Below are positions 1 through 64,000 of a stretch of DNA of 64,000 nucleotides, one piece after another. Position numbers and translations under genes: made by a program. Under the pieces are notes generated by a model. It was not told the origin of the DNA. It was given only the letters and a program-made list of their open reading frames with translations, and did no database searches. Where the stretch lies: NCBI GenBank assembly GCA_965117055.1, contig OZ220750.1, forward strand, positions 301,440 through 365,439, in the 5' to 3' direction. The stretch is from Alphaproteobacteria bacterium (lineage in GTDB: Bacteria; Pseudomonadota; Alphaproteobacteria; MPNO01). Each line of letters begins with the position of its first letter. Position 1 is the first letter of the stretch.

Positions 1-166
1 GCTCGTCGTCCTGGGGCGGGTCGGTGGCGACGCTGTAGGCTAGAAACGCCGCGCCTCCCAGCATGATCGCGGTCGCCGCCTTGTCGGCGCGCGCGCCGCC
101 CGGCATGGCGACCGCGACGGCCGCGGCCAGCGACAACGCAACGGCAAGCAGGCGATTTCCGAACAC
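1..166 (-). CDS. Partial CDS (N-terminus only; continues beyond window start): predicted secreted protein with signal peptide
   Basis: Minus-strand GTG at 166 gives VFGNRLLAVALSLAAAVAVAMPGGARADKAATAIMLGGAAFLAYSV..., a typical signal-peptide-like N-terminus with GC3-rich codons; truncated by window edge. Confidence 0.3.
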   Translation of the reverse strand, partial: MFGNRLLAVALSLAAAVAVAMPGGARADKAATAIMLGGAAFLAYSVATDPPQDDE

Positions 167-212
167 GCAACCCTCCCCGAATGGCCGCTCATATTAGGCT
201 CGGGCGCGGCTG

Positions 213-1040
213 GTGCAATCGGCGGCGGGCGGCGATAACCTGCATCCGCCCATGGACGACGCCGCGACACATCGCGAAACCGGGAGGGCGGGGCTGCGGA
301 GCGTGCTCGCGTTTTGCGCCGTCTCGGCGATCGCCGGCGCGATCCTCTATCGCTTTCCGTCGATCGACCTGTTCTTCGCCGGCCTGTTCCACGACCCCGG
401 GCACGGGTTCCCGGCGGCGCGCGACCCCGACGTCCAGGCGATCCGCAAGGGCTTCATCCGGGTCGGCTATGTCGTATTCGCCGGCCTCCTCCTCGCCGTC
501 GCCGCGCGGCATCTCTGGGGCCGCTACCTGTTCGGCCTCACGCGACGGTCGATCTGCTTCATCGTCGTCTTTTCGGTGCTCGGGCCGGGGCTGATCGTCA
601 ACCACGTGTTCAAGGACCACTGGGACCGCGCCCGCCCGCGCGCCGTCGTCGAGTTCGGCGGCGAGAAGACCTTCACGCCGCCTCTGGTCATCGCCGATCA
701 GTGCGAGCGCAACTGCTCCTTCGTCTCCGGCGAGGCGAGCTACGGCTTCGCCTATGTGGCGCTCGCGTTTCTCGTGGCGCCGCGCTGGAGGCGGCGGGTA
801 TTCTGGGCGGCGATAGGCTTCGGTTCCGTCGTCGGGGCGTTCCGCATGCTGGTGGGCGCGCATTTCCTGAGCGACGTGTTCTTCGCCGGGGTGTTTACCG
901 TCGCCATGGCGTGGTACGCCCACCGCGAGATCGTCCGGCGCGGGCGGCTCGACCGGGCGATGGACCGGGCGGCGGACTGGCTCGGGATTCCGCGCGATCC
1001 GGTCGCCGCGCGGCGGATTAGGGAAGGAAAACTCGAATGA
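213..1040 (+). CDS. PAP2-superfamily membrane phosphatase (lipid phosphatase-like)
   Basis: PAP2 motifs present: KDHWDRARP (KxxxxxxRP), SFVSGEAS (PSGH-like), GAHFLSDV (SRxxxxxHxxxD-like); several hydrophobic segments; alternative start at 252. Confidence 0.65.
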   Translation: MQSAAGGDNLHPPMDDAATHRETGRAGLRSVLAFCAVSAIAGAILYRFPSIDLFFAGLFHDPGHGFPAARDPDVQAIRKGFIRVGYVVFAGLLLAVAARHLWGRYLFGLTRRSICFIVVFSVLGPGLIVNHVFKDHWDRARPRAVVEFGGEKTFTPPLVIADQCERNCSFVSGEASYGFAYVALAFLVAPRWRRRVFWAAIGFGSVVGAFRMLVGAHFLSDVFFAGVFTVAMAWYAHREIVRRGRLDRAMDRAADWLGIPRDPVAARRIREGKLE

Positions 1041-1897
1041 CGGTTTACCGCGGCTTCGACCAGGAGACCCTCGACACCGAATACCGGGCGCGCGGCACCG
1101 TGCCGGTCGAGGTGTTCGAGGCGGCCATCGCGCGCTACGGCTCCGACAGCGCGCGGGCGCGGAAAAGCCTCGAATGCCGCGAGGACGTGGCTTACGGCGA
1201 CACGCCCGACGAGGTGGTCGACATCTTCCCGGCCGGCGCGGGCGCGCCCGTCCTGTTCTTCATCCATGGTGGCTACTGGCGGATGCTGAGCCAGAAGGAA
1301 AGCGCCTTCATGGCCGAGTGCTTCGTCGGCCTCGGCGCCGCCGTGGTGACGGTGAACTACAGCCTCGCGCCCGGGGCCAGCCTCGACACCATCGTCGCGC
1401 AATGCCGCCGGGCGCTCGCCTGGACGTACGGCAACGCCGCCTCGTTCGGCGCCGATCCGGAGCGGATCTTCGTGACCGGGAGCTCGGCCGGCGGGCACCT
1501 GACGGGCGCGATGATCTCCGGTGGCTGGCACGCGGAGTTCGGCGCGCCGGAGGACATCGTCAAGGGCGCCTGCGCGCTCTCCGGCATTTTCGACCTGGAG
1601 CCGATCCGGCTCTCGGAGGTCAACGAATGGGCGCAGCTCGACGAGGCGGCGGCGCGGCGCAACAGCCCGATCCACCATCTGCCGGCGAAGGGCTGCCCGC
1701 TGATCGTCACCTACGGAGGCAACGAGACCGCCGAGTTCAAGCGCCAGACCGACGACTACGCGGCCGCCTGGCGCGCGGCGGGCTTCTCCGCCGACTATAT
1801 CGACCTGCCGGAGACCAACCATTTCGACATCGTCTTCGAATACCAGAACCCGGACGGACGCCTGACCCGCGCGGTGCGCGCCGCGATGGGGCTGTAA
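1037..1897 (+). CDS. alpha/beta hydrolase, arylformamidase/esterase-like (hydrolase fold-3)
   Basis: HGGYW oxyanion motif and GSSAGGHL nucleophile elbow; ATGA overlap with upstream gene. Confidence 0.7.
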   Translation: MTVYRGFDQETLDTEYRARGTVPVEVFEAAIARYGSDSARARKSLECREDVAYGDTPDEVVDIFPAGAGAPVLFFIHGGYWRMLSQKESAFMAECFVGLGAAVVTVNYSLAPGASLDTIVAQCRRALAWTYGNAASFGADPERIFVTGSSAGGHLTGAMISGGWHAEFGAPEDIVKGACALSGIFDLEPIRLSEVNEWAQLDEAAARRNSPIHHLPAKGCPLIVTYGGNETAEFKRQTDDYAAAWRAAGFSADYIDLPETNHFDIVFEYQNPDGRLTRAVRAAMGL

Positions 1898-1958
1898 CCG
1901 CCGCCGATGCAGGATGGGCGGTTACATCGCTGTGTCCTTCGGCACCGCCCCAATTGTC

Positions 1959-2069
1959 GTCATGCCCGGACTTGTTCCGGGCATCCACGTCCCTCCACCG
2001 CCTCGCCCGCTCCCGGCGCGCACCGCGATGCCGCAAGACGTGGATGCCCGGAACAAGTCCGGGCATGAC
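1959..2069. repeat. REP/BIME-like element: two 33-bp inverted copies (each itself a hairpin, stem ATGCCCGG / CCGGGCAT) separated by 45 bp
   Basis: gtcatgcccggacttgttccgggcatccacgtc at 1959-1991 and its exact reverse complement at 2037-2069, in the intergenic region between hydrolase and PhyH gene. Confidence 0.6.
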
Positions 2070-2453
2070 GGTGTGGGGGAAAGCGGGGCGTCGGCGCCCC
2101 TTTCCTTTGCCGGGCACGCCGCCCCCCATGTGGAGGACACGATCGTGCATGCGACCGCCATCGCTACCGACGCGATCGTCGCCCGGCGCCGCGCGCGCAC
2201 GTTCGGCATTTGCCGATGGAAATGTCGACAGGCGGGTCGAGTCGGCAAAGGTCGACATTCCCGCCCGGCATCGGGGGGACGCGAATGTCGGGCCGGTGGC
2301 GATTTGTCTACCCGATGCCCGGGTCGACGGCGGGAACCTGCTTCGTCAACCGGTGAAAGACGCTATTGTGTGCCGCATGAAGTCGATCCCGGTTCGTGTC
2401 GCAAACGCCGCAGACGTCAGGAAACGAATGGCATTGGCTGACGGGAGGCCGCG

Positions 2454-3278
2454 ATGGGCAAGATACTGAGCGCCGAACAAATCGCCGCGTTCGAGCGCGA
2501 CGGCTACGTCTTTCCGGTCGATGCGATGAGCGCGGAGGAAGCCCGGGCGCTCGGCCGCCGGATCGAGGACTACGAGCGCGAAACCGGCGCCGACGCGACC
2601 AAGCAGCTCCGCGTCAAGGGCCATCTCGTGTTCCCCTGGCTGGTCGAGCTCTCGCGCCATCCGGCGATCCTCGACGCGGTCGAGGACCTGCTCGGCCCCG
2701 ACATCTTCGTCTACATGTCGACCTTCTGGTTCAAGGGCGCGGGCGATGCGTCCTACGTCTCGTGGCACCAGGACTCGGCCTATTACGGCCTCGACCCGCA
2801 CGAGGAGGCGACGGTGTGGTTCGCGTTCAGCGATTCGACGCCGGAGAGCGGCTGCGTCCGGGTGATCCCGGGCAGCCACCGCGGCGAGGAGAAGGTCCAT
2901 GTCGAGACCTACGACGAGGACAACCTCCTGTCGCGCGGCCAGACGCTGGAGGGGATCGACGACGGCGATGCCGTCGACATGGTGCTCCGCGCGGGGCAGT
3001 TCTCGATCCACCACGAGCGCCTGATCCACGGCTCCGACCCCAACCGGAGCGCGTGGCGCCGGATGGGGATCTCGTTCATCTACATCCCGACCCATGTGAG
3101 GTCCGCGATCGGCCGCCGCTCCGCGCTGCTGGTGAGAGGCGAGGACCGCCACGGCAACTGGGACGCGGACCCGGAGCCCCGCTTCGACCTCGACCCGGTC
3201 TGCGTCGAGCTCATGGAACGGAGCCTCGCCGGCTACACGGACCGCGCGGTCGAGCAGGAGGCGACCCGGGACGGCTGA
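2454..3278 (+). CDS. phytanoyl-CoA dioxygenase (PhyH) family Fe(II)/2-oxoglutarate oxygenase
   Basis: HQDSAY (HxD iron-binding motif), conserved distal His in IHHERLIHGS; good SD (GGAGG) before ATG. Confidence 0.75.
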   Translation: MGKILSAEQIAAFERDGYVFPVDAMSAEEARALGRRIEDYERETGADATKQLRVKGHLVFPWLVELSRHPAILDAVEDLLGPDIFVYMSTFWFKGAGDASYVSWHQDSAYYGLDPHEEATVWFAFSDSTPESGCVRVIPGSHRGEEKVHVETYDEDNLLSRGQTLEGIDDGDAVDMVLRAGQFSIHHERLIHGSDPNRSAWRRMGISFIYIPTHVRSAIGRRSALLVRGEDRHGNWDADPEPRFDLDPVCVELMERSLAGYTDRAVEQEATRDG

Positions 3279-3347
3279 AGCCGCCCGCTTGCGAGCCGGC
3301 GGCATCCGGCGGATACTTGAGCCGAACCCGCGAGGAGGAGACGCGGA

Positions 3348-4616
3348 ATGGACGGAACGAGCGGTTTCCAGCCCAACGGCAACGGCGCCGCGCCGGCAGA
3401 CCTGATCTGGCCGGCCGACGAGTGGCAGGTGCCGGACTGGGTCTATACCGATGATCGGATCTACGAGCGCGAGCAGGAGCGCATCTTCTTCGGCCGGCAC
3501 TGGAACTTCGTCGGCCTCGAATGCGAGGTGCCGAAGCCGGGCGACTACATCCGCTCCTATGTCGGCGAAATCCCGGTCGTGGTCACCCGCGACATGGACG
3601 GCGGGTTCCACGTCTTCGAGAACCGCTGCGCCCACCGCGGCGCCGAGTACTGCCGCGAGTACCGGGGCAACACCGAGCGCTTCGTCTGTCCCTATCACAA
3701 CTGGACCTACGACCTTGCCGGCGATTTGGTGGCGGTGCCGTTCCGCCGCGGCGTCAAGGGGAAGGGCGGCATGCCGCCGGGCTTCGACATGGCGGAGCAC
3801 GGTCTGCGCAAGTTCAAGGTCTCGGCCTATCGCGGCGTGATCTTCGCCTCGGCGTGCGAGGACATGGAGCCGGTCGAGGACTATCTCGGCCCCGAAATCC
3901 GCGAGCAGTTCGACATCATCTTCGACGGCACCGAGCAGGTGCTGCTGGGGCTCCACCGCAACATCCTGCCGGGCAACTGGAAGCTCTATCAGGAGAACCT
4001 CAAGGACCCCTACCACGCGACCCTGCTGCACACGTATCTCACGACCTTCGGGCTGTTCGTGACCAGCAACGAATCCGACATCATGGTCGACCCGATCGGG
4101 CGTCACAGCGCGCTCCTCTCGCGCCGCCCGCAGGGCCGGCCCGAGGTGAGCGAGGAGGACAGCGCGCAGATCGCGGCCTATCGCGAGGGGCTCAAGCTGA
4201 ACGACGAGAGCGTGCTCGACTTCGTCCGCGAGTTCGATTCCTCGTGGTCCGGCGCGGCGATGACGATCTGGCCCAACATGACGGCGCTGCGCCAGACCAA
4301 CATCCTGAACACGCGCCTGATCGTGCCGCGCGGGCCGAACGAGCTGATGATGATCTGGGCGGTGTTCGGCCGCGCCACCGACGACGAGGCGATGACCCGC
4401 CACCGGCTGCGCCAGAACAATATCTTCGGCCCCGGCGGGTTCCTCGGCATCGAGGACAACGAGGCGCTCAAATTCGTCCAGGACGGGCTCAGGCGCTCGA
4501 TGCCGAGGGTCGGGCTCGCGCTCCTCGGCGACGACGAGGAAGAGACCGACACCATCATCACCGAGCGCGCGATCCGCGCGATGTACCGCTACTACCGCGA
4601 GACGATGGCGCTGTGA
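3348..4616 (+). CDS. Rieske non-heme iron ring-hydroxylating oxygenase, alpha (large) subunit
   Basis: Rieske motif CAHRG...CPYHNW (CxH-N17-CxxH) followed by mononuclear-iron catalytic domain. Confidence 0.85.
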   Translation: MDGTSGFQPNGNGAAPADLIWPADEWQVPDWVYTDDRIYEREQERIFFGRHWNFVGLECEVPKPGDYIRSYVGEIPVVVTRDMDGGFHVFENRCAHRGAEYCREYRGNTERFVCPYHNWTYDLAGDLVAVPFRRGVKGKGGMPPGFDMAEHGLRKFKVSAYRGVIFASACEDMEPVEDYLGPEIREQFDIIFDGTEQVLLGLHRNILPGNWKLYQENLKDPYHATLLHTYLTTFGLFVTSNESDIMVDPIGRHSALLSRRPQGRPEVSEEDSAQIAAYREGLKLNDESVLDFVREFDSSWSGAAMTIWPNMTALRQTNILNTRLIVPRGPNELMMIWAVFGRATDDEAMTRHRLRQNNIFGPGGFLGIEDNEALKFVQDGLRRSMPRVGLALLGDDEEETDTIITERAIRAMYRYYRETMAL

Positions 4617-5137
4617 GCGGGACGGCGGCCGCGGACAAGCCGCGCGAGGCCCGCGCCGACCGGGCGGCCTTCCGCGACCTCAGGCTGGAGCTCGAGGAGT
4701 TCCACTACGACTACGCCGACGCGCTGGAGCGCGGCGAGGTCGAGCAGTGGTGCGAGTTCTTCACCGACGACGCGTTCTACTGCATCATCGCCCGCGACAA
4801 TCACGAATCCGGCCTGCCGCTCGGCCTCGTCTATTGCGAGGGCAAGGGCATGCTCAAGGACCGCGCCTTCGCGCTGCGCAACACCGAGATGTACGCGCCG
4901 CGCTACCTCAACCTCCAGATAAACAACGTCCGCGTGCACGAGGCGCAAGGATCGACGATCCGCGCCGAGGCCAACTACCTGCTGCTGGAGACCCTGGTCG
5001 AGGAGCCCAGCCGCATCCAGCAGGTCGGCAAGTATTACGACGTCTTCGAGCGGGTGGACGGCAGGCTGCTGATCGCGGAACGCAGGTGCGTCTATGACTC
5101 GGTGGTGATCAACAACTGCCTGGTGTTTCCGGTTTAG
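4613..5137 (+). CDS. ring-hydroxylating oxygenase beta (small) subunit, NTF2/SnoaL-like fold
   Basis: GTGA start/stop overlap with alpha subunit; sequence EVEQWCEFFTDDAFYCI...YLNLQINNVRV typical of RHO beta subunits. Confidence 0.7.
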   Translation: MSGTAAADKPREARADRAAFRDLRLELEEFHYDYADALERGEVEQWCEFFTDDAFYCIIARDNHESGLPLGLVYCEGKGMLKDRAFALRNTEMYAPRYLNLQINNVRVHEAQGSTIRAEANYLLLETLVEEPSRIQQVGKYYDVFERVDGRLLIAERRCVYDSVVINNCLVFPV

Positions 5138-5146
5138 GGGCAGGTC

Positions 5147-5243
5147 TGTTTTAGTTGGAACCGCTTCATCCGTTCTCTTCCGTCATGGTCGGGGAAGGCC
5201 GACCATCCACGATTTGTTTTGGGGCTTATACGCCTAACTAGCC
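5147..5243. repeat. Left terminal inverted repeat of a 5.1-kb AT-richer island (hairpin-containing core 5181-5243)
   Basis: cgtcatggtcggggaaggccgaccatccacga...ggggcttatacgcctaactagcc matches the reverse complement of 10222-10304 nearly base-for-base over about 60 bp, with weaker similarity extending about 40 bp outward. Confidence 0.55.
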
Positions 5244-5428
5244 AGACTTGTTCCATCGCCGTCGCGACTGGATGGGCCAAACATGATTTCCCCGGCACGG
5301 CATTGCAGGCGCCCCATGTCACGGAGGATTCGTCGCCGTTGAGGGCCAATCGCGGTGTAGGCTTGAATCTCCCGCACTGCCAACAACCTCACGATACCCT
5401 CAAACTCCGCCCGGTCTCGCTCAAGCAT
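5234..5428 (-). CDS. hypothetical small protein (64 aa), island cargo
   Basis: ORF MLERDRAEFEGIVRLLAVREIQAYT...; mixed/AT-richer codon usage; stop lies inside left inverted repeat. Confidence 0.25.
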   Translation of the reverse strand: MLERDRAEFEGIVRLLAVREIQAYTAIGPQRRRILRDMGRLQCRAGEIMFGPSSRDGDGTSLAS

Positions 5429-5444
5429 CGACGGCTTCCTCCAT

Positions 5445-5615
5445 CTACTGAGCGGCCCTCGGCTTTCGCGTGCCGGTCTTCTGGACGCGGATCGACGGGT
5501 CCGGTTTCTTGACGGCGGAGAACATCGCGCGGGCCACGCGCTCGGGGCTGGCGTTGATCTTCGGCAGGGGCTTGGGCGGCCGGCCGCGGCCCCGCTTCTC
5601 GGTCTGTTCCGTCAT
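5445..5615 (-). CDS. hypothetical 57-aa protein with AT-hook-like motif (not in ORF track, <60 aa)
   Basis: ATG at 5615 (minus) preceded by GGGAGCGAGG; translation MTEQTEKRGRGRPPKPLPKINASPERVARAMFSAVKKPDPSIRVQKTGTRKPRAAQ; strongly GC3-biased codons; GRGRPPKP resembles AT-hook RGRP core. Confidence 0.35.
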   Translation of the reverse strand: MTEQTEKRGRGRPPKPLPKINASPERVARAMFSAVKKPDPSIRVQKTGTRKPRAAQ

Positions 5616-5883
5616 CGCCTCGCTCCCGAGTGCATCGCGTGAGCCAACCTACGGCATGATCCACGGCTAGCCAAGTTGCTTGAAATCGTCCCCCTTCTGA
5701 GCGACCATCCCCGCTGCACTATCGCGTGGAGACCCGACGTCGGGTCACCCGCTCAATACAAGAGCCCGTTCACGGCAGGGAGTAGCTACCCGGCCGGGGC
5801 GAATAGGCGGGGCTTCCGCATTCTCTGCGCGATAGTGCAAACGGCCCGGCACCAGCCGGGCTGGCACGCAGCGGGAGACGGCC

Positions 5884-6312
5884 ATGCGCAAGGTGCTTGG
5901 CGTGCTTACCGCGTTGGTGGTCAGTGGCGCCCTGGTTTCCGCTTCTCTCGCCGATGAGAAGGCCGATATGGCGCGCGTCGAGCAGGAACTTCGGGCGACC
6001 GCGGAGGCTGCGGCGATCCACGATCGGGCGAGGGAGCGGGCGAGAACGGCGGTGGCGCTGTCGTCGCTCGGGCGGGAGCGCCAGCGGGTCGAACGCGAGT
6101 GGGCGAAGTTCCGGCGAGGCGAGGAAATCGCCGAGCCGGCCAGCCGGCTCCGCGAGAAGCGCGCCATCTACAACCGGGAGATCAAACGCCTGGTCAAGCG
6201 GATGACGCGCATCTTCCTGACCGACGAGATCGAACGGGCCGAACGGGAGAAACTCGATGGCCTGATGCGCGAGCTCAAGAAAATCAGGAAGAAGGACTAC
6301 GCGCAGATCTGA
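5884..6312 (+). CDS. hypothetical secreted coiled-coil protein (142 aa)
   Basis: Signal peptide MRKVLGVLTALVVSGALVSASLA; SD GGGAGACGG before ATG; charged, helix-rich remainder. Confidence 0.5.
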   Translation: MRKVLGVLTALVVSGALVSASLADEKADMARVEQELRATAEAAAIHDRARERARTAVALSSLGRERQRVEREWAKFRRGEEIAEPASRLREKRAIYNREIKRLVKRMTRIFLTDEIERAEREKLDGLMRELKKIRKKDYAQI

Positions 6313-6436
6313 CGGGCGGAAAGTCAGCCAGAGACGCTACCCGGCAGTCTTCGGCGCGTCGCGGTAGAATACGGAGCCCCGCCAGTGGCCGCTGGCGGGG
6401 CTCTCAACCTTCAACACCAACCGGAGACTGAACCCA

Positions 6437-6681
6437 TGGACGGAGAGATCGAGTACCTAAAGGGCAGATTCGCCATCCTTGAGCACATCGTGCTCATTGG
6501 GCTAGGCGTGCTAGGGCCTACCGCTCTCCAAACGGTCGTTACTGCCGTCAAGGGCATCGACCTGGACGCCGTGCCGCGCAGGCGGGGCACGTCTACAGCA
6601 GCGTATAGGAGAGGAATGGAGCAGCAGCTGAAAGGATTTGTCACCCTTTGTGAAAAGGCTCTGCGCGATGATGAAGGGTGA
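6437..6681 (+). CDS. hypothetical small protein (81 aa), atypical codon usage
   Basis: SD GGAGAC 8 nt upstream; rare codons (cta, aga, agg, tat) for this genome, suggesting foreign origin. Confidence 0.35.
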
Positions 6682-6782
6682 ATCTCCAAATTCCACGTTC
6701 TTTGCCTGACGATCAGCAATAGACACGGCGAAGCCCTCTCGGTAGATTGTCTCATCCTGAGAGGGTCTTCTTCGTTTTTCGT

Positions 6783-6824
6783 CCGCCCCGCGTTGGCCGT
6801 CAAACCTGCGGGGCGGTTTTGATT
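6783..6824 (+). terminator. rho-independent terminator-like hairpin
   Basis: Perfect 9-bp stem CCGCCCCGC / GCGGGGCGG with 16-nt loop followed by TTTTGATT. Confidence 0.5.
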
Positions 6825-7053
6825 CAGACCGACACCGATTCGACAGCCATCATACACCGACGCGGCAGTTTGGTCAGGTGCTCACTTCGGGAGACCGACA
6901 GCGCGGCCAGCCCCGTGTCCTCTCCCAAACGAAAAAAACAGGCCGTCGAGCGCTAGCTGGAGGCCGGCGATCTTGCGGCTGTCTTCTGTCATGCCGGTCG
7001 TGGTCTCTCTCGCTCCGTTTGACCGTCCGGATTCACGCTGCATGGGGATAGAA

Positions 7054-7326
7054 CTAGCGAAGCAAATACCATATGTCTTCGCCGTTGAGAAACACGTCGC
7101 ACACCAATCGCCCATAACTCAGGCTTTTGTAGTTTTTCAGTTCGACGGTCTCGTCGCCGATCAAATTTTCTAGTTTTGTTTTTGCGGCTTGTCCTCCAGG
7201 CTCGTTCAATTCTGGAGCGTTGAAGTTTGCGATTCGGACGCGGTCTCCGGTAGTTCCTTGGAAACTCCAATCGTGAAGAGTTTGAAACGTATCGCCATCG
7301 ATTACTTTGTACACCTTCGTTTTCAT
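7054..7326 (-). CDS. thermonuclease (SNase-like) domain protein, short (90 aa)
   Basis: VIDGDT motif plus R..I....APE segment (VIDGDTFQT...RVRIANFNAPELNE) and YGRLVCDVFLNG, characteristic of staphylococcal-nuclease-like fold; AAGGA SD; AT-rich codon usage unlike flanking genome. Confidence 0.55.
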   Translation of the reverse strand: MKTKVYKVIDGDTFQTLHDWSFQGTTGDRVRIANFNAPELNEPGGQAAKTKLENLIGDETVELKNYKSLSYGRLVCDVFLNGEDIWYLLR

Positions 7327-7432
7327 CGGTTGTGGTCCTTCTTGATCTCAGTCGAACGCGAACGGTCTTCGTTTGTGTCTGTGCCTTCTACCAAGTCCCG
7401 ATAGCGCAGCCGCTTCCGGACCGAAGCGGCGG

Positions 7433-7642
7433 TCAGGGCTCCATTCCGAAGTAACGGAAAGCGTCGAAGATCGCCCCTTCCCTGTTAGGTGGACAGGGAT
7501 GCTTCCTGACCGAGCCTTGCCGATTCGGTGCCGATCTCATTGCAAAGCCGGCCCGTTCCTTGCAATGCGCGACCCAACAGGTCTTCACATGCCAGCCGTA
7601 GTTTTGCTTCACCCAGCCTTGGATCTGTTTGTAAGTCGCCAT
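7433..7642 (-). CDS. hypothetical small protein (69 aa), MATYKQIQGWVKQNYGWHVKTCWVAHCKE...
   Basis: ORF in track; lies in the same reading frame as, and 12 nt downstream of, an upstream 40-aa Cys-rich ORF, separated by a single in-frame TGA. Confidence 0.35.
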   Translation of the reverse strand: MATYKQIQGWVKQNYGWHVKTCWVAHCKERAGFAMRSAPNRQGSVRKHPCPPNREGAIFDAFRYFGMEP

Positions 7643-7657
7643 TGCAGACGCCGTTCA

Positions 7658-7777
7658 GTCGTTGCCGATGGCGTCGGGGCAGTAAAGCTCGACGAAGCCG
7701 CACTCTCGGCACGTCAGGCACCGGAACCAATCCGGCCCCAGCTTGCCGATGACCTTGTTCAGATATTCCTGACCCAT
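7658..7777 (-). CDS. Cys-rich 40-aa ORF (C-x2-C-x2-C-x7-C), possibly the N-terminal part of a disrupted/recoded gene continuing into 7433-7642
   Basis: MGQEYLNKVIGKLGPDWFRCLTCRECGFVELYCPDAIGND then TGA, then 4 codons, then MATYKQ... in the same frame. Confidence 0.25.
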
Positions 7778-7811
7778 GCGGACACCCCCTGTGTCACCCC
7801 GGCTGCGAAGA

Positions 7812-7834
7812 ACGGGGTGGGCATTTAGCCCACC
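7812..7834 (-). terminator. perfect hairpin (9-bp stem GGGGTGGGC/GCCCACCCC, 5-nt loop) downstream of minus-strand gene 7862-8092
   Basis: ggggtgggcatttagcccacccc; on minus strand followed by GTTCTT (weak U-tract). Confidence 0.35.
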
Positions 7835-7861
7835 CCGATCCCGCTACTGCATGGAGGCGCA

Positions 7862-8092
7862 CTACTTTCCGCCCCAGACGTGGTAGACGGACCAATTGGA
7901 CAAGCCGTTCCGAGCACCACCCGGACTCTGCTTGCACCCCTTGGCGTCTGCTTCCTTCTTCTCACGAGCAAGGGCTCCGTCGTAGGTCAGGCCCTTCGCC
8001 AGAATCTTGCCGTGCGTATGCCCCTCTTCGCGCTTCCAGTAGTCGATCCGCGCCTGCGGATCGGTCGACATTCCTACTCGGCAGGCCATCAC
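7862..8092 (-). CDS. hypothetical protein (76 aa)
   Basis: ORF MMACRVGMSTDPQARIDYWKREEGHTHGKILAKGLTYDGALAREKKEADAKGCKQ...; start overlaps stop of upstream 32-aa ORF (GTGATG); no family recognised. Confidence 0.4.
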   Translation of the reverse strand: MMACRVGMSTDPQARIDYWKREEGHTHGKILAKGLTYDGALAREKKEADAKGCKQSPGGARNGLSNWSVYHVWGGK

Positions 8093-8187
8093 GCCCCTCC
8101 CGAATAGACGGGGCGCATGGGTCCCGGCATCGGCCGGGGCATCGGTCGCACGGGCGGCCTGTGGATAGGTCGAGATTGGGCGTGCAT
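8089..8187 (-). CDS. 32-aa Pro/Arg-rich leader-like ORF, translationally coupled to 7862-8092
   Basis: ATG at 8187 (minus) preceded 5 nt upstream by AGGAGGGG; MHAQSRPIHRPPVRPMPRPMPGPMRPVYSGGA; TGA overlaps the GTG/ATG start of the next ORF. Confidence 0.3.
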   Translation of the reverse strand: MHAQSRPIHRPPVRPMPRPMPGPMRPVYSGGA

Positions 8188-8353
8188 CAGCCCCTCCTAT
8201 GGTGAACGGAGGCCGCTTGATCTGATGCCGCAGGATGGGTATAATCCTTCGTCACAGCGACACTTCCCGCACGGCCTCTCATCGCTTGCGGGGAGCCATT
8301 CAAGGGTCGGGCACTTCGGTGTTCGGCCCTTTTTTCTTGATGGCTTGATCTAT

Positions 8354-9410
8354 CCTTGAAACTAGATCGATCTATACTTGTTTGTCAAGTCACGAGACCA
8401 GATCGGTATACCTCAGCCGCTTCCCGACCATACCACGCGCCAGCGCGGACATCTGCGCCACGGTGTCGAGATCGCGCAGGTTGTTCCGGCCGGCGAATTC
8501 CCGGACATAGCGGTGCAGGTGCTTCGGGCTCCAGTGATGGTAGGTCCCGTGGTAGCCCCGTTTCAGGAGAGACCAGAAGGCTTCCATGCCGTTACAATGC
8601 GCGGCCCCTCGGACATACTCCCCGGCGCCGTGATTGACGGCCTCATGGTCGAACCACGCATCCAGCACGCCATAGGCCGACGCCTCGTCGGTGTAGACCT
8701 TCGCACCCGGCGCGGCGTGTTCGGCAACGAAGCCGGCCGTATGCGGTGAAATGGTCGCCGGGATCGGGCGGGCCGCGACCCGGTTCGTCGCGCGGTCCTT
8801 CGCACCAACCACGGCGGTTTTCCCGACCGCGCCGCGGCCGGTGCCCGCCAGTTCCTTCCGCTTCGCGTTGCTCATGTTCTTCCGCTTGCCGCCGATGTAC
8901 GTCTCATCGGCTTCGACCGGGCCGGGGAAAGGCATGTCAACGCCTTCGTCGAACGCCTCGCGGATGCGATGCATCAGGTGCCAAGCCGTCGCCTGCCGCA
9001 TCCCGATGTCCCGGTAGACCTTCATGCTGGCCGTGCCCTTGATCCCGGTCGTCGTCAGGTACAGCGCGATGGCCCATTTCTGGAGCCCGAGCTTGCTCGA
9101 CTGCATCACCGTCCCCTTGCGGACGGAGAAGTGATTGCGGCAGTCGCGGCAGCGGTAGGGCATGGGCTTGCGGGTCTTGACGCGAACCGTGTTCGTCGAT
9201 CCGCAGTCCGGGCAGAACCGGCCCTCGGGCCACCGCTGTTCCTCGAACCACGCCTCGGCCGCTGCGTCGTCGGGGAACATCCGCAGCAGCTCAATAACCG
9301 TCAGCCCCTCTCTGTGCAACCTTCCCGGACCTTTCTTCGCCATCTTCCGTCCCCATCGCGCCGCCCTGTTATGGCTAGTTATATGGGGATTATTCTGTTG
9401 GATTCAAGGC
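8354..9410 (-). mobile_element. IS1595-family insertion sequence (ISXO2-like), about 1.06 kb; ends approximate
   Basis: Contains a single transposase gene of the right size for this family; putative short terminal inverted repeat CCTTGAA at 8354-8360 and its complement at 9404-9410; boundaries uncertain. Confidence 0.5.
8390..9343 (-). CDS. IS1595-family transposase (N-terminal zinc-ribbon + ISXO2-like DDE domain)
   Basis: N-terminal CPDCGS...CRDCRNHFS zinc ribbon; downstream ISXO2-like region with DEASAY and HTNxIEsfW-like (HCNGMEAFWS) motifs. Confidence 0.8.
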   Translation of the reverse strand: MAKKGPGRLHREGLTVIELLRMFPDDAAAEAWFEEQRWPEGRFCPDCGSTNTVRVKTRKPMPYRCRDCRNHFSVRKGTVMQSSKLGLQKWAIALYLTTTGIKGTASMKVYRDIGMRQATAWHLMHRIREAFDEGVDMPFPGPVEADETYIGGKRKNMSNAKRKELAGTGRGAVGKTAVVGAKDRATNRVAARPIPATISPHTAGFVAEHAAPGAKVYTDEASAYGVLDAWFDHEAVNHGAGEYVRGAAHCNGMEAFWSLLKRGYHGTYHHWSPKHLHRYVREFAGRNNLRDLDTVAQMSALARGMVGKRLRYTDLVS

Positions 9411-9525
9411 AGGATCACTGGAAATCGAGATGCGGCCCATTGCCTCACCACGCTTGCAGACGCGTGGGGCCGATGATTAGATATGACGAGCGTGGCCATA
9501 TCGGCCACTGGGTGTTAGGGAGAAG

Positions 9526-9786
9526 ATGATGTCGGATGGACCACTGGCGCAAGAGGCTGCGGTCTATCGGCGCAACCTCAAGGACTGGGCCGAGCACGAG
9601 TCGGAGTATGTGCTCATCAAGGGCGAAGAGGTCTGCGGCTTCCACTCCAGCTATGAAGATGCCCTCAAGGCTGGATATGAGAGATTCGGCCTAGAGCCAT
9701 TCTTCGTGAAGCAGGTCAGTGCGGTCGAGCAGGCTCACCACATTACCAGGTTCGTTGAGCCATGCCGCACTTCACAAGCCCAATAG
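9526..9786 (+). CDS. hypothetical small protein (86 aa), partner of downstream aspartic protease
   Basis: Strong SD AGGGAGAAG before ATG; overlaps next gene by 25 nt. Confidence 0.45.
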   Translation: MMSDGPLAQEAAVYRRNLKDWAEHESEYVLIKGEEVCGFHSSYEDALKAGYERFGLEPFFVKQVSAVEQAHHITRFVEPCRTSQAQ

Positions 9787-10205
9787 AGGGAGCGGGCCCA
9801 CTTCTCAACGTATTGTTTACTGTCAGCGCGGCGCGGCTGGAAGTTCTGAAAAGACTAGGCGCCCCCGTACCAAGTCCCCAGATCGTCATGGGTCTGCTGG
9901 ACACAGGTGCTAGCAATACCTGTGTTGACCCGAGTGTACTCCAAGCTTTGAGCCTGACGCCGACCGGGGAGTCGTCGATGCTGACTCCGTCTACCAAGGA
10001 CGGGCCGGTTCCGACCGACGAATACGATTGCGGTCTGATTATCTATGCGAGTTACACAGAGACCCCTTATGTGGTTCGCAATCTTGCCGTCTCGGAGACG
10101 CCGCTTCTCCGTGGAGGCTTCCAAGCCCTTATCGGGCGAGATGTTCTGGCAAATTGCGTTCTCACCTATAACGGAGCAATCGGCCAATATACCTTGGCCT
10201 TCTAG
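9762..10205 (+). CDS. retropepsin-like (clan AA) aspartic protease, 147 aa
   Basis: Catalytic motif LLDTGAS and downstream ALIGRDVL (retropepsin flap/dimer motif); size typical of single-domain bacterial retropepsin-like proteins. Confidence 0.6.
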   Translation: MPHFTSPIEGAGPLLNVLFTVSAARLEVLKRLGAPVPSPQIVMGLLDTGASNTCVDPSVLQALSLTPTGESSMLTPSTKDGPVPTDEYDCGLIIYASYTETPYVVRNLAVSETPLLRGGFQALIGRDVLANCVLTYNGAIGQYTLAF

Positions 10206-10221
10206 TTGGGATGGGCGCTTT

Positions 10222-10351
10222 GGCTAGTTAAGCGTATAAGCCCCTTTGTTTTTGTTTCCAGCGCCCTAAAAACTCGTGGATGGTCGGCCTTCGCCGACCA
10301 TGACGGTCAGGAGACGGGGGTAAAGGCGCTTCTATCTGAAACGGACAGGCT
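10222..10351. repeat. Right terminal inverted repeat of the 5.1-kb island (core 10222-10304)
   Basis: Reverse complement matches 5181-5243 nearly identically except a roughly 20-bp insertion; same ATGGTCGG-N7-CCGACCAT hairpin. Confidence 0.55.
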
Positions 10352-10433
10352 CTAGGGGGGCGAGAGCCCTCCAGGCTCCGGATGAGGCCAATCGCGTCCC
10401 CCGGGGACGCGAAATTAGTCCCGTTTCGGGACT

Positions 10434-10526
10434 ATGTTTCACGTGAAACATTTTTGGCCGTTTGGCGCGGTTTCTTAACGTAATGGATAAGGCAGCAAGG
10501 CTGACCTTTGTTTCACGTGAAACATT
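10434..10526. promoter_or_regulatory. Two copies of a perfect 16-bp palindrome TGTTTCACGTGAAACA (10434-10449 and 10511-10526), 77 bp apart; candidate regulator binding sites
   Basis: Exact duplicate, perfectly self-complementary 16-mers with CACGTG core; located between island right border and the stop of the TPP decarboxylase beta gene. Confidence 0.4.
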
Positions 10527-10535
10527 GGGCCGGCC

Positions 10536-11141
10536 TCAGACCCTGGCGTCGAAGATCCTCACGCCGTAGGTGCGTTCCAAGTAGCGGCCGAAGCGGAACT
10601 TGCATTCCGGGCCGTCCATCGGCGGGTCGGGCAGCGCGGCGCCGAGCGGCTCCACGTCGAGCACCACGAAGGCCTCGCCGTTGACCCGCTCGACTTCGTC
10701 CATGCCGGTGCGGAGGTCCGCGAGCGTGCCGAAACGGAAGACGTTCCGCAGCCCGCAGGCGCGGGCGAGCGCGGCGTAGTCGGTCTCCCCCTCATCCGCC
10801 ATGTCGACCTCGAAGGTGGCGCCGTAGACCCCGTTGTCGACCAGGAAATGGGTGAGGTTGGGAAGGCCCAGGCGGCGTTCCACCGTCAGCATGCCGGGGT
10901 TCATCAGGAACGCGCCGTCGCCGGAGAACGCCCAGACATTGGCCCGCGGGATTCCGTAGGCGATGCCGGCGGCGAACAGCGAGGCGAGGCTCATCGAGGC
11001 TTCGAGGTAGAACACCTTCTCGGTCTCGCCGGTGAGCTTCCACCACATCTCCGACGCGTTGCCGGCGGAGGTGACGACGACCTGGTCGGTCCAGCGCTCG
11101 ACCAGATGGGCGAAGCAGGCCTCCATCTGCATCGCCATCAC
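10536..11141 (-). CDS. TPP-dependent decarboxylase, beta subunit (sulfopyruvate/phosphonopyruvate decarboxylase ComE-like)
   Basis: TPP-binding GDG-X-N-like region (AFSGDGAFLMNPGML...VDNGVYGAT); start overlaps stop of alpha-subunit gene. Confidence 0.7.
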   Translation of the reverse strand: MMAMQMEACFAHLVERWTDQVVVTSAGNASEMWWKLTGETEKVFYLEASMSLASLFAAGIAYGIPRANVWAFSGDGAFLMNPGMLTVERRLGLPNLTHFLVDNGVYGATFEVDMADEGETDYAALARACGLRNVFRFGTLADLRTGMDEVERVNGEAFVVLDVEPLGAALPDPPMDGPECKFRFGRYLERTYGVRIFDARV

Positions 11142-11656
11142 GCGCTCTCCCCGTAGAGCAGGTCGCGGGTGAAGCCGACCACCACGGGGCGCGAGATGGT
11201 CCTGGAATGGGCCACGGCGCGGCCGATCTCGTCCAGCCGGTCGCGCCGCTCGATCACCGTGTAGGGGAGGTCGATCGACTGCATGACGGGTTCGAGGTAG
11301 AGCCCGTTCGAGACGTGGAACTTGGCGCGGTCGCCGATGCGCCCCCGCATGGTGATGAAGATCGTCATCGGCACCATGTAGGTGTAGTTGATCTTGGTGA
11401 TCGCGTAGATGCAGGTCATCAGCCCCGACGCGCCCATCAGGGCGAGCGAGCCCCGGCCGCCGAAGAACGCCCCGGAGCACAGCCCGACCGCCGATTCCTC
11501 GCGGTTGACCGGGATGTGGTCGAACCGCGAATCCGCCTCGAACTCCTCGATCAGCGCGGCGATCCAGCCGTCCGGCAGGCTGGCGACGAGCTCGATTCCC
11601 GCGCCGGCCGCCCGCTCCGCGATGGCGGCCGCGATCTCCCGGCTGGGCCCGGCCAT
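11138..11656 (-). CDS. TPP-dependent decarboxylase, alpha subunit (ComD-like, pyrimidine-binding domain)
   Basis: About 170-aa TPP-enzyme N-terminal-domain homolog, same split architecture as archaeal/bacterial ComDE. Confidence 0.7.
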   Translation of the reverse strand: MAGPSREIAAAIAERAAGAGIELVASLPDGWIAALIEEFEADSRFDHIPVNREESAVGLCSGAFFGGRGSLALMGASGLMTCIYAITKINYTYMVPMTIFITMRGRIGDRAKFHVSNGLYLEPVMQSIDLPYTVIERRDRLDEIGRAVAHSRTISRPVVVGFTRDLLYGESA

Positions 11657-11665
11657 CGGCGCCTC

Positions 11666-12382
11666 CTAGAGGTCGCTCACCCCGGCGCGGTGGCGGAGAT
11701 ACTGCCACGCCCGGTTGACCGATATCTCGCTGGTGAAGGTGGCCGAGCAGTGCTCGATCTCGGCATCGGAGAGATACGTGACCTCGCCCATCCGCATCGC
11801 CTCGCGCTGCAGCTCGGCGGCGACCTGGAGATAGACCGAGGTCATCGTCGATTGCTGGTGCGAGGCGCCCGCCACCACGCAGCCGTGGCCGCGCATCAGC
11901 GCCACCCGGTTGGCCCCGAGGCAGTCGGCGAGGTCGCGCCCCTGGTCCATGTCCACGACCAGCAGGTTGGTTTCGCCGAAATTGTCGCGGATGTCCCACA
12001 CCGGGATGTCGGCGCCGATCGCCGCGCCGACATGGATGATCGGCCGCAGCCTCACCCCGGTCACCCCGAACGGGATGACCGCGTGCGAATGGTTGTGGAC
12101 CACCGAGTTGACGTCGGGCCGCTTCTCGAAGATCGCGCCGTGGATGAAGCGCTCGGCATAGGGCACGCGGCCCGAGTCGTCGACCGGCTCGCCGTCGAGG
12201 GTGAACTCCATGATGTCGTCGAGGGTGACCAGCTCGGGCGCGCGCGAGCACGACATCAGGTAACGCTCCGGATTGTCCGGGTGGCGCACGGTGACGTGGC
12301 CGTAGGCGTCGACCACCCCTTCCCGCGAGAGTATGCGGTTGGCGACCACCACGTCGCGCATCGCCTGAAGCACATCGCTCAT
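11666..12382 (-). CDS. class II aldolase/adducin-family protein
   Basis: About 238 aa with His-rich metal site (HNHSHAV...H) typical of class II aldolase/decarboxylase fold; first gene of aldolase-comD-comE operon. Confidence 0.7.
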   Translation of the reverse strand: MSDVLQAMRDVVVANRILSREGVVDAYGHVTVRHPDNPERYLMSCSRAPELVTLDDIMEFTLDGEPVDDSGRVPYAERFIHGAIFEKRPDVNSVVHNHSHAVIPFGVTGVRLRPIIHVGAAIGADIPVWDIRDNFGETNLLVVDMDQGRDLADCLGANRVALMRGHGCVVAGASHQQSTMTSVYLQVAAELQREAMRMGEVTYLSDAEIEHCSATFTSEISVNRAWQYLRHRAGVSDL

Positions 12383-12818
12383 CCCGGAACCTCCCCGACT
12401 GGCTTCGCGTGAATGCCCGTCGGCGGTCTTACCATGCCGGGCCCCGCGGTGCGAGCACGCAGCCCCAATCGCGGGCGGGCTTGCGCCAGATCAATCGGGT
12501 TTGTAGCGGAATGACTACGATGCCCCGCCCCGCACGCCCTTCCAACCCGATCATTATAAGAAAATCCAATGATGACTCTCAGAAAACGGTATTAGTTTTT
12601 ATATGGGGAAAGGCATAGAAGGGTCGACAGGAGTTTATGGGGCAATGCCCACACCGGCGTTTGAAGAGGAAGAACGGAAATGAACCGGAAGCGAATGTTC
12701 GAAACGCGACTCGACGGATCGGCGAACAGGACACCGGAACCGCCCGATTGAGCCCGGGCAAACCAGATCGCCGGCGGGACGAGAACCGCCGACGCATCGT
12801 CGCGAGGAGGATGCAGAA
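12383..12818. promoter_or_regulatory. Divergent promoter region between aldolase operon and lysR-type regulator; unusually AT-rich stretch 12540-12620
   Basis: Only extended AT-rich segment in otherwise about 70 percent GC context, between divergently oriented genes; LysR regulators typically bind such regions. Confidence 0.4.
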
Positions 12819-13820
12819 ATGCCCGTAACCTTACGTCAGCTGCGCTATTTCCAGGCCCTGGTCGAACACGGCTCGTTCAGCCGCGCGGCCGAGAGCGTAC
12901 ATGTCTCGCAGCCCGCGCTCTCGCTCCAGATCCGCGAGCTCGAAGCCTCGCTGGGCGGACCGCTCGTCGAGCGGGAAAGCCGCGGCATCCGGCTCACCCG
13001 GCTGGGGCGCGAAGCGCACGAGCAGACGCTCAGGATCCTCGACGAGACGCTGCTGCTCGAGACCATGGGGAAACGCTTCGAGGACGGCCCGCTGCGCTTC
13101 GCCGTGGGAATCCTGTCCACCCTCGCGCCCTATCTGTTGCCCGGCCTGCTCGAACGGCTTGGGGCCTCGTCGCCGCGCGTCGAGCTCAACGTCATGGAAT
13201 TGTCCGGTCAGGAGCTCGTGGCCGATCTCCTCGCGGGCCGTCTCGACGCGGCGATCGTTTCGCTGCCGCTCGGCCTGCTGGAACTGCCCGAGAGGGAGCT
13301 TTTCGAGGACCGCTTTCTGCTCGCCGGCCGTGCCCGGCGGCTCGATGCCCTCCGCGCGCTCGGCGATGCGCCGCAACCGGCGGACCTCGCGCGGGCGGAT
13401 ATCGGACCGTTGCTCACGCTCGGCGACGGCCACTGCCTGGCCAGCCAGGTCCTCGGGGCCTGCTCGATGTGGCGCATTCAGGAAGTGCGGCGCGGCGCGG
13501 GGTCTCTCGCCACGCTGTCGAGGCTCGTCGCCGGCGGCGCCGGTCTGACGCTGCTGCCGGAATCCGCCGCGCTCTGCGAACAAGCCGCCGCTCCGGAGCT
13601 GAGCTTCCTCCGCTTCGGCGCGCCCGAGCCCTCGCGACAGATCGGCCTCGCACATCGCGCGGTCTATCACGGCCAGCGATGGGTCGATCTCCTGGTCGAG
13701 GCTGCCTCGGACGCGGGCCAGGCGCTCGTGGAGGAGGCCAGGAGCACCATCGGCGCGCCTTCCGGGAAGCGCCGCCCGCGCAGGGCTGCCGCCCCCGCCC
13801 TGGCCGCGGCGAAAGCGTAG
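12819..13820 (+). CDS. LysR-family transcriptional regulator
   Basis: N-terminal HTH LRQLRYFQALVEHGSFSRAAESVHVSQPALSLQIRELE and LysR substrate-binding domain; divergent from aldolase operon. Confidence 0.85.
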   Translation: MPVTLRQLRYFQALVEHGSFSRAAESVHVSQPALSLQIRELEASLGGPLVERESRGIRLTRLGREAHEQTLRILDETLLLETMGKRFEDGPLRFAVGILSTLAPYLLPGLLERLGASSPRVELNVMELSGQELVADLLAGRLDAAIVSLPLGLLELPERELFEDRFLLAGRARRLDALRALGDAPQPADLARADIGPLLTLGDGHCLASQVLGACSMWRIQEVRRGAGSLATLSRLVAGGAGLTLLPESAALCEQAAAPELSFLRFGAPEPSRQIGLAHRAVYHGQRWVDLLVEAASDAGQALVEEARSTIGAPSGKRRPRRAAAPALAAAKA

Positions 13821-13872
13821 CCCGCATATTCCGATCCTATCGGGTCAGGACGGCCGGTCCACCCTCCCCCCA

Positions 13873-13973
13873 CCCCTCCCGCAAGCCCCGGACTGCGATC
13901 CGGGGCAAGCGGGAGGGGAGAAGGTAAGGAAAGGTCGGCGCCGCAACTCTCCCTCTCCCCAGCGGGGAGAGGG
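13873..13973. repeat. REP-like palindromic elements (hairpin 13873-13918 with 19-bp stem; hairpin 13951-13973), followed by an 11-G homopolymer (13983-13993)
   Basis: cccctcccgcaagccccgg...ccggggcaagcgggagggg and ccctctcccc-agc-ggggagaggg; same family recurs inverted at 18744-18847. Confidence 0.6.
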
Positions 13974-14085
13974 CCGGGGTGAGGGGGGGGGGGCTCGCCG
14001 TCGACGGGACCGGACGGTCAGGGTATGGCCGTCCCGCGTCGGATCGACCCTCGACTCGAACGGATAATCGGCCGCCCGGCGCGTA

Positions 14086-14967
14086 TTACCCCGCCTCTTG
14101 CCCCGCCCTCCATTCGAGGAAATGGGCGACGATCTCCTCGCCGGTGGCGAACCAGACGCCGTCGTGGCTCCGGACATGGGCGAGCGCCCGGTCGAGCGCG
14201 CCGATCCGGTGCGGAACCCCGACGATGTAGGGGTGAAGCGAGACCGTGGCGACGCGCCCCGACACCGCGCTTTCGGCGTAGAGCACGTCGAAGGCGCGGC
14301 GGATCATGTGTTCGAAGTCGTCGGCGGTGAACCCGTTTCCCTCGAACGCCTGCTTGTCCGAGACCCCCGCGCCGTAGGGCATCGAGACGATCGTCTTGCC
14401 CGCGACCTCCATGGCGACCGGCTGGTCGTCCGAGTCCCAGTCGACCACGTAGCGGCAGCCCTCGGCGACCAGCCTGTCGAGGGTTCCCCAGGTTTCCTGG
14501 CGTCCCGCGCCGAGCCAGCCGGTCGGGCGGCGTCCCGTCGCGCGCTCGATGCGATCGAGCGTCCTGGCGACGATGCCCCCGGCCTCTTCCTCGGACCCCG
14601 CCTCGTTGAGCCGCCGCGTGTTGCTCTCGCAATGGCCCATCAGCTCCCAGCCGAGCCGCAGGCACTCGTCGACGATGCGCGGGGCCGCGTCGCACACCTC
14701 GCTGTTGAGCGCGACCGTGCCGGGAACGCCGTGGCGCTCCATCGCCTCCATCATGCGGAACACGCCGACCCGGTTGCCGTAATCCCGCTTGCCCCAGGCC
14801 GACACGTCGGGGATCAGGCCTGGGCCGTCCGGCATCCGCTCGTCCAGCGCGAAGACCTCGATATTGGGGACGACCCAGAACGCGATCCGCGCCCCGCCCG
14901 GCCAGGTCAAGGGCGGCCGGTCGACGATCGGCTCGTAGGGGTAGGGGCCGTAGGCGCGGGGTTCCAT
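14086..14967 (-). CDS. polysaccharide deacetylase-family protein (PuuE/allantoinase-like)
   Basis: N-terminus MEPRAYGPYPYEPIVDRPPLTWPGGARIAFW and NodB-like deacetylase core; upstream in-frame codons in the track are probably not translated. Confidence 0.65.
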   Translation of the reverse strand: MEPRAYGPYPYEPIVDRPPLTWPGGARIAFWVVPNIEVFALDERMPDGPGLIPDVSAWGKRDYGNRVGVFRMMEAMERHGVPGTVALNSEVCDAAPRIVDECLRLGWELMGHCESNTRRLNEAGSEEEAGGIVARTLDRIERATGRRPTGWLGAGRQETWGTLDRLVAEGCRYVVDWDSDDQPVAMEVAGKTIVSMPYGAGVSDKQAFEGNGFTADDFEHMIRRAFDVLYAESAVSGRVATVSLHPYIVGVPHRIGALDRALAHVRSHDGVWFATGEEIVAHFLEWRAGQEAG

Positions 14968-15083
14968 CGTCCTCCCCGTTCCGGGTGCGGCGCCGATTGT
15001 GGCGTCCGCGCCGGCGCGTTGCCAGACCCCGGGGCGGGCCGCAATATGGCGCCACGCGCGCGGCAAGGAAGAGGGCCTGCCCC

Positions 15084-15509
15084 ATGAGCAAGCTGGCGAA
15101 GAACACCACGGCGACCGTCGTTCCGGCGCTCCGCTACCGGGACGCGCCCGCCGCCATCGAATGGCTCTGCGCGGCGTTCGGCTTCGAAAAGCACCTCGTC
15201 GTGCCGGGCGAAGACGGGACCGTCGCCCATGCCCAGCTCGTCTTCGGCAACGGGATGATCATGCTGGGCTCGGCCCGCGACGACGAATTCGGCAAGCTCC
15301 AGCAGCCGCCCGACACAGTGGAGAGCCCGGTGTCGCAGAGCGTCTACGCGATCGTGGACGACGTCGACGCGCACCACGCCCGCGCCGTCGCCGCCGGGGC
15401 GCGGGTGGTCATGCCGCCGGAGGACCAGGATTACGGCGGGCGCCTCTACGCCTGCCGCGATCCCGAAGGCAATCTCTGGAACTTCGGCAGCTACGATCCC
15501 TGGGAATAG
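15084..15509 (+). CDS. VOC/glyoxalase-bleomycin resistance family protein
   Basis: About 140-aa paired beta-alpha-beta-beta-beta module typical of VOC superfamily. Confidence 0.6.
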   Translation: MSKLAKNTTATVVPALRYRDAPAAIEWLCAAFGFEKHLVVPGEDGTVAHAQLVFGNGMIMLGSARDDEFGKLQQPPDTVESPVSQSVYAIVDDVDAHHARAVAAGARVVMPPEDQDYGGRLYACRDPEGNLWNFGSYDPWE

Positions 15510-15535
15510 CCGCGCGGACGCGGGGGAGGCCCATC

Positions 15536-16165
15536 ATGACCGCCGAGATCGTCTTCTATACCAATCCGATGTCGCGCGGGCGGATCGTGCGCTGGATGCT
15601 GGAGGAGCTGGCGGTTCCGTACCGCACGGAATTCCTGGAGTACGGGCCGCCGATGAAGTCGCCGGACTATCTCGCCGTCAACCCGATGGGGAAGGTGCCG
15701 GCGATCCGCCACGGGGAGACGGTGGTCACCGAGGCGCCAGCGATCTGCGCCTATCTGGCGGACGCCTTCCCCGAGGCCGCGCTGGCGCCGCCGGCGGGAG
15801 AACGGGGCGCCTATTACCGCTGGCTGTTCTTCGCCGCCGGACCGCTCGAAGCCGCCGTGACCAACCGCAATTTCGGCCTCGCCCCGCCCCGGGACAAGGA
15901 GGCGATGGTGGGCTACGGCAATTTCGCCCTGGTCATGGACACCCTCGAGCAAGCCGTCGGCGCCGGAGGCTACGTGGCCGGAGAAGGCTTCACGGCCGCC
16001 GATGTCTATGTCGGCTCGCACATCGCCTGGGGGCTCCATTTCGACCTGATCGAGAAGCGTCCCGCCTTCGAGTCGTACTGGTCGCGGCTCAAGGGACGCG
16101 AAGCGTATCTGCGGGCCACGGCTCTCGACGACGCGGCGGGCGGCGGCACGGATGCCGATGACTGA
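15536..16165 (+). CDS. glutathione S-transferase
   Basis: N-terminal thioredoxin-like GST domain (IVFYTNPMSRGRIVRWMLEEL...KVPAI) and C-terminal helical domain. Confidence 0.75.
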   Translation: MTAEIVFYTNPMSRGRIVRWMLEELAVPYRTEFLEYGPPMKSPDYLAVNPMGKVPAIRHGETVVTEAPAICAYLADAFPEAALAPPAGERGAYYRWLFFAAGPLEAAVTNRNFGLAPPRDKEAMVGYGNFALVMDTLEQAVGAGGYVAGEGFTAADVYVGSHIAWGLHFDLIEKRPAFESYWSRLKGREAYLRATALDDAAGGGTDADD

Positions 16166-16222
16166 CACGTGGCGTCCGGGCCGGGACTTTCGGTATTCAC
16201 GAAGGCGGTGCGGTGCACTCCC

Positions 16223-17401
16223 TCAAAGCTGCGGCATGATCCGTTTCATGAAGTCGTCGAAGAGCGGCACGGTGAACGCCGTGTCGCCGTGAGCAGGGCT
16301 GTAAATCATGCCCTTGGCGATAAGCGTGTTCCTCATGGGAGCCACCGTGGTGACCTTCCGATTGAGGATGTGGGCGATATCGCCCGATCGATGCGGCCCG
16401 GGTCCGAGTTCGGCCATGGCACGCATATAGCGTTTCTGGGTCGGCGTCAGCCTGTCGAAGCGCACGCGAAAAAAGCTCGCGTCGAGGTCGGCAAGCGCTT
16501 GGGTCGTCGCGCGCCGGGCGTCATCGAGCCCGATGGGAGAGGCGTCGGCGACGTCCCAGCCGTGCTTGCCCCACTCCTGAAGAAAGTATGGATAGCCGTT
16601 CGTCTGGCGCAATATCTCCGTAATCGCGTCCGGATGAAAGACGACCCCCTCCCTGGAAGCGGGCACCGTCAGGGCATCGCGGGCATCGTCGTCGTCGAGG
16701 CGATCGACGGAGGCGAATTCGAAGAGGCGCTCTGCGTAGGACTTGGCGTCGCCGGTCCTCCCGACCAGCTGGGGCAGTCCCGCCGCCACCATGGTGATCG
16801 GCAACTGGTCCTGGCTGGCGCTATGGAGCGCGGTAATCAGCGAGGCGAGTTGGTCTTCCGGTAAATATTGCAATTCATCGATGAAGAGCACGATCGCGGT
16901 GGCGCGCTCGGCGGCAGCCTTCCCGAGGGTCAGAAGGAGATCCGTGAGATCCGTATCGAGATCGCTGCTGTCGGCCAGCCCGGTTTCAGGATCGACATCG
17001 ATGCTGAATTCGACGTCCTCATACTTGACCCTCAGGGCTTTGGCGAAGCTCGCGAGCGCCCTCATCCCCTTCAGCAAATTGTCCTTTAGCGCCTCGCCGT
17101 GGCTCAAGCGCAGGAGCGTCGCACGCATGGCCGGAATCAGTAAGGCCGGCAATGAGCGCTCTTCCGGCGCTTCCATTCTGACGCTGGCGATGCCGCGCGA
17201 CTCGGCGTCCAGACGAATGCGGTTGAGCAGGACGGTCTTGCCGACACCCCGCAAACCGTAAAGGATGAAACTCCGAGCCGGTTTCCGCGCACGGATGCGG
17301 TCCAGTGCCACGGCCGCGCGTTCGATCAGCTCGTCGCGCCCCGTAAGCTCGGGGGGCGGCGTGCCGGCGCCAGGCGCGTAGGGATTCTGCCTTGGATCCA
17401 T
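16223..17401 (-). CDS. AAA+ ATPase (Arch_ATPase-like P-loop NTPase with C-terminal winged-helix/DUF234-like domain)
   Basis: Walker A GLRGVGKT, Walker B VLFIDELQ; C-terminal region with wHTH-like segment. Confidence 0.6.
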   Translation of the reverse strand: MDPRQNPYAPGAGTPPPELTGRDELIERAAVALDRIRARKPARSFILYGLRGVGKTVLLNRIRLDAESRGIASVRMEAPEERSLPALLIPAMRATLLRLSHGEALKDNLLKGMRALASFAKALRVKYEDVEFSIDVDPETGLADSSDLDTDLTDLLLTLGKAAAERATAIVLFIDELQYLPEDQLASLITALHSASQDQLPITMVAAGLPQLVGRTGDAKSYAERLFEFASVDRLDDDDARDALTVPASREGVVFHPDAITEILRQTNGYPYFLQEWGKHGWDVADASPIGLDDARRATTQALADLDASFFRVRFDRLTPTQKRYMRAMAELGPGPHRSGDIAHILNRKVTTVAPMRNTLIAKGMIYSPAHGDTAFTVPLFDDFMKRIMPQL

Positions 17402-17631
17402 TTCAAGCCATCTTACCCCGGTTTATGCAACAAAGATAATATGCAGTAAGCTCGATAAGAACGCTGAGTGACCCGTCTCGTTCCCGCCAGCGCTTTTCGA
17501 AACCAACCGTGTTGCCCGAGGCTGTATTTCGACCCGGTCGAGAAGCGGAAGGCCAGTAGCGCCGCCGCGTTGCCAGAGCCCGGCGAAGGCCGCAAGATGG
17601 CGCGCGCCGACGACCGAGAGCGAGGATTGCG

Positions 17632-18681
17632 ATGACGACGATCGATGCCGATGCCCATGTCCTGGAGACGCCCGAGACCTGGCGCTATCTGCGCGAGGAC
17701 GAGCAGGGCTACGCCCCGATGGTCGTCTCCCGCACATCCGGCGCGCAGGAGCACGGGCTGGAGGGCCAGGCGGTCGAGGAATACTGGGTGATCGACGGCT
17801 CGATCCTGCCCAAGGAGGACAATGTCGGCAGCGACACCACCGTCGACACCAGGGAAATGCGGGATATCCCGGCCAGGCTCGCACATATGGACCGGCTGGA
17901 GGTCGACATCCAGGTGCTCTACCCAACGCTGTTCCTCAGGCCGATCACCATGAAGGCGGGCGTCGAGGTGGCGCTCAGCAGGAGCTACAACCGCTGGCTC
18001 GCCGATATCTGGCGCCAGGCGCCGGAGCGGCTGCGCTGGGTGATGTCGCCGCCGCTTCTCGCCATGGACAAGCTGGACGACGAGCTCGACTTCGCGCAGG
18101 ACAACGGCGCGGTCGGCATCTTCATGCGCGGGCTCGAATGCGACCGCACGCTGAACGATCCCTATTTCTTCCCGGTCTACGAGGCGGCGCAAGAGCGGAA
18201 CCTGCCGATCTGCATCCATTCCGCGACCAACAGCCCGACGATGCACCGTTTCTTCCTCGACGATTCCGGGTTCTCGAAGTTCAAGCTGGCGACCATCGGC
18301 GCCTTCCACACCCTGATCTATCACGCGATCCCCGCCCGCTTCCCCGGGGTGCGCTGGGGCTTCATCGAGGTGTCGAGCCAGTGGGTGCCCTACGTCCTCA
18401 ACGACCTCTCGATCCGCTTCCAGAGGAAGGGCACGCCGCTCGGCGACGACGTGCTCCGGCGCAACAACATCTGGGTCGCCTGCCAGGTGACCGACGACCT
18501 GCCCTATGTGCTCGGCTACACCGGCGAGAACCATGTCGTCATCGGCACCGATTACGGCCACGCCGACACGGCAAGCGAGATCGAGGCGCTGCGGCTCCTC
18601 AAGCACGACGGGCGGGTCGAACCCCACGTGGTCGACAAGATCCTCGACGACAACGCGAAGGCGTTCTACGGGCTGGGGTGA
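17632..18681 (+). CDS. amidohydrolase-2 family metal-dependent hydrolase/decarboxylase (TIM barrel)
   Basis: N-terminal IDADAHV metal-binding signature of the amidohydrolase_2 (ACMSD-like) family; HxH...H...D pattern. Confidence 0.65.
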   Translation: MTTIDADAHVLETPETWRYLREDEQGYAPMVVSRTSGAQEHGLEGQAVEEYWVIDGSILPKEDNVGSDTTVDTREMRDIPARLAHMDRLEVDIQVLYPTLFLRPITMKAGVEVALSRSYNRWLADIWRQAPERLRWVMSPPLLAMDKLDDELDFAQDNGAVGIFMRGLECDRTLNDPYFFPVYEAAQERNLPICIHSATNSPTMHRFFLDDSGFSKFKLATIGAFHTLIYHAIPARFPGVRWGFIEVSSQWVPYVLNDLSIRFQRKGTPLGDDVLRRNNIWVACQVTDDLPYVLGYTGENHVVIGTDYGHADTASEIEALRLLKHDGRVEPHVVDKILDDNAKAFYGLG

Positions 18682-18743
18682 GGCGGGTTCCCGGCGGGCG
18701 GCCCGCGGCCTGTCAGACCGGGACTCCCCCACCTCACCCCGGC

Positions 18744-18847
18744 CCTCTCCGCCCCCAGGGGCGGAGAGGGGGATTCGTTCGCCGAACCTTCCTTACCTTC
18801 TCCCCTCCCGCAAGCCCCGGATCGCAGTCCGGGGCTTGCGGGAGGGG
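18744..18847. repeat. REP-like palindromic elements, same family as 13873-13973 but inverted in order/orientation
   Basis: ccctctccgcccc-cag-ggggcggagaggg (18744-18770) and cccctcccgcaagccccgg...ccggggcttgcgggagggg (18802-18847). Confidence 0.6.
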
Positions 18848-18893
18848 CCGGGGGAGGGTGGGCCGTCGTGAACCGACAAGACCGAGCCTGACT

Positions 18894-19484
18894 CTAATTC
18901 GATCCCGCCCCACCGCCGAGAAACGGGCGGATCGCCTCGCGGAAGGCCTCGCGCATGCGGGGGCTGTGGAGCATCTCGTAGTCGTATTCCGGCGGCGGGC
19001 CGGGCTCGACCTTGAGGCAGCCGAAGACGGGCCCCCTGGCGGCGAGAAGTTCCGGCAGCATCGCGGCGAAGCGGTTGAGACCGTCGAAGCTGTGCACCTC
19101 CGGGTACCCGGCATCGCGCGCGAAGCCGGCGAAATCGATCCGGCCCCGGCCGGGGATCGGGTGGCCGCCATTGGCCTCGTAGGTGCCGTTCTCGACCACG
19201 AAATGGACCAGGTTCTCCGGCGCCGCCTCGGCGACGGTCACCAGGCTGCCGAGGTTCATCAGCAGGCTGCCGTCGCCGTCGAGCACGACGATCCTGCGGT
19301 CCGGCAACCCGATGGCGAGGCCGAGCGCGTGGGAGGAGGCCTGCCCCATCGCGCCGACGCTGACGAAGTTGAGCGGGCTCGGGTCGATGGCGACCCACTC
19401 GAAGGCCGAGGTATAGGCCGCGACCACGATGGCGCCGCCCCGGTGCTCGGCGAGCTTCCGGAAGCATTCGTCGCGGCGCATCAT
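18894..19484 (-). CDS. TPP-dependent decarboxylase beta subunit (ComE-like), second copy
   Basis: LDGDGSLLMNLGSL...VVENGTYEANGG TPP-binding region; ATGA overlap with alpha-subunit gene. Confidence 0.7.
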   Translation of the reverse strand: MMRRDECFRKLAEHRGGAIVVAAYTSAFEWVAIDPSPLNFVSVGAMGQASSHALGLAIGLPDRRIVVLDGDGSLLMNLGSLVTVAEAAPENLVHFVVENGTYEANGGHPIPGRGRIDFAGFARDAGYPEVHSFDGLNRFAAMLPELLAARGPVFGCLKVEPGPPPEYDYEMLHSPRMREAFREAIRPFLGGGAGSN

Positions 19485-19996
19485 CGCTCGATCCTCCGGC
19501 CGATCAGCGCGACCACGGGGCGGGATTCCGCATAGGCGCGCTCGATCGCGGGCGCGAGCCCGACGACGTCGGAAGAGGTCTCGATGCAGAAACGGTCGAT
19601 CCCCATCGCGTCGAGCACTGGCTCGACGATCCGCACCCCGTAATTCGCCGACTCCGACGCGGGCCGGTCCGGCTCCTTGCCGAGCAGCCCGACCGCCATG
19701 CAGATCGGCAGCCCGTAATCCATCCCGACCGCGCGGATGGCGTTGAGCGAGTCCATCAGCCCGGTCTGCTGCATCAGGAGAACCGCGCGCTTGTCGCAAT
19801 AGGAGAGCGCGGCGCAGATCGACACCCCCTCGTCCTCCTTGCAGAGGCGGATCAGCCGGATGCCGGGGTCCTCGGCGAGCCGCCACAGGATGCCGGTGCT
19901 GGTGACGATGTCGGGCAGCGCCGCGACATGGCCGACGCGTGCGGCCTTCAACGCGTCGACGATCTCGCTGCCGCGCGGGGTGTCGTCGTTCCGCAT
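19481..19996 (-). CDS. TPP-dependent decarboxylase alpha subunit (ComD-like), second copy
   Basis: 171-aa TPP-enzyme N-terminal pyrimidine-binding domain homolog; paralogous to 11138-11656. Confidence 0.7.
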   Translation of the reverse strand: MRNDDTPRGSEIVDALKAARVGHVAALPDIVTSTGILWRLAEDPGIRLIRLCKEDEGVSICAALSYCDKRAVLLMQQTGLMDSLNAIRAVGMDYGLPICMAVGLLGKEPDRPASESANYGVRIVEPVLDAMGIDRFCIETSSDVVGLAPAIERAYAESRPVVALIGRRIER

Positions 19997-20000
19997 CCGG

Positions 20001-20753
20001 TCAGCTCTCCGCCGCCTCGATGAGCAGCGCGGCGGTCCCCTCCGGCATGGTCACCATCGCGTCATGCCCGGTCGCCAGTTCGCGGAAACGCCAGGTCGGG
20101 TCGTTCCGGATCCGCTTCGCGAGGATTTTGAAGGGCGCCGGTCCTTCCGAGCCGGTGCACAGGATATAGGTGCGCGGCAGGCCGTCGGAGCCGCCGTTTT
20201 CGAGGCGGATCGGCTCGATCTGGGTGCGCACCGGGTGCGGCGTGATGCGCCGTTCCACCCAGCGATAGGGCTCCAGCGGGTCCTCGGGGATGTCGAACAT
20301 ATTGGTGTAGTGCGTCCTGGACCCGCCATGCTCTCCGGTGAGGTCGAGGCGGCGCTTGATCTCCGCGCCGATATCCGCATCGGTCGCGTCGGGGTTGGAG
20401 ACGGTCACCGCCATGGAGGCCGAGCTGTCTCCGTCCGCCGGCACGAAGGCGTCGAGATAGACCGCATGCGCCAGCCGGTCCTTCATGCGGTCGGCGACGC
20501 CGGTGATCACGTTGCCGCCGTATGAGTGTCCGACCAGGACGACGTCGTGGAGCTCCTCCCAGACGATCGTGTTGGCGACGTCGGTGACGTGGGTGTTCAT
20601 GTCGATGTCGTGCGACAGCAGGTGCGAGCGCTCGCCGAGGCCGGTCAGCGTCGGGGTGAACGCCTCGTGCCCGCCCGCGCGCAGGATCGTCCGCACGTCG
20701 CGCCAGCACCAGCCGCCATGCCACGCGCCGTGCACCAGGACGAATGTCGCCAT
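20001..20753 (-). CDS. alpha/beta hydrolase (salicylic-acid-binding-protein/methylesterase-like)
   Basis: VLVHGAWHGGWCW and GHSYGG nucleophile elbow. Confidence 0.7.
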   Translation of the reverse strand: MATFVLVHGAWHGGWCWRDVRTILRAGGHEAFTPTLTGLGERSHLLSHDIDMNTHVTDVANTIVWEELHDVVLVGHSYGGNVITGVADRMKDRLAHAVYLDAFVPADGDSSASMAVTVSNPDATDADIGAEIKRRLDLTGEHGGSRTHYTNMFDIPEDPLEPYRWVERRITPHPVRTQIEPIRLENGGSDGLPRTYILCTGSEGPAPFKILAKRIRNDPTWRFRELATGHDAMVTMPEGTAALLIEAAES

Positions 20754-20855
20754 CTTTCCCTCCTCCGCCGATCCCCGGGACCCGCATCATTGGACCGGAG
20801 ACGGGGTTTTGGCTAGCCTTTCCGCGAGACGCCCGCGCTTCCGGGGAAGAAGACG

Positions 20856-21995
20856 ATGTTCGAGACCGCGACGATCGACCGCTCCACCTTCGACAGCGTG
20901 TTCAGGGAGGTCGAGGAGGCCGAGAGCCTGCCGGCCTGGTGCTACACCTCCGAGGAGTATTACCGGCTGGAGGTCCGCAACCTGTTCTCGCGGACCTGGA
21001 ACTTCTTCGGCCATGTCGACCAGGTGGCGGAGCCCGGCGACTTCATCGCGGTCGACTATGTCGGCGTGCCGATCCTGATCGTCCGGGGCGGGGACGGAGA
21101 GCTCCGGGCGTTCGCCAACAACTGCCGGCACCGCGGCACCCCGGTGGCGGACGGCGAGGGCAACTGCCGCGCCTTCACCTGCCCCTATCACGGCTGGGTG
21201 TACGATCTCGACGGCAAGCTCCACAGCGCGCCGGGGATGGAGCGGGCGAAGGACTTCGACCCCGCCGGCTACGGGCTGCGCGAACTGCGACTGGAGACCT
21301 GCGGCTGCTTCGTCTTCGTCAATTTCGACGACGACGCGCCGCCGCTTTCGGACTATCTCGGCAACTTCCCCGAGCTCATGGGGTCCTACGATCTCGACGA
21401 GCTCGCTTTGGTGCGCAAGCGGGTGCACGAGGTGGACTGCAACTGGAAGGTCCACATCGAGAATGCGATGGAGGAATACCACCTGCCGATGGTGCATGGG
21501 GCGACGCTCAACCCGAAGGAGATGGAGCATTCGGCGGCGCCCACCGAAGGCGCCTGGCTCGACATCCGCGAGCACCACGACGCGCACACGCGCTCGCTGC
21601 TGATCGAGGATCTGGAACACGAGCTGCCGCATATCGAGGGGCTGGAGGGGCGCGCGGCGATGGGCACCAACTATGTCTGCCTCAACCCGTCCACGATGCT
21701 CGGCATGACGCTGGATTCGGTGTGGTACCTGGAGCTCCAGCCGCAGGGCCCCAACCGCACGCGGGTGATCCACGGCGCCTGCTTCCCGAAGAAGACCGTG
21801 GCGCGGCCGGATTTCGAGGCCAAGGTGCCGTATTACTACAAGCGCTGGGACACCACGCTCGCCGAGGACAACGCGGTCGCCGCGCTGCAGCAGAAAGGGC
21901 TCAAATCGCCGCTCGCGCCGCGCGGCCGGTTCTCCCATCTCGAACCGCTGGTCCCGCGGCTCGCCCAGTGGTGGGTCGAACGGACCCTGGATTAG
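20856..21995 (+). CDS. Rieske (2Fe-2S) ring-hydroxylating oxygenase alpha subunit
   Basis: CRHRG...CPYHGW Rieske motif followed by catalytic domain; no beta-subunit gene adjacent. Confidence 0.8.
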   Translation: MFETATIDRSTFDSVFREVEEAESLPAWCYTSEEYYRLEVRNLFSRTWNFFGHVDQVAEPGDFIAVDYVGVPILIVRGGDGELRAFANNCRHRGTPVADGEGNCRAFTCPYHGWVYDLDGKLHSAPGMERAKDFDPAGYGLRELRLETCGCFVFVNFDDDAPPLSDYLGNFPELMGSYDLDELALVRKRVHEVDCNWKVHIENAMEEYHLPMVHGATLNPKEMEHSAAPTEGAWLDIREHHDAHTRSLLIEDLEHELPHIEGLEGRAAMGTNYVCLNPSTMLGMTLDSVWYLELQPQGPNRTRVIHGACFPKKTVARPDFEAKVPYYYKRWDTTLAEDNAVAALQQKGLKSPLAPRGRFSHLEPLVPRLAQWWVERTLD

Positions 21996-22010
21996 CCGCG
22001 AGGACCGGAA

Positions 22011-23000
22011 TTGCCCAACAGGGTTCGTCTCCATATCGAGAACGATTCGAGCCTCGGCGCCGTCTTCGAGGTGACCGGAGAACGACTGTCGGCGGCGTTC
22101 TCGCGCTTCCCCGATCTGGCCGAACGGGTCGACTGCAGCATCGGCTACGACTGCGCCGATTTCGACCGCCAGATCGCCGACGCCGACACGCTGGTGTGCT
22201 GGGACATCGACCACCGCAACATCGCGAAGCGGGCGCCGAGGCTGCGCTGGATCCACGCCACCGGCGCGGGGGTGGAGCACTTCACGCCGTTCGACTGGCT
22301 GCCGGACAACGTGGTCTTCACCAACAACCGCGGCGTCCACGGCGCGCGCGCCCACGAATACGCGATCATGTCGGTGCTGATGCTCAACAACCGTGTGCCG
22401 GAGATGGTCACCCACCAGCGCGCCGGCCGCTGGGAGCAGACCTTCAACACCGGCATCGCGGGAAAGACGCTGCTCGTCGTGGGCGTCGGCAGCGTCGGCG
22501 GCGGCGTCGCCGAATGGGCCAAGCGCTTCGGGATGCGGACGATCGGCGTGCGGCGGACGTCGCAGCCGCACCCCGCGGTCGACGAGATGCTGGGACCCGA
22601 GGCGCTCCTCGAGGCGATACCGCGCGCCGATTACATCATCGCGACCGCGCCCGCGACCGCGCATACCCGCCACCTGATCGGCAAGGCGGAGATCGAGGCG
22701 ATCAGGCCCGGCGGCGGCATCGTCAATTACGGCCGCGCCCGGGTGGTCGACTACGAGGCGCTGCGCCAGCGGCTGGAGCGGCGCGAGATCAGCGCCATCC
22801 TCGACGTGTTCGACCCGGAGCCCCTGCCCGCCGACTCGCCGCTCTGGCGGACCCCCAACCTGATAATCACGCCGCACTGTTCGTCCGACGATACCGAGCT
22901 CTACATCCCGCGGACGCTCGATCTGTTCTTCGAGAACATGCGCCGGTTCCTCGCCGGCGAGCCGCTTGAGAACCGCGTCGATCCGGTGCTGGAATACTGA
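22011..23000 (+). CDS. D-isomer-specific 2-hydroxyacid dehydrogenase family protein
   Basis: Rossmann GxGxxG (VVGVGSVGGGVA) and catalytic R/E/H arrangement of D-2-hydroxyacid dehydrogenases. Confidence 0.75.
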   Translation: MPNRVRLHIENDSSLGAVFEVTGERLSAAFSRFPDLAERVDCSIGYDCADFDRQIADADTLVCWDIDHRNIAKRAPRLRWIHATGAGVEHFTPFDWLPDNVVFTNNRGVHGARAHEYAIMSVLMLNNRVPEMVTHQRAGRWEQTFNTGIAGKTLLVVGVGSVGGGVAEWAKRFGMRTIGVRRTSQPHPAVDEMLGPEALLEAIPRADYIIATAPATAHTRHLIGKAEIEAIRPGGGIVNYGRARVVDYEALRQRLERREISAILDVFDPEPLPADSPLWRTPNLIITPHCSSDDTELYIPRTLDLFFENMRRFLAGEPLENRVDPVLEY

Positions 23001-23011
23001 AACAGGAAGGA

Positions 23012-24079
23012 GTGGCGCCGATGACCGCAACGATGATCATGGGGGCGTCCTACGGCTCCCTTCTCGCCATCAAGCTTCTGCTCGCCGGGCACGACGCGAA
23101 GCTGGTCTGCCTGCCCGACGAGGCGACCCTGATCAACGCGGAAGGCCAGCTCGTCCGCATGCCGGCGAAGGGGCGCGACGGGCCGGTCGAGGTTCATTCG
23201 AGCAGGCTGCCCGGGAAGCTGTCCGCCGCGACGCCCGCCGATGTCGATCCGGCCGATTACGACCTGATCGTGCTCGCCATGCAGGAGCCGCAATACCGCG
23301 CGCCCGGCGTGCGCGAGCTTCTCGACCGGGTGGCCGCCTCGAAGAAGCCGGTGATGTCGATCATGAACATGCCGCCGCTCGCCTATGTCAGGAGGATCCC
23401 GGGGATCGACACCGGCGGGCTCGACGGCTGCTACACCGACGCCTCGGTGTGGGACGGGTTCGAGCCGCCGCGCATCACGCTGTGCAGCCCCGATCCGCAG
23501 GCCTTCCGGCCGCCGGACGAGAAGACCAACGTGCTGCAGGTCAGCCTGCCGACCAATTTCAAGGCGGCGCGGTTCGACTCCGAGGAATCCACCGCCCTGC
23601 TCCGGGGATTGCAGGCCGATATCGAGGCGGCGACGTTCGACGACGGGAAAGGCGAGGTCGCGCTCCCCGTGAAGCTCAAGGTGCACGACTCGATCTTCGT
23701 CCCGCTCGCCAAGTGGGCGATGCTGCTGACCGGGAATTACCGCTGCGTCGGGGAGGGCGGGATGCGCCCGATCCGCGAGGCGGTGCACAGCGACCTCGCG
23801 CTGTCGGAAAGCGTCTACGACTGGGTCTGCGAGGTTTGCGAGGCGCTCGGCGCGGCCGAGGGCGATCTCGTGCCCTTCGAGAAATACGCCGCCGCCGCGG
23901 ACGGGCTGATCCGGCCTTCCTCGGCGGCGCGGGCGCTCGACGCCGGGGCCGTCAATATCGAGCGCGCCGACCGTCTGGTGCAGGCGCTGGCCGCCCAGAA
24001 GGGCATGCGGAACGATACCGTCGACGAGACTGTCGCGCGGGTCGATGCCTGGCTGGAAGGCAATCGGCGCAAGGCGTGA
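23012..24079 (+). CDS. ketopantoate-reductase-like (ApbA/PanE fold) NAD(P)-dependent oxidoreductase
   Basis: N-terminal Rossmann MIMGASYGSLLAIKLLLAGHD, about 350 aa; stop overlaps start of next gene (ATGA-type coupling). Confidence 0.5.
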   Translation: MAPMTATMIMGASYGSLLAIKLLLAGHDAKLVCLPDEATLINAEGQLVRMPAKGRDGPVEVHSSRLPGKLSAATPADVDPADYDLIVLAMQEPQYRAPGVRELLDRVAASKKPVMSIMNMPPLAYVRRIPGIDTGGLDGCYTDASVWDGFEPPRITLCSPDPQAFRPPDEKTNVLQVSLPTNFKAARFDSEESTALLRGLQADIEAATFDDGKGEVALPVKLKVHDSIFVPLAKWAMLLTGNYRCVGEGGMRPIREAVHSDLALSESVYDWVCEVCEALGAAEGDLVPFEKYAAAADGLIRPSSAARALDAGAVNIERADRLVQALAAQKGMRNDTVDETVARVDAWLEGNRRKA

Positions 24080-25476
24080 TGGACAGGACCCGTCAGGTCT
24101 GGCTGGAGACGCTCGACCGTCACCGCCGCGACACGGATGCCCCGGCGAACGACAGGTACTGGTCCGAAGCGCTCGAGACCTGCTCGCGCGACGAGCTGAT
24201 CGCCATCCAGAACGACAAGCTCAGGGCGCTGACGCCCTTCCTCTACGAGAACAGCGCGTTCTATCGCCGCCGCTTCGACCGGCTGGGGCTCGCGCCGACC
24301 GATATCCGGACGGTCGACGACCTTGAGAAATGGCCGGTGGTCGACAAGTCCGAGATGATGGAGGACGCGACGGAGAACCCGCCTTACGGGACCTATTCGA
24401 CCATCGGCGAGGCGGAGTGGGCAGACCGCGGCTGGATGCTGTTCTCCTCGTCGGGCAGCACCGGCGTCCCCCGCGTCTTCCGCTACACCCATATCGACCG
24501 GGGATACTGGGAGTGGGCCAACGCGCGCGCGCTCCATTCGATGGGCATCCGGCGCGGCGACAGCGTCTTCCCCATGGTCGGGTTCGGCCCCCATGTCTGG
24601 ATCTGGGGCGCGATGTACGCATTTGCGCGGATGGGGGTCGCGGCGATCCCCGGCGGCGGCATGGATGCCGAGGCCCGGGCGCGAACGATCGACCGCTTCA
24701 GGCCCACGGTGATCGCCGGGACGCCGTCCTACGCGCTCTATCTCGGCCGCACCATGGAACGGCTCGGGCTCGACCCGCGCGGCTCGTCGGTCAGGACCCT
24801 GTTCACCGGCGGCGAGCCCGCGATGGGGATCGACCGCACCCGCGAGCGGCTGGAAGAGCTCTGGGGGTGCCGGACGGTCGAGTTCTACGGCTGCACCGAA
24901 GTTTCTCCCCATGTCGGGGGCTATTCTTGCGAGGCTTCGGTGCGGCCCGGCGAGACCACGTTCACCCATCTGATGGAGGACGTGCAGATCTGGGAGCTGG
25001 TCGACCCCGACAACCTCGGGAGGGTGGAGGAAGGCGAGCGCGGGCTTACCGTCTGCACCTCGCTCAACTCCGAGAGCTCGCCGCAGCTCCGCTTCCTGGT
25101 CGGCGACTACACGGTCTACGACACCGGCGTCTGCGATTGCGGGCGGACCCATGTCCGCGCCATGGGGTCCTTCACCGGCCGCGCCGACGACCTGATCAAT
25201 TTGCGCGGGGTCAAGTTCTTTCCGAGCCAGGTCGAGCAGGCGGTGCGGTCGATCGAAGGAATCGGCGACGAGTTCGAGATCGTGCTCCGCACCAACCAGG
25301 ACGGCCTCGACGTGATGGACCTCCGCGTCGAGCACGCCTCCGGCGACGTGGCCGAGGCGGTCGGCGCGGCGGTCCGCAGCCGCTGCGAGGTCCGGGTCGG
25401 GGTCGAGGTGCTGCCGCCCGACACGCTGCCCAAGACGGAGTTCAAGGCAAAGCGCGTGCGCGACGAACGGGGATGA
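24079..25476 (+). CDS. PaaK-family (phenylacetate-CoA ligase / F390-synthetase-like) adenylate-forming enzyme
   Basis: ANL-superfamily core SSGSTGVPRV (P-loop), typical PaaK-family length and C-terminal domain. Confidence 0.65.
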   Translation: MDRTRQVWLETLDRHRRDTDAPANDRYWSEALETCSRDELIAIQNDKLRALTPFLYENSAFYRRRFDRLGLAPTDIRTVDDLEKWPVVDKSEMMEDATENPPYGTYSTIGEAEWADRGWMLFSSSGSTGVPRVFRYTHIDRGYWEWANARALHSMGIRRGDSVFPMVGFGPHVWIWGAMYAFARMGVAAIPGGGMDAEARARTIDRFRPTVIAGTPSYALYLGRTMERLGLDPRGSSVRTLFTGGEPAMGIDRTRERLEELWGCRTVEFYGCTEVSPHVGGYSCEASVRPGETTFTHLMEDVQIWELVDPDNLGRVEEGERGLTVCTSLNSESSPQLRFLVGDYTVYDTGVCDCGRTHVRAMGSFTGRADDLINLRGVKFFPSQVEQAVRSIEGIGDEFEIVLRTNQDGLDVMDLRVEHASGDVAEAVGAAVRSRCEVRVGVEVLPPDTLPKTEFKAKRVRDERG

Positions 25477-25892
25477 AACAGGCTTCGGCCGAACGCGAGG
25501 ACAGGATTGTGAAAGACACCGACTTCCCGCCCGGCGACCACACGAAGATCGCCGGCTATCACGCTCACATCTATTACGACGAAGAGACCCGCGAGACCGC
25601 CGCCCGGCTGCGCGGCCGGATCTGGGAAAAATGGGGTTTCGATATCGTCATGGGCCGTTTCCGCGACCGCCCGGTCGGGCCGCACCCGGAACCGATGTTC
25701 CAGGTCGCCTTCGACAAGGCGCTGTTCGCCGAGTTCGTGCCCTGGCTGATGTACAACCGGGACGGTCTCGTCGTGCTGGTCCATCCCGAGGCGGAGGACG
25801 CCCACGACGATCACGTCTACTACCCGCTCTGGCTCGGCGGGTTCTACGAGGTCAGGCGCGACTTCCTGCGCTCCGGGCAGCGCTCGGCGTAA
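25473..25892 (+). CDS. DOPA 4,5-dioxygenase-like (YgiD/DUF1904-type) family protein
   Basis: HAHIYYD signature near N-terminus, about 138 aa; TGA/ATG overlap with upstream ligase gene. Confidence 0.5.
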   Translation: MKQASAEREDRIVKDTDFPPGDHTKIAGYHAHIYYDEETRETAARLRGRIWEKWGFDIVMGRFRDRPVGPHPEPMFQVAFDKALFAEFVPWLMYNRDGLVVLVHPEAEDAHDDHVYYPLWLGGFYEVRRDFLRSGQRSA

Positions 25893-27003
25893 TCCGCGCC
25901 AGCGCCAGCGCGCCCACGAGACCGCCCGCCGACATCGCCGCCATGGCGTAGAACGCGCCGGCGCCGACATCGTCGTAGAGCGCTCCGGCCACGATAACGG
26001 CGCCGCCCATGACGAGCCCCATCGCCATCCCGGAATAGAGCGCCTGGGCGCTCGCCGAGTGCTCGGGCGGAACCGAGCGGACGATATACAGCATGGCGCC
26101 CAGATGGGCCGCGCCGAAGGTGAGCGCGTGCAGCGCCTGGAGGAAGACGAGCAGCCCCAGCCCGGGCTCGATGGCGAACCCGATCCAGCGGACGATTCCC
26201 GCGATCGCGGCGATGGCGAGCAGCCGGGCCGGACCCAGCCGCGCGGCGAGCCCGCCGCCGAGCGCGAACAGAACGATCTCCGCGAGCACGCCCTCGGCCC
26301 ACAGCAGGCCGATGATGTCGTCGTCGATTCCCGCGTCGCGCCAGGCGAGCGTCGCGAAACCGTACGCAGCCGCGTGGCTCGCCTGGATCAGCGAGGCGGT
26401 GACGAGGAACACCGCCATCGAAGGCTGCGACAGGAGGGCGGCGGCCGGCACGCGGCGGCGCGCCGGCGGCGATCCGGTCTCCGGCATCGTAAGCGAAGCC
26501 AACACGGTGAGCGCCAGCGTGCCGAGGACCAGCCACAGGATCACGTCGGCACCGGCGCCTCCCACCATCCGACCGCCGGCGGTTGCGCCCACGATGAAGG
26601 CGATCGAGCCCCACAGGCGGACACGGCCGTAGTCGAAACGGCGTTCCCGGGAAGCGAGAAGGGTCATGTTCTCGCCCATCGGAATGATCGGCGTGAAGGC
26701 GATCGCGGCGAGAATGCTGACGGCGAGAAGCGCCGCGAAACCTTCCGCGATCAGGAACAGCAGGTGTACCGCGAAAGACGAGAGCGTGAGCAGGATCAGG
26801 ACCCCGCGCCGGCGTCCCCGACGGTCCGCGAAATGCGCGGCGAGCGCGGGCGCGGCGATTCTGATCCAGCTTCCCGCGGTGAAGAGGATCCCGATCTCGA
26901 TCGCGCTCATCCCCTTCGCGGTCAGCCAGACCGGCCAGAACGGCAGCGACACGCCGACGAACAGGAAGACCGCCGCGTAGAACAGAGCAAGGCGCACCGC
27001 CAT
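25852..27003 (-). CDS. MFS transporter
   Basis: About 12 predicted hydrophobic helices, MFS-typical G-rich loops; convergent with 25473-25892. Confidence 0.7.
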   Translation of the reverse strand: MAVRLALFYAAVFLFVGVSLPFWPVWLTAKGMSAIEIGILFTAGSWIRIAAPALAAHFADRRGRRRGVLILLTLSSFAVHLLFLIAEGFAALLAVSILAAIAFTPIIPMGENMTLLASRERRFDYGRVRLWGSIAFIVGATAGGRMVGGAGADVILWLVLGTLALTVLASLTMPETGSPPARRRVPAAALLSQPSMAVFLVTASLIQASHAAAYGFATLAWRDAGIDDDIIGLLWAEGVLAEIVLFALGGGLAARLGPARLLAIAAIAGIVRWIGFAIEPGLGLLVFLQALHALTFGAAHLGAMLYIVRSVPPEHSASAQALYSGMAMGLVMGGAVIVAGALYDDVGAGAFYAMAAMSAGGLVGALALARITPSAARSAGSRA

Positions 27004-27088
27004 CGCCGATCCCGTGGTCCCGAATTCACTCACCCATACCCAACGCCTATAGTGGACCGACCCGCGGCCACCGCGAAGGGAGACCCCC

Positions 27089-28828
27089 ATGCCTCAGGAA
27101 CAGATCCAGGTCGACAGCCTGGCGGAAGCCTATCTCGCGCTCTTGAAGGACCGGGGCGTCGACTACCTGTTCGGCAATGCGGGAACCGATTTCGCATCGG
27201 TCATCGAGGCGCTGTCGAAGTCCGCCACCGAAGGAACCAGCGCGCCCACGCCGATGACGGTTCCGCACGAGAACCTCGCGGTTTCCATGGCGCATGGCTA
27301 CTTCCTCGCCACCGGCAAACCGCAGGCGGTGATGGTCCATGTCAATGTCGGCACGGCCAACGCGATCTGCGGCATCACCAACGCGGCGCGCGAGAACGTG
27401 CCGATCATCTTCACCTCGGGCCGGACTCCGCTGACCGAGAGCGGCGCGCCCGGCGCGCGGTCGATCTACATCCATTGGGGCCAGGAGATGTTCGACCAGG
27501 CGGGCATGGTCCGCGAGATGGTCAAGTGGGACTACGAGCTGCGCAACGCGCGTCAGCTGGAAACCATCGTCGACCGCGCGGTCAACGTGGCGATGAACGA
27601 GCCGAGGGGGCCGGTCTATCTCACCCTGCCGCGCGAGGTGCTGGCCGAGAAGCCGGGTGAGTTCGCGTATGAGAGCCCGACGCGCCGGCTTACCGCGTCC
27701 AGCCCCGCGCCGGACCCCAACGCGATCGACCAAGCGGCCGATTGGATCGCGGCGGCGGAGAACCCGCTGGTGATCACCGCCAGCGCCGGCCAGAACCCGG
27801 CCTCGGCGAAGGCGCTCACCGATCTCGTCGAGCGGTATGCGCTGCCGGTGGTGACGTACCGTCCGCGCTACGTCTCGGTGCCCACCGACCACGAGATGCA
27901 CATGGGGTTCGAGCCGGGCGGCTTGGTCAAGGAGGCCGATCTGATCCTGGTGGTCGATTGCGACGTGCCCTGGATCCCGAGCCTGCACAGCCCCAACCCG
28001 GACGCCAAGGTGGTGCACATGGGCGTCGATCCGCTGTTCAGCACCTACCCGGTGCGGGGCTATCCCTGCGACCTCGCGATCACCGCGGAATCGAGCCTCG
28101 GCCTCGCGGCGCTCGGTGAAGCCTTGGGCGAAGGGATGAACGGACGCATCGACGGGCGACGGGCGCGCGCCGCCGAACGCAAGGCCGCGGCGGCAGAGGC
28201 GCGCGCGGCGCGGATCGAGGCGGCGAGGACCCGCGGCGCCACCGACTCCGCCTGGATCGCGCACTGCATCGACGAGATCAAGGACGACGACGACGTGATG
28301 GTGAGCGAATCCCAGCTCGCCCTCGGCAATATCGATTTCCGCGAGCCGGGCACCTTCTTCGCCACCAGCCCGGCCGGCGGGCTCGGCTGGGGGATGGGCG
28401 CCTCGCTCGGCGTCAAGCTGGGTTACGGCGACCGCCGGGTGTTCTGCGTCGTGGGCGACGGCTCCTACATGTTCGGCAACCCGACGCCCGCGCATTTCGT
28501 CTCCGCCGCCAACGGCCTGCCGGTGCTCACCGTGATCCTCAACAACCGGATGTGGGGATCGGTGCGGAAGGCGACGCTCGGCCTGCACCCCAACGGCGCT
28601 GCGTCGCGCACCAACCGCGCGCCTCTCACCTATCTCGAACCCGCGCCGGCCTATCACAAGGTCGTCGAGGCCTCCGGCGGCTACGGCGAGGAAGTCGAGA
28701 CCCCCGACGCGCTGCCCGGCGCGCTGGAGCGCGGGCTGAAGGCCGTCGAGGTCGAAAAGCGCCAGGCGGTGCTGAACGTCCAGACGGCCTACGACGACTC
28801 GGCGGCGCTCGCCGATTCCAGACGCTGA
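27089..28828 (+). CDS. thiamine-pyrophosphate-dependent enzyme (acetolactate-synthase/benzoylformate-decarboxylase-like)
   Basis: N-terminal TPP pyrimidine domain (YLFGNAGTDFASV), central domain, and C-terminal GDG-X-N TPP-binding motif (VVGDGSYMFGNPTP...NNRMWG). Confidence 0.75.
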   Translation: MPQEQIQVDSLAEAYLALLKDRGVDYLFGNAGTDFASVIEALSKSATEGTSAPTPMTVPHENLAVSMAHGYFLATGKPQAVMVHVNVGTANAICGITNAARENVPIIFTSGRTPLTESGAPGARSIYIHWGQEMFDQAGMVREMVKWDYELRNARQLETIVDRAVNVAMNEPRGPVYLTLPREVLAEKPGEFAYESPTRRLTASSPAPDPNAIDQAADWIAAAENPLVITASAGQNPASAKALTDLVERYALPVVTYRPRYVSVPTDHEMHMGFEPGGLVKEADLILVVDCDVPWIPSLHSPNPDAKVVHMGVDPLFSTYPVRGYPCDLAITAESSLGLAALGEALGEGMNGRIDGRRARAAERKAAAAEARAARIEAARTRGATDSAWIAHCIDEIKDDDDVMVSESQLALGNIDFREPGTFFATSPAGGLGWGMGASLGVKLGYGDRRVFCVVGDGSYMFGNPTPAHFVSAANGLPVLTVILNNRMWGSVRKATLGLHPNGAASRTNRAPLTYLEPAPAYHKVVEASGGYGEEVETPDALPGALERGLKAVEVEKRQAVLNVQTAYDDSAALADSRR

Positions 28829-30003
28829 TGGGCTTCCCCGGGGAGGCCGTCAACGGGGCGCTGGAAAGGCTCCACGCCCACCCCTTCTATCGTGGACGAC
28901 TGCCCAAGGCGGTCGCGGACAAAGAAGAATTCGCTGACACCGTACCCCTGATGACGCGGGCGGATTTCGTCGCCGAGATGGCAAAGCCGGGCTACGGCGG
29001 GTTCGGCGGCGCGAAGCCGGTCCGCGCCAACTTCACACCGATGGGTCCGTCCCTGGTGCCGGTCTTCCAGACCCGGGGCGACCTTGACCGCATGATCGCG
29101 GCCGCGGGCACCCATCTCGCCGCCTGCGGAATCGGCCAGGGCGACGTCTGCGCGGTGACCTTCGGCTACCACCTGTTCGTCGCCGGTCTGTTCTACCAGT
29201 CGCAGATGGAGGCGCACGGCATCGCCTGCATTCCGCTCGGCCCCGGCGAAGCGGAGCGCGCGGTCGAAATATGCAACGGTCACGGCGTGACCGTGCTCGC
29301 CGGCAATCCGAGCTTTTCCCTGCGGCTGATCGAGGCGGGCCTCAACCCGCCCAGGGTGTTCTTCGCCGGCGGCGAGGCATTCACCGGCAACGCCGCGCTC
29401 TATGCGAGGGTTCGCGCGGCGATGCCGGAGACCACGCTGGTCGACGCGTTCTCCCTCTCCGAGTTCCTTCCCGTCGCGCGCACCTTCCCCGGCGGCGAGG
29501 GCGTTCACGTGTTCGACGAGCTGGTCCATGCCGAGGTGATAAACCCCGAAACGCTGCAACCGGTGCCGGACGGGGAGCGCGGCGAGCTGGTGCTGACCCA
29601 TCTGGTCAAGGAGGCTCAGCCGCTCGTCCGCTACCGCACCGGCGACCTCACGATCCGGCGGACGACGGCGCCGGTGCACGGCCGCACGGTCAGCCTGCCG
29701 CGCGTGGTCTTCGGCCGCACGGACGAGATGGTCAAGGTCAAGGGGGTCAAGATCTACCCGTCCGAGATCCGTGCGGTCCTCCTCGGCATCGACGGGCTGA
29801 CCGGGAAATACCGCATCGCCGTCGAAGCGGAGCGGGGACGCGACCGGCTCGCGCTGATCCTCGAAGGCAGCGTGGACGACGATGCGCTGGAAACCGTGGC
29901 CGAGCGGTTCAGGAGCCAGACCCTGATCGGCGCCGACCGGATCGAGGTCGCGGCGGCGCTCGACGACGGCCCGGTCACAGTGGACCGCAGGGGTTCCGCA
30001 TGA
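28828..30003 (+). CDS. PaaK-family adenylate-forming enzyme (second, shorter paralog)
   Basis: PaaK/F390-synthetase-like fold; ATGA overlap with upstream TPP enzyme and downstream ligase-like gene. Confidence 0.55.
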   Translation: MGFPGEAVNGALERLHAHPFYRGRLPKAVADKEEFADTVPLMTRADFVAEMAKPGYGGFGGAKPVRANFTPMGPSLVPVFQTRGDLDRMIAAAGTHLAACGIGQGDVCAVTFGYHLFVAGLFYQSQMEAHGIACIPLGPGEAERAVEICNGHGVTVLAGNPSFSLRLIEAGLNPPRVFFAGGEAFTGNAALYARVRAAMPETTLVDAFSLSEFLPVARTFPGGEGVHVFDELVHAEVINPETLQPVPDGERGELVLTHLVKEAQPLVRYRTGDLTIRRTTAPVHGRTVSLPRVVFGRTDEMVKVKGVKIYPSEIRAVLLGIDGLTGKYRIAVEAERGRDRLALILEGSVDDDALETVAERFRSQTLIGADRIEVAAALDDGPVTVDRRGSA

Positions 30004-31112
30004 GCGGCTGGCGTCTGGTGGTCGACCGAGGCTCCTACGCCGATTTCTCGGTTTCGGTCTCGCCCGCGGTGGAGAAGGCGGTGACGCGTGGGGAAGCGCC
30101 GCCGACGGTTTTCCTCAACGTCTTCGATTCCGACTCGATCACCATCGGCGTCAACGAGGACCCCGAGCAGGTGCTCGACCTCGAATTCTGCCGCGCCCGG
30201 GGGATCGATTTCCGCCGCCGCGTCAATGGCGGCGGGCCGATCTATGCCGGGGCCGGGTCGGCGTTCCTGATCTATTTCCTGCCCGTCTCGCACAAGGAGG
30301 TTCCGGCGACCACCGAGGAGGCGTTCCGCAAGATCCTGAGCGCGGTCGCTGATGTGTTCCGCGACCGCTACGCCTTCCCGGCGGAATACCGCCCGCTCAA
30401 CGACATCCAGGTCGAAGGGCGGAAACTGGTTCCCGCCTCGCTCAAGATCGAGGACGGGGCGATGACGCTCCGCATCGTGGTCAACGTAAAGCCGATCGAT
30501 ACGGAGCTGGCGGGCAAGGCGATGCCGATGCCGCCGGAGAAGGTCCGCGACAAGGCGCTGAAGACGCTGGAATCGCGTTTCACCTGGCTGGAGAGGGAGG
30601 CCGGCCGCGAGATCGACGAAGAAGAGCTGACCGCTTTCGCCATGGCCTGCACCGAACGGGCTTTCGGCGAATCGGGGCTGGAACGGGCAATGCTCGGCGC
30701 GGTGGAACGAGACTACGCTGATGCCTTTCGGGCCGAGCTCGATACCGAGGCCTGGCTGTTCGGGAAGTCCGAACGGATCCGCTTCGCCGATACGCTCCGT
30801 CTCGGCGACCTGGTGGGAAGGGGCCGCGAGAAGGCGATGGGCGGGATGATCCGCGCGACGCTGGCCGTCCGGGACGGGATCGTCCTCGATACGATCGTCA
30901 ACGGCGACTGGCACCCGCGCCCGCTCGAATCCATCGATTGGCTCGAGCGCTCGCTCGCCGGTGTGCCGGCCAAGGCGGACTCTCTGAGGCGCGCCGTGGA
31001 AGTCTTCCTCGCTCGTGACGACGTGGAGTTCGCGGGCATCGGGGCCGACGACCTGATGGTCGCGCTCGAAGCCGCGCTCGCCGAGCTGCGACCGTGGACC
31101 GGCGCGTCCTGA
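30000..31112 (+). CDS. biotin/lipoate A/B protein ligase-family protein (lipoate-protein-ligase-like)
   Basis: BPL/LPL catalytic-domain-like N-terminal half (FLNVFDSDSITIGVNEDPEQVLDLEFCRARGIDFRRRVNGGGPIYAGAG). Confidence 0.5.
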   Translation: MSGWRLVVDRGSYADFSVSVSPAVEKAVTRGEAPPTVFLNVFDSDSITIGVNEDPEQVLDLEFCRARGIDFRRRVNGGGPIYAGAGSAFLIYFLPVSHKEVPATTEEAFRKILSAVADVFRDRYAFPAEYRPLNDIQVEGRKLVPASLKIEDGAMTLRIVVNVKPIDTELAGKAMPMPPEKVRDKALKTLESRFTWLEREAGREIDEEELTAFAMACTERAFGESGLERAMLGAVERDYADAFRAELDTEAWLFGKSERIRFADTLRLGDLVGRGREKAMGGMIRATLAVRDGIVLDTIVNGDWHPRPLESIDWLERSLAGVPAKADSLRRAVEVFLARDDVEFAGIGADDLMVALEAALAELRPWTGAS

Positions 31113-31543
31113 ACCCCACGCCCGATGCGCCGGGCGCCTACGCGCTGATCCTCCGGCTCGCCCGCGAAACCCGCCTCGACATCGCGTCCCTCGGCCGGCC
31201 CGTCCTGCCCGCCGGGCTCTACCTCTACGCCGGCAGCGCCTGGGGTCCGGGCGGCATCCGCGCCCGCGTCTCCCGGCATCTGCGCCGGGGCAAGGCGCGA
31301 GTCTGGCACATCGACCGCCTGACAGAGGCGGCGGCGGTCGAACGAGTCATCGCGTTTCCCGGCGGGCGGGAGTGCGCCATCGTCGCCGCGGCAACGGGCG
31401 CAAGTGTCCCGATAGCCCGCTTCGGCGCCTCCGATTGCCGGCGCTGCGAGGCGCATCTCCTGGCGGTGGAACCCTATATCGTCGACGCGTTGACGCCGAT
31501 TGCCCTTGACAAGGATGATATCCTTTCTAAAACAAGGATATGA
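31094..31543 (+). CDS. DUF123-family protein (GIY-YIG nuclease superfamily)
   Basis: GAYALILRL...GLYLYAGSA...RVSRHL...RVWHIDRL pattern of DUF123/GIY-YIG-like proteins; overlaps upstream gene by 19 nt and is followed by vapB with 4-nt overlap. Confidence 0.5.
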   Translation: MDRRVLNPTPDAPGAYALILRLARETRLDIASLGRPVLPAGLYLYAGSAWGPGGIRARVSRHLRRGKARVWHIDRLTEAAAVERVIAFPGGRECAIVAAATGASVPIARFGASDCRRCEAHLLAVEPYIVDALTPIALDKDDILSKTRI

Positions 31544-31836
31544 GCAAGGTCACCAGCAAGCTCCAGGTTACGCTGCCCAAGGCGCTCGCCGAGCGTTACG
31601 GAATCGAGCCCGGCGACGATATCCGCTTCGAAGAGGCGGGCGAAGTCATCCGCGTGGTGCCCGCCGGTGTCGATGCGGCGGCCAGAGGTCTCGGCACCGA
31701 GGTGCGGCTGCGCCTGTTCGACGCCGCAACCGACCGCCAGCGGGCGCGCGATGCGGGTCGACCCGCACGTCGCGCCGAGACGCGCGGCTGGACCCGGGAG
31801 GAACTCTACGAGCGTGGCCCCCAGGACGCTGATTGA
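31540..31836 (+). CDS. vapB: VapB-type antitoxin (AbrB/SpoVT/MazE-fold)
   Basis: N-terminal swapped-hairpin DNA-binding motif LQVTLPKALAERYGIEPGDDI; overlaps vapC. Confidence 0.75.
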   Translation: MSKVTSKLQVTLPKALAERYGIEPGDDIRFEEAGEVIRVVPAGVDAAARGLGTEVRLRLFDAATDRQRARDAGRPARRAETRGWTREELYERGPQDAD

Positions 31837-32257
31837 CACCAATATACTGGTCTATCGTTACGACAGCCGATTTCCGGACAAGCGGTCTATCGCATCCGAT
31901 GTCCTGCGCGACGGAATTGCCGAGGGAACCGCGCGCATCCCCCACCAGGCGATCGTCGAGTTCGTCGTGGCAACGACCCGGGGCTCTCCGGAAGACCGGT
32001 TGCTCGACGCCGCGGACGCGCGACGGGAGGCCGAAGAGCTTATGATGCAGTTCCCGATCCTCTATCCCGATGAAGCCGTGCTGCGGATGGCGCTACGGGG
32101 CGCGGCGGCGTACCGCCTGTCCTGGTTCGACGCACACCTCTGGGCGTATGCGGAAGTCCATGGCATCGAGGAACTGCTGTCCGAGGACTTTCAACATGGC
32201 CGCACGTACGGCACGGTGACGGTCCGAAACCCCTTCCTGACGCAAGCCCTTCACTAG
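31814..32257 (+). CDS. vapC: VapC-type PIN-domain toxin (GTG start, 23-nt overlap with vapB)
   Basis: LIDTNILVY N-terminal PIN signature with conserved acidic residues downstream. Confidence 0.7.
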   Translation: MAPRTLIDTNILVYRYDSRFPDKRSIASDVLRDGIAEGTARIPHQAIVEFVVATTRGSPEDRLLDAADARREAEELMMQFPILYPDEAVLRMALRGAAAYRLSWFDAHLWAYAEVHGIEELLSEDFQHGRTYGTVTVRNPFLTQALH

Positions 32258-32336
32258 GGGCGCCAGCGATCCTTCACCTTGTTCCCGCGCACGCGAATCG
32301 GGATAGTCGCGCCGACCCGCAATAGAGGCCCCGGAC

Positions 32337-33122
32337 ATGAGCGCCGACAAACCCGTGCTGACGATCGACCGGCCGGAGGAGGGAATCGCCCGCATCGGGC
32401 TCAACCGGCCGGAGAAGCGCAACGCGCTCGATCCCGAGCTTAGGCTGGCGCTGATCGACGGGATCGAGTCGGTGCTGGCGGACCCGTCCGTCCGCGCCGT
32501 TGTCCTCGCCGGCAATGGCGGGCATTTCTGCGCCGGCGGGGACATCGCCTCGATGGAGGGGCTCGACGCGGCGGCGGGGCGCGCGCGGATGAAGTCCAAC
32601 CACCGCATGGTCCGGCTGATCGCGGATGCCGAGAAACCCGTGATAGCCGCGATCGAGGGCTATGCGGTCGGCGCCGGAGCCGGCATCGCGCTTCTCGCCG
32701 ACACCGTCGCGATCGCCGAGACCGGCGCGATCGGATTTCCGTTCTTCAAGGTCGGATTGATCCCCGACTACGCGATCCTTCACACCCTGCCGCGCCGGGT
32801 CGGAGCGGCCAGAGCGCGCCAGATCCTCCTCTACGCGCGGATGCAGCGGGGCGCGGAGGCGGTCGAAGTCGGGCTCGCCGACGAGCTCGCGCCCGAGGGC
32901 GGGGCCGAGGCCGTCGCGCTGGAACGCGCGCAGGAACTCGCCGCCATGCCGGCGCTCGCCTTCGCGCTGGCCAAGCAGCAGATCGGGCTCGCGCCGGTGA
33001 GCCTGGAAGCGGCGCTGGAGATGGAGGCGCTGGGCCAGGCCTCCAATTTCACCACCGCCGACTTCGCCGAGGGCCGCGCGGCGTTCAGGGAGAAGCGCGC
33101 GCCCGACTTCCGGCGCTCGTAG
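32337..33122 (+). CDS. enoyl-CoA hydratase/isomerase (crotonase) family protein
   Basis: Crotonase fold signatures (GNGGHFCAGGDI oxyanion-hole region). Confidence 0.8.
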   Translation: MSADKPVLTIDRPEEGIARIGLNRPEKRNALDPELRLALIDGIESVLADPSVRAVVLAGNGGHFCAGGDIASMEGLDAAAGRARMKSNHRMVRLIADAEKPVIAAIEGYAVGAGAGIALLADTVAIAETGAIGFPFFKVGLIPDYAILHTLPRRVGAARARQILLYARMQRGAEAVEVGLADELAPEGGAEAVALERAQELAAMPALAFALAKQQIGLAPVSLEAALEMEALGQASNFTTADFAEGRAAFREKRAPDFRRS

Positions 33123-33132
33123 GGAGAGACTC

Positions 33133-34659
33133 ATGACGATCGATCCTCAGTCGCCCGATCTCTCGCTCGGCGTCATCGGCACGGGAACCATGGGCCGGGG
33201 CATCGCCCAGATCGCGGCGGCGGGGGGTCTTTCCGTCCGGCTGTACGACACGCGCGACGGCGCGGCGGAAGAGGCATCCGCCTTCGTCTCGCGAATGCTG
33301 CTGAGGGCGGCGGAAAAGGGCGGCATGACGGAGAGCGCGGCCAAGGCAGCGATCGCCCGGCTCGCCATCGTCGACGGTCTCGATGCGATGGCGAACGCCG
33401 ACATCGTGGTCGAAGCGATCGTGGAGGAGCTGGAGGCCAAGAAACGGCTTTTCGCCGAGCTCGAATCCATCGTCTCCGCCGACTGCATCCTCGCCTCCAA
33501 CACCTCGTCGCTCTCGGTGACCGCCATCGCCGCCGATTGCGAGCGGCCGGAGCGCGTCGCCGGCTGGCATTTCTTCAATCCGGTGCCCCTCTTGAAGGTG
33601 GTCGAGGTGGTCGACGGACTCTTGACCGCGCCCTGGGTCGGCGATGCGCTTCACGGCATCGCGCGGCGCTGCGGCCACCGCCCGGTGCGCGCCAAGGATT
33701 CGCCCGGCTTCCTGGTCAACCACGCCGGGCGCGGGTTCGGCACCGAGGGCCTCAGGATCGTCCAGGAAGGCATCGCAGCCCCCCGCGACGTCGACGACAT
33801 CCTGCGCGACGGCGGCACCCGGTTCCGCATGGGTCCGTTCGAGTTGTTCGACACGACCGGGCTCGACGTTTCCGGCGTGGTGATGGAATCGATCTACCGC
33901 CAGTTCTACGAGGAGCCGCGGTTTCGGCCGGCCCCGCTCACCCGCCAGCGCATGGCCGCCGGGCTCTACGGGCGCAAGACCGGGCGCGGGTTCTATGCCT
34001 ATGAGGACGGGAGGAAGGCGGCGGTAGAAGCTGCGGCGGTTCCCCAGGCGGACCCGGCCCCGGTCTGGGTGAGCCCAGCGGACCCCGAAGGTCAGGAAGC
34101 GGTCATGGCGGCCATCGCCGAGGCGGCGACGCTGGAGAGCGGGGCCGGCCCCGGCCCCGGAACGCTCTGCATCGTCACCCCGACCGGGACGGATGCCACG
34201 ACCACCGCTCTCGACCAGGGGCTTCCGCCCGAACGCACGGTAGCGGTCGACACGGCGTTCGGCCTCGACGGCAGGCGCACCGTCATGACCACCCCGGTAA
34301 CGGAACCCCGCTGGCGCGATCTCGCCCATGCGCTGCTCGCCGCCGACGGCACGCCGGTCACGGCGATCGGAGACAGCCCCGGCTTCGTTGCCCAGCGGGT
34401 GATCGCGACCGTCGTCAATATCGGTTGCGACATCGCCCAGCAGGGAATCGCGAGTCCCGCCGACATCGACGCCGCGGTCGAGCTCGGCCTCGCCTATCCG
34501 CGCGGCCCGATCGCCTGGGGCGACTGGCTCGGACCCGCCAGGGTGCTGGCCATCCTCGAAGCGTTGCACGACTTCTACCGCGATCCGCGCTACCGCCCGA
34601 GCCCGTGGCTGACCCGCCGCGCGAGTCTCGGCGTGCCTCTCTCCACGATCGCGCGCTGA
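33133..34659 (+). CDS. 3-hydroxyacyl-CoA dehydrogenase (NAD-binding), extended C-terminus
   Basis: N-terminal GxGxxG (VIGTGTMGRGIA) and 3HCDH catalytic region (NTSSLS). Confidence 0.8.
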   Translation: MTIDPQSPDLSLGVIGTGTMGRGIAQIAAAGGLSVRLYDTRDGAAEEASAFVSRMLLRAAEKGGMTESAAKAAIARLAIVDGLDAMANADIVVEAIVEELEAKKRLFAELESIVSADCILASNTSSLSVTAIAADCERPERVAGWHFFNPVPLLKVVEVVDGLLTAPWVGDALHGIARRCGHRPVRAKDSPGFLVNHAGRGFGTEGLRIVQEGIAAPRDVDDILRDGGTRFRMGPFELFDTTGLDVSGVVMESIYRQFYEEPRFRPAPLTRQRMAAGLYGRKTGRGFYAYEDGRKAAVEAAAVPQADPAPVWVSPADPEGQEAVMAAIAEAATLESGAGPGPGTLCIVTPTGTDATTTALDQGLPPERTVAVDTAFGLDGRRTVMTTPVTEPRWRDLAHALLAADGTPVTAIGDSPGFVAQRVIATVVNIGCDIAQQGIASPADIDAAVELGLAYPRGPIAWGDWLGPARVLAILEALHDFYRDPRYRPSPWLTRRASLGVPLSTIAR

Positions 34660-34794
34660 GACACCGGCGCAGGGCCGCAAGGGGGTTGCATCGCCGCGGC
34701 GGCGAAGACACATTGCGGCACCCCGGCGGGTCTCGATTCGATTACCCTCGACCGCGCGAATTCGCACTCGCGGGCTTCCCTGTGTGAGACCTTC

Positions 34795-36810
34795 ATGCCG
34801 ACCAGGACCGAACAAGCACCGATCGAAGGCATCGCGACGCGACGCATGGCCAACGCGATCCGCGCGCTCGCCATGGACGCGGTGGAAGCGGCCAAGTCCG
34901 GCCATCCCGGAATGCCGATGGGCATGGCAGATGCCGCCACGGTGCTGTTCACGCGCTATCTGAAGTTCGACCCGGCGGCGCCCGACTGGCCCGACCGGGA
35001 CCGGTTCGTGCTGTCGGCCGGCCACGGCTCGATGCTGCTTTACGCGCTGCTCCACCTGACCGGCTACGCCGACATGACGATGCAGGAAATCCGCCAGTTC
35101 CGGCAGCTCGGAAGCCGTACCGCGGGCCATCCGGAATACGGCCACGCGGCTGGGATCGAGACCACGACGGGCCCGCTCGGCCAAGGCATCGCGGCCGCCG
35201 TCGGGATGGCGCTCGCCGAGCGCATGCTGGCGGCCCGCTTCGGCGAGGACGCGGTCGACCACCGGACATACGCGGTCGCTTCGGACGGCGACCTGATGGA
35301 GGGGGTGAGCCATGAGGCCGCTTCTCTCGCCGGCCATCTCGGCCTCGGCAAGCTGATCGTTCTGTTCGACGACAACGCGATCTCGATCGACGGTCCGACC
35401 GCGCTCTCGGTCGCGGACGACGTGCCGGCGCGGTTCGCAGCCTATGGCTGGCACGTCTGGGCGGCCGACGGCCACGACCCGGACGCGGTCGCCGCAGCGA
35501 TCGAGGCCGCGCAGGCGGACGGGCGGCCGTCGCTGATCGCGTGCCGGACGGTGATCGGTTACGGCGCGCCGAACAAGGCGGGCACCGCCGGATCGCACGG
35601 CGCGCCGCTCGGCGAAGACGAGATTGCCGGTGCGAGGCAGGCCCTCGACTGGGACCTGCCGGCCTTCGAGCTGCCGGATGACGTGCTCGCCGCCTGGCGG
35701 GCCGCCGGCGCCCGCTCCAGGCCGGAACGCGAAGCCTGGCGCGCGCGGATCGAAGCGTTGCCGCCGGGCCGCAAGGCCGCGTTCGAGCGCGCGGTCTCGG
35801 GCGAACTGCCGGCAGGTTGGCAAGCGGCGCTCGAATCCCATGTCGACGAGCTCGTGGAGGCCCGGCCCAGGCGCGCCACCCGCCAATCCTCCGGGGAGGC
35901 GCTGAACGTGCTCGCGCCGCTGGTTCCGGAGCTGATCGGCGGGTCGGCCGACCTCACCGGGTCGAACAACACGCTGTTCAAGGACGCGGGCATCGTCACC
36001 CGCGACGACTTCTCAGGGCGATATATCCATTACGGCGTGCGCGAACACGGCATGGCCGCGGCCATGAACGGGATGGCGCTGCATGGGGGAATCGTTCCCT
36101 ACGCCGGAACCTTCCTGATCTTCTCGGACTATCTGAGACCGGCGCTTCGGCTCGCCGCGCTGATGCGGAAGCAGGCGATCTACGTGCTGACCCACGATTC
36201 GATCGGGCTTGGCGAGGACGGGCCCACCCACCAGCCGGTGGAGCATCTGGCAAGCTTCCGCGCGATGCCCAACGTGCGCGTTTTTCGCCCTGCCGACGCG
36301 GTGGAGACGGTCGAATGCTGGGCCGCGGCGCTGGCGCACCGGACCGGGCCCTCGGTCCTCGCGCTCACCCGCCAGGCCCTGCCGGCGCTGCGCGGCCCGG
36401 AGCACGATCGCGGCCTCGCCGCAAAGGGCGGCTACGTGTTGGCGGCGGCGAGCGGCGGGGCGCCCGGCGCGGTGTTGCTCGCGACCGGATCCGAGGTGTC
36501 CATCGCCTTCGAGGCCCGGACAATTCTCGAGGACGAGGGAATCCCGACCCAGGTCAGCTCGCTCCCCTGCTGGGAGCTCTTCGAGGAACAACCGGCGTCC
36601 TGGCGCCAGTCCGTGCTGGGCGGCGACGCCGTCCGCGTCGGGATCGAGGCCGCCTGCGGTCTCGGCTGGGAACGCTATCTCGGCGCCGACGGCGTTTTCA
36701 TCGGCATGACGGGGTTCGGGGCGTCCGCGCCGCACGGCGATCTCTATGAGCATTTCGGGCTGACGGCCGGAGCGGTGGCCGACGCGGTTCGGACCCGGTT
36801 GAAGGCGTAA
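34795..36810 (+). CDS. tkt: transketolase
   Basis: [15 protein letters not shown]-binding N-terminus and transketolase signature regions. Confidence 0.9.
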
Positions 36811-36825
36811 TCCGGAGGAAACCCC

Positions 36826-37836
36826 ATGGCGGTTCAGGTAGCGATCAACGGGTTCGGCCGTATCGGGCGTCTCGTGCTGCGGGCGCTCTACGAATCGGGC
36901 CGCAAGGACATCAGGGTGGTCGCTATCAACGACCTCGGCTCGCCCGACGTGAACGCCCATCTGCTGGAATACGATTCGAGCCACGGGCATTTCGAAGGCA
37001 GGATCCGGGTCACCAAGACCGGCTTCAACGTGAACGGCGACGGCATCAAGGTCTTCGCCGAGCGCGATCCGGAGAAACTTCCCTGGGCGAAGCTCGGCGT
37101 CGACGTGGCGATGGAGTGCACGGGGCTGTTCACCAGGCGGGCGGATGCGGCGAAGCACCTCGCCGCCGGCGCCGGGCGCGTTCTCATCTCGGCGCCCGCG
37201 ACGGACGAGGACATCACCGTCGTCTATGGCGTGAACGAGAACACGCTCCGCAAGTCGCACAAGGTCGTCTCGAACGCGTCCTGCACCACCAACTGCCTTG
37301 CCCCCGTCGCGGCCGTGCTTGACAAGGCGGTGGGCGTCTCGAAGGGGTACATGACGACGGTTCACGCCTATACGGGCGACCAGCGGATTCTCGACACGCT
37401 GCACAGCGATCTCAGGCGCGCGCGGGCGGCCGGACAGTCCCTGATCCCCACCTCGACCGGCGCCGCCCGGGCGGTGGGCCGCGTCCTGCCGGAGCTCGAG
37501 GGCAAGCTCGACGGCACCGCCATCCGGGTGCCCACCCAGAACGTGTCGATGATCGACTTCAAGTTCGTCGCCTCGCGCAAGACGACCGTCGAAGAGGTCA
37601 ACGCAGCGATCGAAAAGGCCGCGAAGACCAGGCGGCTCAAGGGCGTGCTGGCGACCAATGACGCCCCGCTGGTCTCGACCGACTTCAACCACAACGCCGC
37701 GAGCTCGGTCTTCGACCTGACCCAGACCCAGGTGGTCGACAGCACCCTGGTGCGCGTGCTCAGCTGGTACGACAACGAGTGGGGCTTTTCCAACCGGATG
37801 ATCGACGTCGCTGCGGCGCTCGGCAGGCTCGGCTGA
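36826..37836 (+). CDS. gap: glyceraldehyde-3-phosphate dehydrogenase
   Basis: [10 protein letters not shown]-terminus and [10 protein letters not shown] active-site region. Confidence 0.9.
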
Positions 37837-37849
37837 AGCGGCACGGTCG

Positions 37850-39040
37850 ATGCCGCGATCCATCGACGCGCTCGCGCTCGCCGGCAAGCGGGTGCTGCTG
37901 CGCGGCGATCTGAACGTCCCGATGCGGGACGGCGCGGTAACCGACACATCCAGGCTCGACCGTCTCGCGCCAACCATCGACGAGATCTGCGACAGGGGCG
38001 CTTCGGTCGTCCTTCTGTCCCATTTCGGCAGACCGAAGGGCGAACGCGTGGCCGCGCTGTCCCTGCGCCCCCTCGTCGCGCCATTGAGCAAGGCGCTCGG
38101 CGGGCGCGAGGTCGCGTTTGCCGAGGACTGCATCGGTCCCGTGGCGGAGAACGCCACGACCGCGCTGCGGGCCGGCGACGTCCTGCTGCTCGAAAACCTG
38201 CGCTTCCACGCGGGCGAGGAAGCCAACGAACCCCGGTTCGCCCGAGCCCTCGCCGCGCTCGGCGACATCTATGTGAACGACGCCTTTTCCGCCGCCCACC
38301 GCGCGCACGCCTCCACCGAAGGGCTCGCGCATCTCCTGCCCGCGGCGGCGGGGCGGCTGATGGAGGCCGAGCTGGAGGCGCTGGCGGGCGCACTCGAAAC
38401 GCCCGCGCGTCCGCTTGCCGCGATCGTCGGCGGAGCCAAGGTCTCCACCAAGCTCGACCTCCTCGGCAATCTGCTCGACAAGGTCGATACCCTGGCGATC
38501 GGCGGCGCGATGGCGAACACCTTTCTCCACGCGCTCGGCACCGATGTCGGCGCCTCGTTGTGCGAGCGCGGGATGGTCGGCGCGGCGCGCGGAATCCTCG
38601 GAGAGGCGGACGCCTCCGGTTGCGAGATCGTGCTGCCGTCGGACGTCGTCGTGGCGAAGGCGCTGGAAGCCGGAGCCCCCGCCGAAACGGTCCCCATCGC
38701 CGCCGTGCCCGGCGATGCGATGATCCTCGACGTGGGCGTGGGGTCGGCGAACGCGCTCTCGGCGCGGCTCGCGGAATGCCGGACGCTGGTCTGGAACGGC
38801 CCGCTCGGCGCCTTCGAAGTCCCGCCCTTCGACGCGGCGACGGTGGCGGTTGCCAGGACCGCGGCGGAACTTACCGGGGCGGGGTCGCTGCGCAGCGTGG
38901 CAGGCGGCGGCGATACCGTCGCCGCGCTCTCCCACGCCGGGGTGGCGGAAGATTTCAGCTATCTCTCGACCGCCGGCGGCGCGTTTCTCGAATGGCTGGA
39001 GGGCAAGACCCTGCCCGGCGTCGCCGCCCTCGGCGGTTAG
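37850..39040 (+). CDS. pgk: phosphoglycerate kinase
   Basis: PGK N-terminal R[VG]DLNVP-type motif ([10 protein letters not shown]) plus C-terminal GGGD (AGGGDT) nucleotide-binding motif. Confidence 0.9.
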
Positions 39041-40509
39041 CGGCGGTCGGGATTGCCCTCGAAACCGTCGCCGTAACCCGCCTCCTCGGCGGCCCAGCCG
39101 CCGGCGACGCGGCCGCTGAAGATCGCCGGTCCCAGCATGGTTCCTTCGAGACCGGCTTCGCCGTTGATATGTCCGCCCGCCATGCCGGCGAGCTCGCCCG
39201 CGGCGTAGAGCCCGGGGATGGGCTCGAAATGTTTGTCGAGCACGCGGCATCTGAGGTCGGTCTTCACGCCGCCGAAATTCTTGCGCGCCAGCGGGAAGAG
39301 TTGGACCGCGGAAAACGGCGGGGTGTCGAATTTCCTGGACGCGCCGAGCGGCTTGCCGAACTCCGGCTCGGCCTCGAGTCCGTCGTCGAACGCGCGGTTG
39401 TAACGGGCGACGGTGTCCAGGAAGGCGGTTTCGTCGACCTCGATCTCCCGAGCCAGCCCGTCGAGCGTGTCGGCATTGGCGATGAAGGGCGAGTCCGCGA
39501 ACAGCTCGGCGATCCGGGCGCGCGAGACCTGGCTCCCTTCCCGGTAATGGGGGTCGGCGACTTCCATCGTCCCGGTCATCCCGGCGTCCAGAATCGCCCA
39601 GGCATGGCACGGGTCCTGCGCCAGCAGCGCGGGCGTTGCCGTCGCCGCGCCCGAGAGCGCCTCGTTGTGGAAGCGGCGCCCCTGCTGGTTGACCCAGATG
39701 TAGCCGGGGGTGCCGCGGAAGACGAGGCCGCGCCGCCCGCGCGGATCGCGGTAATCGGGGGTGGCGTAGACATAGAGCCAGATATTCCCGAGATGGGTGA
39801 GGTAGCCGCCCGCCTCGTGGACCAGCGCGTGGCCCGATCCGGTGGCGTTGCGGCCCGAGCCCTCCATGATCCGGTGCCGCGCGAGGTCGGGCCTCACGTC
39901 GAGGATCATGTCGAGATTGGAGTTGAACCCGCCGGTCGCGACCAGCACGGTCCAGCAGGCGATCTCCACTTCGTCCCCGGTTTCGACATCGCGGCCTTGG
40001 AGCCCCTCGGCGCGGCCGCCTTCGATGCGGATCGCGGTGATCTCGGTGCCGGGCACGATCTCCCCGCCGCGCGCGCGATAGGCCTCGATCAGCCGGCTGG
40101 TGAGCTCATGGCCGGCTCCGCCGGGCTGGGTCCAGCGGATGACCGAATTGCCCTCCTGCGGCTTCATGTCCGTCCATTCGACCCCCAGCCGCTCCGCCCA
40201 GAAATAGAGGTCGTTGAGCGAGTGCTCGATGTAGTAGCGCGCCCAGACGGCATCGGCCGAGGGTCCGCCCCATGTCATCCAGTCGTCGAAGGCGAGGTCC
40301 GGGCTGTCCTCGATTCCCCGCTCGCGCTGCAAGGGGGAATCGACGATCAAGCAACCGCCGCCGGAGACGATCGACGCTCCGCCGGGCTCCGCCGCCATCT
40401 CGAACGCGACAGCCCGCGCACCGGCGTCGAGGGCCTCGATCCCAGCGGCCATCCCCGCGCCGCCCGCGCCCACGATCGCCACATCGGTCTCGAAACGCCT
40501 CGCACCCAT
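39037..40509 (-). CDS. FAD-dependent oxidoreductase (fumarate-reductase/KstD-like flavoprotein)
   Basis: [15 protein letters not shown] dinucleotide-binding motif; FAD_binding_2-like architecture. Confidence 0.7.
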
Positions 40510-40636
40510 TGCCGCTCCATTTCCGCCGATTTGCCCAGGGCGGGGGAGCGTTTAGCACGCCGCGCGCGGTGGAAACAGCCGCGCCCTCTTTCTAGGATCG
40601 CCGCCCGGCGCCACCAAACAGCGAAAGAAGCCAAGC

Positions 40637-41539
40637 ATGAAATACCGTTACCTGGATTGGTCGATCGAATCCTCGTCGCAAAACCCCGGCGACAACGCGA
40701 TCGGCATCCTCACCCTGAATCGGCCCGACCACGCAAACGCCATCGGTCCCCGCATGACGATGGAGCTGCATCAACTGGTCGACGAGATCCGCCATTCCCC
40801 GGTCCGGGTGGTCATCGTCACCGGCGCGGGAGGCAACTTCTCGGGCGGCGGCGACCTCCAGGTCGAGACCATGCCGATGGAGGACCAGAAGGACGAATGG
40901 ACCGACTACGGCGTCAAGGGCGAGTACGGCGAGATGCTGGTCTGGTTCGCCAACGATTACTTCCACATCGTCGCCCAGCGCATGTGCCGCAAGCTGGAAG
41001 ACCTGCCGCAGGTCACCATCGCCGCGGTCGACGGGATCGCCGTCGGTATCGGGCTGGAGATGGCGGTCTCCTGCGACCTCAGGATCGCCTCGGACCGCGT
41101 GCGCTTCGCCGAGATCGCGGTGCCGGCGGGGTTCATGAGCGAATGGAGCGCGCCGCGCAGCCTGCCCGGGCTGATCGGCCAGACCAGGGCCAACGAGATG
41201 ATCCTGACCGGCCGCTTCGTGTTCGCCGAGGAAGCCGAGCGGATCGGCCTGGTCAACAAGGCGGTGCCGGCGGATACCCTCCTAGACGAGGCGCGCGCCT
41301 GGGCGGGGCGGATGTGCACCTATCCCAGCCTGGGGCTCAAATACGCCAAGGAGACCATCCGGCTCTACCAGAACCAGAACCGGCTCAAGGAACATGGCGA
41401 GGTCGAGATGGAGCGCATCTTCGAGATCACCCGCACCGCCGATTGCGCCGAGGGGATCGAGGCATTCCTGGAAAAACGCGCGCCGGTCTACCACCCGGGC
41501 GCGCCGGTCGACAAACGAGCGCGCTGGCAAGACGACTGA
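40637..41539 (+). CDS. enoyl-CoA hydratase/isomerase family protein
   Basis: Crotonase-fold (GAGGNFSGGGDL). Confidence 0.75.
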   Translation: MKYRYLDWSIESSSQNPGDNAIGILTLNRPDHANAIGPRMTMELHQLVDEIRHSPVRVVIVTGAGGNFSGGGDLQVETMPMEDQKDEWTDYGVKGEYGEMLVWFANDYFHIVAQRMCRKLEDLPQVTIAAVDGIAVGIGLEMAVSCDLRIASDRVRFAEIAVPAGFMSEWSAPRSLPGLIGQTRANEMILTGRFVFAEEAERIGLVNKAVPADTLLDEARAWAGRMCTYPSLGLKYAKETIRLYQNQNRLKEHGEVEMERIFEITRTADCAEGIEAFLEKRAPVYHPGAPVDKRARWQDD

Positions 41540-41557
41540 CCGGCGCCGATCGAAGGG

Positions 41558-42331
41558 TCAGACCCGCCCGGCGATCCCGGCGTCGAGGTCGGCGTCGCCG
41601 GAGGCAAACGCCCGCTCGGCCGCGGCGAGAAATGCTTCCGTTTCGTCCCCGGTCATGGCGCCGCGGAACATCTCCCGGCGCATCGACACGCGCTGCGCGC
41701 TGATCGCGCGGATCGCCCCGGTCATTTCCGCGAGCCCGGCCTTGTCCTCGATCAGGGAAACCGCCTCCCGCGCCATTTCCTTGTAGTGGTCGCGCTCGTC
41801 GTCGTAGATCACCTGCATCGCGCGCGCGGTCATCTCGTTCAACTCGCTGCCGGCGAGCTTCGCGCCTTCGCGGAACAGCCGCGCGCCGCCCCCCTCGGTG
41901 AAGCCCACGGCCGCGCGCTCGATCGCCGAGCCGGATCGGACATAGGACCGCCGCAGATCGCCGAGCTTCTTCTCCTCCGGCAGCTGGACCGTGTCGTCGG
42001 GCGAGATCGGCCGGCCGGCGAGGTGCTCGAACACGTCCGCCAGGAGCGAATAGTGGTTGAACTCGTCCGCGAGTTGGGTGAGTCGAAAGTGAAACTCGCG
42101 CCGCGGAATCGTCTTGTCGACCTCGGGAAAGCACTCGACGAGCGTGGCAAGCTCGCGGTGGAGCCCGTTGAAATAGCCGTCGACCGGGTTGAGTTCCTTC
42201 CAGAGCTGCGCCTTGAGGTAATAGATATGGTCGTCCTCGCTCGCCCGGGCGTAGAAGCGCCGCGCGATTTCCCCCTCGGCCTCCCAATAGGGCCAGGCGG
42301 CCGCCAGCAGGGCGTGCTCGGTACCGGTCAT
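41558..42331 (-). CDS. ferritin-like diiron-carboxylate domain protein (hypothetical)
   Basis: Two ExxH motifs (EFNHY, ERDHY) in a helical about 257-aa protein; the track ORF extends upstream but ATG at 42331 fits operon spacing. Confidence 0.4.
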   Translation of the reverse strand: MTGTEHALLAAAWPYWEAEGEIARRFYARASEDDHIYYLKAQLWKELNPVDGYFNGLHRELATLVECFPEVDKTIPRREFHFRLTQLADEFNHYSLLADVFEHLAGRPISPDDTVQLPEEKKLGDLRRSYVRSGSAIERAAVGFTEGGGARLFREGAKLAGSELNEMTARAMQVIYDDERDHYKEMAREAVSLIEDKAGLAEMTGAIRAISAQRVSMRREMFRGAMTGDETEAFLAAAERAFASGDADLDAGIAGRV

Positions 42332-42421
42332 GTCGTTCTCCGCGATGCCGCCGCGATGATAACCGCCGGCCGGCCGGCGGCAAGCGTTGCGGGGTTTCCG
42401 GCGCTTTGAGACAATGCGCCG

Positions 42422-44137
42422 ATGCCGCAACTCGAAACCGATGTGCTGGCGATCGGCGCCGGCGGCGCCGGCATGTACGCCGCGGTCGCGGCCGCCCGCG
42501 CCGGCGCGCGCGTCGTCCTCGTCGACAAGAGCCTGGTCGGACGCGGCGGCGCGACGATCATGGCGCAGATGACGGTCGCGGCGGCGGTCGGCGAGTGGGA
42601 GCCGGATCACTGGACGCATCACCTCGCCGACACGATCAAGGCCGGCCGGGGACTCTGCAACGAACGCCTGGCCGCGATCCTCTGCGAGGAGGCGCCGATC
42701 CGTATCGGGGAGATGGACGGCTGGCGGGTCGGCTGGGCCCGCGAGGACGGCCGCATGCGCGCGGTCATGGCGCCCGGCCACAAGATTCCGCGCTGCGTCT
42801 ATGTCGATTTCCTCAACACCGGACCGGCGGTCGCCAAGACGCTCCGCACACAGGTCGCGCAAGGGGCGGGGATCGCGCGGGTCAGCGGGCTCTCGATCGC
42901 CGATCTCGTGGTCCATGACGGACGGGTCGCGGGCGCGGTCGGGATCAATCTGGAGGACGGCGCGCCGGTGGGTATCGCGGCGAAGGCGGTGATCCTCGCC
43001 GCGGGCGGACTCACCCGTCTATTCCGGCGCAACAGCGCATCGGCCAATATGGGCGGCGACGCCTATGCGCTCGCGCTCAACGCCGGGGCCGAGCTGATCG
43101 ACATGGAATTTCCCCAGTTCTTCCCGATCGGCCATCTCGCGCCGAGGCTCGTCGGCATGGACCCGATCATGTGGGATCCGTTCCGCTACAAGCTCGGCGG
43201 GCGGCTGCTCAACGGGAACATGGAAGAGTTCATCGAGAACTACGGCGAGCAGGATTCGGGGGTCTATACCGCCCCCCGCGACATCACCTCCTACGCCATC
43301 ACCAAGGAGTGCGAGGCGGGGCGGGGCTCGCCCAATGGCGGGGTCTATCTGAGCTTCGAGCACATCCCCGAACCGGAGCTTCGCCTGGCCTTCGGACCCG
43401 TGATCGACCGGCTGGCGAAGAACGGGATCGACCTCACGCAACGTCCGATCGAGGTCGCTCCCATCGCGCATTACCACATGGGCGGAGTCCGGGTGGACGA
43501 GCGCATGGAAACCTGTATCGCGGACCTGTTCGCCGCCGGCGAGGCGGTCGGCGGGGCGAACGGCGCCAACCGGTTGTCCGGCAACGCGATCCCGGAGGCG
43601 TTCGTGTTCGGCGAGCGCGCCGGACGCTTCGCCGCGGAACGCCGGTTGGAAGCCGGGGCCTGGCGAAAGGAGGACGACGCACGGGCGGAGCGGCTGGTCG
43701 ATGGCGCGCATGGCAGCGGCGGCGACAAGGCGTCGGGGCTCGGCGCGCTCCTGCGCGAGTTGCAGGCGTCGATGTGGGACGATGTCGGCCTGCTCCGGAC
43801 GGGAGAAGGCCTCTCCCGCGCACTCGATCGGATCCGAGAGATGCGCGGCGGCGACCTCCCCGCCCTTGCGCCCGCGCGAAAGACGCATTTCGATCACGCC
43901 CTGCTCGATTGGCTCGATCTCCGGGCGTCGCTGCTTGCCGCGGAATCGGTCGCGCTGACCGCGCTCAACCGCAAGGAGAGCCGGGGCGCACACCAGCGCG
44001 AGGACCTCGTGGCGACCGATCCCGCCTATGCGCGGAACCAGGTGGTGAGGCTGTCGGACGACGGCGCGCTCGAATGCGACTGGGCCGGGATCGTCGAAGC
44101 GCCGCACGCGCGGGCGCCGCTCGAGGCGGCCGAATGA
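42422..44137 (+). CDS. succinate-dehydrogenase/fumarate-reductase-type flavoprotein subunit homolog
   Basis: LAIGAGGAGMYAA FAD motif, HYHMGGVRVD covalent-FAD/active-site region, RESRGAHQRED C-terminal signature. Confidence 0.8.
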   Translation: MPQLETDVLAIGAGGAGMYAAVAAARAGARVVLVDKSLVGRGGATIMAQMTVAAAVGEWEPDHWTHHLADTIKAGRGLCNERLAAILCEEAPIRIGEMDGWRVGWAREDGRMRAVMAPGHKIPRCVYVDFLNTGPAVAKTLRTQVAQGAGIARVSGLSIADLVVHDGRVAGAVGINLEDGAPVGIAAKAVILAAGGLTRLFRRNSASANMGGDAYALALNAGAELIDMEFPQFFPIGHLAPRLVGMDPIMWDPFRYKLGGRLLNGNMEEFIENYGEQDSGVYTAPRDITSYAITKECEAGRGSPNGGVYLSFEHIPEPELRLAFGPVIDRLAKNGIDLTQRPIEVAPIAHYHMGGVRVDERMETCIADLFAAGEAVGGANGANRLSGNAIPEAFVFGERAGRFAAERRLEAGAWRKEDDARAERLVDGAHGSGGDKASGLGALLRELQASMWDDVGLLRTGEGLSRALDRIREMRGGDLPALAPARKTHFDHALLDWLDLRASLLAAESVALTALNRKESRGAHQREDLVATDPAYARNQVVRLSDDGALECDWAGIVEAPHARAPLEAAE

Positions 44138-44490
44138 GGGGCGAGAGCGTCACCATCCGGGTTCGCCGGGGAACGCCCGACGAGCCGTCCCGGATCGAGA
44201 CCTTCGCCGTCCCCTACACCGAGGGCATGTCGGTGCTCGACGCGGTGATGTGGGTGCACACGCATGTCGATTCGACCCTCGCCATCCGCTACGCCTGCAT
44301 CAACGCCAATGCCTGCAAGGAGTGCATGGTCCGGGTCGACGGCAAGACCGGCTATGCCTGCACCTCCCGGCTCGGCGCGGACGGCGCGCTGATCGAGCCG
44401 CTCGACAACAAGGCGCTGATCCGGGACCTGGTGACCGACATCGTGCCGCCCAAGGAACGCCTCGCCGCGCATCTCAAGGGGGAAGGCTGA
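44134..44490 (+). CDS. 2Fe-2S iron-sulfur subunit (SdhB N-terminal-domain-like), 118 aa
   Basis: Pattern LAIRYACINANACKECMVRVDGKTGYAC matches SdhB 2Fe-2S ferredoxin-like domain; ATGA overlap with flavoprotein gene. Confidence 0.6.
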   Translation: MRGESVTIRVRRGTPDEPSRIETFAVPYTEGMSVLDAVMWVHTHVDSTLAIRYACINANACKECMVRVDGKTGYACTSRLGADGALIEPLDNKALIRDLVTDIVPPKERLAAHLKGEG

Positions 44491-44542
44491 ACCGCGGCGG
44501 CAGCTTCGGCGGTCAGGCGCAGGGCACTCGTATCGCGGTCAT

Positions 44543-44578
44543 TGACAGGCGAGAACAAAACCAATACATACAATCCGT
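44543..44578 (+). promoter_or_regulatory. sigma70-like promoter candidate (TTGACA-N17-TACATA) upstream of NYN gene
   Basis: TTGACA at 44543-44548, 17-nt spacer, TACATA (or TACAAT 4 nt further) in an AT-richer intergenic region. Confidence 0.35.
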
Positions 44579-44612
44579 AATCCGCTACGCCCGTAGGCGG
44601 GCATATTCCCGA

Positions 44613-44650
44613 GACCCCTCACGGGCCAAGCCTGTGGGGGGTCTTTTATT
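44613..44650 (+). terminator. terminator-like hairpin with U-tract; terminator of the sdhA-like operon or leader structure of NYN gene
   Basis: GACCCC...GGGGGGTC stem followed by TTTTATT, ending 1 nt before NYN start codon. Confidence 0.45.
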
Positions 44651-44651
44651 G

Positions 44652-45245
44652 ATGGCAAGAGCAGCAGTCTTCATTGACGGCGGCCATCTTCGGGTCTTGG
44701 CCAGACAGGACGAATTCAGATACGACCCCGACTTCATCGAGGCTGTCGCTCATGCCTGCGTCGACTCGGAGGAAGTGCTGCTTCGGGTCCTCTACTACGA
44801 TTGCGCGCCCTATCAAGGCAGTCTGCGACTGCCCGTTTCGGGCCATCGACAAGAGTTCGCGGGCTCCGACGAATGGCTCCGGCAACTGTCGGCCAAACCG
44901 CAATTCGCCGTTCGCCTCGGTACACTGAAGTTCCGGGGATTCGTGCCGAAGAAAGTCCCCATTTCTTCGGAACGGCTATCGGACGACGACTTTCGGCCTC
45001 GCTTCGAACAGAAAGGAGTCGACATGCGGCTGGGCCTCGACATCGCAACCTATGCCGCGGATAGATCGGTGGACCGCATTGTTCTGGTCACCGGGGATAC
45101 CGACTGTCTCCCGATCATGAAGCGTGCCCGTACGGCGGGGCTTCAGGTTGTCTTGATCCAATTGCCGGGTCAAAGACTTGCACGGGAGATGCGGTGGCAT
45201 TCGGATTTCGTCCGGTTAACGGAGTGGCCGGGACAGAGTTGCTGA
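44652..45245 (+). CDS. NYN-domain (LabA-like) predicted RNase
   Basis: AVFIDGGHL N-terminus and VLVTGDTDCLP block typical of NYN/LabA family; standalone gene. Confidence 0.6.
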   Translation: MARAAVFIDGGHLRVLARQDEFRYDPDFIEAVAHACVDSEEVLLRVLYYDCAPYQGSLRLPVSGHRQEFAGSDEWLRQLSAKPQFAVRLGTLKFRGFVPKKVPISSERLSDDDFRPRFEQKGVDMRLGLDIATYAADRSVDRIVLVTGDTDCLPIMKRARTAGLQVVLIQLPGQRLAREMRWHSDFVRLTEWPGQSC

Positions 45246-45306
45246 CAGTCAAGCAATCCTGACCGGCGCCCGGCAGCGATTTACAGCGTCCTTCCGAGTA
45301 TCGCCG

Positions 45307-46326
45307 TTACCCCTCCTCCGCGATCAGCCGGTCGAGTATGCGGCGAGCGGCGAGCACCCCCGCATCGGCGTTTATGTCCACTTGCGGCAGGCCGTCGGGC
45401 ATCGTCTCGATGCTTCGCTGCTGCGCCTCGATCAGCCCGACATCCTCGGCAAAGGTGGTCTCCGCCGCCTCGGCGAGATACTCGGTGATCGAGTCGTCTT
45501 CCAGGTTGAAGCCGCGTGCGTGGTGCCAGAAATAGTGCGCGCTGGTCTCCGTCTCCGGCGTGATGGTGTGGTTGGAATATAGCTCGATCCCGCCGGCGCG
45601 GTTGCCGTCGCGCGCGCCCTGCCCCGCCGGCGCGCAGCCCGCGTCGATCACGACATGGCCGGGCGGCGTCCAGGCGATGAGTTGCCAGCGGTCGACCTCG
45701 AAGTCGATGCCGCCCGCCCGCGCGAACATGCCCGGCGGCTTGCCGCCCATGATCCAGCGGTCGACATGGACCCGGTCGCCCTCGCGGCCGACCTCGACCG
45801 GGAACTCGGCGACCTTGTCGGTGCCAAGGGTCGCGCCGTGGACGAACTGCACATGCGACAGGTCAAGCAGGTTGTCGACGATCAGGCGGTAGTCGCCGGC
45901 GACGTGGAACCGCCCCTGGACCGACTTCCAGGCGGGGTCGTCGTTCCAGTGATAGTCGGGAACCAGCGCGGGATCGGCCCGCTCGGGGTCGCCCATCCAG
46001 ATCCAGACGAAGCGGTCGCGCTCGACCACGGGGTAGGCCTCCACCCGCGCGCCCGGCGGCACCCGGGTCTGGCCCGGCACCTCGATACAGGCCCCGTCGG
46101 GCGCGAATTTGAGGCCGTGATAGCCGCAGCGGATTCCGCCGTTTTCGACACGGCCTTGCGAGAGCGGGGCGTGGCGGTGGATGCAGCGGTCGGCGAGCGC
46201 CACCGCCCCGCCGTCCTCGCCCCGGAACAGGACCACCGGACGGTCGAGAAGCCGCCGCGCGAGCGGAGCCTCTCCGACCTCCTCGTCCCACGCGGCCGCG
46301 TACCAGCAATTCTCAAGAAAGGCCAT
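45307..46326 (-). CDS. Rieske (2Fe-2S) oxygenase, vanillate-O-demethylase (VanA)/phthalate-family type
   Basis: N-terminus MAFLENCWYAAAW and CIHRHAPLSQG...CGYHGLKF Rieske motif. Confidence 0.75.
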   Translation of the reverse strand: MAFLENCWYAAAWDEEVGEAPLARRLLDRPVVLFRGEDGGAVALADRCIHRHAPLSQGRVENGGIRCGYHGLKFAPDGACIEVPGQTRVPPGARVEAYPVVERDRFVWIWMGDPERADPALVPDYHWNDDPAWKSVQGRFHVAGDYRLIVDNLLDLSHVQFVHGATLGTDKVAEFPVEVGREGDRVHVDRWIMGGKPPGMFARAGGIDFEVDRWQLIAWTPPGHVVIDAGCAPAGQGARDGNRAGGIELYSNHTITPETETSAHYFWHHARGFNLEDDSITEYLAEAAETTFAEDVGLIEAQQRSIETMPDGLPQVDINADAGVLAARRILDRLIAEEG

Positions 46327-46337
46327 CCGAGGCTCCT

Positions 46338-48659
46338 TCAGCGCTCCGCGGCGGCGACCGCGGCGGCGATCCGGTCGGGGGCGATCGGCACATCGTCGAT
46401 GAGGACGCCGAAAGGCGCAAGCGCGTCCTCGACCGCGGCGGCGATAGCGGCGGGTGCCGGGATGACCCCGCCCTCTCCCGCCCCCTTGGCGCCGAGCGGG
46501 TTGAGCGGCGTCGGGGACTCGGTGTGCAAGAGATCGAAACGCGGCATTTCGCCGGCGCCCGGCATCAGGTACTCGCCGAAATTGACGGTCATCGGCTGCC
46601 CGGCGTCGTCGAACACCATACGCTCGTAGAGAGCGCTGCCGATCCCGTGGACCGCGCCGCCGATGACCTGTCCGTCGACGATCATCGGATTGATCGTCCG
46701 CCCGCAGTCGTGGACCACCGTGTAGCGGAGAATCCCGAGCGCACCGGTCTCTATGTCGACTTCCACTTCCGCGACATGGCAACCGTTGCAATAGGTCACG
46801 GTCTCCGGCGTGAACGTTCCGAGCGCTTCCATCCCCGGCTCCATGCCGCCCGGCAGCGCATAGCCCGGCTGCCCGGCCAGGGCGCGGGCGATTTCGCCGA
46901 GTCCGACCGCCATGTCGGGCACTCCCCGGACGCGGACCTGTCCGTCCGCAAGTTCGAGATCCGCGGGCGCCGCCTCCAGCATGTGGGCGGCTGCCTGGAC
47001 AGCCTTGTCCGCCAGGGCGGAGGCGGCGACATGGACCGAGGACCCCGCGGTGACCGCCTGGCGGCTCGCGAACGCACCGAGGCCCAGGGAAACCGTATCG
47101 GTGTCGCCGGTGGTGACCTCCACCGCGTGGGGATCGAGCCCGAGCGCCGAGGCGCAGACCTGCGCGAGCGCGGTCTTGAGACCCTGGCCCTGCGCGGTCG
47201 CGCCGGTCGCGATCGTCACCCGGCCCGAAGGGTTGATCCTGATCCGGGCGGATTCGAACGGACCGCGCCCGGTGCCCTCGACATAGTTTCCGATGCCGAT
47301 GCCGACGTAACGCCCGTCCCGGCGCAGCGCGGCCTGCCGCTCCCGGAAGGCGTCGTGCTCAGACGCCTCCAGCGCCAAGGCCTGCGTCGCCGGGTAATCG
47401 CCGCTGTCATAGGTCATCGCGGTGCCGTCGCGGTTCTTCACCGGCGTCACGTAGGGCATCGCCTCGGGCTGGATCAGGTTGCGCCGGCGGATCTCGGCGC
47501 GGTCGATCCCGAGTCGGTCGGCGCCCTTGTCCAGCAGCCGTTCCATCGCGAACGTGCCCTGCGGACGGCCCGCGCCCCGGACCGGCGTCACGGGCACCTT
47601 GTTCGTCGCCGCCAGCCTGATGTCGAGCGAGTACGCCGGCAACGCATACGGCCCCAGCAGGTTGGTGGCCGAGTTGTAGGGCAGGTTGACGCCATAGGGC
47701 GTGTACGCGCCGTGGTCGTGGATCAGGGTGCCCCGGACCCCGAGCATCCTTCCGTCGGAATCGAGCGCCATCTCCATGTCCCAGTACTGGTCGCGTTCCT
47801 GGGTGGTGGCGGTGAAATGCTCGCGACGGTCCTCGATCCACTTGACGGGATCGCCCACGATCCTGGCCGCGAGCGCGATCACCGCCTCCTCGGCGTAGAA
47901 GACGAATTTGGGTCCGAACCCGCCCCCGACATCGGGAGCGACGACGCGCAGCCCGTCCTCGGCGCAACCCAGCAGGTCGGAAAGCACCGCGTGCGCGCGA
48001 TGGGGCATCTGGGTGCCGCTCCAGACGGTGAGCCTGCCGTCATTGGGATCGAGACGCGCGAGCACGCCCCGGCACTCGATCGCGTGTCCCAGCCCCTTGT
48101 TCTGGTGCATCCTGGCGCCGACGACATGGCTTGCCTCGGCGAAGGCCCGTTCGCAGTCGCCATAGGCCATCGCGAGCGCGGCGACCAGATTGTCGGGGAG
48201 CGCGTCGTGGGCCGACGGAGCGCCCGGCTCCAGCGCGCGTCGGCAATCGATGGCGGCGGGGAGCGGTTCGTAGTCGACTTCGACCAGGGAGGCCGCGTCT
48301 TCGGCCCGGTAGGGGCTGTCCGCGATCGCCACGGCGACCGGCTCGCCGACATAACGGACCTCTCCGTCCGCGAGGATCGGCGGGTCCAGCACATGCCGTA
48401 TCGCGCCGGAGGGTTGGGCAAGCGGCATCGTCACCCGCGTCACATGCGGCCGGAGATCCTCCAGGGCGAGCACCGCCCGGACCCCGGGCGACGCCTCGGC
48501 CGCGGCGCCGTCGATGCCGCGAATCCGGGCATGCGCCTCGCTGCTCCTCACGAAAGCGGCATGCAGCAGGTCCGGGAAGCGCAGGTCGTCGACGAACTTT
48601 CCCCGTCCGCGCAGCAGAGCCGGGTCCTCGATCCGAGGGACCCGCTTTCCTGGCGTCAC
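46338..48659 (-). CDS. xanthine-dehydrogenase-family molybdopterin-binding large subunit (CoxL-like), paralog 1
   Basis: GTG start overlapping SDR stop (GTGA); N-terminal RIEDPALLRGRGKFVDD and Mo-hydroxylase large-subunit domains. Confidence 0.75.
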   Translation of the reverse strand: MTPGKRVPRIEDPALLRGRGKFVDDLRFPDLLHAAFVRSSEAHARIRGIDGAAAEASPGVRAVLALEDLRPHVTRVTMPLAQPSGAIRHVLDPPILADGEVRYVGEPVAVAIADSPYRAEDAASLVEVDYEPLPAAIDCRRALEPGAPSAHDALPDNLVAALAMAYGDCERAFAEASHVVGARMHQNKGLGHAIECRGVLARLDPNDGRLTVWSGTQMPHRAHAVLSDLLGCAEDGLRVVAPDVGGGFGPKFVFYAEEAVIALAARIVGDPVKWIEDRREHFTATTQERDQYWDMEMALDSDGRMLGVRGTLIHDHGAYTPYGVNLPYNSATNLLGPYALPAYSLDIRLAATNKVPVTPVRGAGRPQGTFAMERLLDKGADRLGIDRAEIRRRNLIQPEAMPYVTPVKNRDGTAMTYDSGDYPATQALALEASEHDAFRERQAALRRDGRYVGIGIGNYVEGTGRGPFESARIRINPSGRVTIATGATAQGQGLKTALAQVCASALGLDPHAVEVTTGDTDTVSLGLGAFASRQAVTAGSSVHVAASALADKAVQAAAHMLEAAPADLELADGQVRVRGVPDMAVGLGEIARALAGQPGYALPGGMEPGMEALGTFTPETVTYCNGCHVAEVEVDIETGALGILRYTVVHDCGRTINPMIVDGQVIGGAVHGIGSALYERMVFDDAGQPMTVNFGEYLMPGAGEMPRFDLLHTESPTPLNPLGAKGAGEGGVIPAPAAIAAAVEDALAPFGVLIDDVPIAPDRIAAAVAAAER

Positions 48660-49408
48660 GGCCTCACCCAGCCGCCGTCGACATAGAGCGTCTGGCCGGT
48701 CATGAAGGCGGCATCGTCGCTCACCAGGAAGGAGAGCGCGCCCGTCAGGTCTTCCGGCATCTGCGTGCGCTTGATCGCCTGCATGGCGGACACCGCGGCG
48801 AAGCGTTCGTCCGAGCGGGGGTTGGTCACCTCCGTACCATGCGTGCGCACCAGGCTGGGCGCGATCGCGTTGACGGTAATTCCCTTGTCGGCGAGGTCGT
48901 TGGCGAGCGCGCGGGTGAACCCGATCACCCCGCCCTTGCTTGCGATGTAATGGCTGTACCCGGTCACCGACGTGTTGAAGGTGTTGGACGCCATGTTGAC
49001 GATCCGGCCCCAGCCACGCTCCACCATGCCCGGTGCGAACGCCTTGGCGGTCAGGAACATCGAATCGAGGTTGATCGCCATGACCCGCCGCCACTTGGCG
49101 AAGTCGACCGCCTCGAAAGGCTCGTTGGGGTAAATGCCGACATTGTTGATCAGGATGTCGCAGCGTCCGAAGCGTTCCCCGATTTCGCCCGAAAGGCGGG
49201 CGACGTCGTCCTCGGACGTGACATCGCCCTCGAACGACGCGGCCTCCGCCCCGGTGCCGGACAGCAACGCCATGGTATCCGCCGCCGGTTCCAGATCGAC
49301 GACGGCGACCGCCGCGCCTTCCGACGCGAGACGCTCAGCGAAGGCCCGGCCGATCCCCTTGGCGCCGCCGGTTACAACCGCGACCCGGCCCTGGTGTCGA
49401 TCCGACAT
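48656..49408 (-). CDS. SDR-family oxidoreductase
   Basis: TGGAKGIGRA cofactor motif, NNVG, YxxxK (YIASK). Confidence 0.8.
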   Translation of the reverse strand: MSDRHQGRVAVVTGGAKGIGRAFAERLASEGAAVAVVDLEPAADTMALLSGTGAEAASFEGDVTSEDDVARLSGEIGERFGRCDILINNVGIYPNEPFEAVDFAKWRRVMAINLDSMFLTAKAFAPGMVERGWGRIVNMASNTFNTSVTGYSHYIASKGGVIGFTRALANDLADKGITVNAIAPSLVRTHGTEVTNPRSDERFAAVSAMQAIKRTQMPEDLTGALSFLVSDDAAFMTGQTLYVDGGWVRP

Positions 49409-49480
49409 CGTGAATCTCCCTTTGGCATGGCTTCCCAACTATCATCGCCATCGAGCGGAACATTGGTAGGGGGCCTAGCG

Positions 49481-51799
49481 TTGAACACACCCGATACGAT
49501 CGACGACCGCCGGGCCTTGATACTCGGCCGCGGGAATTTCTTCGACGATCTCGACCCGCCGGGATGCCTGCACATCCACTTCCTGAGGAGCCCCTTCGCG
49601 CGCGCGCGGATCGCCGGCATCGATTGCACGGCGGCCGGCGCGGTGGACGGTGTGGTCCGGGTCTTTACCGGCGCCGATCTCGCCGATGCGACCGCGCCGG
49701 TCGCCGCCCGCATGGACGAGGCGGACTGGTACCGCTATCGCCCCACCGCCTGGCCGCTGATCGCGGAGACCCAAGTGCGTTTCGCGGGCGAGATCATCGC
49801 CGCCGTCGTCGCGCGGAATCCGTACGCGGCGGAAGACGCCGCCTCGTCGATCGAGGTCGAGTACGAGCCCGGGGATCCGGTCGCCGACGCGGCCTCGGCG
49901 TTGAAGGAAGGCGCGCCGCTGGTTCACGAAGCGCACGGCGGCAACATCCTGTTCGAAAGCCGGTTCGTCAGCGACGCCGACGCCGATCCCTTCGCCGCCG
50001 CGCCGGTTGTCGTCTCGGGCCGGTTCCGCCACCCCCGGGTCGCGCCTTCCCCCATCGAATGCTGCGGCTGCCTTGCGGTCCACGATCGGCGCGAGGACGT
50101 GATCGAAGTCCGTTCGCCGACCCAGGTGCCGCATATCCTGAGGGACGGCATCGCGAAGTTCCTTCGCCTGCCCGAGTCGAAGATCAGGGTCCGGCCGACC
50201 GATATCGGGGGCGGGTTCGGTGTGAAAATGCTGCTCTACCCCGAAGAGGCCATCACCGCCTTCGCGGCGCGCGCGCTCGGCGGCGCCGTCAAATGGACCC
50301 AGGACAGGCTGCAGCACCTGGAGCGCGGATACCACGCGCGCGACGCGGTGATCGAAGCCTCGCTCGCCGCCGACGGGGAAGGCCGGATCCTCGGCCTGAA
50401 GGCGGAGGTGTGGTGCGATTCGGGCGCCTACAGCCCGTACCCGCTCGGCCCGTCGCTCGAACCGCATACCGCGCTGGTCGGTCTTCCCGGCCCCTACGCC
50501 ATTCCCTTCATCGACTACACCTCGCGCGCGGTCGCGACCAACAAGTGCCCGACCGGGCCCTATCGCGGCGTCGGATTCGGTCTCTGCCCCCTGGTGACCG
50601 AGAGCCTGGTAGACGCGCTCGCGCGGCGGATCGGCGCGGATCGGATCGCGGTGAGGCGCCGCAACCTGGTGCCGACGGGGGCGTTTCCGTTCAGGACCGT
50701 CGGCGGCGGGGTCATCGACAGCGGCGATTACGAGGGGCTGCTGGAGAAGCTGCTGGACGCCGCCCGGATCGACGAGGAGCACGATGGTGGGGGACGCAGG
50801 GTCGGGATCGGCGTTTCCTGCTTCATCGAGCCCACCGGCATGGGATGCACGGTATTCCGGGGGCGCGGGATGACCGACGTTCCGGGCTACGATTCGGCGG
50901 TGCTCCGGGTCGCCCGGTCGGGCGCGGTCGAGGCCTATGTGACGACGCCGTCCATGGGCCAGCAGCCTTTCAAGGCAATGCGCCGGATCGTGGCCGACAA
51001 GTTCGGGATCGACAAAGCGCGCGTTCACGTGTCCTGCGCCGACACCGAGACGATGCCGCACGGCTCGGGTGCGTTCGCCAGTCGCGGGCTGGTCTCGGGC
51101 GGAGGCGCGCTGCAAAAGGCGGCGGGACAGGCCATCGACCAGATGAAGCGGTTTGCCGCGCTGAAGCTCGAAGTTGACCCGGAGGACATCGTCTTTTCCG
51201 ACGGCCGCTTCGCGGACGGACACAATTCCAACCGGTTCGCGACCTTCGAGGAAATCGCCGATTTCGCTCATTCGCCGAGCCCCAACCTGCCTGACGGACT
51301 GTCGCACGGGTTGCAGGCCGCGGCGACCTTCGACACGCCGGGCGCCGCGACCTCGGCCGCGATGCACATCGCCACGGTCGCGGTCGACACCGAGACCGGT
51401 GAGGTCGAAATCCTCAAATACGTGGTCGCCGAGGATTGCGGCACCATCGCCGATCTGGACGTGGTCGAAGGGCAGACCTGGGGCGGGGTGATGCAGGGGA
51501 TCGGAGCGGCGCTGCTCGAAGAGGTCAGGTACGACGACGCCGGCCAGCTCCAATCGGCTAATTTCGCCGATTACATGATTCCCGGCGCGTTCGAGTCGCC
51601 GGGGATAGAGATCGTCCACCAGGAAACGCCCTCGCCGATCACCGAGGGCGGCTACAAGGGGGTGGGCGAGAGCGGCACCATCGGGGCGCCCGCGGCGATC
51701 GCGGGCGCGGTGATGGACGCGCTCGGCGTCGGTTGCGACGAGATCAGTCTGCCGCTCAGCCCCCACCGTGTGCGGGCGCTGATCGCGGCGGCGGAGTAA
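49481..51799 (+). CDS. xanthine-dehydrogenase-family molybdopterin-binding large subunit (CoxL-like), paralog 2; start uncertain (TTG 49481 or ATG 49427)
   Basis: DDRRALILGRGNFFDD N-terminal motif and full Mo-hydroxylase large-subunit architecture. Confidence 0.7.
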   Translation: MNTPDTIDDRRALILGRGNFFDDLDPPGCLHIHFLRSPFARARIAGIDCTAAGAVDGVVRVFTGADLADATAPVAARMDEADWYRYRPTAWPLIAETQVRFAGEIIAAVVARNPYAAEDAASSIEVEYEPGDPVADAASALKEGAPLVHEAHGGNILFESRFVSDADADPFAAAPVVVSGRFRHPRVAPSPIECCGCLAVHDRREDVIEVRSPTQVPHILRDGIAKFLRLPESKIRVRPTDIGGGFGVKMLLYPEEAITAFAARALGGAVKWTQDRLQHLERGYHARDAVIEASLAADGEGRILGLKAEVWCDSGAYSPYPLGPSLEPHTALVGLPGPYAIPFIDYTSRAVATNKCPTGPYRGVGFGLCPLVTESLVDALARRIGADRIAVRRRNLVPTGAFPFRTVGGGVIDSGDYEGLLEKLLDAARIDEEHDGGGRRVGIGVSCFIEPTGMGCTVFRGRGMTDVPGYDSAVLRVARSGAVEAYVTTPSMGQQPFKAMRRIVADKFGIDKARVHVSCADTETMPHGSGAFASRGLVSGGGALQKAAGQAIDQMKRFAALKLEVDPEDIVFSDGRFADGHNSNRFATFEEIADFAHSPSPNLPDGLSHGLQAAATFDTPGAATSAAMHIATVAVDTETGEVEILKYVVAEDCGTIADLDVVEGQTWGGVMQGIGAALLEEVRYDDAGQLQSANFADYMIPGAFESPGIEIVHQETPSPITEGGYKGVGESGTIGAPAAIAGAVMDALGVGCDEISLPLSPHRVRALIAAAE

Positions 51800-51802
51800 C
51801 GC

Positions 51803-52432
51803 TCAGACCTCCGAACGTCCGCCGAACAGGCCTTTCAGCCAGCGCGTGAAAGCATTCCACATCACGCTGGCGCCGAGCGAAAAACCCGAGATGGGCTTGG
51901 CGGCCTGCGGCGGCGGCGCGGGCCGATCCTCGGCCGGATCGGGAGCTGCCTCTTCCGCCTCGTCCGCCGTACCGCGGTCCGCCACGATCTGCTCGTGAAG
52001 GGCGTCCGCGAAGCGGTCGATCAGCTGCGTCGCCACGTCCTTGATCATGCCGACGCCGCGGCCGTACTGGGCGACCGAGCCGGAGAGCTGCAGGTCGGTA
52101 CGGATCTGGACCGTGGTCGTGCCGTCCTGGGCGGGAAGCAGGCGGAAATCGACATTGGCGTTGGCGCCGCCACGGCCCTTGGCGTCGCGCCCCTGGGCCT
52201 TGACCCGGGCGGAGTGGCCTTCGTCGTCCCGGTCCTCGAACCGGGCGTCGCCGGCGAAGGTCAGCGCCACCGGGCCGAGCCGGACGGATACCTTGCCCTT
52301 GAAGCTGTTCTCGTCGATCACCTCCGTGAGCTCGGCGCCCGGCATGCAGGGGGCGATCCGCTCGACGTCGGTCAGGATGGCCCAAGCTTCGTCGACCGGC
52401 ACCCCGACGTTGAATGAATTCTCGAACTCCAA
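51803..52432 (-). CDS. CoxG-family (SRPBCC) protein
   Basis: MEFENSFNVGVPVDEAWAILTDVERIAPCMPGA typical CoxG N-terminus. Confidence 0.7.
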   Translation of the reverse strand: MEFENSFNVGVPVDEAWAILTDVERIAPCMPGAELTEVIDENSFKGKVSVRLGPVALTFAGDARFEDRDDEGHSARVKAQGRDAKGRGGANANVDFRLLPAQDGTTTVQIRTDLQLSGSVAQYGRGVGMIKDVATQLIDRFADALHEQIVADRGTADEAEEAAPDPAEDRPAPPPQAAKPISGFSLGASVMWNAFTRWLKGLFGGRSEV

Positions 52433-52460
52433 GTCAGCCTCCTCTCGGCCGGCGTCCCGA

Positions 52461-54785
52461 TTAGCGGGCGGCGCGGTCGATGGCGCGCCACACCGTTTCG
52501 GGACTCGCCGGCATGTCGATCGCCGAAACGCCGAGCGGGCTCAACGCGTCGACGATCGCGTTCATCAATGCGGGCATCGCGCCGACGCAGCCCGCCTCGC
52601 CGGCGCCCTTGATCCCGAGCGGATTGGTGGGGGTCGGCACCTCGTTGATTTCCATCTCGAAGCTCGGGAGATCGTCGGCGCGGGGCATCGTGTAGTCCAT
52701 GAACGATCCCGCGATAAGCTGGCCCGACCCGCGGTCCCAGACCACGTTCTCCATCATGATCTGGCCCACGCCCTGGACGATGCCGCCGTGCAGCTGACCC
52801 TCCATCAGGAGCGGGTTGAGCACGGTGCCGACGTCGTCGACCGCGGCGTAGCGCAGGATCTCGACGACGCCGGTTTCGCGGTCGACCTCCACCTCGCAGA
52901 CATGGCAGCCGTTCGGAAAAGTGGGCGCCGGCGGCGTCCAGGCCGCCCACTCGTTGATCCCCGGCTCGAACCCGGGCGGCACCGTCATAAACGACTGGGC
53001 GAGCTTGGCCGCGTCGACCAGCCCGATCGTCCGGTCGGTTCCAGCGACGGTGAACGCGCCGTCGGCGAACTCGATATCCTCTTCCGCCGCTTCCAGCTTG
53101 TGGGCGGCGATCTTGCGGCATCTGTCGATCACTTTGTCGGCCGCCAGCACGATCGAGGCGCCGCCCACACCCGAGGAGCGCGAGCCAAAGGTTCCCGTCC
53201 CAGCCATGACTTCGTCGGAATCGCCCTGGGAGATGCGGATCCGCTCGAATTCCAGGCCCAGCCTGTCGGACAGTATCTGGCGGAACACCGTCTCGTGCCC
53301 CTGGCCGTGGTTATGGGTGCCCATGGTGAGGGTCAGCGAACCCGAGGGGTCGAAGCGGATCTGCGCCCATTCCGGGAAACCGCCGGCGGATTGCTCGATC
53401 ACGTTGGAAATACCGATCCCGAGCAGCTTGCCGCGTGCTTCAGCGTCGGCCCGACGGGCATCGCGCCCGGCGTAGTCCACCAGCGCCAGCGCGCGGTCCA
53501 TGTTGGACTCGAACTCGCCCGAATCGTAGGTGAAGACCAGCCCGGTGGCGAATGGAAACGCGTCGGGGGCGATGTAGTTGCGCCGGCGGAGCTCGGCCGG
53601 GTCGATGCCCATCTCGTCCGCCGCGGTGTCGATCGTCCGTTCGATCGCGTAGGCCGCTTCCGGACGCCCCGCGCCGCGATAGGGACCCGTCGACATCGTG
53701 TTGGTGAAGACGCCCGTGACATGGGTATAGATCGCCGGCGTCCGGTAGGGACCGGCGAGCGTACCCAGATTGTTGGTCGCGGAATGGGGGCCGAGCAGGG
53801 TCAGGTAGGCGCCGAGATTGGCGGTCGTGCGGACCCTGAAGCCGAGGAACGCGCCGTCCTTCGAAAGGGCGAGCTCCGCGGTCGAGATGTTGTCGCGCGC
53901 CTGGTCGTCCACCATGAAGCCCTCGGCCCGATCACCGGTCCACTTGACCGGGCGGTCGAGCATCTTCGAGGCGAAGAGGCACATCGCGTATTCGCAGTAT
54001 GGGCCCGACCGCATCCCGAAAGCGCCGCCCATGTCGTGGCTGACCACGCGGAGATCGCCCTCCGGCACCTTGAGGATGGGCGAGGCGGTCGCCATGCGCA
54101 CGCCGTGCGGACCCTGGGTCCCGGTGTAAAGGGTGTAGCGTCCGGTGAACCGGTCGAATTCGCCGATGCAGGCGCGCGGCTCCATCGGCGCGACCGCGAC
54201 GCGGGTGACGATGAAGTCCAGCCTGGCGATGTGGTCGGCCCCGGCGAACGCCCGCTCGACGGCGTCCTTGTCGCCCTGTTCGAAGACGAAGCAGACGTTG
54301 TCCGGCGCTTCCGGCCACACCGCGGGCGCTCCCGGGGCCTCTGCATCGGCGGTCGCGGTGACCGAGGGGAGCGGCTCGTAATCGACCTCGATGAGCTCGG
54401 CGGCGTCGCGCGCCGCGTCATGGGTCTCGGCGACGACGAACGCCACGTAATCGCCGACCAGCCGGACCCGGTCCTTGCGAAGAGGCAGGTTGGGCGGCGT
54501 GAACATCGGCGAGCCGTTCGCCTTGTTGCGGGGCACCGCGCAGGGAATGCTGCCGAGCCCGGCGGCCTCGACATCGGCATGGGTGTAGACCGCGAGCACG
54601 CCGGGAGCCACGGCGGCCGCGGCAATATCGATCGACCGGATCTCGGCATGGGCGTGCGGCGAGCGCAGCACATGGCCATAAGCCTGGCCCGGCCGGTTGA
54701 GGTCGTCGCTGTAGCGCCCGCCGCCGCGCAGCAGACGCGGATCTTCCCAGCGCGGCACACCCTGACCGATACCGAACTTGGTCAT
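52461..54785 (-). CDS. xanthine-dehydrogenase-family molybdopterin-binding large subunit (CoxL-like), paralog 3
   Basis: VPRWEDPRLLRGGGRYSDD N-terminus and Mo-hydroxylase large-subunit domains. Confidence 0.75.
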   Translation of the reverse strand: MTKFGIGQGVPRWEDPRLLRGGGRYSDDLNRPGQAYGHVLRSPHAHAEIRSIDIAAAAVAPGVLAVYTHADVEAAGLGSIPCAVPRNKANGSPMFTPPNLPLRKDRVRLVGDYVAFVVAETHDAARDAAELIEVDYEPLPSVTATADAEAPGAPAVWPEAPDNVCFVFEQGDKDAVERAFAGADHIARLDFIVTRVAVAPMEPRACIGEFDRFTGRYTLYTGTQGPHGVRMATASPILKVPEGDLRVVSHDMGGAFGMRSGPYCEYAMCLFASKMLDRPVKWTGDRAEGFMVDDQARDNISTAELALSKDGAFLGFRVRTTANLGAYLTLLGPHSATNNLGTLAGPYRTPAIYTHVTGVFTNTMSTGPYRGAGRPEAAYAIERTIDTAADEMGIDPAELRRRNYIAPDAFPFATGLVFTYDSGEFESNMDRALALVDYAGRDARRADAEARGKLLGIGISNVIEQSAGGFPEWAQIRFDPSGSLTLTMGTHNHGQGHETVFRQILSDRLGLEFERIRISQGDSDEVMAGTGTFGSRSSGVGGASIVLAADKVIDRCRKIAAHKLEAAEEDIEFADGAFTVAGTDRTIGLVDAAKLAQSFMTVPPGFEPGINEWAAWTPPAPTFPNGCHVCEVEVDRETGVVEILRYAAVDDVGTVLNPLLMEGQLHGGIVQGVGQIMMENVVWDRGSGQLIAGSFMDYTMPRADDLPSFEMEINEVPTPTNPLGIKGAGEAGCVGAMPALMNAIVDALSPLGVSAIDMPASPETVWRAIDRAAR

Positions 54786-54971
54786 CGAATCGTTCCCACT
54801 CGCTTCACCGGCGCCGCTGGCCGAATCCCTCTCGGGGCGGCAATGCGTTTCACGGCCGCCGAAATCGGCGCTGTCATCTGCGGACGCCGGATGATAGGGG
54901 AAGGGCCGGATCGCAACAACGCCGCCGTCCGGCCCGATTGCGGCCGCACCGGTCCTGTATAGTTAAGCGGG

Positions 54972-56126
54972 ATGGAGCAAACGCTGGACACCCTTTCGTC
55001 CTTCTTTCGGCCTGTTGCCGGCATCTGGGAAACCGATGTGCTCGGGTTGGAGATCGGCACGGTCGTGGCGGCGGTGCTGGTTTTCTCGGTCTGCCTCGGC
55101 TTGCGTGGCGTCTTCACCCGTGTCGTTGTCCGGCGGCTGGCGCGCTGGGCCGGGAAAACGGAAAGCAAGCTCGACGACGAGGCGGTCGCGGCGCTGGAGC
55201 CGCCCCTGCGGTTCCTGCCGCTCGTGATCGGCCTGTTCCTGGCGAAGGCGATCCTGCCGTTTGCCGGGCTGGCCGAACGCGTCGCCGACGACCTGTTGCG
55301 GTCGCTGGCGGTGTTCGTCCTGTTCTGGGCCCTTTATCGCCTCGCCGAACCCCTGCGCGGCCTCGCCGTTCGGATCGAGGAGAAGATCGGCGCCGAGGTG
55401 GTCGACTGGACGATACGGGGGCTGAAAATCGCGTTCGTCGCGATCGGCGCGATAACCGTCCTCGAAATCTGGGGGATCGAGGTCGCGCCCATCCTGGCCG
55501 GGCTCGGGCTGATCGGGGTCGCGGTCGCGCTCGGGGCGCAGGACCTCTTCCGCAACCTGATCGCGGGGCTCCTGATCATCGGCGAGCGCCGCCTCGCGCA
55601 TGGCGAGTGGATCAAGATCGACGGCGGCGTGGAAGGCACGGTCGAGGCGATAGGATTCCGCTCGACCCGGGTCCGGCAGTTCGACAAGGCGCCGATCTAC
55701 GTCCCCAACTCCAAGCTGTCGGATACCGCGGTCGTCAACTACACGCGGATGACGCATCGGCGCATCTACTGGATGATCGGGGTCGAATACCGCGCGACAG
55801 TGGACCAGCTTCGCCGGATTCGCGACGGCATCGAGGCGTTCCTGCTGGAAGACGACGACTTCGCGCACCCTCCGGAGGTGCCGACCTTCGTCCGCATCGA
55901 CAGGTTCTCCGATTCCTCGATCGACATCATGGTCTATTGCTTCACCGTGACGACCTCCTGGGGCGAGTGGCTCGCGATCAAGGAGCGGCTGGCCTACCGG
56001 ATCAAGGCGATCGTCGAGGAGGCCGGGAGCGACTTCGCCTTCCCGTCCCGGACGCTCTATATCGAGCCCGGCGGCGACGCCCCGGAAATCTTCATCCCGC
56101 CGGAGTCGGGCGAGGCCAAAGAATAG
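54972..56126 (+). CDS. MscS-family mechanosensitive ion channel
   Basis: Three N-terminal TM helices then conserved MscS beta-domain. Confidence 0.75.
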   Translation: MEQTLDTLSSFFRPVAGIWETDVLGLEIGTVVAAVLVFSVCLGLRGVFTRVVVRRLARWAGKTESKLDDEAVAALEPPLRFLPLVIGLFLAKAILPFAGLAERVADDLLRSLAVFVLFWALYRLAEPLRGLAVRIEEKIGAEVVDWTIRGLKIAFVAIGAITVLEIWGIEVAPILAGLGLIGVAVALGAQDLFRNLIAGLLIIGERRLAHGEWIKIDGGVEGTVEAIGFRSTRVRQFDKAPIYVPNSKLSDTAVVNYTRMTHRRIYWMIGVEYRATVDQLRRIRDGIEAFLLEDDDFAHPPEVPTFVRIDRFSDSSIDIMVYCFTVTTSWGEWLAIKERLAYRIKAIVEEAGSDFAFPSRTLYIEPGGDAPEIFIPPESGEAKE

Positions 56127-56224
56127 CTCGCGCCGGCGTGTCCCGGCGTTGACTAAATCGCGGACGGGAAACATATATTCGCGTTCCGCGGGCCGAGACG
56201 CCCGCTTTCCATTGGGGAACAGTC

Positions 56225-57397
56225 ATGATTCCGGCCGTCATGCCGAGCTATGGGCGCGTCGACATTGCGTTCGAACGCGGCGAGGGACCCTATCTCTTTG
56301 CGACGGACGGCCGACGATTCCTCGATTTCGGCGCCGGCATCGCGGTCACGGTCGCGGGCCACTGCCATCCCCATCTGGTGGACGCGCTGACCCGCCAGGC
56401 AAAGGAGCTGTGGCACACCTCGAACCTCTACCAGATCCCGGGGCAGACCCGGCTTGCCGAGCGCCTGACGGCCGCGAGCTTCGCGGACACCGTTTTCTTC
56501 TGCAATTCGGGCGCCGAGGCGATGGAAGCCTCGCTCAAGACCGCGCGCAAGTTCCAGTTCGAGTCCGGTCGGGAGGAGCGCTACCGGTTCGTCGTCTTCG
56601 ACGACAGCTTCCACGGCCGGACGCTCGCGCTGATCGCGGCGGGCGCCAGCGACGCGCACCGGCGCGGCTTCGGCCCGATGCTCGATTCGTTCGACCGCGT
56701 GGCCTTCGGCGACCTCGACGCGGTGAAGGCGGCCATCGGACCGGAGACGGCCGGCATCGTGGTCGAGCCGGTGCAAGGCGAGGGCGGCATCCGGCCGGCC
56801 GATCCGGCCTTCCTGCGCGGTCTCCGCGCGCTCGCCGACGAGCACGATCTGGCGCTGATCTATGACGAGGTGCAGTGCGGCATCGGCCGGACCGGACATC
56901 TCTTCGCGCACCAGGCCGCCGCCGCCCCGCCCGACATCATGGCGGTCGCCAAGGGGCTCGGCGGCGGGTTCCCGATCGGCGCGTGCCTGGTGGACGAGGA
57001 AGCCGCCATCGGCATGGTGCCCGGCACCCACGGCAGCACCTTCGGCGGAAATCCGCTGGCCAGCGCGGCGGCCAACGCGGTGCTCGACATCGTGTTGGAA
57101 GACGGATTCCTCGACGGGGTGAAGGAGCGCGGAGCGGCGCTGGGCGCGGCGCTCGGCGGCCTTGCCCGGCGCTACCAGGGGGTCATCGAGGAGGTGCGCG
57201 GCGTGGGCTTCATGTGGGGCATGAAATGCGTCGGCCCCAATGCCGAGCTCGGCGGGAAGATGTTCGACAAGGGTCTCCTCAACGTGGTCGCCGGCGACAA
57301 CATGGTGCGCCTGTTGCCGCCTTTGATCGCCACGGAGGAACACATTGCAGAGGCGCTGGAGACGGTCGAAGCCTCGTGCGCCGAGATCGCCAAATGA
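56225..57397 (+). CDS. argD: acetylornithine aminotransferase (class III PLP aminotransferase)
   Basis: Class III aminotransferase motifs ([11 protein letters not shown]; PLP lysine in [12 protein letters not shown]), followed by argF. Confidence 0.85.
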
Positions 57398-58305
57398 GCC
57401 GACCCCGGCATTTTCTCGACCTCGCGGAGAACGAGCCGGCGGTGCTTCGCCGGCTCATCGACACGGCGCTTGCCCTGAAGGCGGACCCGGCCTCGCTCGA
57501 CGACCCGGCGCCTCTTGCCGGGCGCACGCTGGCGATGATCTTCGAGAAACCCTCGACCCGGACCCGGGTTTCGTTCGAGGTGGCGATGCGGAGCCTCGGC
57601 GGCCACGTGATCGTCCTCAGCCCGAACGACATGCAGATCGGCCGCGGCGAAACAATCGAGGACACCGCGCGGGTTCTGTCGCGCTATGTCGACGCGATCA
57701 TGATACGCACCTTCGAGGCGGACACGGTCGCCACCCTCGCCGAACACGCGACGGTCCCGGTGATCAACGGGCTCACGGGGCGCTCCCACCCCTGCCAGCT
57801 GATGGCGGACGTGATGACGTTCGAGGAGCATCGCGGTCCGATCGAGGATCGCGTCGTCGCCTGGTCGGGGGACGGCAACAACGTGGCCTGCTCGTGGATC
57901 GAGGCGGCGGCGGCGTTCAACTTCGAATTGCGCCTCGCCTGTCCCCCGGTGCTGGCGCCGCCCGATGCCATCGTCGAACGGGCCGAACGGAACGGCGGGC
58001 GGATCGCATTGACCGAAGATCCGTGCGAAGCCGCGCGCGGGGCAGACTGCGTGGTGACCGATACCTGGGTGTCGATGGGCGACGACTCCGAAGACCATCG
58101 CCACAATATTCTCGCGCCTTACCAGGTGGATGAGCGCCTGATGTCCCACGCCAAGCCCGACGCGATCTTCATGCACTGCCTTCCAGCGCATCGCGGCGAG
58201 GAGGTGACCGCGGGCGTTATCGACGGGCCGCAATCGGTGGTTTGGGACGAGGCGGAAAACCGGCTCCACGCCCAGAAGGCGATCCTTCTCTGGTGCCTCG
58301 AATGA
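57394..58305 (+). CDS. argF: ornithine carbamoyltransferase
   Basis: STRTR carbamoyl-phosphate motif, HPCQ, HCLP signatures; ATGA overlap with argD. Confidence 0.9.
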
Positions 58306-59282
58306 CCGGGAGGGGCGCCTCTTCCGACGCGGAGGGGCCCGCCGGGCCGGGCGACAACGATATCGTGCTGCCGTTCCAGATCGAGACCCAGGCGGCGCGC
58401 GGCAAGCTGGTACGGCTTGGCGACACGGTGGACAGGATCCTCTCGCGCCGCGACTACCCGACCCCGGTGGCGACGCTGCTGGGCGAGCTGGCGCTGCTGG
58501 CGGCGCTGGTCTCTTCCGCGCTGAAGGACGAGGGCGTGCTGACCGTCCAGGTGAAGGGCGACGGCCCGATCGGCATGCTGGTCGCGGATGCGACATCCTC
58601 CGGAGAGATTCGCGCCTATGCCGCGTTCGACGGGCAGACGCTCGACCGGGCGCTCGCCGAGAGGGGCGCTCCCGGCTGGGAGACCGCCCCCGTACCCCGG
58701 CTGATCGGCGCGGGCTATCTCGCGTTCACCATCGACCGGGGACCGGAGGTCGAGCGCTACCAGGGCATCGTCGAGCTCAGCGGCGGATCGCTCGCTGACT
58801 GCGCCCACCGCCATTTTCGCGAATCCGACCAGAACCAGGCGGTGTTCAAGCTCGCCGTCTCGCCGACCGGCCCGAGCGGCGCATGGCAAGCGGGCGGCAT
58901 GATGATGCAGCGCCTGCCCGACAGCGGCCGGGCAAGGCTTTCCGGCGAGGGCCCGGACGACGATCTCGAGGACAGCTGGCGGCGCGCCCTGTTGCTGATG
59001 GGTTCGTGCACCCCCGCCGAGCTGGTCGACGCCAGGCTGCATCCGCACGATCTGCTGTACCGGCTGTTTCACGAGGACGGGGTGCGGGTGTTCCAGCCCC
59101 ACGCGCTGGTGCATGGCTGCCGCTGCTCCCGCGACAGGGTCGAGGCGACGTTGCGTTCCTTTCCCCGCGAAGAGATCGCGGATCTGGAGATCGATGGCGA
59201 GGTCGTGGTCACCTGCGAGTTCTGCGGCGACCGCTATGCGTTCGATGAGGACGACATCGAGCGCCTCTATCGGACCAATTGA
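58302..59282 (+). CDS. hslO: Hsp33 redox-regulated chaperone
   Basis: C-terminal zinc centre CRCS...CEFCG; ATGA overlap with argF. Confidence 0.85.
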
Positions 59283-59285
59283 GCG

Positions 59286-59882
59286 GTGAGGCCGCCGATG
59301 CGCTGCCTGCCGCTTCGCGCTTCGTTGCTTCTGGCGCTCTTCGTCGCCGGGTGTACTTCCGCGCCCAAGGTGCCGAGCTATTCCGAGATCCGTTTCACCG
59401 ACAAGCCGCCGATCCGCCTCGACGTTGCCCGGATCGACATCGTGGAGGCCTATCGGTCGCCGTTGAAGGCGCCCAATGTGGAGCATCTGTTTCCCCTGAG
59501 ACCGGCGCATGCCGCGAGGCAATGGGCGCGGGACCGCCTGCGTCCCGGCGGCGACAAGGGCCGGGCCGAGGCCGCGATCCGCGACGCGTCCGCGACCGAA
59601 ACGGCGCTCCAACGCACCGAGGGTATCCGCGGTGCATTCACCACCGACCAGACCGAACGCTACGACGCGGTTATCGCCATCGACGTCCGGATATTCGATC
59701 CCGCCGGGAAGGAGCTGGCATACGCCTCGGCCACCGCGCGCCACTCGCGGACCGTGGCCGAGGATGTCACGCTCAACGACCGCGAGCGCGCATGGTATGG
59801 CATGACCGCGTCGATGATTCGTGCCCTCGACCGGGCTCTCGAAGGCGAGATGAGGAAAAGTCTCGCAGCGTTTCTCAGGTAA
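59286..59882 (+). CDS. hypothetical lipoprotein
   Basis: Signal peptide with lipobox LFVAGC. Confidence 0.55.
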   Translation: MRPPMRCLPLRASLLLALFVAGCTSAPKVPSYSEIRFTDKPPIRLDVARIDIVEAYRSPLKAPNVEHLFPLRPAHAARQWARDRLRPGGDKGRAEAAIRDASATETALQRTEGIRGAFTTDQTERYDAVIAIDVRIFDPAGKELAYASATARHSRTVAEDVTLNDRERAWYGMTASMIRALDRALEGEMRKSLAAFLR

Positions 59883-59913
59883 GCCCGGCCATGACCGTGG
59901 CGGGAAGTGCGGG

Positions 59914-61092
59914 CTAGGCGCTGACCGTCCCCAGGACCCGCTTGAGAAAGGCGCTGCACGCCGCGATCTGCTCCAGGCTGACGAATTCGTCCGGCTGATG
60001 AGCCTGGCTGACGCTCCCCGGTCCGCAGACGATGGAAGGCACGCCCGCCTCCGCAAACAGCCCCGCCTCGCACACATAGGGCGCGGTGGAGGGTTCGTTC
60101 TGCCCGGTGAGGCGGAGCGCGAAGGCTTCGGCCTCCGAACCCGGCATCGGCCCCAGTGTCGGTGCGGTAATGTCGACGACGGTCCGTATGCCGGCCTCCG
60201 GATCCACCGCCCGCATCCGCGGCACCAGCGCGTCGTTCGCGAACGCTTCCAGCCTTTCGAGCACATTGGCGGGATCGACATCGGGCGTGGGGCGCATTTC
60301 CCAGCGGAAATCGCAGCTGCGGGCGATGATATTGACCGCCGAACCGCCGGCGATCCGGCCGATATTGAATGTCGTCCCCGGCGGATCGAACGATCCGGCG
60401 ATCCCGTCCCGGGGCAGCGAGCCGACGATGGCTTCGATCCGGCGGATATATTCGGCCGCGAAGAGGATGGCGTTCACGCCCGCTTCCGGCCGGCTCGAAT
60501 GCCCGTCGCGGCCGAGCACGCTGGTATGCTGCTGGGAAATCCCCTTGTGGGCATTGACGACCCGCATCTCGGTCGGCTCGCCCACGATCGCGAAGGCCGG
60601 CCTCGGCAGTTCCCGCCCGATCAGCGCGATGAGAGAGCGTACCCCGATGCAGCCGACTTCCTCGTCATGCGACAGCACGATGTGGACCGGCCGGGTCAGG
60701 CTGGCGGCGCCGAGCTCCGGCGCCAAAGCGAGGACGCAGCCGATGAACCCCTTCATGTCGGTGGTGCCGCGGCCGTAGAGCCTGCCGTCGCGCTCCACCA
60801 TGGCGAACGGGTCGCCGGTCCAGGGCTGGCCTTCCACGGGCACCACGTCGGAATGGCCGGACAGCACGATCCCGCCTGCGTCCGGCGGGCCGAACGTCGC
60901 GAACAGATTGGCCTTGTCGCCGGTCTCGTCGGGCACCTGGCGGATCGTGGCGCCGTGTTCCGAGAGGTAAGCCGCCACGGCGTCGATCAGCGGCTTGTTG
61001 GGCTTGGCGGAGGTGGTGTCGAACCCGACCAGCCAGCCGATCGCCTCGACATCGCTCATCGCACGCTGGCCGTCGCGGCTCGTGGCGGGCAC
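59914..61092 (-). CDS. M20-family metallopeptidase, acetylornithine-deacetylase (ArgE)-like
   Basis: GHSDVV and DMKG M20 signatures; alternative start at 61059. Confidence 0.7.
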   Translation of the reverse strand: MPATSRDGQRAMSDVEAIGWLVGFDTTSAKPNKPLIDAVAAYLSEHGATIRQVPDETGDKANLFATFGPPDAGGIVLSGHSDVVPVEGQPWTGDPFAMVERDGRLYGRGTTDMKGFIGCVLALAPELGAASLTRPVHIVLSHDEEVGCIGVRSLIALIGRELPRPAFAIVGEPTEMRVVNAHKGISQQHTSVLGRDGHSSRPEAGVNAILFAAEYIRRIEAIVGSLPRDGIAGSFDPPGTTFNIGRIAGGSAVNIIARSCDFRWEMRPTPDVDPANVLERLEAFANDALVPRMRAVDPEAGIRTVVDITAPTLGPMPGSEAEAFALRLTGQNEPSTAPYVCEAGLFAEAGVPSIVCGPGSVSQAHQPDEFVSLEQIAACSAFLKRVLGTVSA

Positions 61093-61095
61093 GCG

Positions 61096-62544
61096 CTACC
61101 CCCTCCAGAAGGACGGCGTGAACAACACGAGGATCGTAAATAGCTCCAGACGGCCGAGCAACATGCCGGCCGCGAGGACCCATTTGGCGGCATCGGGAAG
61201 CGACGCGAAAGTGCCCGACGGGCCGATCGTCTCGCCGAGCGCCGGGCCGACATTGCAGATCGCCGTCGCGGCTCCCGACACCGCGGTGATGAAATCGAGG
61301 CCCAGCGCGCCCAGCGCCAGCGCGAGCACGCCGAAGCACGCGACGAAGAGGAAGAAGAAGCTCATCACGGAAGTCGCCACGTCCTGCTCGATCGGGCGCC
61401 GGTTGAAATGCGGCACGAACACGCCGTGGGGCTGCACGAGGCGACGCAGCTGCGCGTGGGCGGTGATGTAAAGGACCTGGAAACGGAACACCTTGATCCC
61501 GCATGTCGTCGAGCCCGCGCAGCCGCCGATGAACATGATGAAGAAGAACGTCGCGGTGGCGAACGCGCCCCAGCCGTCATATCCCGTCGTGCTGTAGCCG
61601 GTCCCGGTGATGATCGAAACGACGTTGAAGCTCGCCGTGCGGATCGCGTCGACGGTCGTCACGCCGCCCGACCACACGCGCCACGCAACCATCAGCGCGA
61701 CGATGACGACAACGATGCCGAGAAACGCGCGGACCTGGATGTCCTGGAACAGCACCCACGGCCGGCCGGTCATCGCCCGCAGATAGAGCACGAAGGGCAG
61801 CGAGCCCACGATCATGAACAGGATGATGATGCCCTCGGCGGCCGCGTTGCCGAGACCGCCCACCGAGGAATCGGAGGTGGAGAAGCCGCCGGTGGCGATC
61901 GTCGTCATGGCATGGACCACCGCGTCGAACCCGCCGACGCCCACCGCGATGAGAAGCAGCACGCAGGCGACCGTGAGCCCCAGATAGGTAAGGCCGATGC
62001 CGCTGGCGATCTGCGTCATCCGCGGCATCACCTTGTCGGATCGGTCCGACGACTCCGTGTGGAAGAGCTGCATGCCGCCGATCTGCAGCATCGGCATGAT
62101 GGCGACCGCCATGACGATGATGCCGATCCCGCCCAGCCACTGGAGCAGGGCGCGCCACAGGAGAATGCCCGACGGCGCCTCGTCGAGACCCCTGATCACC
62201 GTCGACCCCGTGGTGGTGATGCCCGACATCGCTTCGAAGAAGGCGTCGGTGTAGCTGAGCCCCATCTCCGAGAAGGCAAAGGGGAGAGCGGCGAAGGTGG
62301 TCAGCACCAGCCAGCTTCCCGCGGTCAGCAGGAACGCCTGGCGGATACCGAGGGTAAAACGGGGCGCGCGCGACGTCAGTATCATCGACACGCCGATAAA
62401 TAATGTGAGCCCGCTGGCGCCCGCGAAGACCTGCCAATCCGGATGCCCGTCGACGAGGTCCGCCGCCATCGGCACCAGCATGGCCAATGCGAGGGTGGTC
62501 AGCAGTATCCCGACGACGAAGAAGATGGGACGGAAATCGACCAC
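61096..62544 (-). CDS. trkH: TrkH-family potassium uptake protein
   Basis: Multiple TM helices and TrkH pore-loop GTTGSTV-like motifs. Confidence 0.85.
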   Translation of the reverse strand: MVDFRPIFFVVGILLTTLALAMLVPMAADLVDGHPDWQVFAGASGLTLFIGVSMILTSRAPRFTLGIRQAFLLTAGSWLVLTTFAALPFAFSEMGLSYTDAFFEAMSGITTTGSTVIRGLDEAPSGILLWRALLQWLGGIGIIVMAVAIMPMLQIGGMQLFHTESSDRSDKVMPRMTQIASGIGLTYLGLTVACVLLLIAVGVGGFDAVVHAMTTIATGGFSTSDSSVGGLGNAAAEGIIILFMIVGSLPFVLYLRAMTGRPWVLFQDIQVRAFLGIVVVIVALMVAWRVWSGGVTTVDAIRTASFNVVSIITGTGYSTTGYDGWGAFATATFFFIMFIGGCAGSTTCGIKVFRFQVLYITAHAQLRRLVQPHGVFVPHFNRRPIEQDVATSVMSFFFLFVACFGVLALALGALGLDFITAVSGAATAICNVGPALGETIGPSGTFASLPDAAKWVLAAGMLLGRLELFTILVLFTPSFWRG

Positions 62545-62617
62545 GTCATCGTCCTTGGCTGTGACCCGGCCCGGGGCCGACCGGCCCCCAGGCGAAGCGC
62601 GTCGGCGCCTCCCCCGT

Positions 62618-63262
62618 CTAGGCCGACCAGGCCTGCCCCATCTGGGGATTCCCGATGGCCGACAGGAACTCGCGCCGGGTCGAGGCGTCGTCGCGGAAGG
62701 CGCCCGTCATCTGGCTGGTGATCAGCGTCGAACCCGGCTTGTCGGCGCCGCGCGTCGTCATGCATTGGTGGCTCGCCTCGATCACCACGGCGGCGCCCTG
62801 GGGCTCCAGGATGTGGTTGATGGTGTTGGCGATCTGGGCGGTCATCTTTTCCTGGATCTGCAGCCGCCTGGCATAGACGTCGACGAGCCGGGCGAGTTTC
62901 GAGATTCCCACCACCCGCCGGGTCGGCAGGTAGCCGATATGGGCGCGGCCGACGATCGGCGCGATGTGATGCTCGCAATGGGAGGTGAAGCGGATATTGC
63001 GCAGCACCACCATCTCGTCGTAGCCGTCGGTCTCCTCGAACGTCTTGGAGAGGATCAGCGACGGGTCCTCCCGGTAACCGGAGAACCATTCGTCGAACGC
63101 GCGCACCACACGGCCCGGCGTCTCGCTCAGACCTTCGCGGGCGGGGTCGTCGCCGGCCCAGCGGATCAGCGTGCGGACCGCCTCGGCGGCCTCCTCGAAC
63201 GTAGGCCGGTCGATTAGCGGCTCGACCGTGGTCAGCGGGCTTCGGTGTGTCGACACTGCCAT
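62618..63262 (-). CDS. folE: GTP cyclohydrolase I
   Basis: [20 protein letters not shown]...[10 protein letters not shown] signature; ATG at 63262 (track ORF extends further upstream in GC-rich frame). Confidence 0.85.
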
Positions 63263-63318
63263 GCGTTTCCCGTTGATGTTGGACGCCCGGAGTCTCCGGC
63301 GGCTCCAGGCCCCGCGGG

Positions 63319-63711
63319 CTAGTTGAGTTGCTTGGGCTCGTCGGGACAGTCGAGCGAAAAAGCCGGAATTTCTATGTCGAAGCGTTCCCCGTCCGCGCCC
63401 TTCATCCCATAGCTGCCGAGCATGATTCCGGACGGCGTCGGCAACGGCGTGCCCGAGGTGTATTCGTAGGACTCGCCGGGCGCAAGCACCGGCTGTTCGC
63501 CCACGACGCCCGCGCCGCGCACCTCCTGCAACCGGCCCAGCCCGTCGGTGATCTTCCAGTGGCGGGTCAGAAGCTGCACCGTCGCCGCGCCCTCGTTGCT
63601 GATCTTGACGTGATAGGCCCAGACGTAGTGGGCATCCGATGGCGAGGATTGCTGGTCGAGATAGACCGGCTCGACGGAAACGCGGATCGCCCGGGTAACG
63701 GCTGTGTACAT
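63319..63711 (-). CDS. apaG: ApaG (DUF525) protein
   Basis: [41 protein letters not shown] matches ApaG consensus. Confidence 0.85.
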
Positions 63712-63801
63712 GAAATCTCCCTGGCCTGCCGAAGACGGCCCGGCTCCAGCCCGGTGAGTCTAGGACGATCCGGCCCGGCGTCAATCGCGCGCCGGCGAGG
63801 G

Positions 63802-64000
63802 TCAGGCGCCGTCGAGCGCGCGGGCGATATCCTCCAGCAGGTCCCGCGGGTCCTCGAGCCCGATGGAGAGCCGCACCAGCCCGTCGGTGATCCCCAGACT
63901 TTCCCGTTCCTCCGGCGACAGGCGCTGGTGGGTGGTCGTCGCCGGATGGGTCGCCAGGCTCTTCGCGTCGCCCAGATTGTTGGAAATGTCGATCAGGTCG
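63802..64000 (-). CDS. Partial CDS (C-terminus): PLP-dependent Cys/Met-metabolism enzyme (O-succinyl/acetyl-homoserine sulfhydrylase-like)
   Basis: C-terminal [47 protein letters not shown] typical of MetZ/MetY family; runs off window end. Confidence 0.6.

Follow-up and report, generated by a model that had tools for sequence, protein, structure and literature searches.

The island between the oxygenase and decarboxylase operons

The window examined here is a stretch of 64,000 nucleotides (64 kb) from an alphaproteobacterium. An oxygenase operon and a decarboxylase operon converge in it, and an island of lower GC content lies in the intergenic DNA between them. The insertion between these operons and its foreign base composition had both been proposed in the original prediction, and both were borne out: the GC content of the element was 0.607, compared to 0.661 in the 3-kb flanks on each side and 0.68-0.70 in the neighbouring genes. 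The gene content was likewise confirmed, namely an IS1595 transposase, an SNase-like ORF, a retropepsin-like ORF and several small ORFs with no family match. The features of the locus are as follows.

5135..5137, plus: TAG, the stop codon of the oxygenase beta subunit and left copy of a putative TA(G) duplication flanking the hairpin doublet
5138..5220: left half of the doublet (outer arm 5138-5180, hairpin 5181-5212, start of the A/T-rich spacer)
5213..5220: target-site duplication TTTGTTTT, left copy (sequence and automated TIR+TSD search)
5221..5244, plus: terminal inverted repeat IRR, the end distal to the transposase start, GGGGCTTATACGCCTAACTAGCCA
5445..5615, minus: p56, 56 aa, invariant AT-hook core RGRPPK, just inside IRR (tblastn; kept in six copies)
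5884..6312, plus: cargo, 142 aa, N-terminal hydrophobic signal-like segment followed by a charged helical remainder
6436..6681, plus: cargo ORF, 81 aa
7054..7326, minus: cargo, short SNase-like (thermonuclease-type) nuclease, 90 aa (PF00565, 2.3e-4)
7385..7451, minus: relic of a second IS1595 transposase, from the part coding for its C-terminus (..ALTAASVRKRLRYRDLV; direct repeat D1 and translated motif search)
7433..7642, minus: cargo, 69 aa, member of phage family phrog_27283 (5.9e-17)
7655..7777, minus: cargo ORF, 40 aa, Zn-ribbon-like (weak PF09855 match, below the curated cutoff)
7862..8092, minus: p76, a 76-aa ORF with homologues in other copies
8390..9343, minus: IS1595-family transposase, 317 aa, full length, N-terminal Zn ribbon and DDE domain
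9344..9415, minus: conserved transposase upstream region (alignment of six copies and a related IS)
9526..9786, plus: cargo ORF, 86 aa, overlapping the start of the next gene
9762..10205, plus: cargo, retropepsin-like aspartyl protease, 147 aa (PF13650, 2.1e-5)
10221..10244, minus: terminal inverted repeat IRL, upstream of the transposase, reverse complement GGGGCTTATACGCTTAACTAGCCA
10245..10252: target-site duplication TTTGTTTT, right copy (sequence and automated TIR+TSD search)
10245..10352: right half of the doublet (spacer remainder 10245-10273, hairpin 10274-10305, outer arm 10306-10352)
10353..10355, plus: TAG, right copy of the putative TA(G) duplication flanking the doublet

The transposase matched PF12762 (7e-38, profile 4-153 of 153), PF12760 (2.5e-9) and the NCBIfam entry NF033547, 'IS1595 family transposase' (7.8e-53, profile 1-215 of 215). 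The conserved region upstream of it is a putative promoter and contains, in order, CTTGAA (-35-like), about 17 nt, CATATA(A)CTAGCCAT, GGGGACGG (RBS-like) and ATG. It also holds a motif, TA(A)CTAGCCA, with similarity to the inner part of the terminal inverted repeats (TIRs). The recurrence of GGCTAGTTA seen in the original prediction was found here, at 9371-9380, but this place is the conserved, presumptive promoter/5'UTR region of the transposase gene and not the right end of an IS, as had been assumed. Direct repeat D1 pairs the 7385-7451 relic with the 3' end of the transposase gene, and the interior is, as judged by this relic, a mosaic.

Family and profile searches returned no match for the 142-aa, 81-aa and 86-aa cargo ORFs. 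A homologue of the 142-aa protein rides on a different IS1595-type transposon in locus L121. The 90-aa SNase-like ORF matched the phrog_452 endonuclease family (2e-14). For p56, 323 homologues were found, of which 0 are annotated; the protein may assist transposition or target choice.

True ends and the split hairpin doublet

Two pairs of inverted arms were identified, 5180-5226 with 10260-10306 (47 nt, 87% identity) and 5221-5244 with 10221-10244 (24 nt, 96% identity), and each core pattern occurred exactly twice in the window compared to 0.00 times expected from shuffles. The inverted repeats are real, and weaker similarity reaches outward to about 5147 and 10351, as originally described. 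Both arms do contain the predicted hairpin, but its loop is 6 nt long and not 7: the N7 pattern gave 0 matches and the N6 pattern found both copies. The left hairpin, CGTCATGGTCGG-GGAAGG-CCGACCATCCACGA, folds at -16 kcal/mol and the right one at -28.6 kcal/mol (z = -3.5). The arms are not colinear: in the right one, the hairpin lies about 21 bases further from the inner 24-mer than in the left one.

This inner 24-mer marks the true ends. IRL and IRR match at 23 of 24 bases and are directly flanked by the 8-bp duplication TTTGTTTT, and the idea that the ~100-bp hairpin repeats are the ends of the element did not hold. A single 8-bp match has a chance probability of 1.5e-5 under uniform base composition. 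The target here is low-complexity T-rich DNA, in which a chance 8-bp repeat is somewhat easier; this concern is mitigated because of the length of the doublet spacer and the four other perfect duplications described below.

Outside the TIRs lies a second, separate element. In 36 assemblies of Alphaproteobacteria, the hairpin core was found at >107 unrelated loci; cargo is almost always absent there, and only one of these loci also holds the TIR. The original prediction had named such cargo-free recurrence of the repeat cores as evidence against itself. Tight doublets make up 44 of the loci, 34 of them with a spacer of 27-37 nt (mode 32). Removing 5221-10252 from the window restores a 31-nt spacer, ATTTGTTTTTGTTTCCAGCGCCCTAAAAACT, that is almost base-for-base like those of family members, whereas keeping the second duplicate would give a 39-nt spacer. 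Once rejoined, the two halves fold into a single palindrome of 178 nt (z = -11.5) and align end to end with intact family copies, other examples of which are also bracketed by TAG/TAG; the intact doublet at this locus is a reconstruction, the closest relatives being without the doublet as well. The doublet is, then, a MITE/REP-like element of ~180 bp, independent of the transposon and split by it. Each '~100-bp inverted repeat' is a composite, with a doublet half outside and a transposon TIR inside, and the pair looks like long hairpin-bearing ends because the transposon landed inside a small palindromic repeat.

No Rfam family matched the doublet, and we know of no published name for it. Its hairpins, which a simple terminator scan did not flag, may act as terminators. 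If so, the site could be a harmless landing place.

At this site, both the doublet and the transposon are missing from relatives with the same flanking operons (87-91% nucleotide identity in the flanking genes). In one of them, L126, GGTCTAGGGGG runs uninterrupted across the site.

It was also considered whether the whole of 5147-10351 is one transposon or MITE-mobilised cassette, with the ~100-bp arms as its ends and the IS1595 element as a passenger. The arms are indeed inverted, the rejoined doublet has terminal similarity of its own as well as the TAG/TAG flanks, and a transposase acting on the doublet ends could in principle move the doublet with its contents. However, the 8-bp duplication is internal to the arms and directly abuts the 24-bp TIRs, the arms nearly always occur 27-37 nt apart with no cargo between them, and a second copy of arms plus cargo was not found. 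Four other sites also have the same TIRs, transposase and p56, with no hairpin in the vicinity. This explanation is largely refuted and most unlikely.

Copies elsewhere, conserved core and cargo

Other copies were found through exact-pattern scans of the ends and context look-ups in metagenome sequences. Four further complete copies of 3.4-5.1 kb lie at unrelated sites, each having the same ends and a perfect 8-bp duplication:

L113 (L115 is the same element): 3,500 bp, duplication ATACGAAA
L119: 5,062 bp, duplication CATTTTTT
L120: 3,832 bp, duplication CTTCGATA
L121: 3,394 bp, duplication AAAACAAA

A fifth, L085, from a MAG, has the same ends without a clean duplication (CAAAAAAG / ATCGAAAG). 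Several single ends were also found, in which the outer flanking sequence differs all the way to the first G of GGGG. The 8 bases flanking 13 insertion sites had a mean A+T content of 0.76, compared to a background of 0.32. The L085 copy likewise lies within a doublet spacer, and CTTCGATA, the target of three related insertions, adjoins another palindromic repeat. The remaining copies are at A/T-rich 8-mers with no doublet nearby and, therefore, the insertion preference looks compositional or directed at short motifs and not strictly REP-specific.

All six copies carry p56 and an IS1595-family transposase (77-87% identical to that of the window in the other copies), and the remaining genes vary; homologues of p76 (35-37% identity), for example, are present in L085 and L113, out of five other copies. 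Most p56 differences from copy to copy are at third codon positions. The conserved core of the lineage consists of the two TIRs, the transposase with its upstream region, and the 56-aa AT-hook protein by IRR. The SNase-like nuclease, the retropepsin-like protease with its 86-aa partner and several small ORFs are exchangeable cargo.

The transposase had originally been taken for a passenger IS, and a related possibility is that it belongs to a small nested IS, with the 24-bp ends and cargo forming a non-autonomous mobile insertion cassette mobilised in trans. It starts 901 bp from the nearer TIR, compared to roughly 50-80 bp in simple ISs (such as the second IS in L121), and the TIR-like motif just upstream and the second transposase relic fit a compound structure. 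Yet no inverted repeat or duplication surrounds the transposase alone, and the upstream motif is fixed relative to the start codon, promoter/5'UTR-like and without the GGGG tip. Moreover, TIR, transposase and p56 occur together in 6 of 6 copies despite varying cargo and a TIR-to-transposase distance of 540 to 1,435 bp. A compound origin is very unlikely, and the transposase is the element's own.

Lower GC, small orphan ORFs and matches to two phage families (phrog_452 and phrog_27283) could also point to what remains of a prophage, genomic island or integrative element after recombination at a repeat, with the inverted repeats as scars. Against this, a search of the window found no integrase or recombinase, tRNA or tmRNA, the short TIRs with an 8-bp direct duplication are a signature of DDE transposition and not of site-specific integration, and the same ends bracket 3.4-5.1-kb elements elsewhere. 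The probability of this origin is close to negligible, and neither 'MITE-mobilised' nor 'degraded integrative element' describes the island.

The broader claim of a mobile, transposon-like cargo element was upheld by the TIRs, the duplication and the same ends at other sites. We conclude with high confidence that 5221-10244 is an intact 5,024-bp IS1595-family transposon with passenger genes (a 'transporter IS') nested in a pre-existing MITE/REP-like doublet. Its own Zn-ribbon/DDE transposase (8390-9343, minus) would recognise the 24-bp TIRs, GGGGCTTATACGC[C/T]TAACTAGCCA, and integrate the element into an A/T-rich 8-mer, here TTTGTTTT, duplicating it. The target was the A/T-rich spacer at the centre of the ~180-bp palindromic doublet, directly after the oxygenase beta stop codon and between the convergent operons, and the insertion parted the doublet halves by 5 kb, giving the semblance of ~100-bp hairpin-bearing inverted repeats. 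The element may still be active.

Comparison with known systems

For IS1595-family elements, PMC8101967 describes target duplications of 8 bp together with a zinc finger at the N-terminus and a DDE domain; one member has A/T-rich 8-bp repeats (PMC12561309). Passenger-carrying 'transporter ISs' were first described in this family, according to the passage of PMC3129680 that cites Siguier 2009. The window element resembles them in its single transposase with an N-terminal Zn ribbon (PF12760) and DDE_Tnp_IS1595 domain (PF12762), short TIRs beginning with GG, 8-bp duplication of A/T-rich targets, genes unrelated to transposition within the TIRs, and a size of a few kb. The name 'transporter IS' (tIS) for IS1595-family ISs with passenger genes reportedly comes from Siguier, Gagnevin and Chandler in 2009. 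Unlike those elements, ours had no megablast-level match in 72,556 plasmid records, where the best plasmid-borne transposase was <47% identical, and the lineage is known only from uncultured Alphaproteobacteria. In this lineage the AT-hook gene (56 aa) lies beside IRR, and 0.5-1.4 kb of variable cargo separates IRL from the transposase. At its tip, GGGGCTTAT seems similar to the 'ggnnatTAT' of the ISNwi1 group, and we take the ISNwi1 subgroup of ISfinder, with its passenger-carrying members, to be the closest kin, presumably including our element.

IS1397 and ISKpn1 are said to insert into enterobacterial BIMEs, and the window and L085 elements similarly lie precisely within a palindromic intergenic repeat. 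Unlike these ISs of REP/BIME sequences, other copies of our element are at A/T-rich 8-mers with no doublet nearby.

The doublet itself is like alphaproteobacterial MITEs and REP repeats in being about 180 bp long, non-coding and a near-perfect palindrome, in having many copies per genome in related MAGs, in being missing from the orthologous site of relatives, and in the TA(G) on both sides of several copies. Unlike them, its core comes with outer ends of two kinds or more, among them the (TA)GAGCCTGTCCGTTTCAGATAGAAGCGC seen in the window and IS1595-type GGGGCTTAT..GATTACTTGAC TIRs with perfect 8-bp duplications.

A palindromic repeat split by a transposon

The original prediction described an AT-richer island with hairpin-containing inverted repeats of about 100 bp as its ends. 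A repeat search recovered the inverted repeats as two pairs, 5180-5226/10260-10306 (47 nt, 87%) and 5221-5244/10221-10244 (24 nt, 96%), and each repeat core pattern occurred exactly twice in the 64-kb window, versus 0.00 occurrences expected. The base composition also agreed, with an interior GC content of 0.607 compared to 0.661 in the 3-kb flanks and 0.68-0.70 in the neighboring genes, and the predicted IS1595 transposase, SNase-like ORF, retropepsin-like ORF and several orphan ORFs were present. The pattern with a 7-nt hairpin loop matched nothing, as the loop is 6 nt. Lower GC (0.60-0.64, versus a background of about 0.69) was also seen at 12251-13000 and 16000-17500. The features of the region are as follows.

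5137 (+), end of the left neighbor, a Rieske oxygenase alpha/beta pair
5138-5220, left half of the doublet, a palindromic pair of hairpins
5221-5244, terminal inverted repeat (TIR) IRR
5445-5615 (-), p56, a 56-aa AT-hook ORF
5884-6312 (+), 142-aa cargo ORF
7054-7326 (-), SNase-like ORF
7862-8092 (-), p76, a 76-aa ORF
8390-9343 (-), transposase
9526-9786 (+), 86-aa ORF
9762-10205 (+), retropepsin-like ORF, 147 aa
10221-10244, TIR IRL, upstream of the transposase
10245-10352, right half of the doublet
10536 (-), end of the right neighbor, a TPP-enzyme/aldolase operon convergent with the oxygenase pair

Pairwise alignment of the arms gave three zones. The outermost was weakly similar (about 5147-5180 versus 10306-10351), the middle was a near-identical hairpin block, CGTCATGGTCGG-N6-CCGACCATCCACGA, and the innermost was the 24-mer, separated from the hairpin in the right arm by about 21 additional bases. 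When one genome per species was scanned for exact matches, the hairpin core, ATGGTCGG-N6-CCGACCATCCACG, occurred at no fewer than 107 loci in at least 36 assemblies; the hosts among the matches listed were for the most part uncultured Alphaproteobacteria, with Dongiaceae, Defluviicoccus and Rhodospirillales among them. The listed matches included 44 tight doublets, in which a plus copy was followed closely by a minus copy. The spacer from CCACG to CGTGG measured 27-37 nt in 34 of these, most often 32 nt (20 cases), and typically read AGTTTTTAAGCGCTGGAAACAAAAAACAAAA. These spacer counts among the listed loci indicate that the repeat usually exists as a tight palindromic doublet, cargo-free and with an A/T-rich spacer. 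The original prediction had itself named this result as one that would refute the hairpin repeats as ends of the island. Being small (about 180 bp), non-coding and multi-copy with terminal inverted repeats, the doublet fits the description of a MITE. Its outer arms were conserved and inverted in end-to-end alignment with other copies, and the host doublet was the only one within the 64-kb window. TAG/TAG borders were present in the window and at two other loci (L079 and L088) and were degenerate in other copies; no cognate transposase was identified for the TA(G)-flanked subtype. With Rfam gathering thresholds, nothing anywhere in the window matched a family, and the hairpins are therefore not a known RNA.

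The hairpins in the window have the relative orientation seen in a doublet, yet they lie 5 kb apart. Directly inside them were GGGGCTTATACGCCTAACTAGCCA (5221-5244) and its inverted partner at 10221-10244, with one mismatch. These TIRs are short (24 bp, 23 of 24 identical) and start with GGGG, in keeping with the GG start of IS1595 ends, and their outer boundary was set by more than 10 differing flanks. A target-site duplication (TSD) was to be sought immediately outside 5147 and 10351; identical 8-mers, TTTGTTTT, were found immediately outside the 24-mers (5213-5220 and 10245-10252). Deletion of 5221-10252 left a 31-nt spacer, ATTTGTTTTTGTTTCCAGCGCCCTAAAAACT, a near base-for-base match to those of intact members such as TTTTGTTTTTTGTTTCCAGCGCCTTGAAAACT (L055), while keeping both 8-mers gave 39 nt, beyond the main range. 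The rejoined unit aligned over its whole length with intact copies, the outer arms of about 45 nt and of the type (TA)GAGCCTGTCCGTTTCAGATAGAAGCGC included, and folded as a single 178-nt palindrome (-59 kcal/mol, z = -11.5). The prediction is confirmed as an observation and upheld in part as an interpretation. The segment is a cargo transposon, bounded by TIRs, flanked by a TSD and equipped with a full-length IS1595-family transposase, and it split a palindromic repeat; the long hairpin repeats are this split target and do not form its ends. The pre-insertion junction would have read ...CCACGATTTGTTTTTGTTTCCAGCGCCCTAAAAACTCGTGG... within an intact doublet, and the host would be expected to hold few transposon copies (GGGGCTTATACGCYTAACTAGCC), every one of them flanked by an 8-bp duplication of its own, alongside many cargo-free doublets. 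A transposon landing in the middle of a palindrome mimics a far larger element with long structured ends; for annotation, checking which stretch of the repeat turns up elsewhere cargo-free allows the true ends to be recovered.

Order of insertion and nesting in related genomes

The region was compared with five related assemblies, in which oxygenase alpha was 93-96% identical and the flanking genes had 87-91% nucleotide identity. Insertion between the oxygenase and decarboxylase operons was borne out, since both doublet and transposon were absent from the same site in these syntenic relatives. In the proposed empty-site comparison, the transposon was absent at all five orthologous loci, and so was the doublet. 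Past the oxygenase stop codon, one relative (L126) read GGTCTAGGGGG, followed by a shared parS-containing segment, and at the same junction the window read GGTTTAG, then doublet and transposon, then TAGGGGGG. Together with the TAG/TAG borders of other copies, this comparison suggests that the TA(G)-flanked doublet came first and that the transposon entered its spacer later. The doublet itself, as judged from these alignments, is probably an insertion older than the transposon at this site.

Three other relatives (L124, L125 and L127) carried an extra MR_MLE (mandelate racemase-like) gene and an ORF of about 180 aa between the operons, at about 11.4-12.9 kb. Since both are absent from the window and L126, the lineage varies at this intergenic site. 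The window also held, between doublet and TPP-enzyme operon, two perfect copies of TGTTTCACGTGAAACA, 74 bp apart (10435-10450 and 10509-10524), versus 0.02 expected by chance; one copy was kept in L126 (11058). Similar paired modules, with a GTCCCCCGGGGAC hairpin ahead of each, were seen at L017, L037 and L068. In the literature, this 16-mer serves as the consensus of chromosomal parS, the ParB-binding centromere.

Four other loci showed the reverse nesting, with the doublet inside 265-287-bp MITEs that have IS1595-type TIRs, GGGGCTTAT..GATTACTTGAC. The TIRs of the transposon are, by sequence, related to those of these MITEs.

MITEs with a doublet inside (locus; coordinates; target duplication)
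L082; 1632-1896; perfect 8-bp duplication
L086; 958-1231; perfect 8-bp duplication
L089; 3945-4231; perfect 8-bp duplication
L094; 1553-1839; perfect 8-bp duplication

At a further locus, L085, the transposon lay within a MITE of this kind, in its doublet spacer. MITEs enclosing doublets and transposons within doublets together indicate that the doublet and IS1595-type elements have been nested repeatedly, in both directions.

Other copies, target choice and cargo

The TIR pattern occurred twice in one of the at least 107 hairpin loci (L085) and also in 11 metagenome stretches. In every case the flanks differed outward of the first G of GGGG, and the interiors diverged past the 24-mer. Complete copies came from a mismatch-tolerant TIR search and from the sequence around the closest transposase homologues.

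Further complete copies of the transposon (locus; coordinates; length; flanking 8-mers)
L113; 4969-8468; 3,500 bp; ATACGAAA / ATACGAAA
L119; 6638-11699; 5,062 bp; CATTTTTT / CATTTTTT
L120; 4606-8437; 3,832 bp; CTTCGATA / CTTCGATA
L121; 7461-10854; 3,394 bp; AAAACAAA / AAAACAAA
L085; 1180-6603; 5,424 bp; without clean duplication

No hairpin doublet was found at the insertion sites of L113, L119, L120 and L121. In L085 (1016-6603), the left end of the transposon lies inside the MITE-borne doublet spacer, and a perfect duplication was looked for and not found. To the right the transposon is flanked by ATCGAAAG, which is similar to TATCGAAG, the sequence outside the left TIR of the MITE; joint use of that TIR and the right TIR of the transposon in transposition is an unproven route. 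At one A-run, L121 held a tandem pair of differing IS1595-type cargo transposons (7461-10854 and 10864-14850), the second of which (3,987 bp, ends GGGGATTATATACTTGACTGAGC, TSD AAACAAAA) carried a 47%-identical homologue of the 142-aa cargo protein in the window.

The 8 bases adjoining 13 distinct ends averaged 76% A+T, versus 32% in the rest of the window; just 0.14% of window 8-mers attain 7 of 8 A+T. One 8-mer, CTTCGATA, served three to four times as the duplicated target of IS1595-type elements (L086, L120 and L085), beside another palindromic repeat (cgcggctgcgccgctactcagggtgagg) each time, suggesting a sequence-specific hot spot on top of plain A/T-richness.

All six copies, including that in the window, encoded a p56 homologue and a transposase with 77-87% identity to that of the window, and in all of them GC was below that of the flanks. 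p76 was present in three (the window, L085 and L113), and the cargo was otherwise variable; L121, for example, carried an N6/N4 methyltransferase, and L120 a protein with a SocA/Panacea domain. Read in the direction of the transposase gene, the element runs IRL, variable cargo (540-1,435 bp across copies), upstream block, transposase, variable cargo (with p76 where it is present), p56 and IRR. The upstream block consists of CTTGAA(C), about 17 nt, CATATA(A)CTAGCCAT, GGGGACGG and ATG, and it could be aligned among all the close copies and to the promoter region near the IRL in a simple relative (the second IS of L121). The motif GGCTAGTTA had been noted to recur next to the IS right end; it does occur at 9371, but in a conserved transposase promoter/5'UTR-like region resembling the inner TIR. 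Conservation of the upstream block across copies explains this recurrence, and the motif may be a transposase binding site. A neighboring GGGGATTAT was considered as the mark of a nested element with the 86-aa and 147-aa genes and was rejected, since the position of the upstream block relative to the transposase start is kept in six copies.

Differences between copies of p56 fell mostly at third codon positions, its AT-hook core RGRPPK was invariant, and 323 homologues (51-81 aa) were found, all unannotated; at the sequence level, p56 is a real gene. A relic of the last 20 or so codons of a second IS1595 transposase, reading ..ALTAASVRKRLRYRDLV versus ..ALARGMVGKRLRYTDLVS* in the intact gene, lies at about 7385-7451 (-), about 1 kb downstream of that gene. 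This relic suggests that recombination between copies, or nested events, gave rise to the cargo. The SNase-like ORF matched phage endonuclease phrog_452 and a 69-aa ORF matched phrog_27283, while PADLOC gave no defence-system match for any cargo ORF and NCBIfam no match among the ORFs besides the transposase. A degraded integrative element had also been proposed. No ORF had an integrase domain, a tRNA/tmRNA scan of the window found none, and the ends are inverted, not direct, which argues against such an element and against a prophage remnant.

The landing site between convergent operons would be harmless, as each half-doublet retains a hairpin and T-rich tail. The doublet hairpins are putative terminators; a simple terminator scan did not flag them because the T-run begins more than 2 nt past the stem. 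Between p76 and the transposase 3' end, the window has a strong terminator-like hairpin (8302-8331, +; 13-bp stem, then TTTTTTCTT), with a good sigma-70-like match ahead of it at 8217-8245. A role for the AT-hook protein p56 in target choice is possible. We consider it rather unlikely that p56 is an accessory factor steering the lineage to A/T-rich 8-mers in genomes of about 68% GC, with the bays flanking the transposase serving as a shuttle for small modules. If this were true, insertions would be harmless, as such 8-mers include terminator tails and palindromic-repeat spacers, and the bays would shuttle nuclease, protease and toxin-like modules, such as the SNase or the 86-aa ORF with the retropepsin-like protease.

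Transposase and family assignment

By its matches to PF12762 (DDE_Tnp_IS1595; 7e-38, profile 4-153 of 153), PF12760 (N-terminal zinc ribbon; 2.5e-9, residues 24-70) and NCBIfam NF033547 ("IS1595 family transposase"; 7.8e-53, profile 1-215 of 215, well above the 75-bit cutoff), the transposase is full length. The motifs VEADETY, VYTDEASAY and NGMEAFWSLLKR, picked out by eye, are consistent with DDE-K and contain putative catalytic residues. The gene had been listed as a passenger of the island; the same TIRs and the 77-87% identical transposase in all six copies make it the element's own engine. Movement would be by DDE-mediated transposition with this enzyme, its catalytic residues being assigned by eye. 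Since the TIRs are 23/24 identical and the TSD and gene are intact, the insertion is probably recent and activity probably retained.

Megablast of the element against 72,556 plasmids gave no match, and the best plasmid transposase was less than 47% identical and named only "IS1595 family transposase". Close relatives were environmental assemblies, some labelled Defluviicoccus or Rhodospirillales. A PDB sequence search with the transposase, protease and nuclease found no meaningful solved relative, and exact-protein look-ups for the transposase, protease, oxygenase alpha, 172-aa decarboxylase subunit and a 100%-identical p56 match found none on record. This is apparently an intact, uncatalogued cargo-carrying IS1595-family lineage in Defluviicoccus-like Alphaproteobacteria, with a conserved AT-hook gene and a strong preference for rare A/T-rich 8-mers. 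The tips GGGGCTTAT and GGGGATTAT, the latter from the neighboring L121 relative, fit "ggnnatTAT", the tip of the ISNwi1 subgroup; a literature search for details of this subgroup gave nothing useful.

The findings leave the current understanding of transposition unchanged. Its 8-bp TSD, perfect in four further copies as well, is that of the IS1595 family, and about 10 non-transposase ORFs lie within the TIRs, the cargo differing among copies that share TIRs, transposase and p56. The IS1595 family is described as having an 8-bp TSD, a DDE domain and, in all groups except IS1016, an N-terminal zinc ribbon (PMC8101967), and the family member ISApl4 has A/T-rich 8-bp repeats (PMC12561309). Passages of two further sources (PMC3129680, PMC4611040) trace the first description of "transporter ISs" with passenger genes to the family-defining paper, Siguier et al. 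2009. The window element shares these published features of the family, with A/T-rich 8-bp repeats and passenger genes as in transporter ISs.

Follow-up and report, generated by a model that had tools for sequence, protein, structure and literature searches.

Gene content and organization of the locus

The analysed window, a 64-kb stretch of DNA, contains the following genes and features:

20856–21995, plus strand: Rieske non-haem-iron oxygenase alpha subunit, 379 aa (Pfam Rieske and Ring_hydroxyl_A)
22011–23000, plus strand: D-isomer-specific 2-hydroxyacid dehydrogenase (2HADH), 329 aa (PF02826, 150 bits)
23012–24079, plus strand: ketopantoate-reductase/D-mandelate-dehydrogenase-fold protein (KPR-like), assigned at fold level only
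24079–25476, plus strand: PaaK1, canonical PaaK/HCL-type acyl-CoA ligase, 465 aa (AMP-binding and AMP-binding_C_2)
25473–25892, plus strand: PF08883 DOPA_dioxygen small protein (DODA-like), 139 aa (101 bits)
25852–27090, minus strand: HcaT-like MFS transporter (MFS_1_like, 200 bits), convergent with the DODA-like gene and divergent from the TPP gene
27025–27053, plus strand: sigma-70-like promoter match, TTCACT-17-TATAGT (9/12, consensus match only)
27089–28828, plus strand: TPP-dependent enzyme of the PRK08327 family, 579 aa (three TPP domains; NF006203, 695 bits, cutoff 456)
28828–30003, plus strand: PaaK2, P-loop-less PaaK-type ANL protein, 391 aa
30000–31112, plus strand: LplA-like two-domain protein, 370 aa (PF21948, 82.5 bits)
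31094–31543, plus strand: DUF123 protein, 149 aa (PF01986, 78.7 bits), overlapping the LplA-like stop by 19 nt
31540–32257, plus strand: inserted toxin–antitoxin pair, AbrB/MazE antitoxin (31540–31836, PF04014) and PIN toxin (PF01850)
32337–33122, plus strand: crotonase of the PaaG/isomerase type, 261 aa
33133–34659, plus strand: PaaH-like 3-hydroxyacyl-CoA dehydrogenase, 508 aa (NF006124, PRK08268, 672 bits, cutoff 508)

Third-position GC is 0.86–0.92 in every ORF of the initial annotation, compared to ~0.68 for the genome. All of these ORFs are present at the coordinates given there, and its four junctions with overlaps of 1 to 4 nt read as described: TGATG between the KPR-like gene and PaaK1 (24077–24081), ATGA between PaaK1 and the DODA-like gene (25473–25476), TGATG between the TPP gene and PaaK2 (28826–28830), and ATGA between PaaK2 and the LplA-like gene (30000–30003). 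The eight-gene, translationally coupled operon derived from them could not be upheld. Gaps instead of overlaps separate the Rieske gene from 2HADH (15 nt) and 2HADH from the KPR-like gene (11 nt), and the 1.2-kb MFS gene lies on the other strand, overlapping the 3′ end of the DODA-like gene by 41 nt. The MFS start is probably at 27003, as judged from the sequence; the Pfam match begins at residue 32, and orthologs have a length of ~381 aa. This start leaves a divergent region of 85 nt between the MFS and TPP genes, in which the promoter-like site is located. Because the opposite-strand gene and this site split the set, and because its parts are distributed independently in other genomes (see below), a single operon is not supported.

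Most family assignments held in profile HMM searches. The label "YgiD-like" for the DODA-like protein was wrong: YgiD belongs to the LigB family, whereas this protein is a member of PF08883 (Amanita DodA-type), with PDB matches to the "putative dioxygenase" entries 2peb/2nyh. The best NCBIfam match of the Rieske protein is GbcA-like, far below the cutoff. The KPR-like gene gave no sequence match in Pfam, NCBIfam or PDB, and its assignment was confirmed at fold level by an AlphaFold (AF2) model (pLDDT 84), for which Foldseek returned PanE/KPR and D-mandelate dehydrogenase as top matches (E about 1e-11, TM 0.6–0.76). Its translation probably starts at ATG 23021 (352 aa), since the orthologs comprise 352 aa and a predicted ribosome-binding site, GGAAGGAG, precedes this position. 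PaaK1 has an intact P-loop (SSSGSTGVPR) and all core motifs; its best PDB matches are 2-hydroxyisobutyryl-CoA synthetase (6hdw, 225 bits) and PaaK (2y27, 210 bits). The MFS transporter scores 261.8 bits against the NCBIfam "3-phenylpropionate MFS transporter" (PRK11128, cutoff 259). The TPP enzyme, a member of an uncharacterised family related to benzoylformate decarboxylase (BFD), benzaldehyde lyase and 2-hydroxyacyl-CoA lyase (HACL), matches BFD (115 bits) and HACL (88 bits) best in the PDB and fails the cutoffs of both.

The unit extends beyond the LplA-like gene: the DUF123 gene, for which neither PDB nor literature gave a lead, comes next, followed by the toxin–antitoxin insertion, the crotonase and the dehydrogenase. 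The antitoxin start overlaps the DUF123 stop (ATGA), and the PIN ORF runs from 31667 with a true start probably near 31.82 kb. The NCBIfam matches of the crotonase (PRK08138, alternative oxepin-CoA hydrolase, PaaG) are all below cutoff. Both hydratase glutamate positions are taken by invariant Gly116 and Phe136, which rules out a canonical hydratase; the invariant Asp144 falls on PaaG profile position 136. The 508-aa dehydrogenase reaches 420 bits with PaaH (TIGR02279, cutoff 669). The presence of these PaaG-type and PaaH-like enzymes contradicts the earlier statement that paaGHIJ genes are missing.

Conservation of the gene order in related genomes

Synteny was analysed in 80 species-representative genomes carrying an ortholog of the LplA-like gene, 79 of them with upstream sequence. 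All of these 79 loci contain PaaK2, and in 78 it directly precedes the LplA-like gene. The distance from the PaaK2 stop to the LplA-like start is mostly −8 to +5 nt, most commonly a 4-nt overlap (48 resolved loci). The pair occurs in Alphaproteobacteria as well as in Betaproteobacteria (Paraburkholderia, Caballeronia), and a fusion of the two proteins was not seen among the hits. Within Paraburkholderia, the LplA-like gene has a patchy distribution across species, which is typical of accessory genes. The most constant neighbours are the PaaG-type crotonase (75/80 genomes, within 1.5 kb downstream in 68) and the PaaH-like dehydrogenase (56/80), both of which lie outside the unit delimited in the initial annotation. 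The remaining genes are less widespread: TPP and DUF123 were found in 35 genomes each, the DODA-like gene in 32 (in two different architectures) and the MFS gene in 32 to 35, whereas Rieske (11/80), 2HADH (12/80), PaaK1 (13/80) and the KPR-like gene (11 to 13) were confined to the Defluviicoccus clade. Homologs of the KPR-like gene with ~73% identity stand alone in unrelated contexts. The PIN gene occurs in just six of the 80 related loci; elsewhere, DUF123 abuts the crotonase gene.

Thus, PaaK2 and the LplA-like gene are the sole invariant partners, and the eight genes do not form a conserved set. Rather than one operon, the locus represents a composite catabolic island, a patchwork around this conserved pair. 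The TPP, MFS and DUF123 genes, the last of which mostly co-occurs with the other two, form an accessory module that is common to many marine Rhodospirillales and was added in the Defluviicoccus-type genome. The Rieske, 2HADH, KPR-fold reductase, HCL-like PaaK1 and DODA-like genes are a second added module, which is lineage-specific and whose members all suggest 2-hydroxy/2-oxo-acid chemistry.

In every lineage, the pair is surrounded by catabolic CoA-ester enzymes (thiolases, hydratases, acyl-CoA dehydrogenases, CoA-transferases), gentisate 1,2-dioxygenase and acid transporters. The marine loci that were examined contain no further acid-CoA ligase close to the pair. Some loci of Paraburkholderia and Algihabitans additionally encode a canonical AMP-binding ligase and CoA-transferases, so that in these the CoA ester may be formed by enzymes other than the pair. 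One locus (L095) carries a second LplA-like paralog directly after a DUF35/thiolase pair. Lipoyl, biotinyl and GcvH domains were found neither within ±10 kb of 83 loci nor in the window, although the positive control worked; a carrier protein or a condensation enzyme was not found either.

The core pair of PaaK2 and the LplA-like protein

PaaK1 and PaaK2 share the two-domain ANL architecture of PaaK and HCL (2y27, 6hdw), but both are far below the PaaK equivalog cutoffs. In PaaK2, the Pfam AMP-binding match is restricted to profile positions 229–374 (C-terminal part). The P-loop is replaced by a conserved (S/T)PMGxxLVP motif (76 unique sequences); in a direct alignment with the solved HCL, PMGPSLV stands against GTSGTTGRP with a deletion of three residues. 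The conserved C-terminal A10 lysine is missing as well, and the view of "two carboxylate-adenylating enzymes" at this locus is therefore inaccurate. Motifs A5 (SLSE), A7 (YRTGD) and A8 (GRxDxMxKxxGVK) are retained. C100, C108, C134, H115, H227 and H258 are invariant and hint at chemistry beyond the two-protein model outlined below. To our knowledge, no obligate LplA-like partner has been described for PaaK or HCL.

The AlphaFold model of the LplA-like protein (pLDDT 87) displays the full two-domain LplA fold, and Foldseek matched it to LplA structures (1x2g, 5ij6, 8cri; E. coli 1x2g with TM 0.72 and 17% identity). As in LplA, the RRxxGGG loop (F71-R-R-R-x-N-G-G-G), the ND motif (N134, D135) and the catalytic lysine (K142, aligned with that of LplA) are present, all of them invariant. 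Unlike LplA, the protein is below all NCBIfam LplA, LplAB and LplB cutoffs (65 vs 280 for LplA), has no lipoyl-domain acceptor nearby, and its orthologs are always paired with a degenerate ANL protein in CoA-ester catabolic clusters. Relatives with 38–45% identity occur as stand-alone genes without PaaK2, which indicates that an LplA-like fold does not in itself depend on PaaK2. A full-text literature search revealed nothing on a lipoate-protein ligase paired with a PaaK-type or CoA-ligase protein, in agreement with the initial view that the combination of PaaK-like, LplA-like and TPP proteins matches no described pathway.

Comparison with known pathways and proposed function

One of the closest parallels is the phenylacetate pathway with PaaK and, in its lower part, PaaG isomerase, PaaH dehydrogenase and PaaJ thiolase. 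The crotonase has the single PaaG-type aspartate and lacks the hydratase glutamates, the dehydrogenase belongs to the PaaH-related PRK08268 subfamily, and thiolases are found in other lineages. However, both enzymes are below the PaaG/PaaH equivalog cutoffs, the PaaABCDE epoxidase is missing from the 64-kb window, PaaZ and PaaF are also absent in this comparison, and the activating enzyme differs. HCL-like PaaK1, the BFD/HACL-related TPP enzyme, 2HADH and the D-mandelate-dehydrogenase-fold reductase together resemble the HCL plus 2-hydroxyacyl-CoA lyase and the mandelate dehydrogenase/benzoylformate decarboxylase routes. This likeness is limited in that the TPP enzyme is PRK08327 and travels with PaaK2/LplA-like and not with PaaK1 in other genomes, and in that the cluster has no aldehyde dehydrogenase.

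We tentatively propose that PaaK2 and the LplA-like protein together constitute an acid-activating enzyme made up of two proteins, whose product enters a CoA-dependent lower pathway of the Paa type. From the data described above, we infer a physical partnership with division of labour and CoA as the acceptor. The LplA-like subunit would convert ATP and the acid to the acyl-adenylate. PaaK2, with its predicted AMP/ribose-binding and hinge motifs kept and the ATP-phosphate loop and adenylation lysine lost, would carry out the thioester-forming half-reaction or supply the CoA site for it. The isomerase-type crotonase and the dehydrogenase would then act on the acyl-CoA product, joined by thiolases in other genomes. 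A loose indication that the substrate is an aromatic or ring-cleavage-derived carboxylate comes from the HcaT-like MFS transporter, gentisate 1,2-dioxygenase, the BFD-like TPP enzyme and the PF08883 dioxygenase-like protein. The transfer of an acyl-AMP from one protein to another is mechanistically unusual, and the normal acceptor of LplA-type enzymes is a protein lysine.

That the LplA-like protein is instead a true lipoate/octanoate-protein ligase for salvage or for dedicated lipoylation, merely syntenic with PaaK2 as an independent unusual ligase or pseudo-enzyme, is unlikely. Both LplA domains, all adenylate-site motifs and the stand-alone relatives are in line with it, but it is at odds with the nearly invariant adjacency and frequent start/stop overlaps in two proteobacterial classes, the missing acceptor domains, the low NCBIfam score, the patchiness in Paraburkholderia and the DUF35/thiolase-linked paralog. 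It is also quite improbable that the LplA-like protein performs both steps by itself, adenylation of the acid and its transfer to CoA or to a different small thiol or amine, and that PaaK2 serves as a scaffold, specificity or regulatory subunit without catalytic activity. LplA-family enzymes perform both half-reactions in one protein, and the loss of the P-loop and A10 lysine would fit such a PaaK2; however, outside the Defluviicoccus clade PaaK2 is more conserved than its partner (60–75% vs 53–70% identity), and together with motifs A5, A7, A8 and many invariant polar residues this argues for a catalytic over a purely structural role.

The initial proposal appears very unlikely. It assumed a single eight-gene operon whose products either activate an aromatic or 2-oxo acid and attach it to a carrier or cofactor, or make a small amide-linked metabolite. 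Ligases that form amides and esters do occur in the PaaK superfamily (weak matches include DdaG, BagE/FevW and AjiA1), and LplA enzymes form amide bonds. Nevertheless, the eight genes are neither co-inherited nor contiguous on one strand, with the promoter-like site as a further break, and activation for degradation is favoured over conjugation because of the degradative CoA-ester enzymes next to the pair in every lineage and the absence of a carrier, condensation enzyme or acceptor domain.

For the preferred two-protein activation, salicylate metabolism in Streptomyces sp. WA46 offers a conceptual precedent, likened by description only: separate adenylating and CoA-thioester-forming proteins, a salicylyl-AMP ligase and a probable salicylyl-CoA synthetase, have been proposed (PMC4600096). 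This pathway leads to gentisate (PMC4600096), and gentisate 1,2-dioxygenase adjoins the pair in marine type-C loci. In contrast to the pair described here, the adenylating partner in Streptomyces is described as an AMP ligase and not as an LplA-fold protein.

Gene content and organization of the cluster

Across the window, the GC content is about 68%, and genuine genes are marked by a third-position GC of 0.86-0.92. By this measure and by profile searches, all open reading frames (ORFs) named in the initial annotation are present. The genes of the cluster and its flanks are as follows.

20856-21995, Rieske oxygenase alpha subunit
22011-23000, D-2-hydroxyacid dehydrogenase (2HADH)
23012-24079, ketopantoate-reductase-like (KPR-like) ORF, 355 aa
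24079-25476, PaaK-type ligase (PaaK1)
25473-25892, PF08883 DOPA_dioxygen protein (DODA)
25852-27090, minus strand, MFS transporter
27089-28828, TPP enzyme
28828-30003, second PaaK-type protein (PaaK2)
30000-31112, lipoate-ligase-like (LplA-like) protein
31094-31543, DUF123 gene, overlapping the LplA-like gene
31540-32257, AbrB/MazE-PIN toxin-antitoxin pair
32337-33122, crotonase
33133-34659, 3-hydroxyacyl-CoA dehydrogenase (HCDH), 508 aa

The genes for transketolase, GAPDH, and PGK come next after that of HCDH. The region 23012-31112 had initially been described as one translationally coupled operon of eight genes. The overlaps TGATG, ATGA, TGATG, and ATGA read as reported there; a single operon is not borne out, since short gaps rather than overlaps separate the Rieske, 2HADH, and KPR-like genes and the MFS gene is located on the opposite strand. 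An end of the unit at the LplA-like gene is too early, because the DUF123, toxin-antitoxin, crotonase, and HCDH genes continue downstream. The DODA and MFS genes are convergent, and their 3' ends overlap by 41 nt (25852-25892). The MFS gene most likely starts at 27003, as judged from its Pfam match, which begins at residue 32, and from its orthologs of about 381 aa. This start would leave a divergent region of 85 nt before the TPP gene, which contains a sigma-70-like match (27025-27053) and a ribosome-binding site ahead of the TPP start. The Rfam scan of the entire window returned no matches and thus gave no riboswitch or leader ahead of the operon. The terminator scan was uninformative, because it yielded fewer matches than shuffled controls and none at the module boundaries. 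Between the DUF123 and crotonase genes, the ATG of the AbrB/MazE antitoxin overlaps the DUF123 stop (ATGA); the cassette is probably a recent insertion into the operon, since PIN was found in only 6 of 80 related loci.

Just upstream of the cluster lie an Amidohydro_2 gene (17632-18681, plus strand), an alpha/beta hydrolase gene (20001-20753, minus strand), and two small minus-strand ORFs. One of these (19481-19996) gives a weak TPP_enzyme_N match; the other (18793-19467) has no Pfam match, and TPP-binding motifs were recognized by eye in its translation. Together they resemble a split TPP-dependent decarboxylase. A stretch of lower GC (0.59-0.62) at 6000-10000 carries an IS1595-family transposase gene (8390-9343, minus strand), and a STAND/AAA ATPase gene (16223-17401, minus strand) lies in another such patch, which suggests that DNA in the neighborhood of the cluster is mobile or was gained recently. 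Further away, a second Rieske oxygenase alpha subunit (3348-4616) adjoins a PhyH-family dioxygenase (2454-3278) and an esterase (1037-1897). The region 39037-54785 encodes two large subunits of molybdenum enzymes of the xanthine dehydrogenase/aldehyde oxidase type (46338-49094 and 52461-54785, both minus strand), two FAD_binding_2 flavoproteins, and a further crotonase (40637-41539).

Conservation of the PaaK2/LplA-like pair

Close homologs of the LplA-like protein number in the hundreds. A scan in which a single genome stood for each GTDB species yielded 103 species, 80 of which were kept; an exact-sequence lookup of the window protein gave no record, and tblastn of the PLSDB plasmids gave no match. 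The closest carriers (83-91% identity) are Defluviicoccus-type Alphaproteobacteria, several of them from sponge or marine metagenomes. The others are marine Rhodospirillales, Roseospira, Algihabitans, Kiloniellales, a few Rhodobacterales, Paraburkholderia, Caballeronia, and Burkholderia.

When all window proteins were searched against the 80 loci by tblastn, PaaK2 was found in all 79 loci with upstream sequence, in 78 of them directly upstream of the LplA-like gene, and the PaaK2 stop and the LplA-like start were mostly between -8 and +5 nt apart. The crotonase was present in 75 of the 80 loci (at most 1.5 kb downstream in 68) and HCDH in 56, followed by the TPP enzyme and DUF123 (35 each), the MFS transporter (34), DODA (32), PaaK1 (13), 2HADH (12), and the Rieske and KPR-like proteins (11 each). 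Judged by this synteny, the partnership appears obligate and is kept across marine Rhodospirillales, Defluviicoccus, and Paraburkholderia, about 100 species in all.

Three architectures recur among the loci. In type A/B, the MFS gene is divergent from TPP-PaaK2-LplA-like-DUF123-crotonase-(FabK/NMO-like)-HCDH. Type C begins with a TRAP transporter, a gentisate 1,2-dioxygenase (459 bits, cutoff 442), MarR, and a FAH-family hydrolase, and comprises DODA-PaaK2-LplA-like-crotonase-thiolase/HMGCS-like/DUF35-FabK-like-HCDH. Type D (Paraburkholderia) comprises LysR, SDR, acetyl-CoA hydrolase/transferase, and thiolase genes and PaaK2-LplA-like-crotonase-MaoC hydratase-citrate-synthase-like-hotdog-PrpD, accompanied by an acyl-CoA dehydrogenase, a family III CoA-transferase, an HpcH lyase, and a branched-chain-type ABC transporter. 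By gene content, the pair always sits inside predicted CoA-ester catabolic clusters, and the window locus appears as type A/B with a clade-specific upstream module and the inserted toxin-antitoxin cassette.

PaaK2 lacks the ATP-handling motifs of ANL enzymes

PaaK2 has the two-domain architecture AMP-binding plus AMP-binding_C_2 (Pfam) and scores 131 and 173 bits against the PaaK equivalogs TIGR02155 and NF041878 (cutoffs 646 and 700). Its 76 unique orthologs share 60-94% identity with the window protein, and outside the window's own clade it is more conserved than its LplA-like partner. In all these orthologs, a conserved (S/T)PMGxxLVP, three residues shorter, stands in place of the P-loop, which binds the ATP phosphates, as seen in comparison with PaaK1 of the window (SSSGSTGVPR) and the solved 2-hydroxyisobutyryl-CoA synthetase (HCL, PDB 6hdw; GTSGTTGRP). 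Their last ~30 residues, in which the adenylation lysine of A10 is expected, also contain no conserved lysine. In line with this, the Pfam AMP-binding match is partial and spans profile positions 229-374 only. The motifs A5 (SLSE), A7 (YRTGD), and A8 (GRxDxMxKxxGVK) are invariant in the family. Six further residues (C100, C108, C134, H115, H227, and H258) are invariant in PaaK2, and solved PaaK sequences carry other residues at these positions; these Cys and His residues may bind a metal or carry an acyl thioester.

The LplA-like protein retains the LplA fold and adenylate-site motifs

The LplA-like protein contains the LplA/B catalytic domain (PF21948, 82.5 bits), and its AlphaFold2 model (pLDDT 87) matches LplA structures over their full length, C-terminal accessory domain included (TM 0.67-0.72). 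Of the adenylate-site residues, FRRRxNGGG and K142 do not vary among 15 diverse orthologs, and N134-D135 is also invariant; FRRRxNGGG and K142 align with motifs of the Enterococcus faecalis LplA, and K142 occupies the position of the catalytic lysine (equivalent to K133 of Escherichia coli). None of the NCBIfam cutoffs was reached (score/cutoff: TIGR00545 65/280, LplAB 75/550, LplA_large 54/480, LplB 37/65).

Neither within 10 kb on either side of 83 loci nor anywhere in the window was a lipoyl, biotinyl, or GcvH-type domain detected. Six-frame ORFs were searched by phmmer with GcvH, E2p lipoyl domain, and BCCP queries (E ≤ 1), and a BCCP gene in an unrelated locus, serving as the positive control, was recovered. 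An assignment to the sLpl(AB)/sHdr lipoate assembly pathway was rejected, because the LplAB and LplB scores are far under the cutoffs and no LbpA/GcvH-like gene is present in the sequence searched.

Fusions of PaaK2 and the LplA-like protein were absent among 120 close homologs of each and among the best 150 representatives from 1.84 billion proteins; where LplA-like proteins are long, they carry DUF116 or CO_dh as fusion partners or are duplicated. The DUF116 fusions occur among more distant LplA-like proteins. One protein of 1117 aa combines two LplA modules with DUF116 and with a CO_dh domain that resembles acetyl-CoA synthase epsilon, and on another contig (L084, 298-3803) three LplA-like paralogs lie in tandem. 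PaaK2 accompanies none of them, and distant LplA-like proteins of 38-45% identity likewise occur without it. A metagenomic contig (L095, 556-9068) carries the pair together with a divergent ABC transporter, DUF35 and thiolase-like genes, and a second LplA-like paralog (49% identity) directly after the DUF35/thiolase pair, an arrangement that links the LplA-like clade to thiolase/DUF35 enzymes.

Upstream module and TPP enzyme

The KPR-like ORF has no Pfam or NCBIfam match at E ≤ 0.01, including the Pfam ApbA models, and no PDB match by sequence or by profile. Its AlphaFold model (pLDDT 84) has ketopantoate reductases or D-mandelate dehydrogenase as the top 48 Foldseek matches (E to 1e-11, TM to 0.76). 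Since almost solely these enzymes are matched, the original label holds at the level of the two-domain KPR fold. The family is very large (more than 8000 matches, ~73% identity across Rhodospirillales), has no Pfam model, and is annotated just as "hypothetical protein". Elsewhere, the gene stands alone in unrelated neighborhoods (L087-L090), and its linkage in the window is therefore local.

YgiD is a member of the LigB family. The protein initially labeled YgiD-like belongs instead to PF08883 (101 bits, gathering threshold 25), has the PDB relatives 2peb (118 bits) and 2nyh, and gave no reported match to PF02900 (LigB/YgiD type). PaaK1 has an intact P-loop and reaches 228 and 245 bits against TIGR02155 and NF041878. 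The TPP enzyme, in which TPP_enzyme_N, M, and C are all present, scores above the cutoff of PRK08327 (NF006203; 695 bits, cutoff 456), a family itself without an assigned reaction, and remains below the cutoffs for BFD (170, cutoff 493), ALS (150, cutoff 538), and HACL (124, cutoff 600). The MFS transporter is HcaT-like, barely above the cutoff for 3-phenylpropionate transporters. Taken together, 2HADH, the reductase of D-mandelate dehydrogenase fold, the HCL-like PaaK1, and the BFD-like TPP enzyme would give the module a 2-hydroxy/2-oxo-acid flavor. A phenylacetate, mandelate, or 2-hydroxyisobutyrate pathway was rejected: none of the equivalog cutoffs is reached, and the cluster lacks PaaABCDE, aldehyde dehydrogenase, and the like.

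Downstream crotonase and dehydrogenase

In 56 unique crotonase orthologs, Gly116 and Phe136 are invariant where the hydratase glutamates would be, positions which we take, from the well-known motifs, to be E144 and E164 of rat ECH. The invariant Asp144 falls, by the HMM-match offset, on position 136 of the PaaG profile TIGR02280 (score 137, cutoff 345). Because both glutamates are absent and Asp144 occupies this position, the active site is predicted to be of the isomerase/PaaG type, not of the hydratase type. HCDH exceeds the PRK08268 cutoff (672, cutoff 508), does not reach that of the PaaH equivalog (420, cutoff 669), and is classified from these scores as putatively PaaH-like. The absence of paaABCDE stated in the initial annotation is correct throughout the 64-kb window, and no PaaABCDE ring epoxidase was found among the annotated window genes or in the related loci examined. 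The parallel statement on paaGHIJ is not quite true, as genes of PaaG-like and PaaH-like type accompany the pair more constantly than any others.

Possible function of the pair

In the textbook cases of ANL enzymes, which form acyl-CoA, and of LplA, which lipoylates proteins, a single protein carries out both steps of the reaction. The most economical reading of the pair is that of a two-protein acid-activating enzyme yielding an acyl-CoA. The LplA-like partner, keeping the adenylate-forming site and having no protein acceptor encoded nearby, would adenylate the acid, and PaaK2, in which the ANL elements for AMP binding and the hinge persist and those for ATP handling are lost, would form the thioester. 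We favor this reading because of the motif retention and loss in the two proteins and the CoA-ester catabolic setting, in which often no other ligase is nearby. That the pair is a hitherto unrecognized two-component acyl-CoA synthetase, composed of an adenylating protein with the LplA fold and an ANL protein devoid of the P-loop, and with it a new class of acid-activating enzyme, is a tentative proposal that may well prove wrong. For the activation of salicylate on the way to gentisate, it has been proposed that one protein adenylates and another forms the thioester (PMC4600096).

Three other explanations have to be weighed against it. The LplA-like protein could be a true lipoate ligase that is syntenic by coincidence, as its fold and catalytic lysine would allow; the empty acceptor search and the presence of PaaK2 in every locus with upstream sequence argue against this. 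It could also perform both steps itself with PaaK2 as a scaffold, which is consistent with the missing ATP-handling motifs of PaaK2; the invariant A5, A7, and A8 motifs point to more than a structural role. The third is an amide-forming conjugation system, close to the initial reading of the cluster as serving conjugation or an amide-linked metabolite; the surrounding crotonase and HCDH genes are more in line with a CoA ester. The two-protein acid-activating reading in turn leaves the invariant Cys and His residues of PaaK2 unexplained.

The substrate might be an aromatic or ring-cleavage-derived acid, to which the HcaT-like MFS transporter, the gentisate dioxygenase of type C, the PF08883 protein, and the BFD/HACL-related TPP enzyme give loose hints. 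Full-text searches on lipoate-protein ligases together with PaaK, CoA ligases, or gentisate, on the P-loop of PaaK-like proteins, and on sdgB and salicylyl-CoA returned nothing on such a pair, and the literature on DUF123 gave no functional lead. While each fold is known by itself, their obligate pairing, the loss of ANL motifs, and the catabolic setting are absent from the searchable literature. In public annotations, the two proteins appear as "phenylacetate-CoA ligase" and "lipoate-protein ligase A", automatic labels which would need correcting if the proposal is true. It would then represent a novel route to building an acid-activating enzyme, with an LplA fold in a role other than lipoylation: a lipoate-ligase scaffold would have been recruited into small-molecule catabolism, and an ANL enzyme pared down to its thioester-forming half. 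The question is directly testable through the cultured Paraburkholderia carriers, and the pair flags an uncharacterized degradative pathway in abundant marine and sponge-associated Alphaproteobacteria.
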